64,000 bases of DNA from Somniosus microcephalus (Eukaryota), in the NCBI GenBank assembly GCA_052327205.1, contig CM126227.1, positions 28,272,001 through 28,336,000 of the forward strand, in the 5' to 3' direction. Made by a program: the position numbers and the translations under genes. Shown here one piece after another: positions 1 through 64,000 of this stretch. Each line of letters opens with the position of its first letter. The stretch's first letter is position 1. The notes under the pieces are model-generated. The model had not been told where the DNA came from. It did not search any database and saw only the letters and a program-made list of their open reading frames with translations.

Positions 1-131
1 TCTCACCGGCCAACCATAGCTATCCAATCGCCCATTATATCATGGAGTTCCGTCTGGGAGATAGGTGGGAGATTCTAGACGAAGCAATACCAGGGACTGA
101 AACTGAACTGCTGACCAAGGAGTTATCTCTG
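1..131 (+). CDS. IGSF9B: IGSF9B coding exon, 5'-truncated by the window edge; FN3 domain 2 (SPANHSYPIAHYIMEFRLGDRWEILDEAIPGTETELLTKELSL)
   Basis: Frame from nt 3 resembles recalled human IGSF9B 'PPANHSFPIDRYIMEFRVAERWELLDDGIPGTEGEFFAKDLSQ'. Donor CTG|GTAAGA at 132, phase 0. Confidence 0.95.
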
Positions 132-767
132 GTAAGACATCACCAAGCTGTTTCTAAAATGATCTTAAAGAAATCCACAGTGGATTACATGAATGGAGCG
201 AATATTTTGGCGGGAAGTTTAAATAATGACGACCGCCTCATAAATTAGTACTTTCCTCTCAATCGCCCTGCAATTATTTTCGATTTCCAGCATGGAAAGC
301 TGCAAATACGTGTTTTCTGCCACTTGTAACCAATTGTTTGCGGTTTTTAGTCATTTGTTAATACTTAACGAGCCTTCATTGAATTGTTGCCAACAGAATC
401 AATAACATTGTGGAGTAGATTCCCCCCACCCCCGTGATTGGATTTCGAGCTGGCCGCCTGTTAGTCTTGGCTGGGAGGCCCAGTTCATTTTGAGTAGCAT
501 TTGGCCAGCAGGCTGCGGGCAGAAGATGAGCCCGCCGTAGTATTGGGCGCCCCCGCTGGTCTTGGGGCCGGAAGAGAGTAGGCCAGTGGGTGGGGAACCG
601 GAGCGGCAGTGGACCAGGCCTGGTTTTTGTAGAGCCCGGAGGAGCACTCCCACCCCTCCCGGCCCCACAGAAATAAACAGCAGTCAATCTCTAGAGCAGT
701 CAGGCCAGGAGAGGTGGCTTCGGCCAACTGCGCTTAAAAAAAAATTAATAGTGTATTACAAAACAGT

Positions 768-940
768 GGGGAATTTTGTTGTCTTCATCGCCTAGGCAGT
801 AATCTGGAGGAGCGGATCACCCACTCAAAATCAACGGAATAAAAATTGGGCGGTTTCAAGAACCAGTGGGTGATTCACGCACTTGGCCAGGTTACCCCAC
901 TCCCTCCATCCCCGAGGAACTGAAGAGCAAAATTTTCCCC
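768..940. mobile_element. Short MITE
   Basis: TIRs GGGGAATTTTGTTGTCTTCA / TGAAGAGCAAAATTTTCCCC; related copy at 1255-1421. Confidence 0.65.
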
Positions 941-1095
941 ATTATCTCTAAAGTAATATGTCTGAATGATATGTTATTTTCTTAAATGTAGAAAACTGAA
1001 ATAGAATGGGACTCATCAACTGGACTGTTTACCGCTGAGGTATCAAGGTGAAAGAGATAGATGGCCGGGATTGGGTAACAGTTTTACCTGCCGTA

Positions 1096-1190
1096 ATAAA
1101 AACAGAAAATGCAGGAAATATTCAGCAGGTCAGGCAGCATCTGTGGAGAGAGAAACAGAGTTAACGTTTCAGGTCGATGACCCTTCGTCA
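1096..1190 (-). mobile_element. Short Penelope-type (pLTR-like) insertion with truncated hammerhead motif
   Basis: Same sequence family as the 7797, 16436, 18403 and 34601 copies. 12-bp TSD TTACCTGCCGTA at 1084-1095 and 1191-1202. Confidence 0.75.
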
Positions 1191-1943
1191 TTACCTGCCG
1201 TACGTTATCCCACCTGCAGAGCAGATGATCATTTTACTCAACACCGCACGTGACGGGGTAAATTTTCATCGTCACTGCGTGGGCAGTAACCTGGTGGTAC
1301 GACTCACCCGCCCAGTAGAGAACCCATCTGATTTTCAGTCCACTGATTTCAGTGGGTTCTATAACGGGCGAGCGATCGATCTGCTCTGCCCCATTACCAC
1401 CCGGGCGGTGAAGAGGATTTTCAAAGTGTTCTTGTTTTCTATTCTTGGAATGACTAAGCATTAAGTGGACGGGTGCAGTGGATTAACATCCTCTTATTTC
1501 ATGTCTGGGATCTGAGATTGAATCCACGGCACATGCATAAGATGAGAGTCTCCCCTCTCTGCTGGGCTGAAAGGCTTCTGTGTCAAATGAGTCTCAACCC
1601 ATTGGGCATGAGTCATCAGCACTGGATTGACTATCATTTGGTAGTTTCACTCCAAGAAGCCAAGATAGTAGCAGGTGTAGGAAATGGAATGGTGGCATGG
1701 CTGCAGATGGGGCACTGGCTTGTCAACATCTGCCAACCCTGCTTTAAAGTTTGAAAAGCATTTCTCTTCAAGTTGCCTGTGATTACAAATAAACTCAATT
1801 CTTTTTCAAATTTGTGAGTGGTAAATAAGCATTCTGCTTCTTATAAAGTGGAAGAAAACTGAAACTATGCAAGTAATACTGGTGTAAAGACTTTGCAGAT
1901 GACAGAAATGAGATGCAGACGTTCTTTTTTCTCTTTCTGTCAG

Positions 1944-2028
1944 GACTCCTGGTATGAATTCCGTATAATGGCTGTCATGCAGGACCTGATCAGTGAGCCA
2001 AGTAATATAGTTGGTGTTTCTAGTTCAG
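1944..2028 (+). CDS. IGSF9B: IGSF9B exon, end of FN3 domain (DSWYEFRIMAVMQDLISEPSNIVGVSSS)
   Basis: Polypyrimidine tract plus CAG acceptor at 1941-1943; donor CAG|GTGAGA at 2029; 85 nt, phase 0 to 1. Resembles human 'DTWYEFRVLAVMQDLISEPSNIAGVSST'. Confidence 0.96.
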
Positions 2029-2150
2029 GTGAGACGCATGTACATTCTATATGAGGCGAACTCTGTTGGTCTAAGGGTTGTTAGAAAATTGTTCGAATGT
2101 AAGGCCAGTTATTTCATTGGTTTTTTTTCACATGTTCTCTGTTCTTTTAG

Positions 2151-2312
2151 ATGTCTTTCCACCACCTGAAGTGCCCGAGGAAGGCCTGGCCCGGCCAGTT
2201 GTGGCTGGGATTGTCGCCACCATCTGCTTCCTGGCGGCAGCCATTTTATTCAGTACCTTGGCTGCTTGCTTTGTTAACCGGCAGCGGAAGCGGAAAAATA
2301 AGAGAAAGAGGG
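2151..2312 (+). CDS. IGSF9B: IGSF9B transmembrane exon (DVFPPPEVPEEGLARPVVAGIVATICFLAAAILFSTLAACFVNRQRKRKNKRKR)
   Basis: TTTTAG acceptor ends at 2150; donor G|GTAAGC at 2313; 162 nt, phase 1 to 1. Hydrophobic helix followed by a basic stop-transfer cluster. Confidence 0.97.
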
Positions 2313-2480
2313 GTAAGCAGGAGCTGGCCTTTTAAAATGCTTCCATTAGGAAACACATACAGTGACTCTCAAAAGACTAAGTCACTCATGCTGTCTGGGA
2401 ATCGCAATTTAAATTGGCTAAATGAACAAAGTTGTCACTGTGATGCTGTAAATTGGAGCATTGATGTGCAGTACCAGTAG

Positions 2481-3670
2481 AGAACATAAGAAATAGGAGC
2501 AGGAGTAGGCCATTTGGCCCTTCGAGCCTGCTCCGCCATTCAATAAAATCATGGCTGATTTTCTACCTCAACTCCACCTTCCTGCACTATCCCCATATCC
2601 CTTAATTCACTTCATTCCCAAAAAGTTATCAACCTCTGTCTTGAATATACTCAATGACTTAGCACCCACAGCTCTCTGGGGTAGAGAATTCCAAAGATTT
2701 ACAACCCTCTGAGTGAAGAAATTCCTCCTCATCTCAGTACTAAATGGCCGACCCCTTATTCTGTGACTGTGACCCTGTGTTCTAGATTCTCCAGCCACGG
2801 GTAACATTTTCCCAGCATTAACCCTGTCAAGCCCCTTAAGAATTTTATGGGGGAAAAATGGTGTCGCGCCCCCTTTGGGGCACTAACTTCGCCGGGGCGC
2901 TATTTTTAGCACCCCGAAAAAATTAGCATCCCCGTGGCCGAAATTGAATGGTAGCGGCCCAAGAAGGAAGCGGGGCACTATTGGAAATGCAATGCCTCCC
3001 TGTTGGGGCACTGCAAGGGAGTATCGCGGCGCTACATGCCGCGGTACTGCAGGTCTTTCTCCCCTTCTTAAAGGGTAGGGGCCTGGCGCAGCACGTCCCA
3101 GCACCCAGCCGGGCCACCAGGGATTGGGAGTACCAGCAAACGAGCCTGGCACTCAAGAAGAGTGCCGGGCTCACAGAGAGCAGCCGGCACCCCGCAGGGG
3201 GTCTTCACGGGGGCCGGGGACGGCAACGGGGGCAGGTGCTGGCAGGCGGCCAGCAACAAAAATGGCCGCCCGCCACCTCCCCTTTAACTAGCACTGCTCC
3301 GGCCGCAGGTAGGCCCCCCTGACCCCGTCAGACATAGCGTCCAGCGGTAAGTCGGGGGGCGCCACCGAAGATCGCAGCTGGGACGCGAGCGAGGCGCTGC
3401 ACACGGCGATGACGTCATCGCCAGCGGCGCAGCGCTGCGAGGCGCTAACGGTTACATCTGCCGCTAACCTCCCGCTGAATTTCGCGGGAGACGCTGGCGG
3501 CGCCGCACCCAGGCTTTGCGCTCTGTTAGCGCCCTCTTAGGGCACTAACGGGAGGGGCAAAGTAACCAAATTTTTCCCCCTATATGTTTCAATTAGATCA
3601 CCTCTCATGCTTCTAAACTCTAAGGAATATAGGCCTAGTCTACTCAATCTCTCCTCATAGGGCAATCCCC
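2481..3670 (-). mobile_element. CR1-type LINE 3' fragment, interrupted by a MITE at 2849-3580
   Basis: CR1 tail repeat (AGAACATAAGAAATAGG on +). ORF 2607-2807 has the CR1 C-terminal motif 'RRNFFTQRVVNLWNSLP'. The LINE resumes at 3581. Confidence 0.9.
2849..3580. mobile_element. GC-rich non-autonomous DNA transposon (PIF/Harbinger-like MITE)
   Basis: TIRs GGGGGAAAAAT...ATTTTTCCCCC; 3-bp TSD TAT at 2846-2848 and 3581-3583; cleanly splits a CR1. Confidence 0.85.
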
Positions 3671-4281
3671 TAGAGGGAAGGACACGGGTTCATACCTTTA
3701 CTCCATTGAGCTTCTACTGACAGCCACACTGCCGAGTAAGGAACTAAGTGAAAACCTAATGTCAGAATGGAGGAGAAATAAGGATGCATGTCTCCACTGG
3801 ACCAATCACCGGCAGCTCCTGGAGTCTATTTAGGGCAGTGTTGGCAGTAATCTGAGACATGGCTCCCTATCCCAGCCTTAGGGGACACATAAGGTGGCTC
3901 AGGGAACCTATGAAGGGAGAAATAAGGAAGAAAGTCTTTTTGTCCTGATCAAAGAGTAAATAATTGATTTTCATATTTTGCCTGTAAGAAATATTCAGAT
4001 ATTGTTTGATTCACTGAGAGAGACCGAATAATTCATTGTGATGATAACCTTTAAAATTCACTCTTCATAAAACCTGTTTGGAACAGTCTGTGATGTACTC
4101 AGCAAGCACCACCAGCCTGATACGAGGCTCTCCAAAAGTACCAATTCTTTCTGCACAACTACTTGGAGCACGTCTCGTTATTTTATAGATTGTCTTCTTT
4201 TCAGGGCAATGTTTAAAATCAAATTTAATGAAACCATTTAATTGATCTTGATAATTGTGGATGGTGTCGTGCTGAGACTAT

Positions 4282-5115
4282 GGGCTGGATTTTATCAATG
4301 GAGGCGAGTAGGAGGCGGGACTCCCACTTTCGGGGTTGTAGTCCCGCCTCCATCGAGTTGTGGCCAACCCACACGATTTTCACTTGATTGACCTTGTGGA
4401 GACCGCCCAGCGGGCTCAACAGGCCAATTAAGGGCCACCCGGCAACAGGTGACGTCACAGATTGACATTTCATCTGTCAAGAGCTTTTAACAGATGAAAT
4501 ATCAGCGTTTGACAGCTCTTTGAAGCTGTCAAACACTGACAATCTGTACACTAAGTTAATTCCTTCCTCTCAGGCTGATTTAGAGATCTCTCCAGAACAG
4601 AAAGCAGAGGCTGCAACTTTTGACAGCTCGCGGCCATTCTGCTTTTTGTGCCGGTGAGATGAGGGACTCCCGAGACCTGAAGGAAGGAAGGCTGTAAAGG
4701 TAAGTAAAACTTATTTAAACACTTTACACACACCAAACACACTTACCTCTGCACTCATGCACCCATCACTCACCTGAACACCAGACATCTCGAACCCTCC
4801 AAGTCCTTCAGCCTGACGGTCCGCCTCGCTAACTTGGCGTGGTTTGGAGCCGTCGGACAGCCCACACTTCAGGGATAAAAATAGGGATTAGGCTAAAAAC
4901 TGCCTGTTAACTACCTGTTAACAGGCAGTTAATTGGCACTAATCCCCATCCCGCATCAGGGAGCCGGGTCCCAGCACGGGTCGGGTAGCCGCCTCCTGGG
5001 AAACGGGCATGGAGGCGGGTTGGGGGCGCGATGGGTTCCTGCCCCCCAATTTCGCGATTTTTAACCCCCCACACGCCTCCAATCCTGCCTCAACGGCCCG
5101 ATGAAATTCGAGCCC
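4282..5115. mobile_element. Harbinger-like MITE (family also at 12036 and 12875)
   Basis: TIRs GGGCTGGATTTTATC / GATGAAATTCGAGCCC; TSD TAT on both sides; internal palindromes TGACAGCT...AGCTGTCA and CTGCCTGTTAAC...GTTAACAGGCAG. Confidence 0.85.
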
Positions 5116-5513
5116 TATGTCTATATGAAGGTGGCTGCTCTTCCCCACTTTCTTGTCCATGGTGCTGCCTCTCATACTTAATTAGTTTACAGAATGAGGT
5201 TGGACACAGACAAATCTATCATCTGCTTTGAAATGTTAATGAATTGACCTCCCAAGCTCCAAATTGGTTTGCATTTACCTGAACTTAACATCCAAGGCCT
5301 CGATCAGTTTGCAGCTGCACTTATTTGGCTGCACAGTTTAAAAATGCCAGTGACTCCCTGACCTTCTGGGAGCCATCTGGTGCAATCATCCTTCCCTTTT
5401 CTCTCTAATGCGTGCACAGGAACTGGGTGACAAAGTGCGGAGAAGAGGAGAAAACCCGGGGAGTCACATTGTTACAGGAGGATCGGGAGTAGTCAGGGTC
5501 AATGGTAGCTACT

Positions 5514-5624
5514 GTTTTTCCTACCTTACAACAGTGACTACACTTCAAAAGTACTTCGTTGGTTGTAAAGCGCTTTGGGACTTCCTGAGGTCATGAAAGG
5601 CGCTATATAAATGCAAGTCTTTTT
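5514..5624 (+). mobile_element. SINE/L2-type 3' tail (SacSINE1-like)
   Basis: ACAACAGTGACTACACTTCAAAAGTACTTC...GAAAGGCGCTATATAAATGCAAGTC; same tail at 31402-31539. Confidence 0.7.
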
Positions 5625-5753
5625 GCTTGTCAGCTCGTGAAAGTGCTGCTAATAAAAATGAGGTGGTTTCACAAAGCTGTAGAAACACGAGTGTCATATT
5701 TATCCAGTGAACATCTAACAGTTTCCCAATGCGAATAGTTATTAACTTAACAG

Positions 5754-6293
5754 AACAACAACAACAACTTGTATTTATAGAGCACCTTTAATGTAGTTAA
5801 ATGTCCCAAGGCGCTGCACAGGAGTATTTTAAGACAAAAAATTTGACACCGATCCACATCCACATAAGGATAAATTAGGGCAGGTGACCAAAAGCTTGGT
5901 CAAAGAGGTAGGTTTTAAGGAGCGTCTTAAAGGAGGAAAAAGAGGTAGCGAGGCGGAGAGGTTTAGGCAGGGAATTCCAGAGCTTAGGGCCTAGGCAACA
6001 GAAGGCACGGCCACCAATGGTGGAGCGATTATAATTAATGGATGCTCAAGAGGGCAGAGTTAGAGGAGCGCAGATATCTCGGGGGGGGTTGTGAGGCTGA
6101 AGGAAATTACAGAGAGAGGGAGGAGCGAGGCCATGGAGGGACTTGAAAACAAGGATGAGAATTTTGAAATCGAGGCGCTGCTTAACCGGGAGCCATTGTA
6201 GGTCAGCGAGCACAGGGGTGATGGGCGAACGGGACTTGGTGCGAGTTAGGACACGGGCAGCCGAGTTTTGGATGACCTCAGGTTTACGTAGGG
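5754..6293 (-). mobile_element. L2-type LINE 3' fragment
   Basis: (CAA)n tail and L2-like 3' end on the minus strand; close paralogue at 35382-35838. Confidence 0.8.
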
Positions 6294-6974
6294 TTAGAAG
6301 TTAGATGGTTGTGTTTATTTTCTGTTTGGTTTTAATAGAAAGTGGCTCCATAACAGAAGCTGTAAAGAAATCCACAACAATCTGATATTTGAAATATCTT
6401 AACTTTTAGATTATTTTCTGCTGTAGTATTTAGTTTCAGTGCAAAACCTCCGTAACAAAAACCGTTAGTTTGGGCCTGCTTGGTCCTGCTCACTAAGAGA
6501 GTTTGAATGCAATTGTAGATGCACAGCGTTACAGCATGTTATCAAACTCCAGACCACATATAACAAAGTGTGATTGGTGAGGCATGGCGTAAACTGGAAA
6601 TAAATCCTGTTTTACATTATAATCGATATTCATTCATTTAGCGTAGAACAGTAAGTGAAGATATTTATTTTCAAATAAATCTTAACATTAACAAGTTATT
6701 TAATGAAAGATTCCTTCTCTAATGGAGATTTTTTTTTCAGTTGAAATTAAAACAGCAAATGTTATTTTTATTTTGGATTTCCAGCACCTACAGATGTTTT
6801 AATTTACTGTTTTAATTTCAACTTTTTTTTTGAATATCAAGGAGAAGAATTTTTCATATTTTACAATGCTTAAACCTGGAAATTTAAGCCTGAGGTAGTT
6901 ACACCATTACAGCTCAGCAATTTTGAGGCCGCTGTTTAGGACACATTTCCCACCTGTTTGGGTTTTTTAATTGT

Positions 6975-8125
6975 TTTTTCAGATGTGGGCAATTCGAGCA
7001 AGGGCGCATTTATTGCCGATCACTAGATATCCTGAGAAGGTGGTCGTGAGCCTATTCCTTGAACCCTTGTGCTTTTGGTGCTTCCACAATGATATTAGGT
7101 AGGGAATTCCAGAAGTTTGAACCTGTGACCATGAAGGAACGGCGGTATACCTATGTCAGGTCGGTCCAAGACTGCGAGGAGAACTTTGAGGTTATGGTGT
7201 TCCTATCACGTTGCTGCTCTTGTCCCTCTTGGTGGTTGAGGTCATGAGGCTCGGAGATGCTGTTGAAGTAAGCTTGGTGAATTACTACATTGCATCGTGT
7301 AGATACTATACACAGCAGTCGCAGTGTATTGGTGGTGAAGGAGATGGCTATTGAGTTCAGTGGCAGGGGTGCTGATCAAGCAGATTACTCTGTCCTGGAT
7401 GGCATTGAGCTTCTTGAGTGCTGTTGCAGCTGCAATCATCCAGGTGAGTGTTGAGTATTCCATACAATCCTGACTTGAACCTTGTAGATGGTGGAGAGGC
7501 TTTGAAGGTTCAGGAAAAGAACCAGTCATCGCAGATTATCCAGCCTTTGCCCTACTCTTGTAGCCACAATGTAGATATGGCTGCTCCAGTTAGGCTTTTG
7601 GTCAGTGATCACCCCGAGATGTTGATGGCGGGGGAATTTGACAATGGCGGTGATGTTGAAAATTTTATATGGTACAAATGTGAGCTGCCGCTTCTCAGCC
7701 CAAGCCTGCATGTTGTCCAGATATCAGGCTGGTATGCAATGCATCATTATCAGAGGCATTCTGACTGGAGCTGAAAACTGTAGAATCATCATCAAAATAT
7801 AATAGCAAAATACTGCGGATTCTGGAAATCTGAAATAACAACAGAAAATGCTGGAAATGCTCAGCAGGCCAGGCAGCATCCGTGGAGAGAGAAACAGAGT
7901 TAACATTTCAGTTCTGGGACCCTTCATCAGAATCATCATCAAACCCTGATGGAAGGAATAACAACAGAAGGTCATTGATGATGGTTGAGGAACTCCTACA
8001 GTGATATCCTGGGGCTGCAATGATTGGTCTCCAACAACCACAGCCATCTTCATTGTGTCAGGTGTGACTTCTACCACTATAGGGTTTTCCCCTTGATCCT
8101 CGTTGACCTCAACCTTGCACATGCA
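6975..8125 (-). mobile_element. Degraded non-LTR retrotransposon (CR1/L2 group)
   Basis: RT-like peptide remnants (MEYSTLTWMIAAATALKKLNAIQDR; ITVGVPQ). The 3' end is related to 44244-44400. Confidence 0.65.
7797..7928 (-). mobile_element. Short Penelope-type insertion inside an old LINE
   Basis: 15-bp TSD AGAATCATCATCAAA at 7782-7796 and 7929-7943. Family motif AGAAAATGCTGGAAAT.CTCAGCAGG.CAGGCAGCATC. Confidence 0.75.
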
Positions 8126-8479
8126 GCCATATCACTGTTTAGGGAAAGTGCATTTTAGCACTGAGTATGTTGCCAGTATAATAGATAATTAATTGGAAAG
8201 CACTCAATATCCCAATGCTAATGAATTGCACATGCACTGTATTACTAGTTCTCCTATTCAACCAGTCTCCAGTCTGTTTTCATGACTCTTAATTGAAAGA
8301 TAAACTGCTGTGCACTTCAGCTGACACCTACACTTTTTGGCAAACTATGAGTACTAGATTCAGTGCGCCATTAGCACTACAATTGTCAGATAAGGACTAA
8401 CGAGCAGGAAAGGATTGTCCGTGATGCCAGATAGCATGCAAGACATGTGGTCAAGACCCACTTGTACGCAACGCAACAT

Positions 8480-9290
8480 GTCTACCGTACCAGGCACAGC
8501 TACCTGAGAATGACAAAGGAGGCTGAGGCTTCACATGAAGACCTTGGCATAGCCATGCCATCTGTTCAATGAAGACCTCCAGACAAGATCCAACATCTGC
8601 ATGGCACTGCCAATGGCTGTCAAAGTCACCACTGCCCTCAATTTTTATTGTGTCTGGCTTCTTCCAGTTTAGCACTGAGGAGCTCTGCAGTTTCACCGAG
8701 TTTGCAGCAAGCAGGTGGAGTAAGGAGATTATTGGTCCATTATTCCACAGGATTATTACGAACACAACTTCATCATTTTTGCTCGTGACCAACAGCAGCA
8801 ATGTGGTAGAGCGACACAATTCTACATATCTGCTGGCTGTCCCAGATTGTACCCATGTTGCCAGTCGGTTATATATGAATGGTGCTATATGAACTGAAAG
8901 GGAATTTAATCTCTGTGTCCAGCACAGAAAAATGCAGATGAATAACTGCTTCTCCAGAAGCTGTCATCATGATGCCTTAATTGTAAGGAAAGCATCCATC
9001 CAAGAAGAGTGGAAAGAAGGTTTGTGGGAGACTAAGGGTACACTCTACAACCATGGTTCATGACACCTGCGCACCAGCCAAGGACAGAATCAGAGTGCAG
9101 ATACAATTAATCATAAGTTACAAGCAGTATGATTATCAAACGTACCGTTGCGATCTTAAAACAGTGCTTCTAGATTTCTCAACCGAGTGGAGAAACCCTA
9201 CAGTGTAATCGTCCCCGGACCGTCCCCCCAACATGACTTTCACATATAATTGTCATCTGCTACAAGTTTGCAAACAAGCCTCATGCAGAT
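8480..9290 (+). pseudogene. Decayed Harbinger (HARBI1-like DDE) transposase
   Basis: Frameshifted motifs in order: VYRTRHSYL, ALPMAVKVTTALNFY..SGFFQ (8604), DCTHVA (8845-8862), CH(H)DA, PWFMTP..RYN, RTVAILKQCF. Multiple stops. Confidence 0.75.
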
Positions 9291-9407
9291 CAAATAACAG
9301 GATGGTGAAGGCATGGCAGAGCAAGAGGGTGAAAGTGGCAATAAGGAATTAGCTGTAGAATAAGCGTTACTGGAGAGAGGACTGGAGCACCAGGTACCAA
9401 AGTTTAA

Positions 9408-10257
9408 GGGGGAGAAATTCGGTATCGCCCCGTTTGGCACTAATTATCGCCTCCGACTGCAAACTTGGCTTCTATCACCCCTGGAGGTGATTGGAGCGTT
9501 AAATCAGGCGCTACACACCTCTCTTAAAGTGCTAATGCCAAGGAGCGAGACGCTACCCCAGAGCGCTGGCAAAGCTCGTGATGTCAGTCAGCAATAGAAC
9601 ACAGACACACTGGCACCAGCCAGTTCTTAAAGGGGAGGGTCGATCTTGCTCTCCATCCACACCCTGCTCATTGCAGCCTTGAATCTCGGCCTGGAGAGAC
9701 CTGTTCATCAATTCTGCTGGAAAGAACAATGGAGAAGCCCAGGGAAAGAGCTCAGAGTGCAGCCCCCATAGTCTCTTCTAAATTGATGCAAGGAAGGTCA
9801 AATCAAAATGAACCTGCAAAGTGCTGCTCAGTATCCAAAACTCCTTCACACAGCATTGAATCTCTCCAGAAGTCTCTCTCTCTCTCTCAGAATGCGTGGT
9901 GCAAAAATGTCGCTGACAAAAAAAGTCAGGAAGCGGCCGCCTTTAAATAGCGCTCCCCCAGTCCCTTGCCGACTGCAAAACGTTCCACTCTACCTGTCGT
10001 TGCTAGCGGCAGGCGGAAAGGCAGGGGGCGCCACTCAATATCTGGTCCGGGGCGCTACTGGGGCGTTGCACATTCAACTGACGTCAGGATCTGTGGGCGC
10101 AGGAGATCATGGCGGTAGTGTTTAGCGCCGCCGCAAAATGTCTGGTCAATTTCGCGAGCGGCACAAACATCACCGCGCCCGGGCACCAGTTGCTTTGCGC
10201 CCCATTAACGCCCTCTTAGGGCGTTAACGGAGGTGCATAGCAACCAAATTTTTCCCC
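9408..10257. mobile_element. Harbinger-like MITE (close relative of 39102-39777)
   Basis: TIRs GGGGGAGAAATT...AATTTTTCCCC; flanks TAA/TGA; high similarity to the 39.1-kb copy. Confidence 0.85.
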
Positions 10258-10398
10258 TGAATCTCCAAAGTAACTACGTACAACTATCTGCTCTTATATT
10301 GGTCATCACTGCAGATTCCATAGGCATTCCCACATACAATACGGCAGACTGCAGTGCAACTATTCATCGATGACTGTGCGAATCCAGGTAGTGGAATC

Positions 10399-10654
10399 TG
10401 TTAAGTATGTGTATTGTATTGAACAATTAACACAAAGACTTAAACGTATAACTCAAACAGGCCTTTACTGGTTGGAGGTAGGGACTGCACATAGGTCTTT
10501 ACTTCATGCCCACAGGCGGGAACTGAGGGGGATCAGTACCCACAGTACTATTTATACCCCTATGGCCAGGAGTGGTACTGCGTATCACTACGCCCAACAA
10601 GTAGTGCAGTCCTGTCCATAGGTTCAAAGTAGCACACATATTACATACACAACA
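10399..10654 (-). mobile_element. Solo LTR, probably Gypsy-type
   Basis: TGTT...AACA termini; 5-bp TSD GAATC at 10394-10398 and 10655-10659; TATAAATA and AGTAAA on the minus strand. Confidence 0.8.
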
Positions 10655-12035
10655 GAATCCTCCATTCAGACCTCCCAGCTTTGCATGGACACAGGTGACT
10701 GACGTGGACAATCCTGTTCAGCTAGCAATCTCTGTTTGTAAGTGGGCTCCGTGAGGTCTGAATTGTTAGCTGTGTAACAAAGGCAGGAGCCTTGTTTTGG
10801 CCAGCCAGCCAGTAAGTCCCTTATCTTCAGCAACCACTACCACTTGCTCCACCTCACCTGCACACTGCGACGCACCCTGTGCTACCTTCGCAACAAAATA
10901 GATGAATTAATAGCGCAGATCGAAATTAATAGGTTTAATCTGATAGCCATTACGGAGACGTGATTGCTATGTGGCCAAGGTTGGGAACTAAATATTCCAG
11001 GATAACTAACTTTTAGAAGAGATAGACAAAATGGAAAAGGAGGAGGGGTAGCCCTGATAATAAAGGATGGGATAAAGACAGTAGAGAGAAAGGATCTTAG
11101 CACCGAAAATCAAGAAGTAGAATCAGTTTGGGTGGAGTTAAGAAAGAGCAAGGGGCAGAAAACATTGGTAGGATTTGTTTATAGGCCCCCAAACAGTAGT
11201 TGTAATGTAGGACAGAGTATAAATCAGGAAATTAGAGGCGCATGTAACAAGGGTAATACAGTAATCATGGGGGACTTTAATCTACATATAGACTGGGCAA
11301 ACCAAATTTATAGTAATAGTGTGGAGGACAAATTCATGGAATATATGCAAGATAGTTTTCTAGATCAGTATGTTGAGGAACTAACTAGGGAACAGGCTAT
11401 TTTAGATCTAGTATTGTGCAACGAGAAAGAATTAATTAATAACCTTGTAGTAAAGGGGCCTTTAGGGAAGAGTGACCATAATATGATAGAATTTTATATT
11501 GAGTTTGAAAGTGATTTAGTTAAATCCGAAACTAGGGTCTTAAATCTAAACACAGCAAACTATGTAGGTATGAGGGGCGAGTTGGCTAAGGTAGATTGGG
11601 AAACTACATTAAAAGGTATGACGGTAGAGAAGCAATGGCAAGCATTTAAAGAATTAATACATAATTTACAACAGGCCTTGTCCTTTAAGGCACAAAAACC
11701 CCACAGGAAAAGTGGTCCAACCGTGGCTAACAAGAGAAGTTAAAGATAGTATTAGATCAAAGGAAGAGGCTTATAATGTTGCCAAAAAGAGTAGTAAGCC
11801 TGAGGATTGGGAGGATTTTAGAATTCAGCAAAGGAGGACCAAGAAATTGATAAAGAAAGGGAAAATAGAATATGAGAGTAAACTAGCGAGAGACAAAAAA
11901 TCAGACTGTAAAAGCTTCTATAGGTATGTAAAAAGGAAAAGATTAGCAAAAGTAAATGTGGGTCTCTTACAGGCTGAGACAGGAGAAATTATAATTGGGA
12001 ATAAGGAAATGGCAGAGAAATTAAACAAATACTCT

Positions 12036-12871
12036 GGGCCAGATTTTGCCAATGGGGAGCTTTTGGAGGCGGGACTCCCACTTGTCGGGTTTTAGTCCCG
12101 CCTCCATCGACTTCTGGCTAACCCACGCTATTTTCCCTTGATTGACCTTGTTAAGCCCACCCAGTGGGCTTAGCAGGCCAATTAAGGGGAAGCCGGTTAC
12201 AGAGAACATCAGCATATGACGTTTCATCTGTCAAAACTTTTTGACAGATGAATTGTCATCATTTGACAGCTCTGTGAAGCTGTCAATCACTGACATTCTC
12301 TGTAGTTTGATGAGTTCTTGAATTCAAGACTCATCAAACCTCTTTCTTTAGCAGAAATTAGATGGTTGTTGCATTGGAGAATGCAGCGGCCATCTGTCAT
12401 CTCTGCCGCGGAGATGCGAGACTCTCCGCATACCCAACTCTTGAAGCCTGAAGGAAGAAACAAAGGTAAGTAAACATTTTCTATCACTTTCCACTTACCT
12501 CACATACTCATCTCTCCACACTTGCACCCATCGCTTACCTTCACAGCGCACTTTTGCACCCCGCAGACCCACTGCTCGCCTCGGTGACCCTGGTGGGGTT
12601 CGGAGCTTTCGGGAAGCCCGCACTTGTGTCATTAAAAATGGGGATAATCCTCTTATCTGCCTGTTAACTACCTGTTAACAGGCAGTTAAGTGGCTGTAAT
12701 CTCCTTCCCGCCTCCAAGAGATGGGACCCGGCGTGGGTCGGCTACCCACTTCCTGGCAAGATGGCATGGAGGCAGGTTGGGGGTGGGATGGGCACCTGCC
12801 CCCAGATTCTGCCATTTTCCCGGCAGCCCCGCCTCCATACCTGCCTCCCCAGCGCTGGTAAGGTCGCGTCC
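12036..12871. mobile_element. Harbinger-like MITE (4282 family), copy 1 of a tandem pair
   Basis: Starts GGGCCAGATTTTGCCAATGG and is colinear with 4282-5115. Confidence 0.8.
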
Positions 12872-12874
12872 TTT

Positions 12875-13608
12875 GGGCTGGATTTTGTGAATGGAGGCGA
12901 GTTGGAGGCGGGACTGCTGCTTGTCGTGTCAATGTCCCGCCTCCATCATCGTCTGACCAACCAGAGGGATTTTCCCCTGATTGAGCATGTTAAACCCGCC
13001 CTGCGGGCTCAGCAGGCCAATTCGGGAGGAAGTCACCGACAGATCGCCTAAACGTCAGACGTGCTATCTGTCAAGAATTCTTCAAAGAAGAAATTTCAGC
13101 GTTTGACAGCTCTGTGAAGCTGTCAGACACTGACATTCTCTTTAGTTTGATGACTCCTTGTGTTGAGGACTCATCAAACCTTTCAAATTTGTAAATTTCA
13201 CATGTATATTGGAACAGAGGTTCCAACAGCCATTCTGTGAGATTGACGAGCAGGATGTCAGCTCTCCCAATCCACCGCGGCTAAAGGCTGTAGGAAGAAA
13301 ACAAAGTAAGTGAACACTTTTTTAAACTTATCACTCACCTTGCATACTTACTACTCCACACTTGCATCCATCACTCACCTCTACACCTTACTTCCAGGTG
13401 CCTCCAACCGCCACAGAACTCCTCCACGTCTCCTCCAACCCGGCGGGGTTCTCCGAGGTCGGGAAGCCTTCAACGGTGAAGGTAAAATGGCAATCCTTTT
13501 TTTGCCTGTTAACTACCTGTTAACAGGCAATTAAAAGGACTAAATGCCTTTCCCGCCTCCAGGAGACGGGACCCAAAGCTGCACATCTTCCCACCTCCAG
13601 GCAAAAGG
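12875..13608. mobile_element. Harbinger-like MITE (4282 family), copy 2, truncated at its right end
   Basis: Starts GGGCTGGATTTTGTGAATGG; lacks the right TIR; abuts the resumed CR1. Confidence 0.75.
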
Positions 13609-14689
13609 GCACTTTCATAGGAAAAATAGAAAAGTAGAGTATTTTTTAAATGGTGATAGATTGGGAAATGTTGGTGTTCAGAGGGACTTGGGTGTCCTTG
13701 TACATGAATCACTGAAAGTTAACATGCAGGTACAGCAAGCAATTAGGAAAGCAAATGATAGGTTGGCCTTTATCACAAGAGGATTTGAGTATAAGAGTAA
13801 AGACGCCTTACTGCAATTATATAGGGCCCTGGTGAGACCACACCTGGAGCATTGTGTACAGTTTTGGTCTCCTTACCTAAGGAAGGATATACTTGCCATA
13901 AAGGGAGTGCAACGAAGGTTCACCAGACTGATTCCTGGGATGGGGGGATTGTCCTATGAGGAGAGATTGAGTAGACTAGGCCTATATTCTCTAGAGTTTA
14001 GAAGAATGAGAGCTGATCTCATTGAAACATACAAAATTCTTACAGGGCTTGACAGGGTAGATGCAGGCAGGATGTTTCCCCTGGCTGGGGAGTCAAGAAC
14101 CAGGGGTCACAGTCTCAGAATATGGGGTTGGCCATTTAGGACTGAGATGAGGAGAAATTTCTTCACTCAGGGGGTGGTGAATCTTTCGAATTCTCTACCC
14201 CAGAGGGCTGTGGAGGCTCAGTCATTGAGTATATTCAAGACAGAGAGCAATAGATTTTTGGATATTAAGGGAATCAAGGGATATGAGGATAGTGCAAGAA
14301 AGTGGATTTGAGGTAGATCAGCCATGATCTTATTGAATGGCGGAGCAGGCTCGGGGGACCAAATGGCCGACTCCTGCTCCTATTTCTTATGTTCTTATGA
14401 AACGCACAGCGTACATCTCCTGGGGTTTGTGTAGCTATGCTGGTGCTTGGCAGGGGTGGTAATAGTGACATAGGATGCTGTAAGGTGATGACTAACTCAG
14501 GGATGTGGCACCTAATTGTTCCACTCCTAAGCAAGCAGAAAAGAACAAAATCTCAAAATGCTGTCTCAAATAGTCGCCTTTAAGCACGAATTTGAATGCC
14601 TACTCTGTGTGATGCTACTTAAGCTGAGTGTGTGGCTGTGTGACAGTCACTTAGTAAGACAACATTATTTAGCATGAACCTTATGGTAC

Positions 14690-15420
14690 TAGCCCTGAAC
14701 TCAGAAGAAGCCTCCGGAATTCTCTGGATGCTGGCAAGGCCAATAATTTCAAGGGTGGCCTCTTCAAAAGGAGACAGTGACTGAAATTGCTCCAGGCCAC
14801 CTCCAGTATGGGTTTGTTTGCGGCGATGAAAGGCCCTCTTGACCTGCAAGACGAACAGTAGTATTGGAAGTGCATAACACAGTGACCGTGTCTTACAGCG
14901 GTGTAGATTCAGGGGCAAAGCACAAAAAGTGAGGATGCATAGTCTTTGTGTGAAGGCATATGCATTGTTAGTCATAACTATCATAAATCCTGTGTCCCTG
15001 TTCAAACAAAGCATTCCTTGCCTTGGTTCTATTATAGCAGTACTGCATCCAGATAAGGTAGTCATGGATTTTCAGCATTAAAGGGTTAAACTGTTAGCGG
15101 AGAGGATCTTCTGGCATGTGTACTTGTGACAGATGATTGTTGTATTGTTGGCTTACCTTGACAGATTTCTTCAGCGGCTAATGAATACAGTCATCAGGAC
15201 ACACGGGCGTTAGCACAACACCTTTGTTCTTATGTCTTGCCGCCTCTGTGGGCCTTTGCCACTGCATTCATCCTTCTGCCACTTTCCTCCTGCAGCACCA
15301 GGTGCTTCTGGATGCAAGCCTTTTTGTCCCATAAAGTGTGTCCTTCCTCCTGACTCCTCCCCCTAGGATTTCTAGTACCTGGTCAATAAACCTGGCTTTC
15401 CTCACTCTCTGCAGTGTTCA
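14690..15420 (-). pseudogene. Decayed Harbinger accessory Myb/SANT-like gene
   Basis: Minus strand RVRKARFIDQVLEIL..VRRKDTLY, donor AAG|GTAAG at ~15155, then acceptor TTGCAG and VKRAFHRRKQTHTGGG...SPFEEATLEII. The TGGG motif is typical of these proteins. Confidence 0.6.
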
Positions 15421-16061
15421 ACGATATTGCTCAGTCGCTAGCTGCCCTGGCCTCCCCAGCATTATTTCAGCTCTTTGAACGGCTCCTCATTGCATCTCGT
15501 AGCTGACTGTCAGCATTATTACTCTGCCACTCCACTGAATGGCCTGCTGTGCAAGTGTTGAAGTAGTTGCATGCGTCGCAGAGCTCAAAATCCTGAAGTA
15601 ATGCTCCGTTAATCCCTCAACACGCATCAACAGCAATTGGCAGGCTTCACTGTTTTAAGCACTGTTGGAGTAACATGGCCAGGAACTGAGGAGGAATTTG
15701 AGGGACAGGTTATTGTCTAGATAAACAGTGCAGTTGAAAGGGCATAGAAATATATACGGGAGCCCTGTAGTATCACGACATCTGAAAGAAAAGGAGGGAG
15801 AAAGGGTTGGTGGTTAGCATTCCATGAACTCCTTTCTACCCATCGAGGGCTCGGTGGAAAATGTTACTCTGTGGTAAGGCACTGAGCCACAAAGACCAGG
15901 CAGATTTCAGCTTTAAGCCTTGCTTTGTGTTGAATTAGTTAATCACACCCAAGACGGTGGTGCTACAGTTGTTTTACAGACTCACCAGCCTAGGAAGGGA
16001 GCGGGGGTAAGAACAGAAATGGCTCCTGTTCCTAATTGTTGTTCCGTTGGAAGGGATCAAA

Positions 16062-16211
16062 GGGTTAATTTTCACTTTAGACAGTGATGTGAAATGGGCG
16101 ATATTGGCCCGGCCACCCGTTAAACGCCCCTCCCGATTTTTGTTTGCATTGACGGGTGGCCAAGCTGATAGCACATGTTTTGCACTGTCGTCGAAAGTGA
16201 AAATTACTCCC
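16062..16211. mobile_element. Short palindromic MITE
   Basis: GGGTTAATTTTCACTTTAGACAGTG / CACTGTCGTCGAAAGTGAAAATTACTCC. Confidence 0.7.
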
Positions 16212-16435
16212 AAGTCTGGATCATGGGCAAGGACAAGAAAGGACAGGATTAGGTTTCACTGTGTTAACCTCCAGGGAGAAACAGCCTGCCAACACTGAAG
16301 GCCCAAACTCACACATGAAAAATGGTCACTTAAGCAAATGCCAGAGAGCTGTTCTCCACGGAACTGCATCCCAGCAGAAGCCTTTTCTTGACGAAAATTA
16401 GAGGGAAAAATTGAAACAAAATATGTAAGTTTCCT

Positions 16436-16624
16436 AAATAACAACAGAAAATGCTGGAAAAACTCAGCAGGCCAGGCAACATCCGTGGAGAGAAATTAGA
16501 GTCGACGTTTCGGGTGAACCATCGACTCTAATTTCTCTCCACGGATGTTGCCTGGCCTGCTGAGTTTTTCCAGCATTTTCTGTTGTTATTTCGGATTTCC
16601 AGCATCTGCAGTATTTTGCTATCG
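16436..16624. mobile_element. Fold-back (inverted-arm) Penelope-type insertion
   Basis: Arms ~16436-16505 and ~16522-16591 are reverse complements. 13-bp TSD ATGTAAGTTTCCT at 16423-16435 and 16625-16637. Confidence 0.8.
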
Positions 16625-16933
16625 ATGTAAGTTTCCTTGCTCGCTACACAATAGTTCTGCTCAGGCGAGTCGGAGGGTGGGGAGGTGTCAGAGGTCGCGA
16701 GGTTGGGGGGGTTCAGCCGATCGTGGAGTCTGTGAAGAGGTTTGCTTGTTGGGCTGGAAGGAAACACTCCTGCTCCTCCTCGCCCACGAGCAGTGCTGTA
16801 AAGGCACTTAGCTCATGGATCCGGTCCTTCTTGCCTCCTTTTATCTGCCGGGTTTTTCGAAACCCAGTCTCCATGGATTAAAAATCAAAATCCTGTAAAA
16901 TTGGAGGCGCGCAAGCCTCCTTAAAAACTTTTA

Positions 16934-17787
16934 CATAGAAACATAGAAGATAGGAGCAGGAGTAGGCCATTCGGCCCCTCGAGCCTGCTCCGCCATTCAA
17001 TGAGATCATGGCTGATCATCCAAACTCAGTACCCTGTCCCTGCCTTCTCCCCATATCCCTTGATCCCTTTAGCCTTAAGAAATATATCTTAACTCCTTCT
17101 TGAATATATTTAATGAATTGGCCTCAACTGCCTTCTGTGGTAGAGAATTCCACAGGTTCACCACTCTCTGGGTGAAGAAATTCCTCCTCATCTCTGTCCT
17201 AAATGGCTTACCCCTTATCCTTAGACTGTGACCTCTGGTTCTGGACTCCCCCGCCATCAGGAACATCCTTCCTGCATTTAGTCTGTCTAGTCCTGTTAGA
17301 ATTTTATAAGTTTCAATGAGATCCCCTCTCATTCTTCTAAACTCCAGCGAGTATAAGCCCAATCGACCCAACCTCTCCTCATACGTCATTCCTGCCATCC
17401 CAGGTATCAGCCTGGTGAATCTTCGCTGCACTCCTTCCATGGCAAGAACATCCTTCCTCAGATAAGACGACCAAAACTGCACACAATACTCAAGGTGTGG
17501 TCTCACCAAGGCCCTGTAGAACTGCAGCAAGCCATCCTTGTTTCTGTACTCGAACCCTCTCGCTACGAAGGCCAACGTACCATTTGCCTTCTTAACCGCC
17601 TGCTGCACCTGCATGCTTACCTTCAGCGACTGGTGCACAAGGACACCCAGGTCTCGTTGCACTTCCCCTTCTCCCAATCTATTGCCGTTCAGATAATAAT
17701 CTGCCTTCCTGTTTTTGCCACCAAAGTGGATAACCTCGCATTTATCCACATTATACTGCATCTGCCATGCTTCTGCCCAATCACCCA
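16934..17787 (-). mobile_element. Young CR1 LINE 3' fragment inserted in a MITE (~16650-17975)
   Basis: ORF 17075-17848 is an uninterrupted RT C-terminus; (CATAGAAA)n tail. Confidence 0.92.
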
Positions 17788-18402
17788 ACCTGCCCAACCT
17801 GCTTTTACTGAGCAACCCGCCTCCTGAGAGCGGATTGGCCACTCGCACCCCGCCCCCCCCCCCGACCCGCTCCCGTTAAATGTGGGCGGATTGGGGTCAT
17901 GTTTGAGATTTTTTAAATGTTCACTTCCCACCCGCCTTCAGCCCACCTGTCATTGGGGATTAAAATTCCACCCCCCAATCTCTTTCCAAAGGGACCATGA
18001 GAGAGTGTAGGACACACTAGAGCTCCGTGGGGTGTTGTTCTGAGTTTGTGATTAAGACACTTGGTTAAGGTCATGCAGGTGAATTCTGCATTGCATTCAG
18101 AAATTCCTATATTCAACTTTCATTGCTGCACCTGGGCACAGAATAGAAAGTATGCTCAGTCTCCAGTACTGTCATGTTCAATAAGCAAAAGTAGATGCAG
18201 AAAAATGAAAAGATCCGTGCCTAAGCTATTTTGAAATCTTGATTCCATGTATATATTTATTTAATGTGGATGATGTAGTGTTTATTCCATTTGAGTGAAT
18301 CATGAAGTCAGAATTAAGTTATGTAATAGCCATTGCATTGCCCTCACGACAGTAAAGTATTCTAAGCAGGTTAGACAATTTGTAAGTTCTATTAAAACAT
18401 TA

Positions 18403-18559
18403 ATACAAAAGCAAAATACTGCGGATGCTGGAAATTTGAAATAAAAACAGAAAATGCTGGAAATACTCAGCAGGTCAGGCAGCATCTGTGGAGAGAGAAA
18501 CAGAGTTAACGTTTCAGGTCAATGACCTTTCATCAGAACTGGAAAAAGTTAGAGATGTA
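18403..18559 (-). mobile_element. Short Penelope-type element with an intact minimal hammerhead motif
   Basis: Family consensus. Minus strand reads agtt-CTGATGA-a-aggtc-att-gacct-GAAA-cg-TT-aact. Confidence 0.75.
18503..18540 (-). ncRNA. Minimal type-I hammerhead ribozyme motif
   Basis: CUGAUGA core, 5-bp stem II (AGGUC/GACCU), GAAA, palindromic AACGUU stem III, stem I AGUU/AACU. Activity untested. Confidence 0.6.
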
Positions 18560-18706
18560 CAAATGGAAATCCTGTCGGGGAGATGCCCATCTTGAAGAAG
18601 TCCTGCTCTTCTCTCCGAAGGGATTTCCATTTGAACTCTATTAAAACATGTTTAATTTCTGTATTTCCTGCTGTTAGTCAGCTGATATGGTTGGCCTACC
18701 ATTACA

Positions 18707-18900
18707 GTGTCAGCTGTGGCTCACTCGTGCCTTTGAGTCAGAAGGTTGTGGGTTCAAGTCCCACTCCAGAGACTCGAGCACAAAAACCTAGGCTGACACT
18801 CCAGTGCAGGGCTGAGCGAGTGCTGCACTGTCGGAGGTGCCGTCTTTCAAATGAGACATTAAACCGAGTCCCCGTCTGCTCTCTCAGGTGCACGTAAAAG
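18707..18900 (+). mobile_element. tRNA-derived DeuSINE (SacSINE1-like), 5' part
   Basis: tRNA-like head with B-box GGTTCAAGTCC, then Deu-domain-like GTGCTGCACTGTCGGAGGTGCCGTCTTTC. Confidence 0.75.
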
Positions 18901-19669
18901 CGAATTATTCTGCAGTTGGATGCCAATATGGTAATAGCTGGAAAAGAACATGAGGCAGCAAAGGAAATTCAAGAAGAAAACAAACTTTTATTCTCTGTTT
19001 GGTGACAATTTGTGCTCATCAAGTTGAAGGATGTTTGCCCTGAGAAAAGGGACACTCAAACCAGGTTTTCCAATCTGTGTTCTTTTAATGTTGATATTAA
19101 AAGGGATAATGCCACTTGGAAATCTATGGTCCTGTATTAGCATCAATAACTTGCAGACAGGTTAGATACAAAAAAAATCTCAACTCCACACGTTGTGCCT
19201 TATCCCCAACCACAGAAAAGCACTTTGAACAACACCAGTGTGTTATTTTCCATTTCTGACTCCAGGAATCGTTGCCGTCTATCTAAATGAGAATGTCCAC
19301 TTAGTGCCAAATTAGGGACTATTTTGTACTATGGGCCTACTCCCACTAGGAATATGATTGTCCAAACTTATTTCACATTGAAGTCTCACAGCCAGCAGAC
19401 AGATCCATCAGTCTGAGCTATATTGGAATGCAAGCACCACAGATGAACGACGAGTGCGCAACTCACTGTGCCACCAGCACCATTCCCACACAATCAAATT
19501 TACAACTATTGTGGGAAGTGGCCAGCAAAGTGGAAGTGTTGCAACAAAGACAGCGTTGACACAACTGCGTAAAGTATTAGGAGTAAGAAAATGCATGGCA
19601 GCGGAAAGAGGCATACCTCAACTTGTTCATTCTTGAAGTATTGTGTTGTCATATATTTATAGACTCAAT

Positions 19670-19832
19670 GGGGTAGTTCCTGACTTTGTGTGATAGTGTA
19701 AAATGGGTGATAGCGAGTCGGCAGCCCGTTTTACATCTCTCCAATGGAAAGAAAAAATCTACAGAGAAATAAAATGGGCTGCAGACTCGCTGTCACCCAT
19801 TTTACACTACCGGGCGAAGTCAAGATCAGCCC
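19670..19832. mobile_element. Short hairpin MITE
   Basis: ~60-bp inverted arms TAGTGTAAAATGGGTGATAGCGAGTCGGCAGCCC / GGGCTGCAGACTCGCTGTCACCCATTTTACACTA. Confidence 0.8.
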
Positions 19833-19989
19833 GTGCTATCATGTGATTTTTTTTCTATGTATCTCACTGCAATGTGATAACATTGATGTATCTAAACTGT
19901 GGTCACACTTGTTGCATAAAAAGTATTTGTAATATTAAATGGTTTGATTCTCTTCTAGCTGCTTAATGTGCATGCTTGTTCTCCTCCAG

Positions 19990-20035
19990 ATCCTCCTCTC
20001 TCAATAACACACTGCCGAAAGAGTGTGGAATCCCC
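19990..20035 (+). CDS. IGSF9B: IGSF9B 46-nt exon (DPPLSITHCRKSVESP)
   Basis: CTCCTCCAG acceptor; donor CC|GTAAGT at 20036; phase 1 to 2. Nearly identical to human 'DPPLSITHCRKSLESP'. Not in the ORF track. Confidence 0.95.
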
Positions 20036-20840
20036 GTAAGTAACCAGCCCCTTCTATAATTCTGTCCGTGTTTGTTCATGTGTGATAAATTGATGTGGTT
20101 GATTTGATTCACTTTCTCTGCGATGGTAGCCAGACTGTGAAGTTAGACCCATGTCAACCTAACACTAGACTTTGTTTTACAACTAATAGAAGAGAGAATA
20201 AAATGGTCATTCCATAATGATGCCTCTGATTGTGCCAGTTGCAAGTGAATTGAGTCTGGGAGCCTTAGTTGCATAAATCTTCAGATCCTATTAAATTTTA
20301 TAAAGCGAGAGAATAAATCCCTGTATAATTTACAGTTTCCCTACAGGATACTGGAGGATTTGTTCTTAAAATCTTTAAAAATACGACGGTAACTTATAGA
20401 GTTATGATTTCATAAACAGATGCCCTGCTGTGTAGTTTGGAACGGATCAATATGCAGCACAAAAGAGCCATTAATTCACCACTAAATGGCTCTGTTATCC
20501 TATTGCTGTAATAACACGCATCAGTTGGCAGTATTAATCAAATTATAAATTCCCTGACTATTATTTTAAATTACATTATTTTCATTATATTGTTGCTTAA
20601 CTGATGATAAAAATGTTTCCCAAATGAGGGCTAAATACATCATGAAATTTATTCCAACTGCCACAACTTCAAAACTGATGATTCATTAAATTAGTAGGCA
20701 AAATCACTGTTGCTATTAATGAATAAGGCTAGTGACGACAGCGGCAGCAATAAAATAATGGGTTACTTCACTGGGCAATGACAAATTTGTAAACGTGAAA
20801 GTATACAGGGTTACTGTTGCCTCTGATTTTGGTCTCTCAG

Positions 20841-22517
20841 ATCTTCCTCAGGAAAGGTGAGTCCTGAAAGCGTCAGAACACTTCGAGCTCCGTCAGACTC
20901 CTCTGAAGATGCTCAAGCCATACATGCCAAGATGATGAGTCCTGGCACAGAAAGGGAAATGTCTCTGTACAAAAAGACAAAGCGAGCAATAACCAGCAGG
21001 AAGTACAGCGTCTCCAAGCATGAGGCCGAGGCAGATGTCACGACCCCCATCGAACTGATCAGCAGAGGCCCCGATGGACGCTTCATCATGGATCCCACAG
21101 AGATGGAGACATCGTTGAAGACGAGGAGGATTGAGGGCTTTCCTTTCGCAGAAGAGACGGATACCTATCCTGAGTTCCGGCAATCAGACGAGGAAAACAA
21201 TGAGACTCTAACTCCAACTGCCATTATGGGCTTGAAGTCTCAGCTTTCACCTCTTTCATCGAGTCAAGAGTCTTACTTACAGCCACCAGCATACAGCCCA
21301 TCGTTCCAGAAAACAGACGAAAGCATGGGAGGCTTAGATACCAGGCTACAGGCCACTGGTCAGACCAGGCGACCTGCTAAAGGTTACCCTCACAGCCAGT
21401 TTTATGGCTATCTCAGCAGTAGCTCTGCAGACCAAGATGGTCAGCCATTTTACATGCCAGATATCAGTCCCCTCAGTTCAGTGATGTCTTCACCTCTATT
21501 ACTTGCTGAAGGATCTTATGGTCATCCCACCCTCCCTGCGGATCATGGAGATACTGAAATACAGCATTTGGTCGCTTCCAGTAGCACTCTGCCTTTGACT
21601 CACACGCCAACCACTATGAGGTCTCCTGAACTGTGGAGAAGGAAGGAATTATCTATCAGCAGCATTGAAAGCTCTCCAGTTATGTTTTCACACCATCAAG
21701 ATACACCTGAGAGTACACTGCCAAAGGCTGGTCTTCCAAGGGGTGGCCCCCCTTCCTCACTCCAGGTCCCAGCACCCTACCATAGCGTGCTGCAACTGGA
21801 GGCACCAAAGAGTCGGACTGGCAAAACTCCCAGCAAAACTAAAGGATCTGTCTCTCTCTCTCAAAAACATCCACATCAACCTATGCAACAGACCAGTCAT
21901 GGGCAGCTAAAGCATACCAGCCATGGTATAAGTGCACCCGCATTGCCTTACACTGAATCAGCCAAACAGGCTGGTCCTAGTGGCACAAGCACATTCAGCC
22001 TGGACACCAGGTGGTACGAACCTAGACCCAGGCCCAGACCCAGCCCTAGACAAGGCAGAAGGACTGAGGCCAGTTTACACCAGGTGGTTCTACAGCCTTC
22101 CCGGCTCTCCCCTTTGAGTCAGAGTCCTATGAGTTCCCGTCACGCCTCCCCAGAGATTTCATCCCGCCCACGGCCTCGGCCTAGTGTCATGCAGCCCCCC
22201 CGAGGCATCTTTCCTGCAGGTATCTCTGTGGAGATGTCCGAAATTACCCTTCAGCCTCCTGCTGTCGTTAGCTTATCCAGAAGGTCCTCTCCGTCCTCCT
22301 CACCAGCACAAAGCGGCACTGCTGGCCAGGGCAGCAGACGAGGAAGCCCCAGTTATAGACCTCACATGACACTGACACCTTCTACAGGCAGCTACACAGG
22401 ATCCCCTCCTCCTGCAACAGAGCGCAGCGAGTTTTATAGTCAGATCCCTTCCCAAAGGAGGAGAGGTGAAGACATTCCTCCTTTTGAACACCCACCTTCA
22501 CACTTATCTACTTCAGG
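20841..22517 (+). CDS. IGSF9B: IGSF9B large cytoplasmic Ser/Pro-rich exon (SSSGKVSPESVRTLRAP...HLSTSG)
   Basis: CTCTCAG acceptor ends at 20840. Corresponds to ORF 20857-22521 with IGSF9B motifs TTPIELISRGPDGRF, RRIEGFPFAEETD and DTRWYEP. Donor GG|GTAGGT at 22518, phase 2. Confidence 0.97.
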
Positions 22518-22976
22518 GTAGGTATTTGAAAAAGAATGTTGAACCAGATCAGTTGGAAAGCCAATTTGATTTCTTCCATACAACTAAGTATTGTTTAGTT
22601 ATTGTGGAATTCCTGTGTTCCAAGATAGACACCTATATGCTATTAAGTGTACATAAGTTTTTTTTTTAAAGCTGTTTATCGTTAAGTTAGTATTTGGTTG
22701 CATTCAATTGAACAAAGCTTCTGGTGTCAGAAACTGCATCTAGTTCATCCACTTTTCAAATGGGGGATTAATACCATTCTGCATTGCTTTTTCAGAATTG
22801 TGTCCAAAACATTAATTTATATTATTATTATCATTATGGGGTTCAGCAGACAGGAAGTTTCAGTGCCACATATCCTTCCATTTCTGATGAACTACGTTCA
22901 TATAGACTCACAGGCAGAATCTCTGTCGTGTGAGCTATGAAAAATGAGAGCTGACGTTTGCACATCCTTATGAAAA

Positions 22977-23400
22977 GGTCAGCTTAGATCTGTTGGTGCC
23001 TTTTTCACCTCTGAGTCAGAAGCTCGTGGGTTCAAGACCCACTCCAGGACTTCAGCACATAAACTAGGCTGATGCTTGAGTGCAGAACTGAGGGAATTTG
23101 TCAGAGGTGCCATAGTTAGGATGAAACGTTAAACTTGGGGCACTCCATCTGTTTATTCTGGTTGAGGTGGCGGTTAAAGATCCAGTGGCACTATTCGAAG
23201 GGCTGAGTGTCCGTGAGGTGTCCTGGCCGACATTCACCCCTCAAAACATTTGTTCACAAAAAAACAGATTAACTGGTCATTCACTTCATCTCTGTGTACA
23301 AAATGGCTGCAGTGCTTGCCTACAAAACAACTGCCACTACAGTTGAAAGCAATGAATTGTACATGAACATGATAAGGTGCTACATAAATATAAGTCTTTC
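22977..23400 (+). mobile_element. Full-length degraded DeuSINE (SacSINE1-like)
   Basis: Head GAGTCAGAAG..GGTTCAAGACCC, central domain and L2-like tail AAGGTGCTACATAAATATAAGTC. Confidence 0.7.
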
Positions 23401-26400
23401 ATTCCGCTGAAGTGGGTGATTCTCACATTACAGGTATGGCACTTAGAAACTAGACGTGAGCGAAAATACATCGGTTCAAACATTCAAAATATTTCACAGT
23501 TGTCCTATTCCTCAGATGATATAATGGATGTTCCAGAGCACAGCTCTGGGGAAAAAAGGGCATAATGGTCCAACCCTAATCCCCCAGAGCCCAGTTAAAC
23601 GGCATGTAGTTGTTGAGACTAACCTTTCAACATTGCCTGCTTTTAGTTAGGGTGGAAGTATCCTTGAAACTCAGATGTTTGAAATTTATCCTCGGCAGTT
23701 TCCACAGGAAGCTCGTGGTTGCTGTTTGTCGCAGGATCCTGTTAAATATGTTGGCTTATTACATAGAGGATAAATAACAGCCAGTTTTATGAATGAGCGC
23801 TATTGGTGGCAGCCCCAGCCCCATATTGCCCAGGATTCCCCAACCCTTCATTTTGATGGACAGTAAATGATGGGCAGTGAGCAGGTTCGGCTCCTTGCCA
23901 ATAAGGCACATTCATAAAGTTGGTCCTTAATGTCGAGCTGGGGAGGGAAGGGGGCTTCCAAAAATAGACGCTTGAATGATGTCACGACTGCATAACATTC
24001 TAAATTTGGATAAGGATGCAACGCAATTGTAAATCATCAGAAGATTATTTGTTGTTGAACCTTTGCTCAAAAGCCACTTAAGCAACATATGTCAGGATTT
24101 GTTGGGGTTTTTTAATGGAAGAAATGGTACTTAAATGGTTATACAGACGATAACATTGTCAACTTGGAACAATGCCCAGTGGTTATATAGACAATAACAT
24201 TGCCTTGATATTGTAGTAGCAATTGCACGTGGCTCCCATGCAATTGCGTTTTCCCTCTATTATCACAAGTGATGGGTTACCATTGAAATTACTGTCAGTA
24301 TTTAGATAACAGTCTACTCACAAATGCTAATGATCCTAGAAATTACTGTCTGCCACATTAGTCTAAGAACGCCATATACACTTTATGACATTCCTCTGTC
24401 TGCTATTTTAATGGAGGTATTAATCCACTTGTTTTCAATGAGTTGGCACATCTATTACAACATTGGACATAGAATTCTCATGCATATGTGTTAATCATTC
24501 TTACACTAATATTGCAAATAGTCATTTCTAATCTATGATGATCGTAGCATACCTGAACCAAACCAAACCAAATCAATGTAAAATATGGTATGGGTGCTTG
24601 CTGGAGGCCAAATTATTCTGCTTTATGAATTTATTTTTATAAATCAAAGTGTATTTACAAGGATAATCAATCACAAAATTACATTCAAGAGCCAATGCAA
24701 TACAATAATACCTTTTCACAGGATAACTGGCAGTGAGCCACCGCAGTGACAAGCAGCGTGACTTTCCATTTAGAGTGAAGTATGCTGTATGTTCTTTAAC
24801 AAATCTTAAGATGATCTGAAATGTGTATTTTTATATTTATATTTTCTCATTAATTCTGTCCCCAATTCTAACATTGTCACTCAGAAGAGTTCAGAACATT
24901 CAGATCTGAGCTTTGAAGTTACTAAACTTCTAAAAATGCTGTCGGTGGCTTTGGTACCAAGTGGAGTGCTTGCCTTCCAGCCAGATGGTCCCATATTTCA
25001 TTGGGGTGCCAGTCATGCAAGCTCATCTGCCCCATTGAGAACAATTGTCAATTTCAGCCAAGCAATTCATCGTGAAGAGAGGGAAAGAAACGACATGATC
25101 ACAATTGCCTCACTGCACATACATCTCTTGGTCGTTGATTAGAAAGCACGATTGTCATAGTCTCATAAACTAAGAAGCTAGATAACACAAAAAAGATCTA
25201 GCAAAATAGAGGAGGAGAAGTGGGTGTTGGGATAGATAAAACCTGCCTTATTTGTCCATGTGCCAGAAAGAGAATCCTAGTCGCTGGAGTTTACACTTAT
25301 AAATTTAGTGGAGGAATTCATACTCACAGACAAGACATTTGGTGATGTGAAGGCTGCAAAAGACCTCACATTACAGTCACAGCTTAGTAGTAGGATGATC
25401 AGCCCTCAAATTCCTACCTCTGCATTATGACCTCTCGCTTTGATCCCTGAGCTGCACCATTACCTCAGGTCCTGCATTCCATAAACTTCACCCCTAATTT
25501 ACATTAACTTCCATTCGCTCAGCATTCCACAGACTTGCGCTGTCTTTGTGGTACCAGTGGCTGAGATATCCATGGCCTTCACTCATTACGTCTATGGTGG
25601 GCTTAAGACGCAACATAAGATGAGTACATCTAGAGGAGAGGTTAAAAAAAAACACTGCTTATATGGTTGTAAGACAGATGTAGCTACCAGAAGGTCAGAA
25701 CTACACAAAGAACAGATAACTGTCTTCATGACTCCAACTTCTACCAGCCACGGAGAGTCCTTGTGGGTCTGTGTTGATTTGGACATCTTCCAGAAAGTTG
25801 CTGCTGCAGTTTCCTGAAGAAGATGTTTGTTTGCCACAAAATGGTGTCTTTAACATAACAGATTCCTTCATACTACCTTTCTAACCAGTGCTCCTGACAG
25901 ATGGGATAAAAAATAGAGCTGCAAAACGGGGCACTGTATGTGTCCTGTAGTACCTTATATTAGGATGATTTGGTTCACAGTTACCTATTCCTAGCTCTGA
26001 TATGATTCAGTATTTATATGGGGATATATATTGTTTTGGTTTTAGAAGTCCAGAAGTTTCTTGAAATTGGAAACTGCCCATCCTACATATCAGGCGATGG
26101 CTCTCTGATCCTGCATTAAAGCAGAGATATTCCAAACTGCTGTTTGCAGCAGGACCATTCTCAGCCTGACTGGAATTTCAAGTCTATTTTTAGGGAAATG
26201 CACATGGAAATGGGATGGGTTGGGCTGGGACAGCATATCCTCGTGTGTTGACTGATTCAAATGCATGAGAAGAAAAGGAAATGAACAGGGGACTATGAAG
26301 ATTATCTAAGTGGACAGAGTAAATATTCTGTTAAATACTCACGGCATATAGATTTTGTGCCAAGATTTCTTCTTTCCATATCAAGTTTTTCATCAGCTGA

Positions 26401-27587
26401 GAGGGCTTCAGCTTCTGATATCTAATCAGAGCTAATCAAGGTCAACCTGTTCCTTCCACGCTGCTAATCACAAAACATTACAATTCATTTATCCCAACAT
26501 AATTTTTAAAATATTATCTCAAATCTACACCTTCGGTTCTCAGGGTGAGTCAATGGACTAATTCTTTCCCTAAGACTCCTTTATACTGTACGGTATATTG
26601 TATTGTAATCTATAAAATGGCCTTGAATGTAATTTTGGAAGATTATCAGCTGTTTGTTTCTTTATTAATTATTGCTGCTAAAATTCTTTTACGATGCATA
26701 ATGACATTTTAGGGATGAGCAAACTACCCAGGGTTCAAATAATGTACTACTCAGGCTGATCCCCACCATAGAACATAAGGTAGATCCAAACTGGCAACAT
26801 TACTGCTGCACCAATGGTATATTCACACTTTGTGGCTCAGCAACTTGCCCCATTTTATTAGAAATGTGAGTCAGACCTTTGACACCCAGTCAAATTTGTA
26901 CTATCTCCAGTTTCTGGCCCAGTTTTTTCCTCATCCCAGGAATGTTTATTGATCTCTAATGTATTTGCACCTTCTAAAGTACCACCCATTCACCATTGTA
27001 CATGCATATATATTTTCCATATTGTCTATTTTTAAAATGGTGGAGTTCACCTTAAGTGTTTTTTTTTCATCTCGGGTAACAATTAATATAATTAAGCACT
27101 TCGGTTTGCAGGCTTGATGCAAAAAATAATTTGGAAAACTGAATATTTCTGTTAAAGTGACTAATTTATCCTTTTTTTCCCCCCTGGTGGATATCTGTCT
27201 TCACTGACCCTCCTGTAGCTGAGAGCTATTAGTAAAGGGGAAAAACTCATTAATCTTTCTTCAGTGTTATAGAAAGTATGCCTACCCAAATACCTCTGGA
27301 TATGTTTTTCATAATATATATGATTTAATTATGGTTGTGCACCATTAATTCAGCCTGTTCCACTGGCCTCTGAGAGTTCAAGTTCCAGGTTCAGGTACGG
27401 TACAGTGACAGGAATGATAGTCAGCCTATTGAAGTGCTGCTTCAAAAAATAGGGCACCAGGCTGCAAGTGGGTGGCAATGCTCGTCAGTAATATAATCCA
27501 CAGGCCTGCTTTGAAAAGAAAATGGAGGCTCTAGAAAATTAGGAGAACCCCCTCTTCTGTTCTTCATAATTTTTGTTTCTAAATAAT

Positions 27588-27733
27588 AGGGAACTGGATA
27601 AATACTTGAAGGAGAAAAACATTGCAGGGATATGGGGAAAGAGCGGGGGTGTGGGATTAACTGGATTGCTCTTCGAAAGAGCTGGTGCAGACTCGATGGG
27701 CCGAATGGCCTCCTTCTGTGCTGTACTATTCTA
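27588..27733 (+). mobile_element. CR1 3' end fragment
   Basis: GGGCCGAATGGCCTCCTTCTGTGCTGTA tail; shorter relative at ~32672-32753. Confidence 0.75.
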
Positions 27734-28917
27734 GGATCCCAGGTTAAGTTGGCAGCTTGTGGTAGAATTACTGTGTTAGGAATTCCACCCAAAAGCTGTC
27801 TTGTCTAAAGCAATTTAAATCTAGTATTGAGTGAGGGAAGTTGCAATTCTTTAGTGACTGATGGAGTTCATGGGAAAATGATTTTTTATCAGTCTCAGGC
27901 TAGTTTCAGGAACCCAGAAGGCCCATTCCCTTGCTTTAACAAGTTTGTGTTTTACTGTGGTCCCGGATTTAAGTTGTGGAGAATAAAAAAGCTACAAGCT
28001 GAACTAGAGAGCATCTCTTGCAGTGTCTGATCAATGCCCAGCATTCCACTGGTGATGTAAAACAAGGCTTATGCTGTGCAATAATTGGAAATTTACTATG
28101 AAGATACAAACTTTCATTTGGAAAAATACCAAATATTTAAAGGACAAGTGGAAAGGCTTTATTCTTCCATATCTGAAACACATAACCCATCATCATGCTT
28201 GAGGCTCAACTTGGAAATCCACATAAGTAGAGCTTGTATTTGCCAGATATGGAGTGCGTACTCCTTTCCTCAGGGACACTGGCATCTTACGTAGGCCAAG
28301 AGCCAAGGTTTAGCGACCCCCTTCTCTGAGTGTATGTGGGACTGCTGCTGAAATTTGGCTAAAACTGTGTAGCTTACCAACATAAGCCACTGGTAAGCTT
28401 CCCATTCCTGGTTCTGCCAAGCTTCATTAGAGCATCGGCTTGCAGAGTTAAATGTCGCTGAGTGGGAAGAGTACCGCCCCTATATAACTTTCCATGTTCC
28501 ATCACTAAGCTAAAGTGCCTGGTGAGTCAGCAGCTCCCTGGAGTATTGCTGACCTTTGTGCTGCAGGTATAAGATGACCAAGTCTACTCTGGAAGATCGA
28601 CTCGGTTCCAATGTACTATCACAGGCGTGAAATTTTAAAGGCAATCCCACCATAAAGAGACCCTGCTTACCTCCCCCTCAAATATTATTTCATAGTCAAA
28701 TGTAGTTTGTGCATGCATTTTCATTTAGCCTTCAGTTGGTATGTAGCTCGGTAATCTTTGTTTTCAATACTGAGGTTCCCCCACCCCCACCCCTCCCCCT
28801 TATTTGTCAACTGAAAAGGCAGCATTTTTAATTGCTGGCAGGATATTATTTGATGTATTCGGCTAGGTGCATCAGTATCCAAGGAAAGTTGGCACTTGCT
28901 AATCAGCAATGGAGATA

Positions 28918-29230
28918 TTTTTCGAGCTACTAGACAGAGTATGGCGTGGTACTACGAACACACAAACAATGGCAGACAGGTAAAGACCCTCTGGTCCATG
29001 CAGCCTGTCCCACCCGATGGTGATACTTTGTGTATCACAATATATACACTCCCCACCCAAAACCATGGGATCTGGGAGAGGTGAAAAAACAGATAAAAGC
29101 CCAATTTGGGGGGGGGGGGGGTGGAAATCTGGGAAATTCCTCTCCGACCCATCTAGGCGATCAAAACCAGTCCAGGACATCACTCTGGCTCTGAATTCCT
29201 TGCAGTACCTACCTTTTGTAAGAGTTAATA
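28918..29230 (-). mobile_element. CR1-type LINE 3' fragment (different subfamily)
   Basis: Minus strand ends in GGACCAGAGGGTCTTTACCTGTCTGCCATTGTTTGTGTGTTCGTA, a CR1-like hairpin and tail. Confidence 0.55.
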
Positions 29231-31401
29231 TCCACCCTTGCCAGAAACAGGCCCAGCTCTCACTTGAAGAGAGAGAGCCACAGATGTGCTCCATCTCTTC
29301 AGTGAGGATTGACAAACATCAGCAGGGAAAGCCTTCCCCTACGAGAGCCCATATTCTGTCTCCTTATCATAGAATGGAACTGACGGATGATGTGCATTCG
29401 GATTTATTATTCTAGATGTTAAATAAAGAACTGGTAATGATCTCACAGATCAAACCGTGCCATCATCCAGAACAATTTGTGTATATTTCTTATCCACAAA
29501 AACATTTACCTTGACCTTTAGCTGTGATAGATCAGACATGGCAACATTATTTTGGATTCAAACTGATTTGCTTCCTTTGCTTGCTGCTATAGCAAAAGAA
29601 ACTAGATTTTCAATCACCGTCATAAAGAACGGAGCGGAATGCTGCCCCTACACTGCATTGAATTGTAGTCATATGTGTAGTGGGCTTGTCGGCGTTCCCA
29701 GAACAGCTGCTTGGTGCCAAGTGTGAAGCCTGCTGTTGGTGAAATTGACGGCATGGTGTGGTCTGGGGCCTGCTCCAGGGGTGTGAACAATTTGAGTCAT
29801 TATTACGTCCCTCCTTTCCATGAGTATTGGCTGTGTGCACACCTCCTACATTACCGGTTATGATAACCGGCATGAATCAGTAAGCAAGAAATGTACAACT
29901 GTATACTGAGACAGTCACACATTTCTCTTTAATTGTAAGGCATAGCTGAAATAAATAAATAAACCCGTCACCGGCAAAGGTGCTGCAGTCTCTATTTTTA
30001 ATCAGACATTGCTATATCCTACAAGACATCTGAGAGGAGACCAAATCACTTCTGCCAATCACCAATCCAGACAGGTTGGACCAACAGTACAGTCAGAAAG
30101 TTTACCTGTAACACCAGGAGCCAGAACATTCAGCACAGGTTCTCAGGGTTCCTCCCGGATAGTTTGGGGAGATTTGTATTTTATAGAAAGCCAATCAGGA
30201 ATATTTGGGGCTTGAGTTGGCTTTCAGACGGTAATACCAGACCTCTGAGACCCATTATGCCATGTTCACAGGTAACCTACAGAAACAGTAATTGCTTACC
30301 AGCCTTATGGGCATATTAATCTTAAATAGACAGGTTGGTAGCTGCCTTACACTCTCAATTTACTGGGGTAAATATTGGAGTACTACTAATGTCAACTTCA
30401 CTTGCCCTGAACACTGATATAACCACTAGGTTTTTATCTTCAGAAATAGGTCCCATAAGCAGCTGTTGTTTGTTCTCAGCAGGGAGGATGTTATGCCAGC
30501 TGTGTTGATTCTTTACATTTGGGGATGATACTTAGATTTTTTTTCCCATCTGCTACATACGTGACTACTGGTCTGCATGTCTGCACCAGCCCTTACCGTT
30601 ATGTGGATGCATCATTTCAGATGTTAAAACTCCAGGGGCGTGAACTTAAATATGGAAATCCAAACGTTAGCATCAAGGAATTAAAAAATGCCTGGGGTAG
30701 AAGTCCTGAGTTATGCCCACAAATTCTAAAATATGTTCTTATAAGTCCATGCTAATAATCTTTTTGCTCTGGATGGCATGTTGTTCAGAAATGGCTGGAA
30801 TAATTTCGATTCAGTCCTGGGTTGAATTCAAACACAAGGCCAAGAGAGATGGAGCGACGGTCTCCTGTCTCTTACACCTGTTAAAAGCTGTAAGCGAGGT
30901 AAATTTCGGCAGTCTCTTGTTCATTTCTTAGTGGAATCGAACCCAAAGGACAAAACTCCGCTTAACATTTTCTTATTGACGCTGATCTCCTTACCCGGGT
31001 AATGCACAAGCATAGACAGTATGAAGCATGAAAACCTCACACTAGTGCAGTTGGTGGAAAGGAAAGGGTTACAGAAGACTATGGAATAACAGCGTTTTCA
31101 GACCAATGTAGGAAACAATGTGTATTGCTTCTGTGCCCACTTGACCTAGGATTGCTTTGTTTACTCCTAATAAGTGCAAAGAATTATTTACAATTGCGTT
31201 GATGAGCAGATACTTATTATGAACAGTTTCACAAGTGTGAATTCATTAGGGAGCCTAGCTGAAGAAGGAAAGCATGTAAATGAAAAGGAAATTAAAAAGT
31301 ACTCTTGGAACTTTATCAGAGGCCTTTGAAAAGCAAACAAACTATGTATTGTATTGCATATAATTCTGGAGGGACTACAGGAGGATACTGTACCTTTAGA
31401 T

Positions 31402-31539
31402 CTGCTGTGCGCAAATTGGTTGCCGCGTTTCCCACATTACAACAGTGACTACACTTCAAAAGTACTTCATTGGCTGTAATGTGCTTTGAGACGTCTGGTG
31501 GTCGTGAAAGGCGCTATATAAATGCAAGTCTTTCTTTTT
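31402..31539 (+). mobile_element. SacSINE1-like 3' portion
   Basis: Same tail as 5514-5624. Confidence 0.7.
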
Positions 31540-32105
31540 GTGACTGCACATACTGAGGCTGTTGATATACTCTTCTCTCCTTTAGATAAGAAGGAAATGT
31601 CAGCCAAAATGCTTTGCTTTATTATTGCTGATTTGAATTTGTCCTCTGCCACAATATGAACTCCAGGACTCGTAGCTCAGGTCTCCACTCGACTGGATAC
31701 AATCGATCAGGGTGTGATAATATGAGTTTGAAGGTTGATATTAATCAATCTTGAAACGTTATAACCCAAGGCTGCCTGAAGTTCTCAATCACCGCATAAG
31801 TATTCCATTTTCCCCTTTTCCCAGTGAACTCCTTTTCGAGTGAGTTGCAGGTAAAGCTATCGTGTCTTGTCATTGTGCTTGAAAACTCCGTATTTATTTT
31901 CTTAAAAATGACCTGAAAGTGTCTTTTCATTTTGTCCAAGATCCTGTTCCATTTCCATTGATGTCAGTTGCAGTGTATGCAGAACCCACTGACATTATTG
32001 AGCATTCTGCTCGTGTACCTGAATGTCTTCATTCGTTTAATGAATATTCTTCAAATTAAATGGATCATTCAGAGTCTTAACTGCTTTGTTTTTGATTAAT
32101 CTCAG

Positions 32106-32151
32106 CTATCACGGCAGTGTTGTTGTGACCAGGTCCTCAACACCTCAATAG
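32106..32151 (+). CDS. IGSF9B: Candidate alternative (poison or terminal) exon of IGSF9B, (G)YHGSVVVTRSSTPQ*
   Basis: Branch-like CTTAAC at ~32076, T-rich tract and CTCAG acceptor. In phase 2 it continues the frame to TAG (32149-32151), immediately followed by donor GTAAGG. Confidence 0.6.
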
Positions 32152-34600
32152 GTAAGGGTCGAATCCATGTCTGAAAGGGGGGGGGCAGCAGGTGGGGCTT
32201 TTAAACTCATTTTTCCTTTAAAGGGGAATACAATACTTGGAATGTTCTTTACCTGCCATCATTTTCCATTTTTGTGTTCAATTTCCTTCCTTTTTTTTGG
32301 TTTCCCATGTGATTTCTCCTTAATTTCCAATTGATGAACTCTCTGCCCTATTCAGTTGGATGGACGTGGAATGTGAGTCCGCAGCTTCTTCGCAACCTGA
32401 ACGTTGTTGCTGTAGGCTCCCCCTGCTCAAGGTGGGCCTCAAATTGGTCGGCATTCTGTTTCATTTTTGTTCCCCCTTCCCTGTTTAGCCACTCCACCTA
32501 TCCTTGTGGTCAGACATTATATGAACCAGGGCACATCAAGAACAAATAAAAGCCACCGTTGGTATGGTTGGCCGATTGGAGGGTCAGGAACCACCACACA
32601 GGAAATCAATGCCTTTAACCATTGTCCTATTGGACTACTACATTTTCCATTTCTTTTAAACTTTGTGACAGTGGAGTGGGACGAATTGGAGAGCTCTTTC
32701 AAAGAGCCGGCACAGACACGATGAACCGAGTGGCTTCCTTCTGTGCTGTATGCTTTGATTGTGTGCCAAAGCTGGCAGCTAAATTTAACCATGAATAAAA
32801 TTTGAAAAGACAGTAATATGTTCAAGAAAACGCAGTGCAAAATCTACCATCAATCAGTTGCCAAGAAAAATGGAAATATTTCCCCAATCACAAACATCTA
32901 TTTCATTTTTTAAACCATCCTGCCATTTAACATTATACTATGCATAATGTGTTCAAATAAGACAGTTCTTTGTTCTGCGGTTCAACGTGATAGATTTTTA
33001 GTGAATATGTCATAATGAAAATGCACATACTTTAAAAATGGGATCTACCTATAAGTGTAAATTGCACAACATAAACAATGCTGTATTTTTGATGCGATAT
33101 TTGCACAATTCAGTCTTCAGTTCCTGATGGCATGGAGGGCTGGCAGCAATTTCCCAGGGCTGTTATGCACTGTCACTATCGTACCCAATTAAGTGCCAAG
33201 CCAATGGTCCAAAAACACTTTGCTGTGTTTGTCTTTCTGAAATGAAATATTTCAGATGGCAACAATAAACATCAATATGTTTTCCTCTATTCATATTGTT
33301 GCTTCGAAACGCCTCCTCTTTCATGACATATCTCACTTTTGATCCACTTGGATTTATCGTCTTCTGTTCTCGCGAAACAGAGGGAAAAAAATCGCTTGAG
33401 AAAGAAAACTCTGGCGCTGTTGGAAGTTCAAGTATTCCCCTTTAAAGTTACATCTGCTAAAGCAATGCATGCTTCCGCTAGTTAAACGTTGTTGCATTTG
33501 TCTTCTGAGTGGCTCAGTGTGATTGTTCCAAAGCATTTTCCCTAATCCTGCCATTCCTCCCCCTCTGTCAGCATGGTGAAGCCCATTGTAGATGAATCTT
33601 TATGTCGTTAGACACATACAAGTGACGCTCTGTTGCACAGCAGTGTAATCATTTACTAACTGTCATTAATTTCGCATTGCAGCAAATTGTTAGGGACTGT
33701 CAAAAGAAATTCCGTGGAATTATTTTGAACCGATGAGGTGATATTGCATAAACTAATAAAAGCAATATAAGCTATCTGTGATTGATGGGTCTGTTGAAAG
33801 TAAAAAGGTTTTGTCTTTATGAATCATGTAATCTACCTTATGGAAGTGGCATAGATTTCAAATAAGCAAAGAATGGCACCTGAAAGCATTCTTCAAATCT
33901 AATTGGTAATATAGCCCACACCACAGTATATTACGTTACCTTTCTAGTCCATGTTATGCGAGAGCCATTTTTCAATCCTGCCCAAAGACTGTACACTCCT
34001 GTGAAAGCAAGAGCAACCCGTCCTTCAGATTAACTAACAAATCACCCACATTAAGTAATGAAAGAGACTGGACAGCACCAACTCTTGGAACACTTCTGCT
34101 ATAGGTTTTGAATCAAGGCCGAACAAATGGACCATCTCCTCTCTGGTAGCTATGACAGGAGTCAAAATAATGCTGTATATGACATACAGAAATGTTTTTG
34201 AAAGTGGTTCTGTAAACTTGCCTCCTACAGTGAACCTGGCTTGTTTATAGCACGGGATTTTTTTTTTTAAACTGTGCATGTGAAACAATTGATACCTGCA
34301 TGATTTGTGTTCAGTATATTTCATTTGCTCAATTTTACATCTTTACTACAGGAGCTATGTACAGGCTGGTAAATGTGTCTGAAAGTTATCTAAAAAGAAA
34401 GGGTTAAATATGAATAAATTTACACTTGCCATTCTCACCCTTGGAAGATATCACAAGAACACCAAGTGCTGGTTGGTTGAAATCTGGAATACCTGACACC
34501 ACTAACCTATCAACTCCTTCCACATCTTCCTCCAGATTTGACTTCCTTATGTCATCAAGATCCCCGACAGAAATTAATGAGTGAACTGTGAATACAGTAT

Positions 34601-34844
34601 TACAAAAAGAAAATACTGCAGATGCTGGAAATCTGAAATAACAGCAGAAAATGCTGGAGGAGCTCAGCAGGTCAGGCAGCATCTGTGAAGAGAGAAACAG
34701 AGTTAACGTTTCAGGTCGATGACCTTTCGTCAGAGTTCAAATGAGTTCTGACGAAAGGTAATCGACCTGAAACGTTAACTCTGTTTCTCTCTTCACAGAT
34801 GCTGCCTGACCTGCTGAGCTCCTCCAGCATTTTCTGTTTTTATT
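34601..34844. mobile_element. Fold-back Penelope-type insertion with two hammerhead cores
   Basis: ~90-bp near-perfect inverted arms around a short spacer. 14-bp TSD TGTGAATACAGTAT at 34587-34600 and 34845-34858. Confidence 0.85.
34743..34781 (+). ncRNA. Minimal type-I hammerhead ribozyme motif, sense to the IGSF9B pre-mRNA
   Basis: GAGUU-CUGACGA-A-AGGU-aaucg-ACCU-GAAA-CG-UU-AACUC, with 5-bp stem I and 4-bp stem II. Confidence 0.6.
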
Positions 34845-35227
34845 TGTGAATACAGTATGTTTGATCACAAACTATACTGTAAAATAAATGATAGTCTAAA
34901 TTTTATTGACACTTTTTAATTTAGTAGCTTTAAAATACCATAAGTGTATGATTGATATTCCAGATCACATTGTCAGTAACCCTGATGCTATGTCATTAAC
35001 CTGCCTCTCTCAAACAGATCATTTTTCTACTCCTTTTTTCCAATGGTTTTCTCCTCTCCTGGAAACATTTACCTCTTGGTGAGGAACAGTTCCACAGGTG
35101 CCGGTCACTATTCAGTGTGTTGGCAAAGTGGCCTTTCTTCACCTATAAGCCGAGCAGTGAATGTCAGCAGGCTTCTTGATTATGGGGCATTGCAGCCAAA
35201 TCTGATCTGTCTTCAATATCCACAGAT

Positions 35228-37373
35228 GGGGGTCGATTTTGGCCGCCTTTGCCCTGCATTAACCGGGCGGTAACAGCCTCAAAATGGGGGTTGTAGACTC
35301 ACCCTCCTGTGACACCAGCAAGGAAGCTGGCTCAATTTTGAACGGGGCCTACTGATGGGTTTCCAAAGCGCCTGCCTATTTCAACAACAACAACTTGTAT
35401 TTATATAGCGCCTTTAACATAGTAAAGCATCCCAAGGCACTGCACAGGAGTATTTTAAGACAAAAAATTTGACACCAAGCCACATAAGGATAAATTAGGG
35501 CAGGTGATTAAAAGCTTGGTCAAAGAGATAGGATTTAAGGAGCGTCTTAAAGGAGGAAAGAGAGGCAGAGAGATTTAGACAGGGAATTCCAGAGCTTAAG
35601 GCCGAGGCAACAGAAGGCACGGCCATCAAAGGTTGAGCGATTATAATCAAGGATGCTCAAGAGGGCAGAATTAGAGGAGCGCAGATATCTCGGGGGATTG
35701 TGGAGCTGAAGGAGATTACAGAGATAGGAAGGGGCGAGGCCATGGAGGGATTTGAAAACAAGGATGAAAATTTAAGCACTGCTTAACCAGGAACCAGTGT
35801 AGGTCAGCGAGCACAGGGGAGATGGGCGAACGGGACTTTCAGGCGAAAGGTCCCTTTTAATATGGAAATCGGGCTCCTAAGCCTATCTCATGGAGCCAGT
35901 GCTGCTCAGTAGCTCCTGGTGTATAGCCACCTTCTGTAGGCTGCACCCTCGAGATCTTCATCTCGGCCTTCTGCAGCAGGGCTAGGATGCAAGCTCTCCC
36001 TCCGACGAGCAGCTTCCTGAGCCGCCTTATGTCCGTACACTTGTGCACTAGTGCTGCGTAAGCCTCCGTGTGCAGACCCGGCTAGCCTAGCCTCTAAACC
36101 ACACAGGGTGCCAGTCTCTGAGCTGACACTTGCTACGGTAAGGTCGAGTGGCAGTGTGTCTTCATCATAGCTATGGCCCGGTTCCAGCTCGTTGACCACT
36201 GGAGGCTCTACATGTGCTACACCTGAAAGGGAAGAGAGGAACAAGGGTTAACATTTGGTGTCGAGGGTAAGCTGAGACAGGTGAGTGGCTGCTGAAAGCA
36301 GCTGCAGAGCCTGTGAGCGTGAGGTTTCAGTGAGAAGGGAAAGAGGACAAGATGGCCAAGAACTCTGCAGGATGCATTCTCCAGTCTTGCCACCCCCAAC
36401 GCCCCTGACGCGACCCATCCCCACGATCTCTACGATCTCTTCTTCGACTAGGGGAAAGGTGTGAATAGAGGTGCTCATGTTCTTGCCTGCTCCCTATTAA
36501 TGCTTGCGAGCTTCTACTGCAAGAAAGAAGGGAGAATGTTCACTGTAGACTAGTGAGATGCTTTGAGGATATGCAGATCAATGTAAAATAGTGGTGTTGG
36601 TGTGTGAAGGGTGGCAGAGGAGTGAGGAAGTGAAGGCAGTAACAGTGAAGAGAGTAGTAGGTGTAGAGAGTGGTATTCAGAGCAGAAGGAGTGAAGTGCA
36701 TTGCAGTGATTGGAGGAGAGTACTGGTAATCGGGGAGGAAAGGGTTGTGAGTGCTGGGGCTAAAGCTAATGCAGTGTTAAGCAGAGAGTAATGACAGATA
36801 AGAGTTAGGAGTCTTACCTTCGCAGCCTTTGTCAGGTCATTAAACTTTTTCTTGCATTGCAGCCAGGTTCACGGGGGTATGCTGCTGGCACTGATGCACA
36901 CTGCCACCTCTACCCACTACTACCAAGCAGCTTATCCCAAGACCTTTACCGCCTGGTGAGACGAGGACATCTCTCCTCCTACCCACCATCTCCACCAACA
37001 CTTCCATCAACATCTCCAGTGCAGCGTCCGAAAACTGGGGGGGCCTTCCATCTTCTCGTCCACCTGCCATTTCGGCAAGTTGAATTGAATATGTTTCCTG
37101 CAGTCGCAGTACACCCCCCTTTTAAGAGGTGCAGGATGCCTTTAAATGGCGTCAGAGATGCCTGATTTCCCGCCCCTCCCCACATTAGGCGAGCCACCCA
37201 TCAAAGTGTTAGTCACGCTGGCAGCCCACCTTTTTTATGATACTGAGGAGCCCCCATCAATATGCTTCATAGATGCGCTCATGTGAGTGATGCACGCTGG
37301 CTGCGCAGTGCCAATTCTGGGCTTGAAAACAAGGCCCAGGCACATACCTACCCCGTGTCATTTATTCTAGCTC
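35228..37373 (-). mobile_element. Internally deleted Harbinger element retaining a decayed Myb/SANT gene, interrupted by L2
   Basis: Minus strand PPQFSDAALEMLMEV..RRRDVL and TWLQCKKKFNDLTK with donor AAG|GTAAG at ~36815. GGGGGTCGATTTT terminus at ~35228. Right end approximate. Confidence 0.7.
35382..35838 (-). mobile_element. L2-type LINE 3' fragment
   Basis: Paralogue of 5754-6293 with a (CAA)n tail. Confidence 0.8.
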
Positions 37374-39101
37374 CATAAATCAGTGCCTTGATTATATATT
37401 ATACATGACATAGTATAAAACAGTGTACCTTCTGACTCACCATGAGCAATGCCTTAAATGTTGCATCTAGTGCTCACGTTGTCCTTCAGACTTCAGACGT
37501 CATTGTCCTATGTGTAAATTTCTATGTCAAACAAGAGAAAGTATAAACAGAAAGTCAGCCGCACTTCTAATTGAGCTGAGTATCTGCCCAGTCCATTCAG
37601 CCTCTCTTTGCAAGGTCTTGTGGCCTTGAAGGACCACCAATTTCCCATAGCTACACCTCAGCAACAGAATAGTAAAACCCATTGACGTAAGAAAACTACT
37701 AGGCACTTGGTCTAAGCATTAAACAAAGCTTTAATCAACTGTTTTACAACATGGAGGTCTAGTTGTGTCCTTCACTAGTTCCTGTTAAGAATGTCCTGTG
37801 CAAGCTGGGCCTGTGCCTGAGTATTTATACTCTCCCTGGACAGTGCCACCCGCAGGCCGCTCAGTATTATTTCATAAGTCTTTCTTTCATGAATGACTGA
37901 TTCATGTCACCCATGTTACATGGTATTGTGTTCCTGTTCTTCTAAAACAGCACATCCTCCAGCCTACCATGGGCAACGCTACAGGAAATCCACTCATCGG
38001 TACAAAATAAAAATCATGGGAAATCTGTTAGTCTGTATAAAAAAAATCATAGGAAATTTGCTAGCCTGAAATTTTAAAAAATCATGGTGAGATCTAGAGT
38101 AGCTTTGGACAGTTAACATCACTTTCCCTTTAAGTCTAATTTTTACCTCATTTTATTTTAATTCCTCGTCCCCATTTTGAAGTTATTTCTCCCCCTTCAT
38201 CATTCCCCAATTAAAAAGGTTGGGTAGGGGACCTGTTCCTGGACCCTGAAAATGCTGCTCTCTAATAAGTCACTAGGAATGATAAAAGTGGAGTGCTTTC
38301 ACTTTTGCCAGGGATATAGTTATTTGCCATTTTGATGTACACTCCCATGTGTGTGTTAGTGTACATAAACAGGTCTACAATAAAGCCATTTTATGCTCAG
38401 CAGGTTACAAAATGGACCAGTTTGGGCCAGAGTTAAATTGTGTGGAGCAGGCTGTGGAGAATTAGTTCATGGAGAAGTCACTGGGTTGGCATGACAGTTT
38501 AAACTTTGCCTTGACAGGGTTGTGCTGGAGGATTAAGAGCAGGACATGGAACTACCACGCACATGAAATAGCAGGTGCATTCCTCAGGCTTATCTCGCGT
38601 AACAGAGTAGCCTGGGAGCATCCTTGTATTACCTCTGAATGGTAACGCATGACTCCATCACTGCAAATATGGAAAATGATTTCTTTCCCCCCGCCGCCCC
38701 CCGTCACCGACATCCCTCACTTTGATGAGCACACACAAGTAGGTGAAAAGAGTGTTTTGGCTAAATTTTGCCCTGAAATGCTGTCTGTGAAAGAAACTTG
38801 GCCAGTATGTCTACCTTTGTTACCTTTGCTTTGAGTCATTTTGAGAGGACAGATATAATCATGGGCTTTAAGAATTAACCATCAAATAACTCCATAAACC
38901 TACAAACCGAGGTTTAAAAAGTGAGATGCTTGACTCAAGGTCGCCACTTCATTATTTGTCTGAACCTCTGAATGGAGCTTTTGGGCTGTTTGACCATTCT
39001 TCCTGACCCTATCCAAAAGTTATTAGTATTACAGCACCACTGTGTAAATTAAAATAAATGATCAGTTAATTGCAGTAGGATTACCAAAAGTTAGAAACAA
39101 A

Positions 39102-39777
39102 AGGGGAAAAATTCAGTATCGCCCCGTTTGGGGCGCCATTATCAACTGTGCGCAAAATTTAGCGCCTGGTGCTAATTATCGCCTCCGACAGCAAACTTGG
39201 CTTTTATCGCCCCTGGAGGTGATTGGAGCGCTAAATCAGGCGCTTCACACCTGTCTTAAGGCACAAAGGCCGAGGAGCGAGGCGCTACCTCAGAGCGCTG
39301 GTGGAGCAAGGAAGGGCAAATCAAAATGAACCTGCAAAGTGCTGCTCAGTACCCAAAACTCCTTCACACAGCGTTGAATCTCTCCAGAAGTCTCTCTCTC
39401 TCTCTCTGACTGCGTGGTGCAAAAATGTCACCGACAAAAAAAGGCAGGAAGTGGTCGCCTTTAAATAACGCTCCCCCAGTCCCTTCCTGACAGCAAAACG
39501 CTCCCCTCAACCTGTCGTTGCTAGCGGCAGGCGGTAAGGCAGGGGGCGCCACTCAATATCCGGTCCGGGGCGCTACCGGGGCGTTGCGCACTCGAATGAT
39601 GTCACGATCTGCCAGCGCAGGAGATCATGGCGGTAGTGTTTAGCGCCGCTGCAAAATGTCTAGTTAATTTCGCGAGCGACGAAAACATCGCCGCGCCCGG
39701 GCGCAAGTTGCTTTGCGCCCCAATTGGCGCCCTCTTAAGGCGCTAACGGGAGACGCAAACAACTGAATTTTTCCCCC
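39102..39777. mobile_element. Harbinger-like MITE
   Basis: TIRs GGGGAAAAATTCAG / CTGAATTTTTCCCC; colinear with 9408-10257 but with an internal deletion. Confidence 0.85.
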
Positions 39778-41307
39778 ATAATGCAGTTGTGCCTCTGTCA
39801 CTGATGACTTTTTACTTGGATAAATAAATACGAAATCTAAAAAGAACCATGAAAAATACAATTAGTTTGTGTAGCGGCAAGAGGGATGGTGACCTTATCT
39901 GCTCTGCAAGGTGAAGGTTGTTGGTGCTAGGAAATGGAACTCTTCCAATTTTTCAAACCTATACAAGCATCAAGCAACCCACATCAAAGATTGCATGGTC
40001 CAGATCCAGAACAGAACTGTCTCATCTCTGCCTTAAACTCAACTCAGAAGAGCATCTGTTGCACCAGAGCCATTTTTAACATTTCTTTGTATCTCTCTGC
40101 GAGACTACCAGTTTAATGCTAAATTATGGTCAGTTTGGTGCTGTTGGGTCATATTACACCAAGAACATGTTTGAGACCACTTAAGTGCCCTTCCAGCCAT
40201 AAATATACAGCAACATAAAATAGGAGTCACCAAAGGAGACTTCCACTGTACATTGGGATCATACACATGCTTTTATACTCGTATATTCATATTTATACAT
40301 TACACTTTAGCGAGGAGCTGTTCACCTCATTAGTCTTGATCAGATTCAAAACTAGGTCCTGTGGGTGTAAAGGCAATGTGCTGACTACCAACACCACCAG
40401 ATAAATCCCCCTAAACGCTTTCCTTAAATAATAAATCACATACATTTTTCTGGACATGATTTTCTCATATTGAAACATTTCTGTTTCACTTGGTTGTAGA
40501 CTTGATTTCTTCTTCAGTGACCAAAAATAGATATGACCTCTGAAGGTTTCAGTAACATCACAACTGGCCTATTTGCAGCAGGCATATGAAATGTACAATT
40601 TAAAATAATGGTCTCTGAGGGGGAGGTTTCCACTGGCTATATATAGAGAGAGCTTTAATGTGTCTTTTGACAGTTTGTTATAAATTGCAAACAACAGACA
40701 TCTTCCTATAATATTTTCTATGCAAAATATACATTTTATTAAGTGTGCTGCACAGAAAATATTTAACATAAATGTATTTTACTTCTGTGTTGTATAAGTG
40801 CTCTATGTCCTGAATATATAAATATTTTGAATACACATATGTTACATCTCTACTATTGTACAATGTAGATGGACTCTTTACACCCTAATTATTTTGATTA
40901 TTAATATTAGATCTGTATTTCATGATGCCTATTTTGATATGTTTAGAAATTACATACTAGTTTGAGGGAGGTCCACTCAATCTTAATAAAATAGATACAA
41001 CTGGATTGCTGACAGTGTATAACCAATATTAAGTCATATGGAATCAGTAAGGTTCAATTTGCAAAGTGGCATCCATGATAAATGTTACCCAAGGGTGTTG
41101 TGCCTCATGTTGCTTTCTTAACTAATGTGTACAGCAGTGAGGAATTGCCACTGGAGGCTGATGCTATAGTAATTTAACTCCTTTCAGAATGCATTGAATT
41201 GCTTAACGCCAGTTGTTGAAGTTCCCAACTTTGCCTAGGATTATCAGGCTTATAAAGAAGGAGATATTAGCATCTGGGATGAAGCACTTCTGGGACTGAG
41301 CAAGGTC

Positions 41308-41491
41308 GAGGCAATTTTAACCTAATCCGCCCATGGGGAAACTGACGGGATTGGGTACAATGCTGGTTTTACACCCCGTCCTATTTTACGCTCACTTGAA
41401 AATGGAGAGTAATATTGGGCAGGGTGCAAAACGGGTGTTCCACCCAATCCCGCGGGTTTTCCCTCCTGGCGAATTAGGTTAAAATTACCCC
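41308..41491. mobile_element. Short palindromic MITE (relatives at ~43585-43790, ~61632-61720 and ~63789-63927)
   Basis: GGCAATTTTAACCTAATCCGCC / GGCGAATTAGGTTAAAATTACCCC. Confidence 0.75.
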
Positions 41492-43799
41492 TAAAAGTCT
41501 GGACTAAAGGCAATTAGAGCAACTTGTTTTGAATTTTCTTTCCCTCCCCCTCATTTCCCCCTCGTCCCCTCACATCCTGAAGGCGATGACTCACAATGGA
41601 GTTGGCCTCCACACTTGTTCTCTGGCACCTCATCTAAGTGGCCATCCTTCTAACCTAACCTGTCAGCATGTGAGAATCATAGCTGAGCCTGATCTCATCC
41701 TCGCCTGTTGTACTTTCCAACAGTTCTTACTGTGTAACAATCGGGAGTAGTTTGTTTCTTTTTCTCCATGACCCGGGGAACTGAGGCTAATTGTAGCATA
41801 CCTGCCGCCACAGCAACTGAGATGCTAACTCAGTGCAAACCAGGGACCAAACCTGACATCTTTCTGGTCTGTATGTCTCCACACATTGACATCCAAAACA
41901 ATTTGATTTCAGAATACATAATCATGATGCTGGTTCCGCCACACTACAATAATTGACTCCATTTCTGCTGCTAAAGTAGAACTATAATGAGGTAGGAATA
42001 AAGAATGGCGTAATAATAAAGGAGCCCCTAAAAAAAAGCAGTATTTTGAAAGCTGAAGTTTCTCATGCTAAAGCAATGTGTTGAAACATTTTTAATTGCC
42101 AAATTTATGTTTTTCTCATGTTTAATTAAAAAAAAGTCATAAATACAATTGATTGTCATGACGTCATCACTGGAAAAGTCCATTAAGCAGGAGATTGGCC
42201 GTATTTATCCAGGATTTATAACCTATGTTAGATTGTTAACGAGATTCATTTCAATTGTAAAAGTTTGAGCAAAGTAATATGGATTAACTTTGAGGCTGCC
42301 CCAATATATATGACCTAGACTGAAATGTCAGCAAAGACCTCATGAGTCCTACGATGAAACTGTCCCGTTAAATCTACCAATCTCTCAATGTTTGAGCAAA
42401 GGTCCCATCAAGAGCAACTGGTGAGAGCATGGGCTAGAAATTTATCTGGCCCACATTCGGGCCCAGAATTGAGGCTGTGCAGACAGCGCGGGCCCCAACC
42501 TGGAGGCCCAAGACCAGTCCGAAATTGGGCCTCGAGCCTCATTTCAATAACTTAGGCAAGCTGCCAGCACCTGTTATGCCCCCACGGGCAGCTTGCCCAT
42601 TTGAAGAAGTTAATATCGGGCCACTCGCCTCGCACACAGTGAAGGTAATGCTTCACAAACTGTGTATTGTAAATGATCTCCATTCACTTACCATTTATTG
42701 CTTCACAATTTTTTTTTCTTCCTCTTTAGGTCCTTCCACAGCACTCAGCATTCCCTGCTGAGAGGCAGGGCTGGCAAACTGCATCCAGGTATCTGCCCAT
42801 GTGGCTCTGTAACTGCCCACTAGGTGAGGTGCTCACGATTGGCTCGTGGTGACACCCTACCTATAAAGAAGCACTTCAGTGGTGCCCCTCTCCCCCCCAC
42901 CACCCCTCACCCAATAACAGCTCAACCAAGTTTGTGAGCTTGTGTAAAAAATTGTGACAGTAAACCCACATCCAACTACTCAATGACACAGTTTGTTGGT
43001 ACATCAATCTCCTAATCTGAGGGGCCTTGATCATTTAGCCTTGTTATGGATGTCCATATCGGCTAAACAATTTCTCCTAATGAGCTGTCCAACCGGCATA
43101 TCAATACCATGAAGTCGACAGGTTATCTGGGGAAGCTTGGCAAAATGTACCATAAATTTCAAAGTCATCTTAGGAGTCTGCATGGTGTTCCAATAAAGAT
43201 GTCGGAAGATTGTAAAAAATAAAATTAAGATATCCATTCCCAGGGCTCATTTTCTCGTAGTCTGATAAAAATATATGTAGAAAAAAATGGGAACTTAACG
43301 TAACAGTCAAAAATCTAAACTTAGTTCTTCCTGTTGAACCGCCAATGCTTCCACTGAGGCCTGTTCACATTTATTTTGGCATTCCCAGCAGAACACTCCT
43401 GGAAGTATTAGCTAAGGAATGCATCTGAAGCAAAGAAACACATTTTCTTTTATGCAATCTTTTAAAATTCAGTCTGACCTTCTGACTAAGAAAGGCGACC
43501 AAGAATTTGTTCTAATAATCAATGTTTTCATTATCTGAAGTCAGCGCTAACAGTGTGGAGATTATTGTAGAGACATAATGTAGAGGGGGAAATTTTAATG
43601 TAACTCACCGATCAGGTAACCTACGGGATCGAGTACACGCTACCCAATGTTACTCTCCATTGATTTTGATTCTATTCTATATCCAACACAAAATGAGGCC
43701 ATGGTCCGCGGGGGCCTCTTCACCGCTGGAACTGTTGGCCGGCCAGCGGGTCACGACGATTTGTCACCCAAAAGTCAAAATCGACCCCAGTTTCTCTCC

Positions 43800-44080
43800 A
43801 TAACTGGAGGCCATAAATTTAAGATAGTCACTACTAAATCCAATAGGGAATTCAGGAGACACTTCTTTACCCAGAGAGTGGTGAGAATGTGGAGTAGTTG
43901 AGGCGACTAGCATAGATGCATTTAAGGAAAAGCTAGATAAGTGCATGATGGAGAAAGGAATAGAAAGATATGCTGATAGGGTTAGATGAAGTAGGGTGAG
44001 AGGAGGCTTGTGTGGAGCATAAAAACACCGGCATGGACCAGTTGGACCGATTGGCCTGTTTCTGTGCTGTAAATTCTATG
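43800..44080 (+). mobile_element. CR1 3' fragment
   Basis: 'TGGHKFKI..REFRRHFFTQRVVRMW' motif and CR1 tail. Confidence 0.8.
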
Positions 44081-44243
44081 CAATTCCCTGTAATGGGAGT
44101 TACTCAGTGTTAAAACTCATGAGCAGGAGCCCAAAAGCCTGCCACTCCATGGTATCACACAACTGTGTGTGAAGTTAATCCCACCATAAGTAATTCCGCA
44201 CTATATCATTAATTATAAATTTAGATGATGACATCCTTTATAG

Positions 44244-44400
44244 TAACTCCCTCCCTAGCAGCACTGTGGGAGTACCTTCACCTCACAGACTGCAGTGGTT
44301 CAAGAAGTCAGTTCACCACCACCTTGTCAAGGGCAATTAGGAATGGGCAATAAATGCTGGCTTTGCCAGCGACGCCCATATCCCATGAACAAATTAAAAA
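44244..44400 (+). mobile_element. Non-LTR retrotransposon 3' end (CR1/L2 group)
   Basis: AACTCCCTCCCTA..GCACTGTGGG..GGGCAATAAATGCTGG, followed by an A-rich tail. Confidence 0.6.
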
Positions 44401-45880
44401 AAACACTCTAGTTGAGCAGGAAACTTAGCGAACACAAAGGAAATATATTTAATAAATTTACTGGTTAATCTTCCATGGTGCAGCAGACAGGAAGTCAAGA
44501 CCAAGCAGAGTGTTCAGGTCAAGTAGGGCTAAAGGGCGTGGAGATAACTGGACCAAGGACCAAGGCAGGAGCAAGAGAGGGGGAGGAGGCAAATGGGAGG
44601 GGGAGGAGGGAAGGGGAATGAAGCGGGCAAAAAACTGCTCAGTGAGAGAAGGTACAGGTGGCCAAAATGATAGTTAGTGGAAAAGGTACGGGTGGGTTAT
44701 CACAAAATGATAGTACCAGGGATTCATATCAACACGAATTATGGTCAGTGGGGAGGGGGAAGTCACGGGGGGTTGTTAGATCTCCAAAATGATGCTCTGT
44801 GTTGTGGGGGGAAGAGTAAGCATTGGGTCATCATATGAGTGCCCCACAGGGGAATTGGAATCCTTCTGTGTTATCCAGTAGTTTCATAGATGAACTGCAA
44901 AGTTGGCTGACAAGTTAATATTATTGCGGCAGCTTTGGGTACAGAACTAAAGTTAGCGTGATGGCAGTTTATCATTGTTAATGCCGGTCTCAGCACCACT
45001 TACAGTCACTGCATTAATTGCAGGTCATTTAAAATGAACAAAATAAGGGGCAGATGAAATGGAATGTTGTAACCCAGCTACCATTTTTATATATATTTAA
45101 TTGATAAATGCCAAATAGAGACTGAAACCTTTTCTGAGTTTAGTGTTTGTAACAACAATGATATGAAATAGTTCCAGGTAAGACGTAGTCTAGTTTGGTG
45201 GTAATGTTGGGGTTTCCCAACACTGTTGCTTCCATTCCATTCCCTGTGAGCCAGACTCCTCGCCTGTCAACCTGTTGCTTTAAATGACGTCACTGTTCCC
45301 TGCATTTAATTTTTAGTCTTAACAGAATTGTACCGTTCTGACATCTGTGAAGGACTGAAACTACCAGAGCTCAACTTCATTAAAGTTTTTGATCAATTTC
45401 CACTGCTTTCTTTGGCCCAGCCCCATACCAACGACTTCAAATATACATAATCAGTCGATGACTTGTCATGTCTCTTGAGTTGTAGGATCTGGGTTTACGG
45501 CTTTTTTTTGCTACATGATGAGTTACCTGATCTCAGCGAGAGGAAAGGAAAGAGAAAATAAAGAAAAAAATGCACCCGAGGGGTTCCTAGCATCTGACTC
45601 AAGAGCAGCAAGGGCAGAGGGGTAACAGCAGGACATCAACCTAGCCTCTCATTTGAGCGAATGGTTTGTGGCGTAGGAATACTTTTAAAACAAAAAAAGA
45701 GGCAAAAGAATATTGGGATGTAAAGAAAGTACATAACTGGGGAACAGAGTTTCCATGAAAGAAACCATTGCGTTGATTCATAGCATATAACCAGCAGTGC
45801 CCCATCGTTAGTCTGTTTCAACAGTTTTTATCATGTCGAGTTCGCCAAAGAATGTTTGGAATGAAAGAATTTTTAAAAAT

Positions 45881-46415
45881 GGGATAGAAAAACTGGATCT
45901 TATTGCGCCCGTTATAGGAGCAAAAAACGACCAGAACATTTCGCAGGATCAGTGTCCGCAACCCACGGAGATCTGAAAGATGTCCAACCCAAAAATTGGT
46001 CGGGCCATTACCCGGATGTCCCTTGGAGCTACCTAAAATAGGCGCTAGATCCGCCATTGACACATGTAAGGAACTTAACGCCTGTTTTCAGCCCCAATAC
46101 AGGAAATGGTTGCCGATAAGCGGAGCAGGTGCGGACCTATCCCATTCTAGGCAGAGTGCTCGCCCAGCGCCACCCTATTTGCGATTACCCCTCTCCCATT
46201 ACCGCTATCCCCCTCCCCCCATTTCGGGACTTACCTTCAGGCTGTTGCCATGGAGGCAAAATAGGCGAGCTGAATGTGGAAGCACAACAGGTGTTGGCAG
46301 CTCACCCAAATTAAGCGAACAAGGTCCGAGGCCCAATTTCAGGAGAGCCACAGGCCTCACAGTTGGGGCGCACGGTCCATGCACCCGAAAATGGGCCATA
46401 ATGATTTTCTACCCC
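45881..46415. mobile_element. MITE
   Basis: TIRs GGGATAGAAAA..TTATTGCGCCC / GGGCCATAATGATTTTCTACCCC; CpG-rich interior. Confidence 0.6.
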
Positions 46416-47018
46416 TCATGCTCTTTCCTGTTTAGGGAGAACCAGCATCTGACTGAGTGGCACAGTGAGTTGGACTCCAACTTGCCATGCTGTGGCCAGG
46501 TAGAGGTTGAGGTTTGCCTTTGCAGTTCCCTACATGGTGACTCCTAGATCTGATTTTTTTGTTCTGGTAAAACACCCATCAGAAGACAGGCACTTTCGCA
46601 TGAGGATGGAGCAATAATCACCCAAACACTTCCCTACACTACCAAGTGATTGGTCATAGATAGGCACTGCCAAGTCCTGGGAGTGCATCATCCGACTGCT
46701 CTTTTTGGGTAGGATGGTCAACCAGACCTAAGGAGATGAAGAGGGAGGAAAGTGAGAAAATAGAATACTTTAAAAACCTGTCTGAGTTCAGGTAATGTGG
46801 CTTGGATGTGGAATAATTTTAAAATTGGTTCTACTTGATTGAATATCTTAGGCCTCGTCTGTCCAACCACAGATACTGTAGTTAACATATTACAAGGAAT
46901 AGATGGTTTACTCTAGCAAGCTATTGTCCAATGATAGTAGACAATTGCAAGTCAGACTGACTAACTGTTAAAGTTGAATTTTTCCCCATCCCCTTTTCTG
47001 TTTCTCTTGATCCCACAG

Positions 47019-47140
47019 GAGGCCTCCAGATACACATGGTGCGGCTGCTGTACCTGAGAGTTTCGAAGTACTGAGATATCAGCGTGTGCGAAAGCCCAAG
47101 AAGGCAACCCTGCTCACTTCAAAGGCACGGCGAAAGAACA
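47019..47140 (+). CDS. IGSF9B: IGSF9B penultimate exon (GRPPDTHGAAAVPESFEVLRYQRVRKPKKATLLTSKARRKN)
   Basis: Long pyrimidine tract plus CACAG acceptor; donor A|GTGAGT at 47141; 122 nt, phase 2 to 1. Resembles human 'NAAAPERLEALKYQRIKKPKK'. Confidence 0.93.
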
Positions 47141-49084
47141 GTGAGTGACATGCTGAGCAGAAATAGGGCTGAGCGGCAGATAACTTTGAAGAAGATCTGA
47201 GTATGAATGAGTAATGCATTCAGACCTTGCCACCAAGCTCTTCCTTAGATAAACTTTAAGAGTCTGTTTTGTATCTTTAGGATGGCACAGACATCAGATA
47301 CGTATTTTCAATATCAACATTGGAACACTTAAGACATTCGTGTAACATTCCTCTATCCACTATTATAACCTATTGACTAACCCAATTATTGTCATTAGGT
47401 TAGTGCCGCAGTTGAAAGAGAAGGCAGAGAATTCTCTTGCAAATGTATTAGGTGTACATATAATAAATATCTCAAACTGTCATTCCTAGGCCTTAGTTCC
47501 TATTGTTTTAACTACTATCACAGCCCAAGGAATAATGACAAGATTTATATAAACATGAAGGGTTTATAAATCTGATTTTTTGGTATTTTTACTAAAATAT
47601 ACCTTTTGTGGTCAGTTTGATAGGTTCTACACAGGTATGACTTGCCTTCATCTGATGAAAAACTCTGCTGAATTCATTGTGGAATAAGGCTATCTGATGG
47701 AGAATTGGGCTAACTTTTACTTCAGAACAAAATCTAAGAAAGCATCAAGCAAGCCACATTAAAGTCAAATCTGACCTAGTCAACCATCCTTTACTCTTAG
47801 GAAACATGATCTCACAAAGTAGTCCATTTTAAGTAGGAAAGATTGTCTGGATTTGGTTCAGAGCTAGAATAGGTAGTGGACAAAATGTAATAGAAAGGTT
47901 CTACACTGGTACAAGCATCTTCTATCCAACTTTGTACATCAATAGCTCTTGCATAGCTTACATAAAATAGAGTACCTATTGAGTAGTTTGGATGTATCTA
48001 CAACACTATGGGGTGGATTTTCACCAGCTCTGCTGGACAGGAATGGTACGGTATCACGCTGAAAATCATGGCACATCACTGACTAACACATTCTTGTTAA
48101 TGTTATAGCAGCTACCATTTTGGTATGGTCTTTGATATGGGTGGCCCACACACCCACCAGAAACAGATGGGTGCCTCATCAGCCCGTGCAAACTGGGGTT
48201 CTTTGACATCAATAGGACCACCATGCATGTTCTGGCTGTTGGTACTTGGCACTGAGCAGCCATTACCAGTAGCCTTTAAAGGGACCACTGCAGGGTGCAC
48301 AGGAAAAGGTCATAAAAAAGGTTTGTCTGTCAATGATTTCTGTGGGGGTCATGAGGAGCATTAACGTTCCTCGTGGTCCCACGAAAATGAATCCCTGTGA
48401 TGCCCAATCCTCCGCAACCTAGGATGGCTTGCCCCCTCACCACCTCCCCCCACCCCACTTTAATTTACCTGGACATCCTGGTATCCACGATTGAGGCACT
48501 GAATTTCCGGGCCCCTCCGATCAGCTCCTGCATTTTGAGCAGCTCCATGGGGGGATGGTAATGAGTCCCAACTCCTGACCGTAAATTTATCACACCTCTT
48601 CCTGGTGAGATTGGGCGGTGCTGATGTCTGCCTAAAACAAACATTGGACCCTTTCAGGAGACTTTTTATAAAATATATTAAAAATTCTTTTCGCAAAATA
48701 CTAGTTTTTTCTTCCTGTGGTTCTCTTTCTGCCCTCTTGGTCAGAGATTTTTGAATGAGGCAGAGAGGCCTATAGTGGGCCAAAAAATACTTTTAAATGG
48801 AAGGAAATCAAGTAAATATGTATTGTAAAAACTTGCAGTAAAATCTGTAGCAAAGCGGCTGCTGTAATTATGGGCTACTTCTAACGTCCAGCATCATGCA
48901 GTTCAGCTGAGTTTTCAGTCCAAGGCAACAGTTGTACTACCAATTTTGGATCAATTTGAAGCAGTTTTGGGTGCACATGGAATTAGCAGTGTAACTTCAG
49001 TGTCAGACCCCAATGTGACACCCTGTGGAACTTACTGACGAAGATCTCCTGATACCATCAGGGCTCCTAACATTCTAAACTTAA

Positions 49085-49828
49085 TGGCCCAGATTTTGCG
49101 GTCAGCAGCGAAGGAATGGCGCTCGCCGTTGACCTCGAAAAAAAGCTGCCCACAAAGATTTAGCGGGCTCCAGAGCACAGATTTCCTCTATTCCGATGTC
49201 TGTTTGAAATTGACGCCTTCTACAGGCGATCTGTGGCATCTAGCAACAGGGCAGGCAGCAGGCAGGCTGAGAAGCCAATCAGATTGAAGAATTCTCACAG
49301 ACAGCAAAGCAGAAAGTAAAAAGCAGGGACTATAAATCACATTTAAATCATTGTACAGAAAGCGAAATAAAGATTGGGACATACACATGGGGTTAAGGGA
49401 AATACGTAAATATCAGAACATAAACTTAAAAAGAAGATTTTTCTGTTCTGAGGGAATGAGACTCCACACTTGTAAAATTAGTTTATCATAGCCAGAGAGG
49501 TTGTTCAGCAGTAATTATGGCTTAGTATGCCATTAAAAACTCAGTTAATCCTGATTGAACAAAGCTTAACATTTTCATTGGTCCTTACAGCGAGAATAGT
49601 GGGTAAATAGTTGAAGTTCACAACAAATCAGTGATTTCTATTTTGAGTCCATCTGCGAAGACTGCAATAGCGCACCCAGTGGAGGAACAGGGTATCACGG
49701 ACAGTAACTTCCAGATTTCCGTGTTTAACTGCACATTTGCAGAGGCCAGAAGTTGCTGTCAGTTTTACATAGTAGTGACGGCGCGCACTACCAGCCTCAC
49801 CATCATTACTACTGCAAATTCCGAGCCA
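49085..49828. mobile_element. Harbinger-like MITE (same family as 60011-60766)
   Basis: TIRs TGGCCCAGATTTTGC / GCAAATTCCGAGCCA; TAA/TTA flanks. Confidence 0.8.
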
Positions 49829-50360
49829 TTAGGTTCACCAATACTTTGGTAGCCTGAGACTGTCTGGTTATATAGATTTCAACCCAAAGCTCAAGGAATA
49901 GAGAAATTCAGACTTCAAATCATAATTAAGCAAATGAATCCCAATTTTGATTCTTTTAACTTATGCAACTGAGATGTAGGGTTCTGTGATAAGAAAGGCA
50001 TAAGTATTGTCAAATAAATTGTATTTTTTCACTTAATTCCTCACTGCTTCCCTCCACCATGCAGCTTTCAGCATTTCATCTAATTGTTGGCTTCATTTCG
50101 GATGCTTAATTCTATTTTATGTGACTAATATATTCCTCAGAGTCTGTTCTGTTTTCTTTTCCTCCTGCAGTTGTCCCCTCTGACACACCACTTTCCTAAA
50201 GGCAGCAACTCATGTCAGGGTTTGACTTTGCAAGTGATGACAGCCCTTCAATACTTCGCTCAAGTGGCTATTTTCATACATGAACCTAGACACTGAGCAT
50301 CAGGAGGTGATTTAAATGTGTGGGCTATCACAAGTCTACAATCCCGTCCTCACCTATAAC

Positions 50361-50840
50361 CAGAGAAATTTACAGCACTGACAGAGAGCATTCGACCCAT
50401 CGTCTCTGTGCCAGCCCTTTGCTGCAGAAATCCAAAACTAATCCCACAACTCTTGCTCCCTGTGGACCTATTTTTTCCTCTAATTCAAATGTTTGTCTAC
50501 TCTTCCCTTAAAAGATGTAATTGGCTCTGCCACAACTATTCCCTGTGGCAAAGCATTCCATGCTCTAACAACTCTATTATAAAAAGAATACACCTAATCG
50601 CTCTCTTTATTCTCTTAGTGGTAATTTTAAATTAATGACCCATCTTTACTGACTCCCCAACCAGAAGAAATAGTCTTTCCTAGTCACTCTATCAAAGTCC
50701 GTAATCATTTTAAAAACCTCTATTAAATCTGCTCTTAAGACGCCTCTGCTCCAGTGGAAATAGTTCCAGCATCTCAAGTCTCTCCTCATAACAAGAATTT
50801 CTCCTCTGCCGTCATCCTGGTGAATTTACTATAATCTCCG
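50361..50840 (-). mobile_element. Degraded CR1 3' fragment
   Basis: Reverse-complement similarity to other CR1 tails in the window. Confidence 0.6.
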
Positions 50841-51056
50841 AGTAATGCATGTAAACTTCCAGAAAAGGTCACTGGATATGAACCATCAGGAAAACCCTGG
50901 CCATTTTCCTCTCCCAAACTGAAGATGCTGAGATCTATATCACTACCTTCCTTGACTGATGTCAGAACAGGCTTTAAGCCAAGGACCAGTGCCACGTAAT
51001 GAGCCATCAAGTAAAACCTGTTCTCAAGCAGGCAAGTAATAATGATTCTCTAAATC

Positions 51057-51637
51057 CAGAATCATGGAATAGAATCATAGAAGTTTTACGGCACAGAAGG
51101 AGGTATTTGTGCTGGCCAAAAAAGAGCTATCCAGCCTACTCCCACTTTCCAGCTCTTGGGCCGTAGCCTTGTAGGTTACGGCACTTCAAGTGCCTATCCA
51201 AGTACTTTTTAGATGCGATGAGGGTTCCTACCTCTTCCACCCTTTCAGGCAGTGAGTTCCAGACCCCCACCACCCTCTGAGTGGAAAATATTCTCCTCAA
51301 CTCCCCTCTAATCTTTCTACCAATTACTTTAAATCTATGCCCCCTGGTTATTGACCACTCTGCTAAGGGGAAATAGGTCCTTTCTGTCCACTCTATCTAG
51401 GCCTCTCATAATTTTATACACCTCAATAAGGTCTCCCCCTCAGCCTCCTCTGTTCCAGAGAAAACAACCCCAGCCTATCCAATCTTTCCTAGTAGCTAAA
51501 ATTCTCCAGTCCTGGTAACATCCTCATCAATCTCCTTTGTACTCTCTCTAGTGCAATCATGTCTTTCCTGTAATGTGGTGACCAGAACTGTACGCAGTAC
51601 TCTAGCTGCGCCCTAACTAGTGTTTCATACAGTTCAT
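51057..51637 (-). mobile_element. CR1 3' fragment
   Basis: (AGAATCAT)n tail and RT C-terminal coding remnants. Confidence 0.85.
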
Positions 51638-52102
51638 TTATTAGATTTCAGAGAGAACAAGGTCTTTTTTGTAAAGGCAGAAATGAGAACAATTGAAATG
51701 ATACACAAAACTAATTGCTGTTGGAAAGTAAAAAGGTTGACTTTTGAAAGCTATCTTTTTTTGAAACCAATGAGCCGCCTGAATTAACTGGAAGAATTTC
51801 AAAATAAATTTGACATAGTCAACTGTGAATACATGTAAATACAATATACTGCTTGCAATAAATTTGCTTGGCTTTGTATTCATCAGCATGAGGGCTTACA
51901 TTGCTGGGGGAGTTTATGTTATGCTGCTGCCTATCTGTGAAAACTAACATACCATAAGAGTGCTTATTGCTGACATGTTTGGTCCCTCTTTGTGCCCAGT
52001 GTCGACATCAATCACTCCGACATCAGCTGTCACAATTGTTATAGGCAGTGTCAAGCTTCTTCTGTCCTCTCCTAAAATATGCTTCAGTATCAACCTCAAA
52101 CT

Positions 52103-52548
52103 CAGAACAGCACCCTTAACTGCACTACCACGATCGTACCAGAACAGCACCCTTAACTGCACTACCATGATAGTACCAGAACAGCACCCTTAACTACACT
52201 ACCATGATAGTACCAGAACAGCACCCTTAACTGCACTACCATGATAGTACCAGAACAGCACCCTTAACTACACTACCATGATAGTACCAGAACAACACCC
52301 TTAACTGCACTACCATGATAGTACCAGAACAGCACCCTTAACTGCACTACCATGATCGTACCAGAACAGCACCCTTAACTGCACTACCATGATAGTACCA
52401 GAACAGCACCCTTAACTGCACTACCATGATAGTACCAGAACAGCACCCTTAACTGCACTACCATGATAGTACCAGAACAGCACCCTTAACTGCACTACCA
52501 TGATAGTACGAGAACAGCACCCTTAACTACACTACCATGATCGTACCA
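52103..52548 (+). repeat. Minisatellite, 12 x 37 bp (CAGAACAGCACCCTTAACTGCACTACCATGATAGTAC)
   Basis: Exact 37-bp period; units differ by only 0-2 substitutions; no spacers. Confidence 0.97.
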
Positions 52549-53828
52549 TTTTCTATATTACTCACCCTTCAGGCATCTCTGGATAAGAATGTCCAATTAA
52601 TATTGAGCTGCAGCAATTTTATGCTGTGGGTCTGTGTCCATGAGGAATTACTTGTGATTCTACAAGCTCATTTCATTTTAGACCCTTAACTACCATCAGA
52701 AAGAGATTTTCAGTTCTCCCTCTGGGCTGGCTTGAGAGATTATCATTAGTAATATTGTGTCTTGCCTTGATATTCATGTACATACTCTGTACCTCTCCCA
52801 GTGGTATTTACATTAAATATCAAACCTTTGCTTGCAATAAGTAGCCAGCAATGGTTACAGTAAAAGGTTACCAATTTATATATCCATAACAACCATAAAA
52901 AATGTGACCTTTGATTACTCAATGCCAAATTGCAAATTGGAAGTGACTTAGTGATTATAGCTAATTATTCCATCTTTCCAGTATAATTGGCCAACATTTG
53001 CTTATATGACCAGGCGAAAAGTTCTTGAAAGTGATGCATGGCTTAGTGAAAGAAATCACAATACAGAGTGTGAGAGGGGGGCTCAAAGATTTAACTTCTT
53101 GAGCACATTCTCTCTTGAAGTAAGTCAGATAGCCATGGCATGATTTCTATCTGAGGAAAGGCTGTGCGATTAATTGCACAATTCATGTTTTGCAGGCCAA
53201 GGTGTACTGCACCAAGTTGTACTGCAAACCTTTGGCGATGCGACCAAGGTCTAGAACATAAGGTATTGCGCAATAATCTCTAGACCGTTTCGTCCTTGCA
53301 TGCTTGCTGGCATGAACATTCCTGCTGCAATATTTCCATCTTTCCAGTTCTGAGGCCACTGTAAATACAAAAACAGCTCGATTCAAGCTTGGGACTCGGC
53401 CTTCAAATTGGAACAGAAGTATTTAATCAAATGACTTAACTGCAGATAAACAGGATCCAATTTACTAACTTTCTGTGGCTGAAGTATATTGAAGCTTAAG
53501 AGCTTTCGTTTACAACTTTAGTTACACTGTTCTCTGACTTTCATGAGATTTAAGTTCACCCCTTTGACTTGGACAATGAGGTCAACTTAACAAAATGAAT
53601 CAGCTTTTCCTTGTTCTTATCTTACACCCTATATGATGGTATCGGTGTTTTCCTATAGTATTTTGCAATTTTAGCAACCAGTGACATTGGTACTTAGTAC
53701 CATGGACAGCTCCCTGATATAGTGCACTTTTCTAACTGACTTTGTAATACAACATATACATAGTTTGGGGTACACACTTGGGACCTTAGTCAGTATAAAG
53801 TATTCAGTAGCATTCCACAGTAAGTACT

Positions 53829-54710
53829 AAAGGCATTGAATAATTATTGAGGATGTATTCTAATATTTTTGGTTCTTGTTGATCCAATTATGTTTCACCA
53901 GTGGTAAATCCAGCAATTGCTATCTGTTTTACTGATACAGCCTTACAATTGTGTTTTAGTCTTCACCATCAGCACTGTTGTAGAAAGCCAACAATATATT
54001 GTTATGGCAGAGGGCTTTCCGGTTTAACATAGGTTGGGTGGATGTATCCACTGCCCTGCTGCTGTATATTACCCTCAAAATTAGATAAGAGGCAGGTGTT
54101 TATAGATAATATCAAATAAAATCACGACTTATCTGTGTTCAAAGCTCAACTTTCTTTGAGTCATCCTGAAATATTGATTCCCCATCCTCGGTCTTGCCAC
54201 CTACTGGATTTTAAAGATTTGAGTAACCTGGTGACATAACATGCTGGTGAGTTCTCTATAACAACCAGGGTACCACACGGAACAGTTGAACAGCGGCTAA
54301 GTGTTTCCCTAGTGCGGGAGAGGAAATCTTGATATATTGGTTACCCTGAACAATTGTTCCTAGCAGGCAAATACAGAACTACATTTTCATAAGGCTAGGA
54401 ACAGACCTGGCTTCTGAGCCAGGATAAAATGCATGAAAATACATTCATGGAAATGAGGGAAACAACTAAATGATGGAGGATACAACCTTAAGATATCTTA
54501 AGAGTTTTCTTTTAAGTAAAATATGATCACAGGAACTCTCTTACCTTTTCAGTAAGCCCCAAAGGCATTGAATAATTATTGCGGATATATTCTAGCATTT
54601 TGTTCTGGTTGATTCAATTGTTTTTCTCCATCAGTAAATCCACCAATTGGTATTTGTATTTTCTGATATAACCTTACCATGTCTTCACCATGGGCACTGC
54701 GGTAGAAAGC
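53829..54710 (+). repeat. Diverged direct duplication (53829-53988 and 54561-54710)
   Basis: Both begin AAAGGCATTGAATAATTATTG and end GTCTTCACCAT..GCACTG..GTAGAAAGC. Confidence 0.85.
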
Positions 54711-54734
54711 TAATATCTCTTAGATCCCCAGTAT

Positions 54735-55090
54735 TCAGTTGGTAGAGGCAGGGTACAACTGAATCATACAGACACAAAAGTCCTGGGATTCATGATCTAT
54801 ATGCTAGGTTAGTTGAACTCTGCCAGGGCAGCAGTCGAGACTCAACAATTGGCTTTATCACCCCAGAGCTAGGAAGAGAAAATGTAGTCAGGGTTCCCAA
54901 TTATGATTACTAATCAATGTGCCTGTGTAAATGTTGGGTGAGGACAGGATTGGTCTCTGTTGTGACATCCCTTACAGTCGAATGATCTCCCAACGCTTTG
55001 TGTAGGCTCGTACATGAAGAATGTCCACTTGGGCATCTGGTGCACACGGAACCCTAACCCAACAGGAGTCAGCACCTTCACAAGAGAAGG
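54735..55090 (+). mobile_element. Degraded ancient SINE (relatives at ~15870-16040, ~35020-35225 and ~41540-41880)
   Basis: Shared diverged blocks such as GAGTTAG.TGA.CTC, GGG..TAGGAAG and GGACAGGATTGG.CTC.G.TGTGA. Confidence 0.45.
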
Positions 55091-55373
55091 GGAGAAAATT
55101 AGCAAAAGGGGCTATTTGAATATTGATTTCTACCAGCAATGTGCATTTGTAACAATTCAACTCTTGCACTGGGAATGGGAAACTGGCTTATTGTTTCTAC
55201 AGAAAAAATATTATTTTGCAGACTTATTTCCTACAATTTGTGCTGTCCTTCAACTAGCACCTCACAAGGAGATCCAAACTTAATTCCTATCTAAAGCAGT
55301 TAAGGCCGACCACACGCACAGCTATCATTGAGATTTAATTAGTATCTAACTAAATTCTCCTTTTTTTGGTTAG

Positions 55374-55600
55374 GTTTTCCAACCTCACAGGTCCAGCAGC
55401 CCGGTGAATCTCAGGTTCTCCAGCCCCAAGGCATTCTCTACCTCCAAAAGAAGAAGAGACACTCCCGTCAGGACCCTTATGCTTATTTTTCTGCCATGAA
55501 AGAAGAGTTTCACAAGTACAGACACCAGCCTGAGGATGAAATGGCCATTCTGGATAAGGTGGATCATGAAGAACACGATGGGCAGGCAACCCTGCTCTAG
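55374..55600 (+). CDS. IGSF9B: IGSF9B terminal coding exon (SFPTSQVQQPGESQVL...KKKRHSRQDPY...DHEEHDGQATLL*)
   Basis: TTAG acceptor ends at 55373; phase 1; TAG at 55598-55600. Resembles human 'KKKRHSRPDPF...DHDDPGHATLL'. C-terminal class I PDZ-binding motif (T-L-L). Confidence 0.95.
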
Positions 55601-58600
55601 TAACAGTTAATAGTTTAACAAAATACTTGACAAGATTTGTGAATTTGTGTACAGAATGTGTTTCTCTGCTCAGAGAAGCCAAGTACAGACCCTGCGGTAG
55701 AAGTGAGCCTTGTGGTCTCAGTTGTGTAAACAGCAGTGCTACAGTGCTATTTTCTTAGCTACCTACCCCACAATTAAAAGTATCAGCACTGTATTCGTAT
55801 ATATCCCTTGAAAGGTCTACTTAAAGGGTGGCAATATTTTGTTTTGCCAACCCACTTAGTTTAAGTGCTTGAAAAAAATTGGTGTGAAGAAACATGTAGT
55901 TTGTAATAATTTTAAGCCAAGAATATGATAACACATCTAATCGGGGAACATTTATCTGCCCATCATTAACGTCATATCCCCTCCAAGATGATTTCAGAAC
56001 GTCAGTGTGACAGGTCAGTCAGTGATGGCATATATCATGTGAACAGGTATGTGTGCTTTGACAGATCTTGCTGCTTTACGATGTCACCGTTTCTAATAGG
56101 TACATGTGCTCAATCTCACTCTACCACTTAAGATGGCGCCATGTCAGGTGCTGAATTTACTGTTTTTGTACAGCGCATCTGAACAGTGAAGTAATGCTTC
56201 ACACACAGTGAGGTTTATAATGAAAGTTTAATGCTGAATGGTACATGCTTGCTGTGGTTTTGTTAATACACTTCTGCCCCTTGTATTATTTCTGCTGAAA
56301 TGCCCCAGCACCTATTTTGTTAGTCTCTGTTAAAATAGATTCAACAAAATTGCCATTGAGCATTAAGCATTTCAGAAGCCACCCTGCTCCAAGATGGCTT
56401 TAACTTTTACGGTTTATGGTTTTCTCTTTTGCCACAGTTTGCATAGTTATATATTTGGCGAATGAGACAAACTGGATTTAAAAGGAGTGTAGCAAAGTAT
56501 TGGAAATTCGCCCAAACAGTGTTGTAGAGCATTCCATTAAATACAGGTAAGCAGGTGAAGGATTACCTTGTTCAAGATGGTGTTAAGATTGTTACACCAT
56601 CTGAAACAGGACTGACAATCATATTCTTTAAAATATTATTGTGGGCTTTCTCTTCTAAAGCCTGCATTTAGTAGTGGATTAACCCATTCACTTTTTCACT
56701 GATATCAGTCAGATTCCTTAATTTCATATTTGGTAGTTTACCAAAAGTGTTTGTTGCCTGAGTCAAACGATCATAAATGGGTTAATTCAGTCCTTTCACC
56801 TCTTCCTATACTTGCAAAGCCGTGTAACAATCTTTACATAATCATAATGGCAATGAAGCAGGTTTTTACCCATGCACCTGACTTCTGTCACTGGGATAGA
56901 AAATCCCTTCATTGATCCTGCGACCTGTTTAGCCACGCGTGGAGATCAAAGCTGGTATTTGATAAGAGAACTGATCTCCATGCAATAGGAACTGGTGACC
57001 AATCTGACTACTTATTAGCCCAGCTAATATCCTGTACTCAAGGCTATTGTCATTACCAGTGCCTGTTTGTATGAGAACCATAATCCAATTATTTGGATTA
57101 TTTGGCTTTCAATATCCAGTCAGATAATCGATTGAATTTTATTTCAAGGAAATTGGTTGGATATAGCTAAATCAAAATTGGTCCAATGTTGCAAGGTTGA
57201 ACCTCTTTGAATATTGCCGATTCAAAACTGATTAGATATTGCAGTTTTGATAACCGATTGGATACTGGAAAAGCAAGCTTAGTCTAGTACTCATTGACAC
57301 GATTCAGACGTGAATTAATAAAATGTGAATGGAATATTTCCATTGTCATAGAAAATCTGGCATTTAATAAACTAGCAATCAGAAAGTGAATTATTCAGCT
57401 TTAGCAGCTTTTATATTTAAGTATTTTTGGGAGAAAGTGAAGTGAGGAGAGGGGAAGGGGTATTGATATAAAATATAATTGCAATAGCCAGAATTCACTT
57501 TTCCCCCCCTTCTATCAGACTTTAGTAATGTGCAAGACTTGTTAATGCACATGGACCATTACGCGTTCACAAACCCATACTTAGGACGGCCTCAGGTAGC
57601 TGTAACTTGTCCCTCTTTGTGATGCTGCCTTTTACTTTTCAGATAGCAGCATTTCTTTGTGTGGACAAAATGTGCATCAAACCGATGCAATCCAAGAGAA
57701 TTTTAGCGAAATCCTTAAACAATGCTCAGTAATCAACAGCAGAAAAGAATTTTCAACCTGCAACTTATCAGAACTCCTGCCTGATATTGATTGGCCAATA
57801 AAATGCTGTTTTGCAACCATTTGATACCGAATATGATCATGTTCTCTAATCAATGATGATTTCTGAGTTACACTGCAAAAGCCCATTTACAACGTAAAAG
57901 TTATCGCCCTTGGAATAATTGTTGATGATGCATTGGTATCCTTTCAATCTGTCAAAGATGAATGAGATGATCATGAGTTCATGGGAGTGGCCCATTTGTG
58001 AAAGAACTGCCATAGCTCAATGTCTCAGGTGGGATATCCAATAAATAGCCTGCAGTGATTTATACGTGTGGGAATATATGACTCCCATCTTTCTCTTGGT
58101 TCACACTGCCTTTGCGCTATAGACAGCGCCTGTTGAAATCTAAACAGCGCAATCTGAGATTTCTTTAACATCGGTGTGTATGGTATGAATGGAATACTTG
58201 TCAGTGAATGCTGGCTTGCGAGAATAGCCCACTCATGACATTCTGCAATATTTTTAAGAAACCTTTGAATAATTTAAACCGAGCGACAAGACCTTTCCGT
58301 TATTATCATTCAAATGTAATCAGTACGTCCCCAGTGTCGAAAGATGAGAGCAAATGTACTTGAATAATGACTTCCTCCTCTGTATTTACATTCTTTTTGG
58401 CTTGGTGTGGAAACATTTTTAGCGAAAAAATGTTTATTCAGAGAAAGTACTGAGATTGATAAATGTGAGAGATATATTTATAGTTCTGTATAATTAGTGT
58501 GGTAACTGCCACAAAAATGTTGGATAGGGACATTTCCTCTCTTTGTAGCAGAAATCGTTTATGTACTGAGACATTCATTTTTACAGATGCTTTATTAATG

Positions 58601-58860
58601 ATGCATGCAGCTCGAAAGTCAAGTATACTTTGAAGAAAAATCGAGGAAAATGGAAGTGAAATTAGCCTGGAAAATATGTACAAAGGAACTGAACACTAGA
58701 ATATTAAGATAGTTGTTGTTTAGCAGAATGGTTCTGCTGCATGGTAAAGCTTTGGGATGTATTTATTGATGTGGGAATTAGGGAATGAAGTGTAGCAGAC
58801 ATTTTTTCGAGGTGGTTGGCAGTTCATGTTCAACATGCAGACAGCTTGTTGAAATAAATG
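55601..58860 (+). other. IGSF9B: Probable IGSF9B 3' UTR (end uncertain)
   Basis: TE-poor sequence after the stop codon with several AATAAA hexamers (~57316, ~57365, ~57797, ~58040, ~58853). The site actually used cannot be determined from sequence. Confidence 0.5.
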
Positions 58861-58916
58861 GAGGAGTTCTGAAATGAAAGGTAGATATAATATACACACA
58901 CAGTGTAATATTCTAA

Positions 58917-59892
58917 AAATAGAAGATGTTATTACCTTGATTAGCTCACTCCTTCAACCTTCTAAACTCCAGGGAATACAAGCCAAGTTTATGCAACCTG
59001 TCCTCATAATTTAACCCTTAAAGCCCTTGGTACCATTCTGGCGAATCTGTGCTGTGCCCCTTCCAAGGCCAATATATCCTTCCTGAGGTTCCTACCTCCC
59101 AAACAATTACCAACCCATATCACAAGGTGTATGGACAAGAGCAACAATCTGGGGTAGCACTGGCATTTCAAAGTGATGTCATGAGCTTCCAAAGCCATTA
59201 TAATTGGACGGAATTGTGTCAGTTGATACTGAACCAGGCTGTGCAGCGCCTTACTGAATTGTTCGGTGGGGTGAAAAAAAATCAGTATCTACCTTTTCCA
59301 CCTGCCTGTTGTGGTTATCTATTACCTACCAGTGCCTTTAGATTGGAAAATTGCAAATATCACTCCATTATTTATGAAGGGAGGGAGAGAGAGAAACTAG
59401 GTAACTACGGATCCTCAGTTTAACATGAGTTGTGGGATGGTTACTGGAATCTATCATCAGAGACAGAGTGACTGAGCACTTGGACAAGTATCAAGCTAAT
59501 CAAAGAGTCAGCATGGATTTGTGAAGAGTAGGTCATGTTTGACCAATCTAATTTAATTTTTTGAAGAGGTCACTAGCTTGGTGGACAGTTGAATGTTGTC
59601 TATATGGACTTCCAGAAGGCATTTGATAAGGTTCCACACAAGAGATTATTAGTAAAAATAAGAGCGCATGGAATTGGAGATAACCTTGTAACATGGGTTG
59701 GGAATTGGTTGGGTGATAGGAACCTCAGGAAGGATATATTGGCCTTGGAAGGGTTTTAGCACAGATTCACCCGAATTATATCAGGGCTTTAAGGGTTAAA
59801 TTATGAGGACAGGTTGGACAAAGTTGGCTTGTTTTCCCTTGAGTTTAGAAGGTTGAGGGGCGATCAAATCCAGGTAATAGCATCTTCTATTT
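58917..59892. repeat. Inverted duplication of a deleted CR1 fragment (arms 58917-59128 and 59683-59892)
   Basis: Both arms share the same internal CR1 deletion junction and the same non-LINE flank (TAAYARCATCTTCTATTT). Confidence 0.8.
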
Positions 59893-60010
59893 ATTTTCCT
59901 ACTGTAGATTTTCCAACTACAGTATTATTGTGGACCAATTAACTTTTTTTTAAACTCATTTTATTAACCTTTGAAGTCTGTTCATTTAAAGTCCAACATT
60001 TTTGTGTCAA

Positions 60011-60766
60011 GGGCCTAGATTTTGCAGTCAGCGGTGAAGGAACAGTGCTCGCTGTTCACTACACTGACTGTTGCTCACGGAGTTTTCACGTGGAAACATT
60101 TGAGCAGAGACTTGCTGTCAACGGCCATCTGATCCAGCGTGGCGCCCTCTACAGAGGACCTGTGGCGCTTGTGAGCAGAATAAGCAACAGCGAGGCTCTT
60201 CAACCAATCAGATTGAAGAATCCTCACTGAGATGCGCAAAGTCTAAACCAGGAAGTATAAATTAGATTTCAATCATGTACAGAAAGTGAAATAAAGAGAG
60301 GGGATGGAAGATGGGATTAAGAGAAAGAGATAAAAGAGACAGACAGAAAATGTAAAAACAAACATTTTCTTTTTTTTTTAAACTTCAACACTAATTACAT
60401 TCTGAAGGATTGTAAAATTAAATTTTCAGTGCCAGAGAGGTTGTTTGTAGTTATATGACTGATCATGCCATTAAAAATTCACTTACACCTGAATGCACCA
60501 GCCCTAACATTTTCTAGCATGTTTAGTGGGTAAATAATGGGTAAGTACCCCAACTTCATGCCCTTACATTGAATTCAATGCCACGTCTGTCAGTGAGGTA
60601 CTGTTATAGCACAGCCTGTGGAGGAGCAGGGTAACTTGGACAGCAGCTTCTGGATTTCTGCGTTTAACTGCACATGTGCGGTCTCCGGAAGTTGCTATCC
60701 GATTTAATCCATAATAACAGTGAGTGCTGTTAGGCTCACCGCTATTCTGAACATAAAATCCGGCCC
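60011..60766. mobile_element. Harbinger-like MITE
   Basis: GGGCCTAGATTTTG / TAAAATCCGGCCC; colinear with 49085-49828. Confidence 0.8.
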
Positions 60767-60899
60767 ATTGTTCTTTTTAAATATCCTCACACTCATTTCT
60801 GCTCAAATTATGCTATGATCACTGGATCCTAGATGCTCTCTTACTTCTACCTTCTATACTATATCTGTATCATTATGAAAGATTAGATGCAATATTGCT

Positions 60900-61180
60900 T
60901 CTGACTGTATAGGCTGTACAACAGAATAAGAAACCAATCCTTTATCGCCACTAGAAACGTGCACTGCCCCTTAGCTTTTCTTCTATTTTCCCAGTCAATA
61001 TCTAAGTAATTGAAATCCCCATGATTAATGTTCTGGCCTTTTTTATAGGTCTCTGATTTGCAAAACATTACCTGGTTTATGCACTCTTCCTGTCCAGAAA
61101 ATCTATAAAAATAATAAATACCTTTACTATCCTTGACCTCAATCCACATTGTCTCTGTGGCATCTGTCAAGATGCATTTC
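60900..61180 (-). mobile_element. Degraded CR1 endonuclease fragment
   Basis: ORF 60883-61182 contains ETMWIEV and GDFNYLDIDW. Confidence 0.6.
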
Positions 61181-63414
61181 ATCAGAATCTCTTGCCATTA
61201 CTCCCTTCAGTTCCCTATGCTGCACTGTTTCTTCATTACCTTCCCCTCTCAAAATAATCTTTGGCTTTATCCAAAATTTAAGGTGTATCCAGACTACAAA
61301 TCCAAGGAAGTCATGCTGACATTCCGCAAAGCATTAGTTGGACCAAAGGCCCTTGGTTTTACTGGACCTCCCTTTCTATTCCGACTCAATTTTCTGTCTC
61401 CAGTTCATGCAATTTCATGTCAGTTTCAAAAATATGGGAATATTATTAAAACAAATCATAATTAATGACAGTTAATGACCAGCTAAGAAAATTAAATTCT
61501 CAGAAACTGTACACTTTAAAGGCATGCGATTCCTATGATTTTATCAATTAATCATTAATTACAAGAAAAAACAGAGAATTCATGTTTTTCTTTGAGAGAG
61601 GAATTTCACCCACTGTCAGACAGAGTGATATAGGGGTAGATTTTCAATGCCACCTGGGTGTAGAACTGCCATTGGGGATTGGCCACCCATTATAGATAGC
61701 ACTCAATTTTCATTTCTATTAAATCAAAATTACTGACTAACTTAAATTAATTCAGCATGTCATGGCATTTTGAGGTAATTTTGCTCTTGAATCCTATTAG
61801 GTTTCTCAACTACAGTATTAACTACATGGAATATCATTGTGTCATAATCAAATTACTGTACAGAAAGGACAGCAACTGACTGTTATGTGTTCTTTGAATA
61901 ACTTATTTCAGAACTCCTTTATTTTCGACATGAATTGTGGTGAGGACATTGCTTGGAGAATCAGTACTGTTTGCTCTACATGTTTAAAAGAAAGGCATCT
62001 AAGATCATAAAACTGAAGGGTAGCTCATGTTGAATAACGTTTGTCACTCGAGATGTTTCCTGTGGAAGCTGCCCTTTGTTTAGCAAATGCCACTTGCCTT
62101 CCACCTTGCCTCTTGTGTCAAGTTTAGACCTTTGCAGAAACGTATTTAATGTGCACCGACCTTTCTGTGTCGGGGCAGTCAGTGATTCACTCACTGCCAG
62201 CATGCTGGGAATGTTGCCTTGAGGACATCATGCTGAAACCTATGAGATGTCGTTTCTGGAAGACAGCAGAGGGAATATTTCATGTGTATGTTCCCAGGCT
62301 TTGATTGTTACCTTATACAAATTGAAAAGGCTACAGAGTACAGAAGATTATTAAAGGGGATGGGGGGTGGGGAGTATGGTCACTTTTAGTTCTGATTTTG
62401 TAAGGCATGAAAAGATAGTGTTTGGCAGAGGCTTAGGAACAGTTAAGCTGCTCAGTCGCCTCAGTTGGGGAATTAGCTGCCTAAAAAAATGGGGGGGGGT
62501 GTGAAGGGAATAATTAAAAATGGGAGAAATATCAACTGAAATATATAAAAGCAGCAGCAGAAAACAACGCAGACATTCATATCATCATGAGATTATTTAC
62601 ATTTATAGTTCTGTTTCATCAAGGTAATGGCAGAGAAGCCAGCAGAGATCACAGTAGGCACTGTCTGCTCCCATTCCCAATTGAAATGGATAAAAAGGGA
62701 GAGCCTTGTGCATTTAGGACGTTGGTGACAGGCACATGATAGTAGTGCCCAGAAACCACTTTTACAGCCTGTGATTTGTGGAGAATCCATTATGCTGCAT
62801 AATGACTGAAGACTAGTTGTACATATTGGAGGGGGGAAAAAAGTATTTTTCTGTTGCTTGTATTCCACTTTGTTCCAGAAATATAAAATCATAATTTATT
62901 TTATTTTTCTATTTGTTACTGAAGTTGCTGATTGAAGCACTGTAACTTAGAAGAAAACTAATAGTTAGTCACTTTTTGCTCTTGAATATTATTAGCTATG
63001 GTGGTGTACAGGACACTGTTAGCTTATGTGGGAATAATCACATAGCGAGATCAAAAGCTTGGGACTCAAAATTAATCCTTTTTATTGCTAGTGGAATATT
63101 TCTAAAGTCATGGCAACGCGTTATATTTCAAAGCAAAGCTCGGTCACTTTTGCAGTGTTGGAAGGTGAGGAGTCTTATTCAGGATGAATATTCAGGGAGA
63201 ATGTATAAGGCAATAATATTGTGATGAATAAGTGACCAGGAAGTGGAAGTGTGAATGGATCAGGCCTAACCCACACACTTGTTCTTCCAACAGCCTTCTC
63301 TTGCTGGGTCATGGGCTAACAAACCAGCTTTCTGCATTATTTAGCAACTAGACCAGTTTATATCACAAATGCAGCCTGTGTAGCACTTTTTTGTTCCTTC
63401 GGAAATGATTTTGG

Positions 63415-63680
63415 AAGGCAGCAAAGTCTGTTAGGTTCCTGTCCTTTGGCCTGTGGGGCCTGAATTTGAATCCAGTCAAGTGATAAGGTGACTATCTGAT
63501 GGTCAAAAGGGGTCTTAAGTAAAAGTATGTTAAGCAGTCTCAGCCCAATTCCCAGTGGCCACAAGTTTACAGCTAATTTTGTAATTTAATGTGGTACAAA
63601 CTTGTTAAAGGAATTTCAAACACCGATTGACTGAAAAAGCAATGCAGTGCTGGTACTGAGCAACCACCTCACCCTTTGGA
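63415..63680 (+). mobile_element. Ancient tRNA-derived SINE, LF-SINE-like (relative at ~1470-1650)
   Basis: tRNA-like head (TTGAATCCAG), then ACTATCTGATGG and GTCTCAGCCCAATTCCCAGTGG, resembling the recalled LF-SINE consensus. Confidence 0.45.
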
Positions 63681-64000
63681 CTGGCGAATTGGGAATTGCC
63701 GAGCCTCATTCTGTGGTTCCTTATTCAGTAAACCTGTACTTACAATTGTTCATCCCTTCACGCTAAATTCACCAAGGTGAAACATTTAGGGGGCAATTTT
63801 TACCTAACCCGCAGGGGCGGGAAACTGACGAGATCGAATTGGCCGCCCATTTTACGCAGATTGCAAAATGGCCACCAAACTGATCCTGTCATCTTCCCAC
63901 CAGCTGGGTTGGGTTGAAATGACCTCCTTAGTCTTTGTGAGGCTTCCACCTGAGTAAAAGCCATTAAATGCCGAAGCTCGTCGTGTGCAGCTGACAGACT

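Follow-up and report, generated by a model that had tools for sequence, protein, structure and literature searches.

This locus raises the question of whether a 46-nt segment lying within an intron of the IGSF9B gene of Somniosus microcephalus, with a stop codon placed directly at a splice donor, is used as an exon and, if so, whether its use removes the message or changes the protein. We analysed a 64,000-nt stretch of DNA (hereafter the window; positions 28,272,001 to 28,336,000 of contig CM126227.1, assembly GCA_052327205.1). The gene was identified through its exon 18, which is 95% identical to that of a shark 'protein turtle homolog B' (IGSF9B), and the full shark protein maps exon by exon onto the window and the region upstream of it; the number 18 follows from 13 matched upstream pieces (exons 2-14) and exons 15-17, together with a presumed exon 1. 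The features concerned are:

20841-22517, + strand: exon 18, the large IGSF9B coding exon, with a phase-2 donor at its end
32076-32105, + strand: acceptor region of the cassette, from the sequence (acceptor use from the X1 contig; putative branch point)
32106-32151, + strand: 46-nt cassette exon (translation, X1 contig, protein records)
32152-32174, + strand: GTAAGG donor and apparently conserved start of the intron (donor use in the X1 contig; gar models)
47019-47140, + strand: next exon, 122 nt, with the KPKK segment (protein match, loose end of the X1 contig)
55374-55600, + strand: coding part of the last exon, with the KKKR segment and the ATLL end (protein match)

Exon 18 ends in phase 2 at 22517 and is followed by the GT of its donor at 22518. 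Upstream of the cassette there is a branch-like CTTAAC hexamer (32076-32081), a T-rich tract (32085-32094) and the acceptor AG (32104-32105); the cassette itself completes a Gly codon, adds 14 codons and ends with TAG as its last three bases (32149-32151), and the acceptor of the next exon ends at 47018. The splice sites, the length, the terminal stop and the spliced translation are all as the initial annotation had described them, and so is the loss of the basic segments and of the ATLL end that it expected from termination in this exon: inclusion ends the frame at 32151 and swaps the last 115 residues for 14, and the KPKK, KKKR and ATLL segments, which map to the exons at 47019 and 55374, are lost. 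The C-terminal Gln of the 14-residue tail is not a canonical PDZ ligand, and the AG of the donor consensus partly explains a stop positioned exactly at a donor. Upon inclusion the exon 47019-47140 turns into 3' UTR, and by the gene structure the stop lies 122 nt before the junction at 47140. As 46 is not a multiple of 3, the shifted frame would, even without the TAG, meet a stop once 12 codons of the next exon had been read.

One explanation of such a segment would be splicing noise acting on a pseudo-exon that arose by chance; in its favour, the intron is about as rich in splice-like motifs as shuffled sequence. Under a consensus rule chosen after the exon was seen, the intron holds 44 pseudo-exons versus 38.5 in 100 shuffles, so the splice motifs alone are not unusual and are no evidence by themselves; pseudo-exons with their sole in-frame stop as the last codon numbered two, against a shuffle mean of 0.12 (same post hoc rule).

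Splicing was sought in sequencing data. A search with exon 18 gave 21 sequencing runs, none recorded as RNA and 15 guessed to be RNA, and contigs of five of the 21 were compared with the window. One of the five, X1, yielded a contig of 1001 nt (depth 15) with both junctions named in the initial annotation, 22517-32106 and 32151-47019: its letters 1-272 lie on 22245-22516 and its letters 273-320 on 32105-32152 (48 letters without mismatch), and the loose ends of the piece over the cassette correspond to the end of exon 18 and the start of the exon at 47019. The X1 rows were taken as one contig from their equal length, equal depth and adjoining coordinates; its last 560 letters are unplaced, and the 47140 junction is not among the placed parts. 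X1 represents a relative (0.61 of sampled words), not necessarily the same species, and no run is evidently from the window's own assembly. In X2, X3, X11 and X7 the cassette had no coverage, which is not evidence of absence; small X2 and X3 depths at the cassette in a wide, repeat-swamped comparison were not reproduced in a narrower one and were dropped. Because both junctions occur on one contig, the exon is a cassette joined on both sides, to exon 18 and to the exon at 47019, rather than chiefly a last exon. A direct jump from 32151 to the last exon would spare the message from nonsense-mediated decay (NMD); it was rejected, since the X1 contig goes to 47019 instead.

In X1 the contig follows the included form. 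A gar protein model (P0235) independently joins the cassette, in another frame, to the gar copy of the exon at 47019. Skipping is represented by the long tail in 176 of 267 protein records, the short tail being present in 32, and both forms occur within the same species (e.g., P0149 and P0127). A further 21 of the 267 end at the exon-18 donor, the read-through of which gives an immediate stop in translation. Contigs of X3 and X7 also read through this donor (window 22518-24730, + strand) into that stop, and neither AATAAA nor ATTAAA occurs in 22518-24500; this read-through could be a retained intron, pre-mRNA or a long terminal exon.

Neural microexons of the SRRM4 type are short, frame-preserving and neuron-specific, and have an upstream UGC element. 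The cassette does not resemble them: it is 46 nt long, shifts the frame and bears a stop, and inclusion of its very likely human counterpart is listed for many non-neural tissues; the nearest TGC lies at -24. A motif scan from 200 nt upstream to 300 nt downstream of the cassette gave no GCATG and no ACTAAY, and YCAY occurs at +105, +108 and +115, as plain occurrences.

From the IGSF9B protein records gathered, the window translations and one unrelated record were excluded; of the remaining 372, which sample clusters and are not a census, 42 terminate in the 14-residue tail, always at identical length. They come from sharks (4), bichir, sturgeon, gar, teleosts, axolotl, lizards, a snake, an owl and mammals including macaque and capuchin; in the four shark records the tail is identical to that of the window, and one further model (P0064) uses part of the cassette in frame. 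None of the sampled records of coelacanth, lungfish, caecilian and ray has the tail, which is not proof of absence, and a search with the macaque tail region gave no further short-tail representatives among the 10 matches listed (3 checked in full). The peptide conservation about which the initial annotation had asked is thus borne out, with the same tail, length and stop across jawed vertebrates, and judging from these records the exon is conserved from sharks to mammals.

Conservation of the nucleotides can be judged from contigs and protein models rather than from orthologous intron DNA of other vertebrates. Two gar models in different frames fix 45 of the 46 bases, seven of which differ from the window, and seven of nine four-fold sites are unchanged (small numbers from one species, deduced from two protein models). 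The gar model P0233 reads through the cassette donor and matches 32106-32171; it fixes 15 of the first 23 intron bases (32152-32174), two of them different. Conservation therefore looks to be at the nucleotide level and to run into the intron. At the protein level, tail identity to ray-finned fishes is 11-13 of 14 compared with 56-65% for exon 18 (P 0.004-0.015 in three of nine comparisons), whereas identity to amniotes is 8/14, no higher than in exon 18, and further tetrapods vary freely at three tail positions. The distinct tail substitutions are negative in BLOSUM62 in 10 of 11 cases and nearly all one base apart; their mean of -1.18 compares with -0.59 for matched exon-18 residues (P = 0.053) and -0.75 for random single-base changes, a weak test in which the tail changes are not distinguishable from neutral. 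These radical substitutions might lean, weakly, to a constraint on the RNA, and the fixed length of the tail leans toward a constraint on the peptide.

The exon very likely has an orthologue in the human gene. Supplementary Data File 1 of Margasyuk et al. 2024 (PMC11632617) lists an IGSF9B exon 18b (chr11_133918257_133918302_-), likewise a 46-nt cassette, as cryptic and of the poison class, and as present in VastDB and CHESS. Its entries are a phastCons value of 721, an inclusion/retention ratio of 0.762, NA for CHX_dPSI, a highest GTEx inclusion of 0.953 (poly(A)+ steady state), occurrence in the brain and some twenty other tissues, and a largest tumour change of -0.338. In that catalogue the poison class is given by the 50-nt rule and the exon is defined by both flanking junctions; cryptic exons are those absent from the GENCODE and RefSeq human annotation, with a cross-species check to mouse and chicken only, and the accessible main text does not name the IGSF9B exon. 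The orthology follows from the same gene, the same length, the same place after exon 18 and the corresponding 14-residue tails of primate models, rather than from a human DNA alignment. With an exon, length and stop common to jawed vertebrates, a spliced contig, and the phastCons value and high inclusion in human (PMC11632617), splicing noise is refuted by conservation and junctions, and we regard it as extremely improbable.

The initial annotation had called the exon hidden, which is correct for the human reference annotation used in PMC11632617 but not for many other species, whose predicted proteins encode the tail: short 'protein turtle homolog B' models (for example XP_072449276.1, XP_043532700.1, XP_067827125.1, XP_070931957.1) end in the cassette peptide, although such records are automatic models and silent on NMD or function. 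The cassette is already catalogued, as one table row, and is not a new discovery; what the present analysis adds is its evolutionary depth to the level of sharks, the pair of junctions from a cartilaginous fish, and two neighbouring exons that also change the tail. A literature search found this catalogue row and no study of the cassette, and 'poison exon' or 'cassette exon' combined with Igsf9b gave no match. No cassette entry was found in the accessible supplements of PMC13078869 (a gene-count row only), PMC11188260, PMC9882217, PMC13187750 and PMC10123112, the tables of which may use other identifiers, nor anything on it in the available parts of PMC10511046, PMC13240960 and PMC3141077; the main text of bioRxiv 10.1101/2025.06.26.661736 does not mention IGSF9. 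An IGSF9B skipping event in PMC13042764 is given there without coordinates and could not be tied to the cassette, and PMC3678166 mentions, without detail in the part available, two shorter IgSF9b database variants.

The two further tail-changing exons are:

42730-42788, + strand: second frameshifting cassette, 59 nt, in the same intron (suggested by ray models P0137-P0139; not in reads)
53196-53262, + strand: alternative 67-nt exon with a third C-terminus and an ATKV end (shark, bichir, sturgeon, gar and tarpon models)

If the first is included, translation would end 66 nt ahead of the 47140 junction. There is also a possible second donor for it at 42824, and the exon extended to there would likewise end in an in-frame TAG. 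Weak matches of a skate model (P0136) at 46436-46487 (+ strand) suggest another short cassette just upstream of the exon at 47019. The 67-nt exon has its stop 8 nt before a candidate GT donor, and is therefore predicted to escape NMD, and it ends in a class-I-type PDZ motif; the ATKV-type tail is found in eight of the 267 records (shark, bichir, sturgeon, gar, tarpon), with none among the tetrapod records of this set.

NMD is signalled by a stop that lies 50 nt or more above the last junction (PMC11632617, section 16). By the gene structure the cassette stop is 122 nt away from the junction at 47140, so the rule predicts decay. We consider it somewhat likely that the cassette acts as a poison exon sending the message to NMD. 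This reading draws on the two junctions on one contig and the continuation of gar P0235 into the exon at 47019, on the position of the stop and a frameshift that would stop in the next exon even without the TAG, on the poison class of human 18b, the apparent nucleotide-level conservation into the intron, the radical residue changes and the Gln end, and on the contrast with 53196-53262, whose late stop and PDZ-type end are the layout expected of a protein-changing exon. The initial annotation had proposed either a poison exon or an alternative last exon; the cassette or poison branch gains from both junctions, the conserved peptide and the class of 18b, whereas the last-exon branch loses because the donor is used. 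In the proposed mechanism, the 122-nt exon spliced on to a further exon would leave an exon-junction complex about 100 nt behind the stop, which would elicit UPF1-dependent decay, and the inclusion rate would set the amount of full-length, PDZ-tailed IgSF9b. Messages escaping decay would encode a receptor with 14 residues in place of the last 115, unable to bind S-SCAM/MAGI. Selection probably acts mainly to preserve the RNA element, which serves exon definition and the regulation of splicing and guarantees a stop, rather than the peptide.

Against a poison exon stands the fact that all 42 records keep the same length and stop position, when a frameshift of any kind would be enough to poison the message. 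The one Heptranchias record among those listed is the short form. The human inclusion of 0.953, the contig path in X1 and the Heptranchias record would be unusual for an efficiently degraded isoform; by arithmetic, a true inclusion of 99% combined with five-fold decay gives 0.95. The included message might instead largely escape decay and act as a protein-isoform switch, yielding a stable receptor that keeps its ectodomain, lacks the basic segments and the PDZ ligand, and is uncoupled from S-SCAM/neuroligin-2, which we hold to be a plausible but less probable reading. The C-terminal PDZ motif of IgSF9b couples it to neuroligin-2 via S-SCAM at inhibitory synapses, and the last 75 residues hold the motif that binds MAGI-1, S-SCAM binding via PDZ4-5 (PMC3678166). 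Besides this motif and the high human inclusion (PMC11632617), the switch is consistent with the invariant 14-residue length, with 13 of the 14 tail residues shared by shark and several ray-finned fishes, where exon 18 reaches 56-63%, and with the use of other tails by IGSF9B. It is at odds with a stop so far above a further junction, with the radical residue changes and with an amniote tail no better conserved than exon 18, and the short protein is predicted only. With inclusion reaching so high a level, either decay or a tail-less receptor may be the outcome, decay being the likelier; the two are not mutually exclusive, and the PDZ-tailed form would be shut off either way.

An alternative last exon, in which the donor is ignored and polyadenylation in the downstream intron or after the exon at 47019 lets the message avoid NMD, appears unlikely. 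AATAAA occurs at 32545, 32794 and 47462, gar P0233 reads through the donor, the inclusion/retention ratio of human 18b is 0.762 (PMC11632617), and messages have been described to escape through polyadenylation downstream of poison exons (PMC13187750). However, the only contig with the cassette uses its donor and no contig continues past 32152, the donor is strong and conserved, the human exon is defined by both junctions, and IGSF9B was not found in the available supplement of PMC13187750. A minor read-through form of the cassette donor is possible.

To return to the poison exon, the cassette resembles conserved neuronal poison exons (PMC13078869, PMC11632617) in being a cassette, in having a stop beyond the 50-nt rule and in its apparent conservation into the intron; SR-protein poison exons are another example of the class (PMC13228269). 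It differs from the neuronal class in that its NMD response is predicted only and its inclusion is unusually high, and its stop lies near the end of a long ORF, so that an escape product would be nearly full length and could function. An exon that takes away either the PDZ motif or the entire message, that jawed vertebrates have retained and that attains 95% inclusion in human tissue would largely govern the amount of scaffold-coupled receptor per cell, and a splice-switching oligonucleotide blocking it would be a way to raise the full-length protein. With the class well known and the exon catalogued, the surprise is modest. More tentatively still, the exon might be a switch of the same age as the jawed vertebrates: although it formally triggers NMD, it would be present in up to 95% of messages, escape decay and make the PDZ-less receptor the main form in some tissues, as one of three conserved tails (ATLL, ATKV-type, none) that set the choice of scaffold for this adhesion molecule of inhibitory synapses; this we think rather doubtful.

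As to the surroundings, the cassette had been placed in a TE-poor stretch; this description is overstated and fits only about 31540-32568, some 1 kb of single-copy sequence bounded by high-copy repeats at 31403-31539 and about 32570-32725. Very high-copy SINE-like repeats (31403-31539, 27600-27740 and 32570-32725, + strand) are abundant in the compared sequencing runs. Contigs from four related organisms cover the intron upstream of the cassette (30200-32003, + strand), with raw identities of roughly 88-98%. The open reading frames at 11006-11740 and 13544-14308 (+ strand) and 17078-17875 (- strand) are presumably fragments of LINE (CR1-like) endonuclease/reverse transcriptase, and a tandem repeat at 52103-52548 consists of 12.1 copies of a 37-nt unit with 96% matches.
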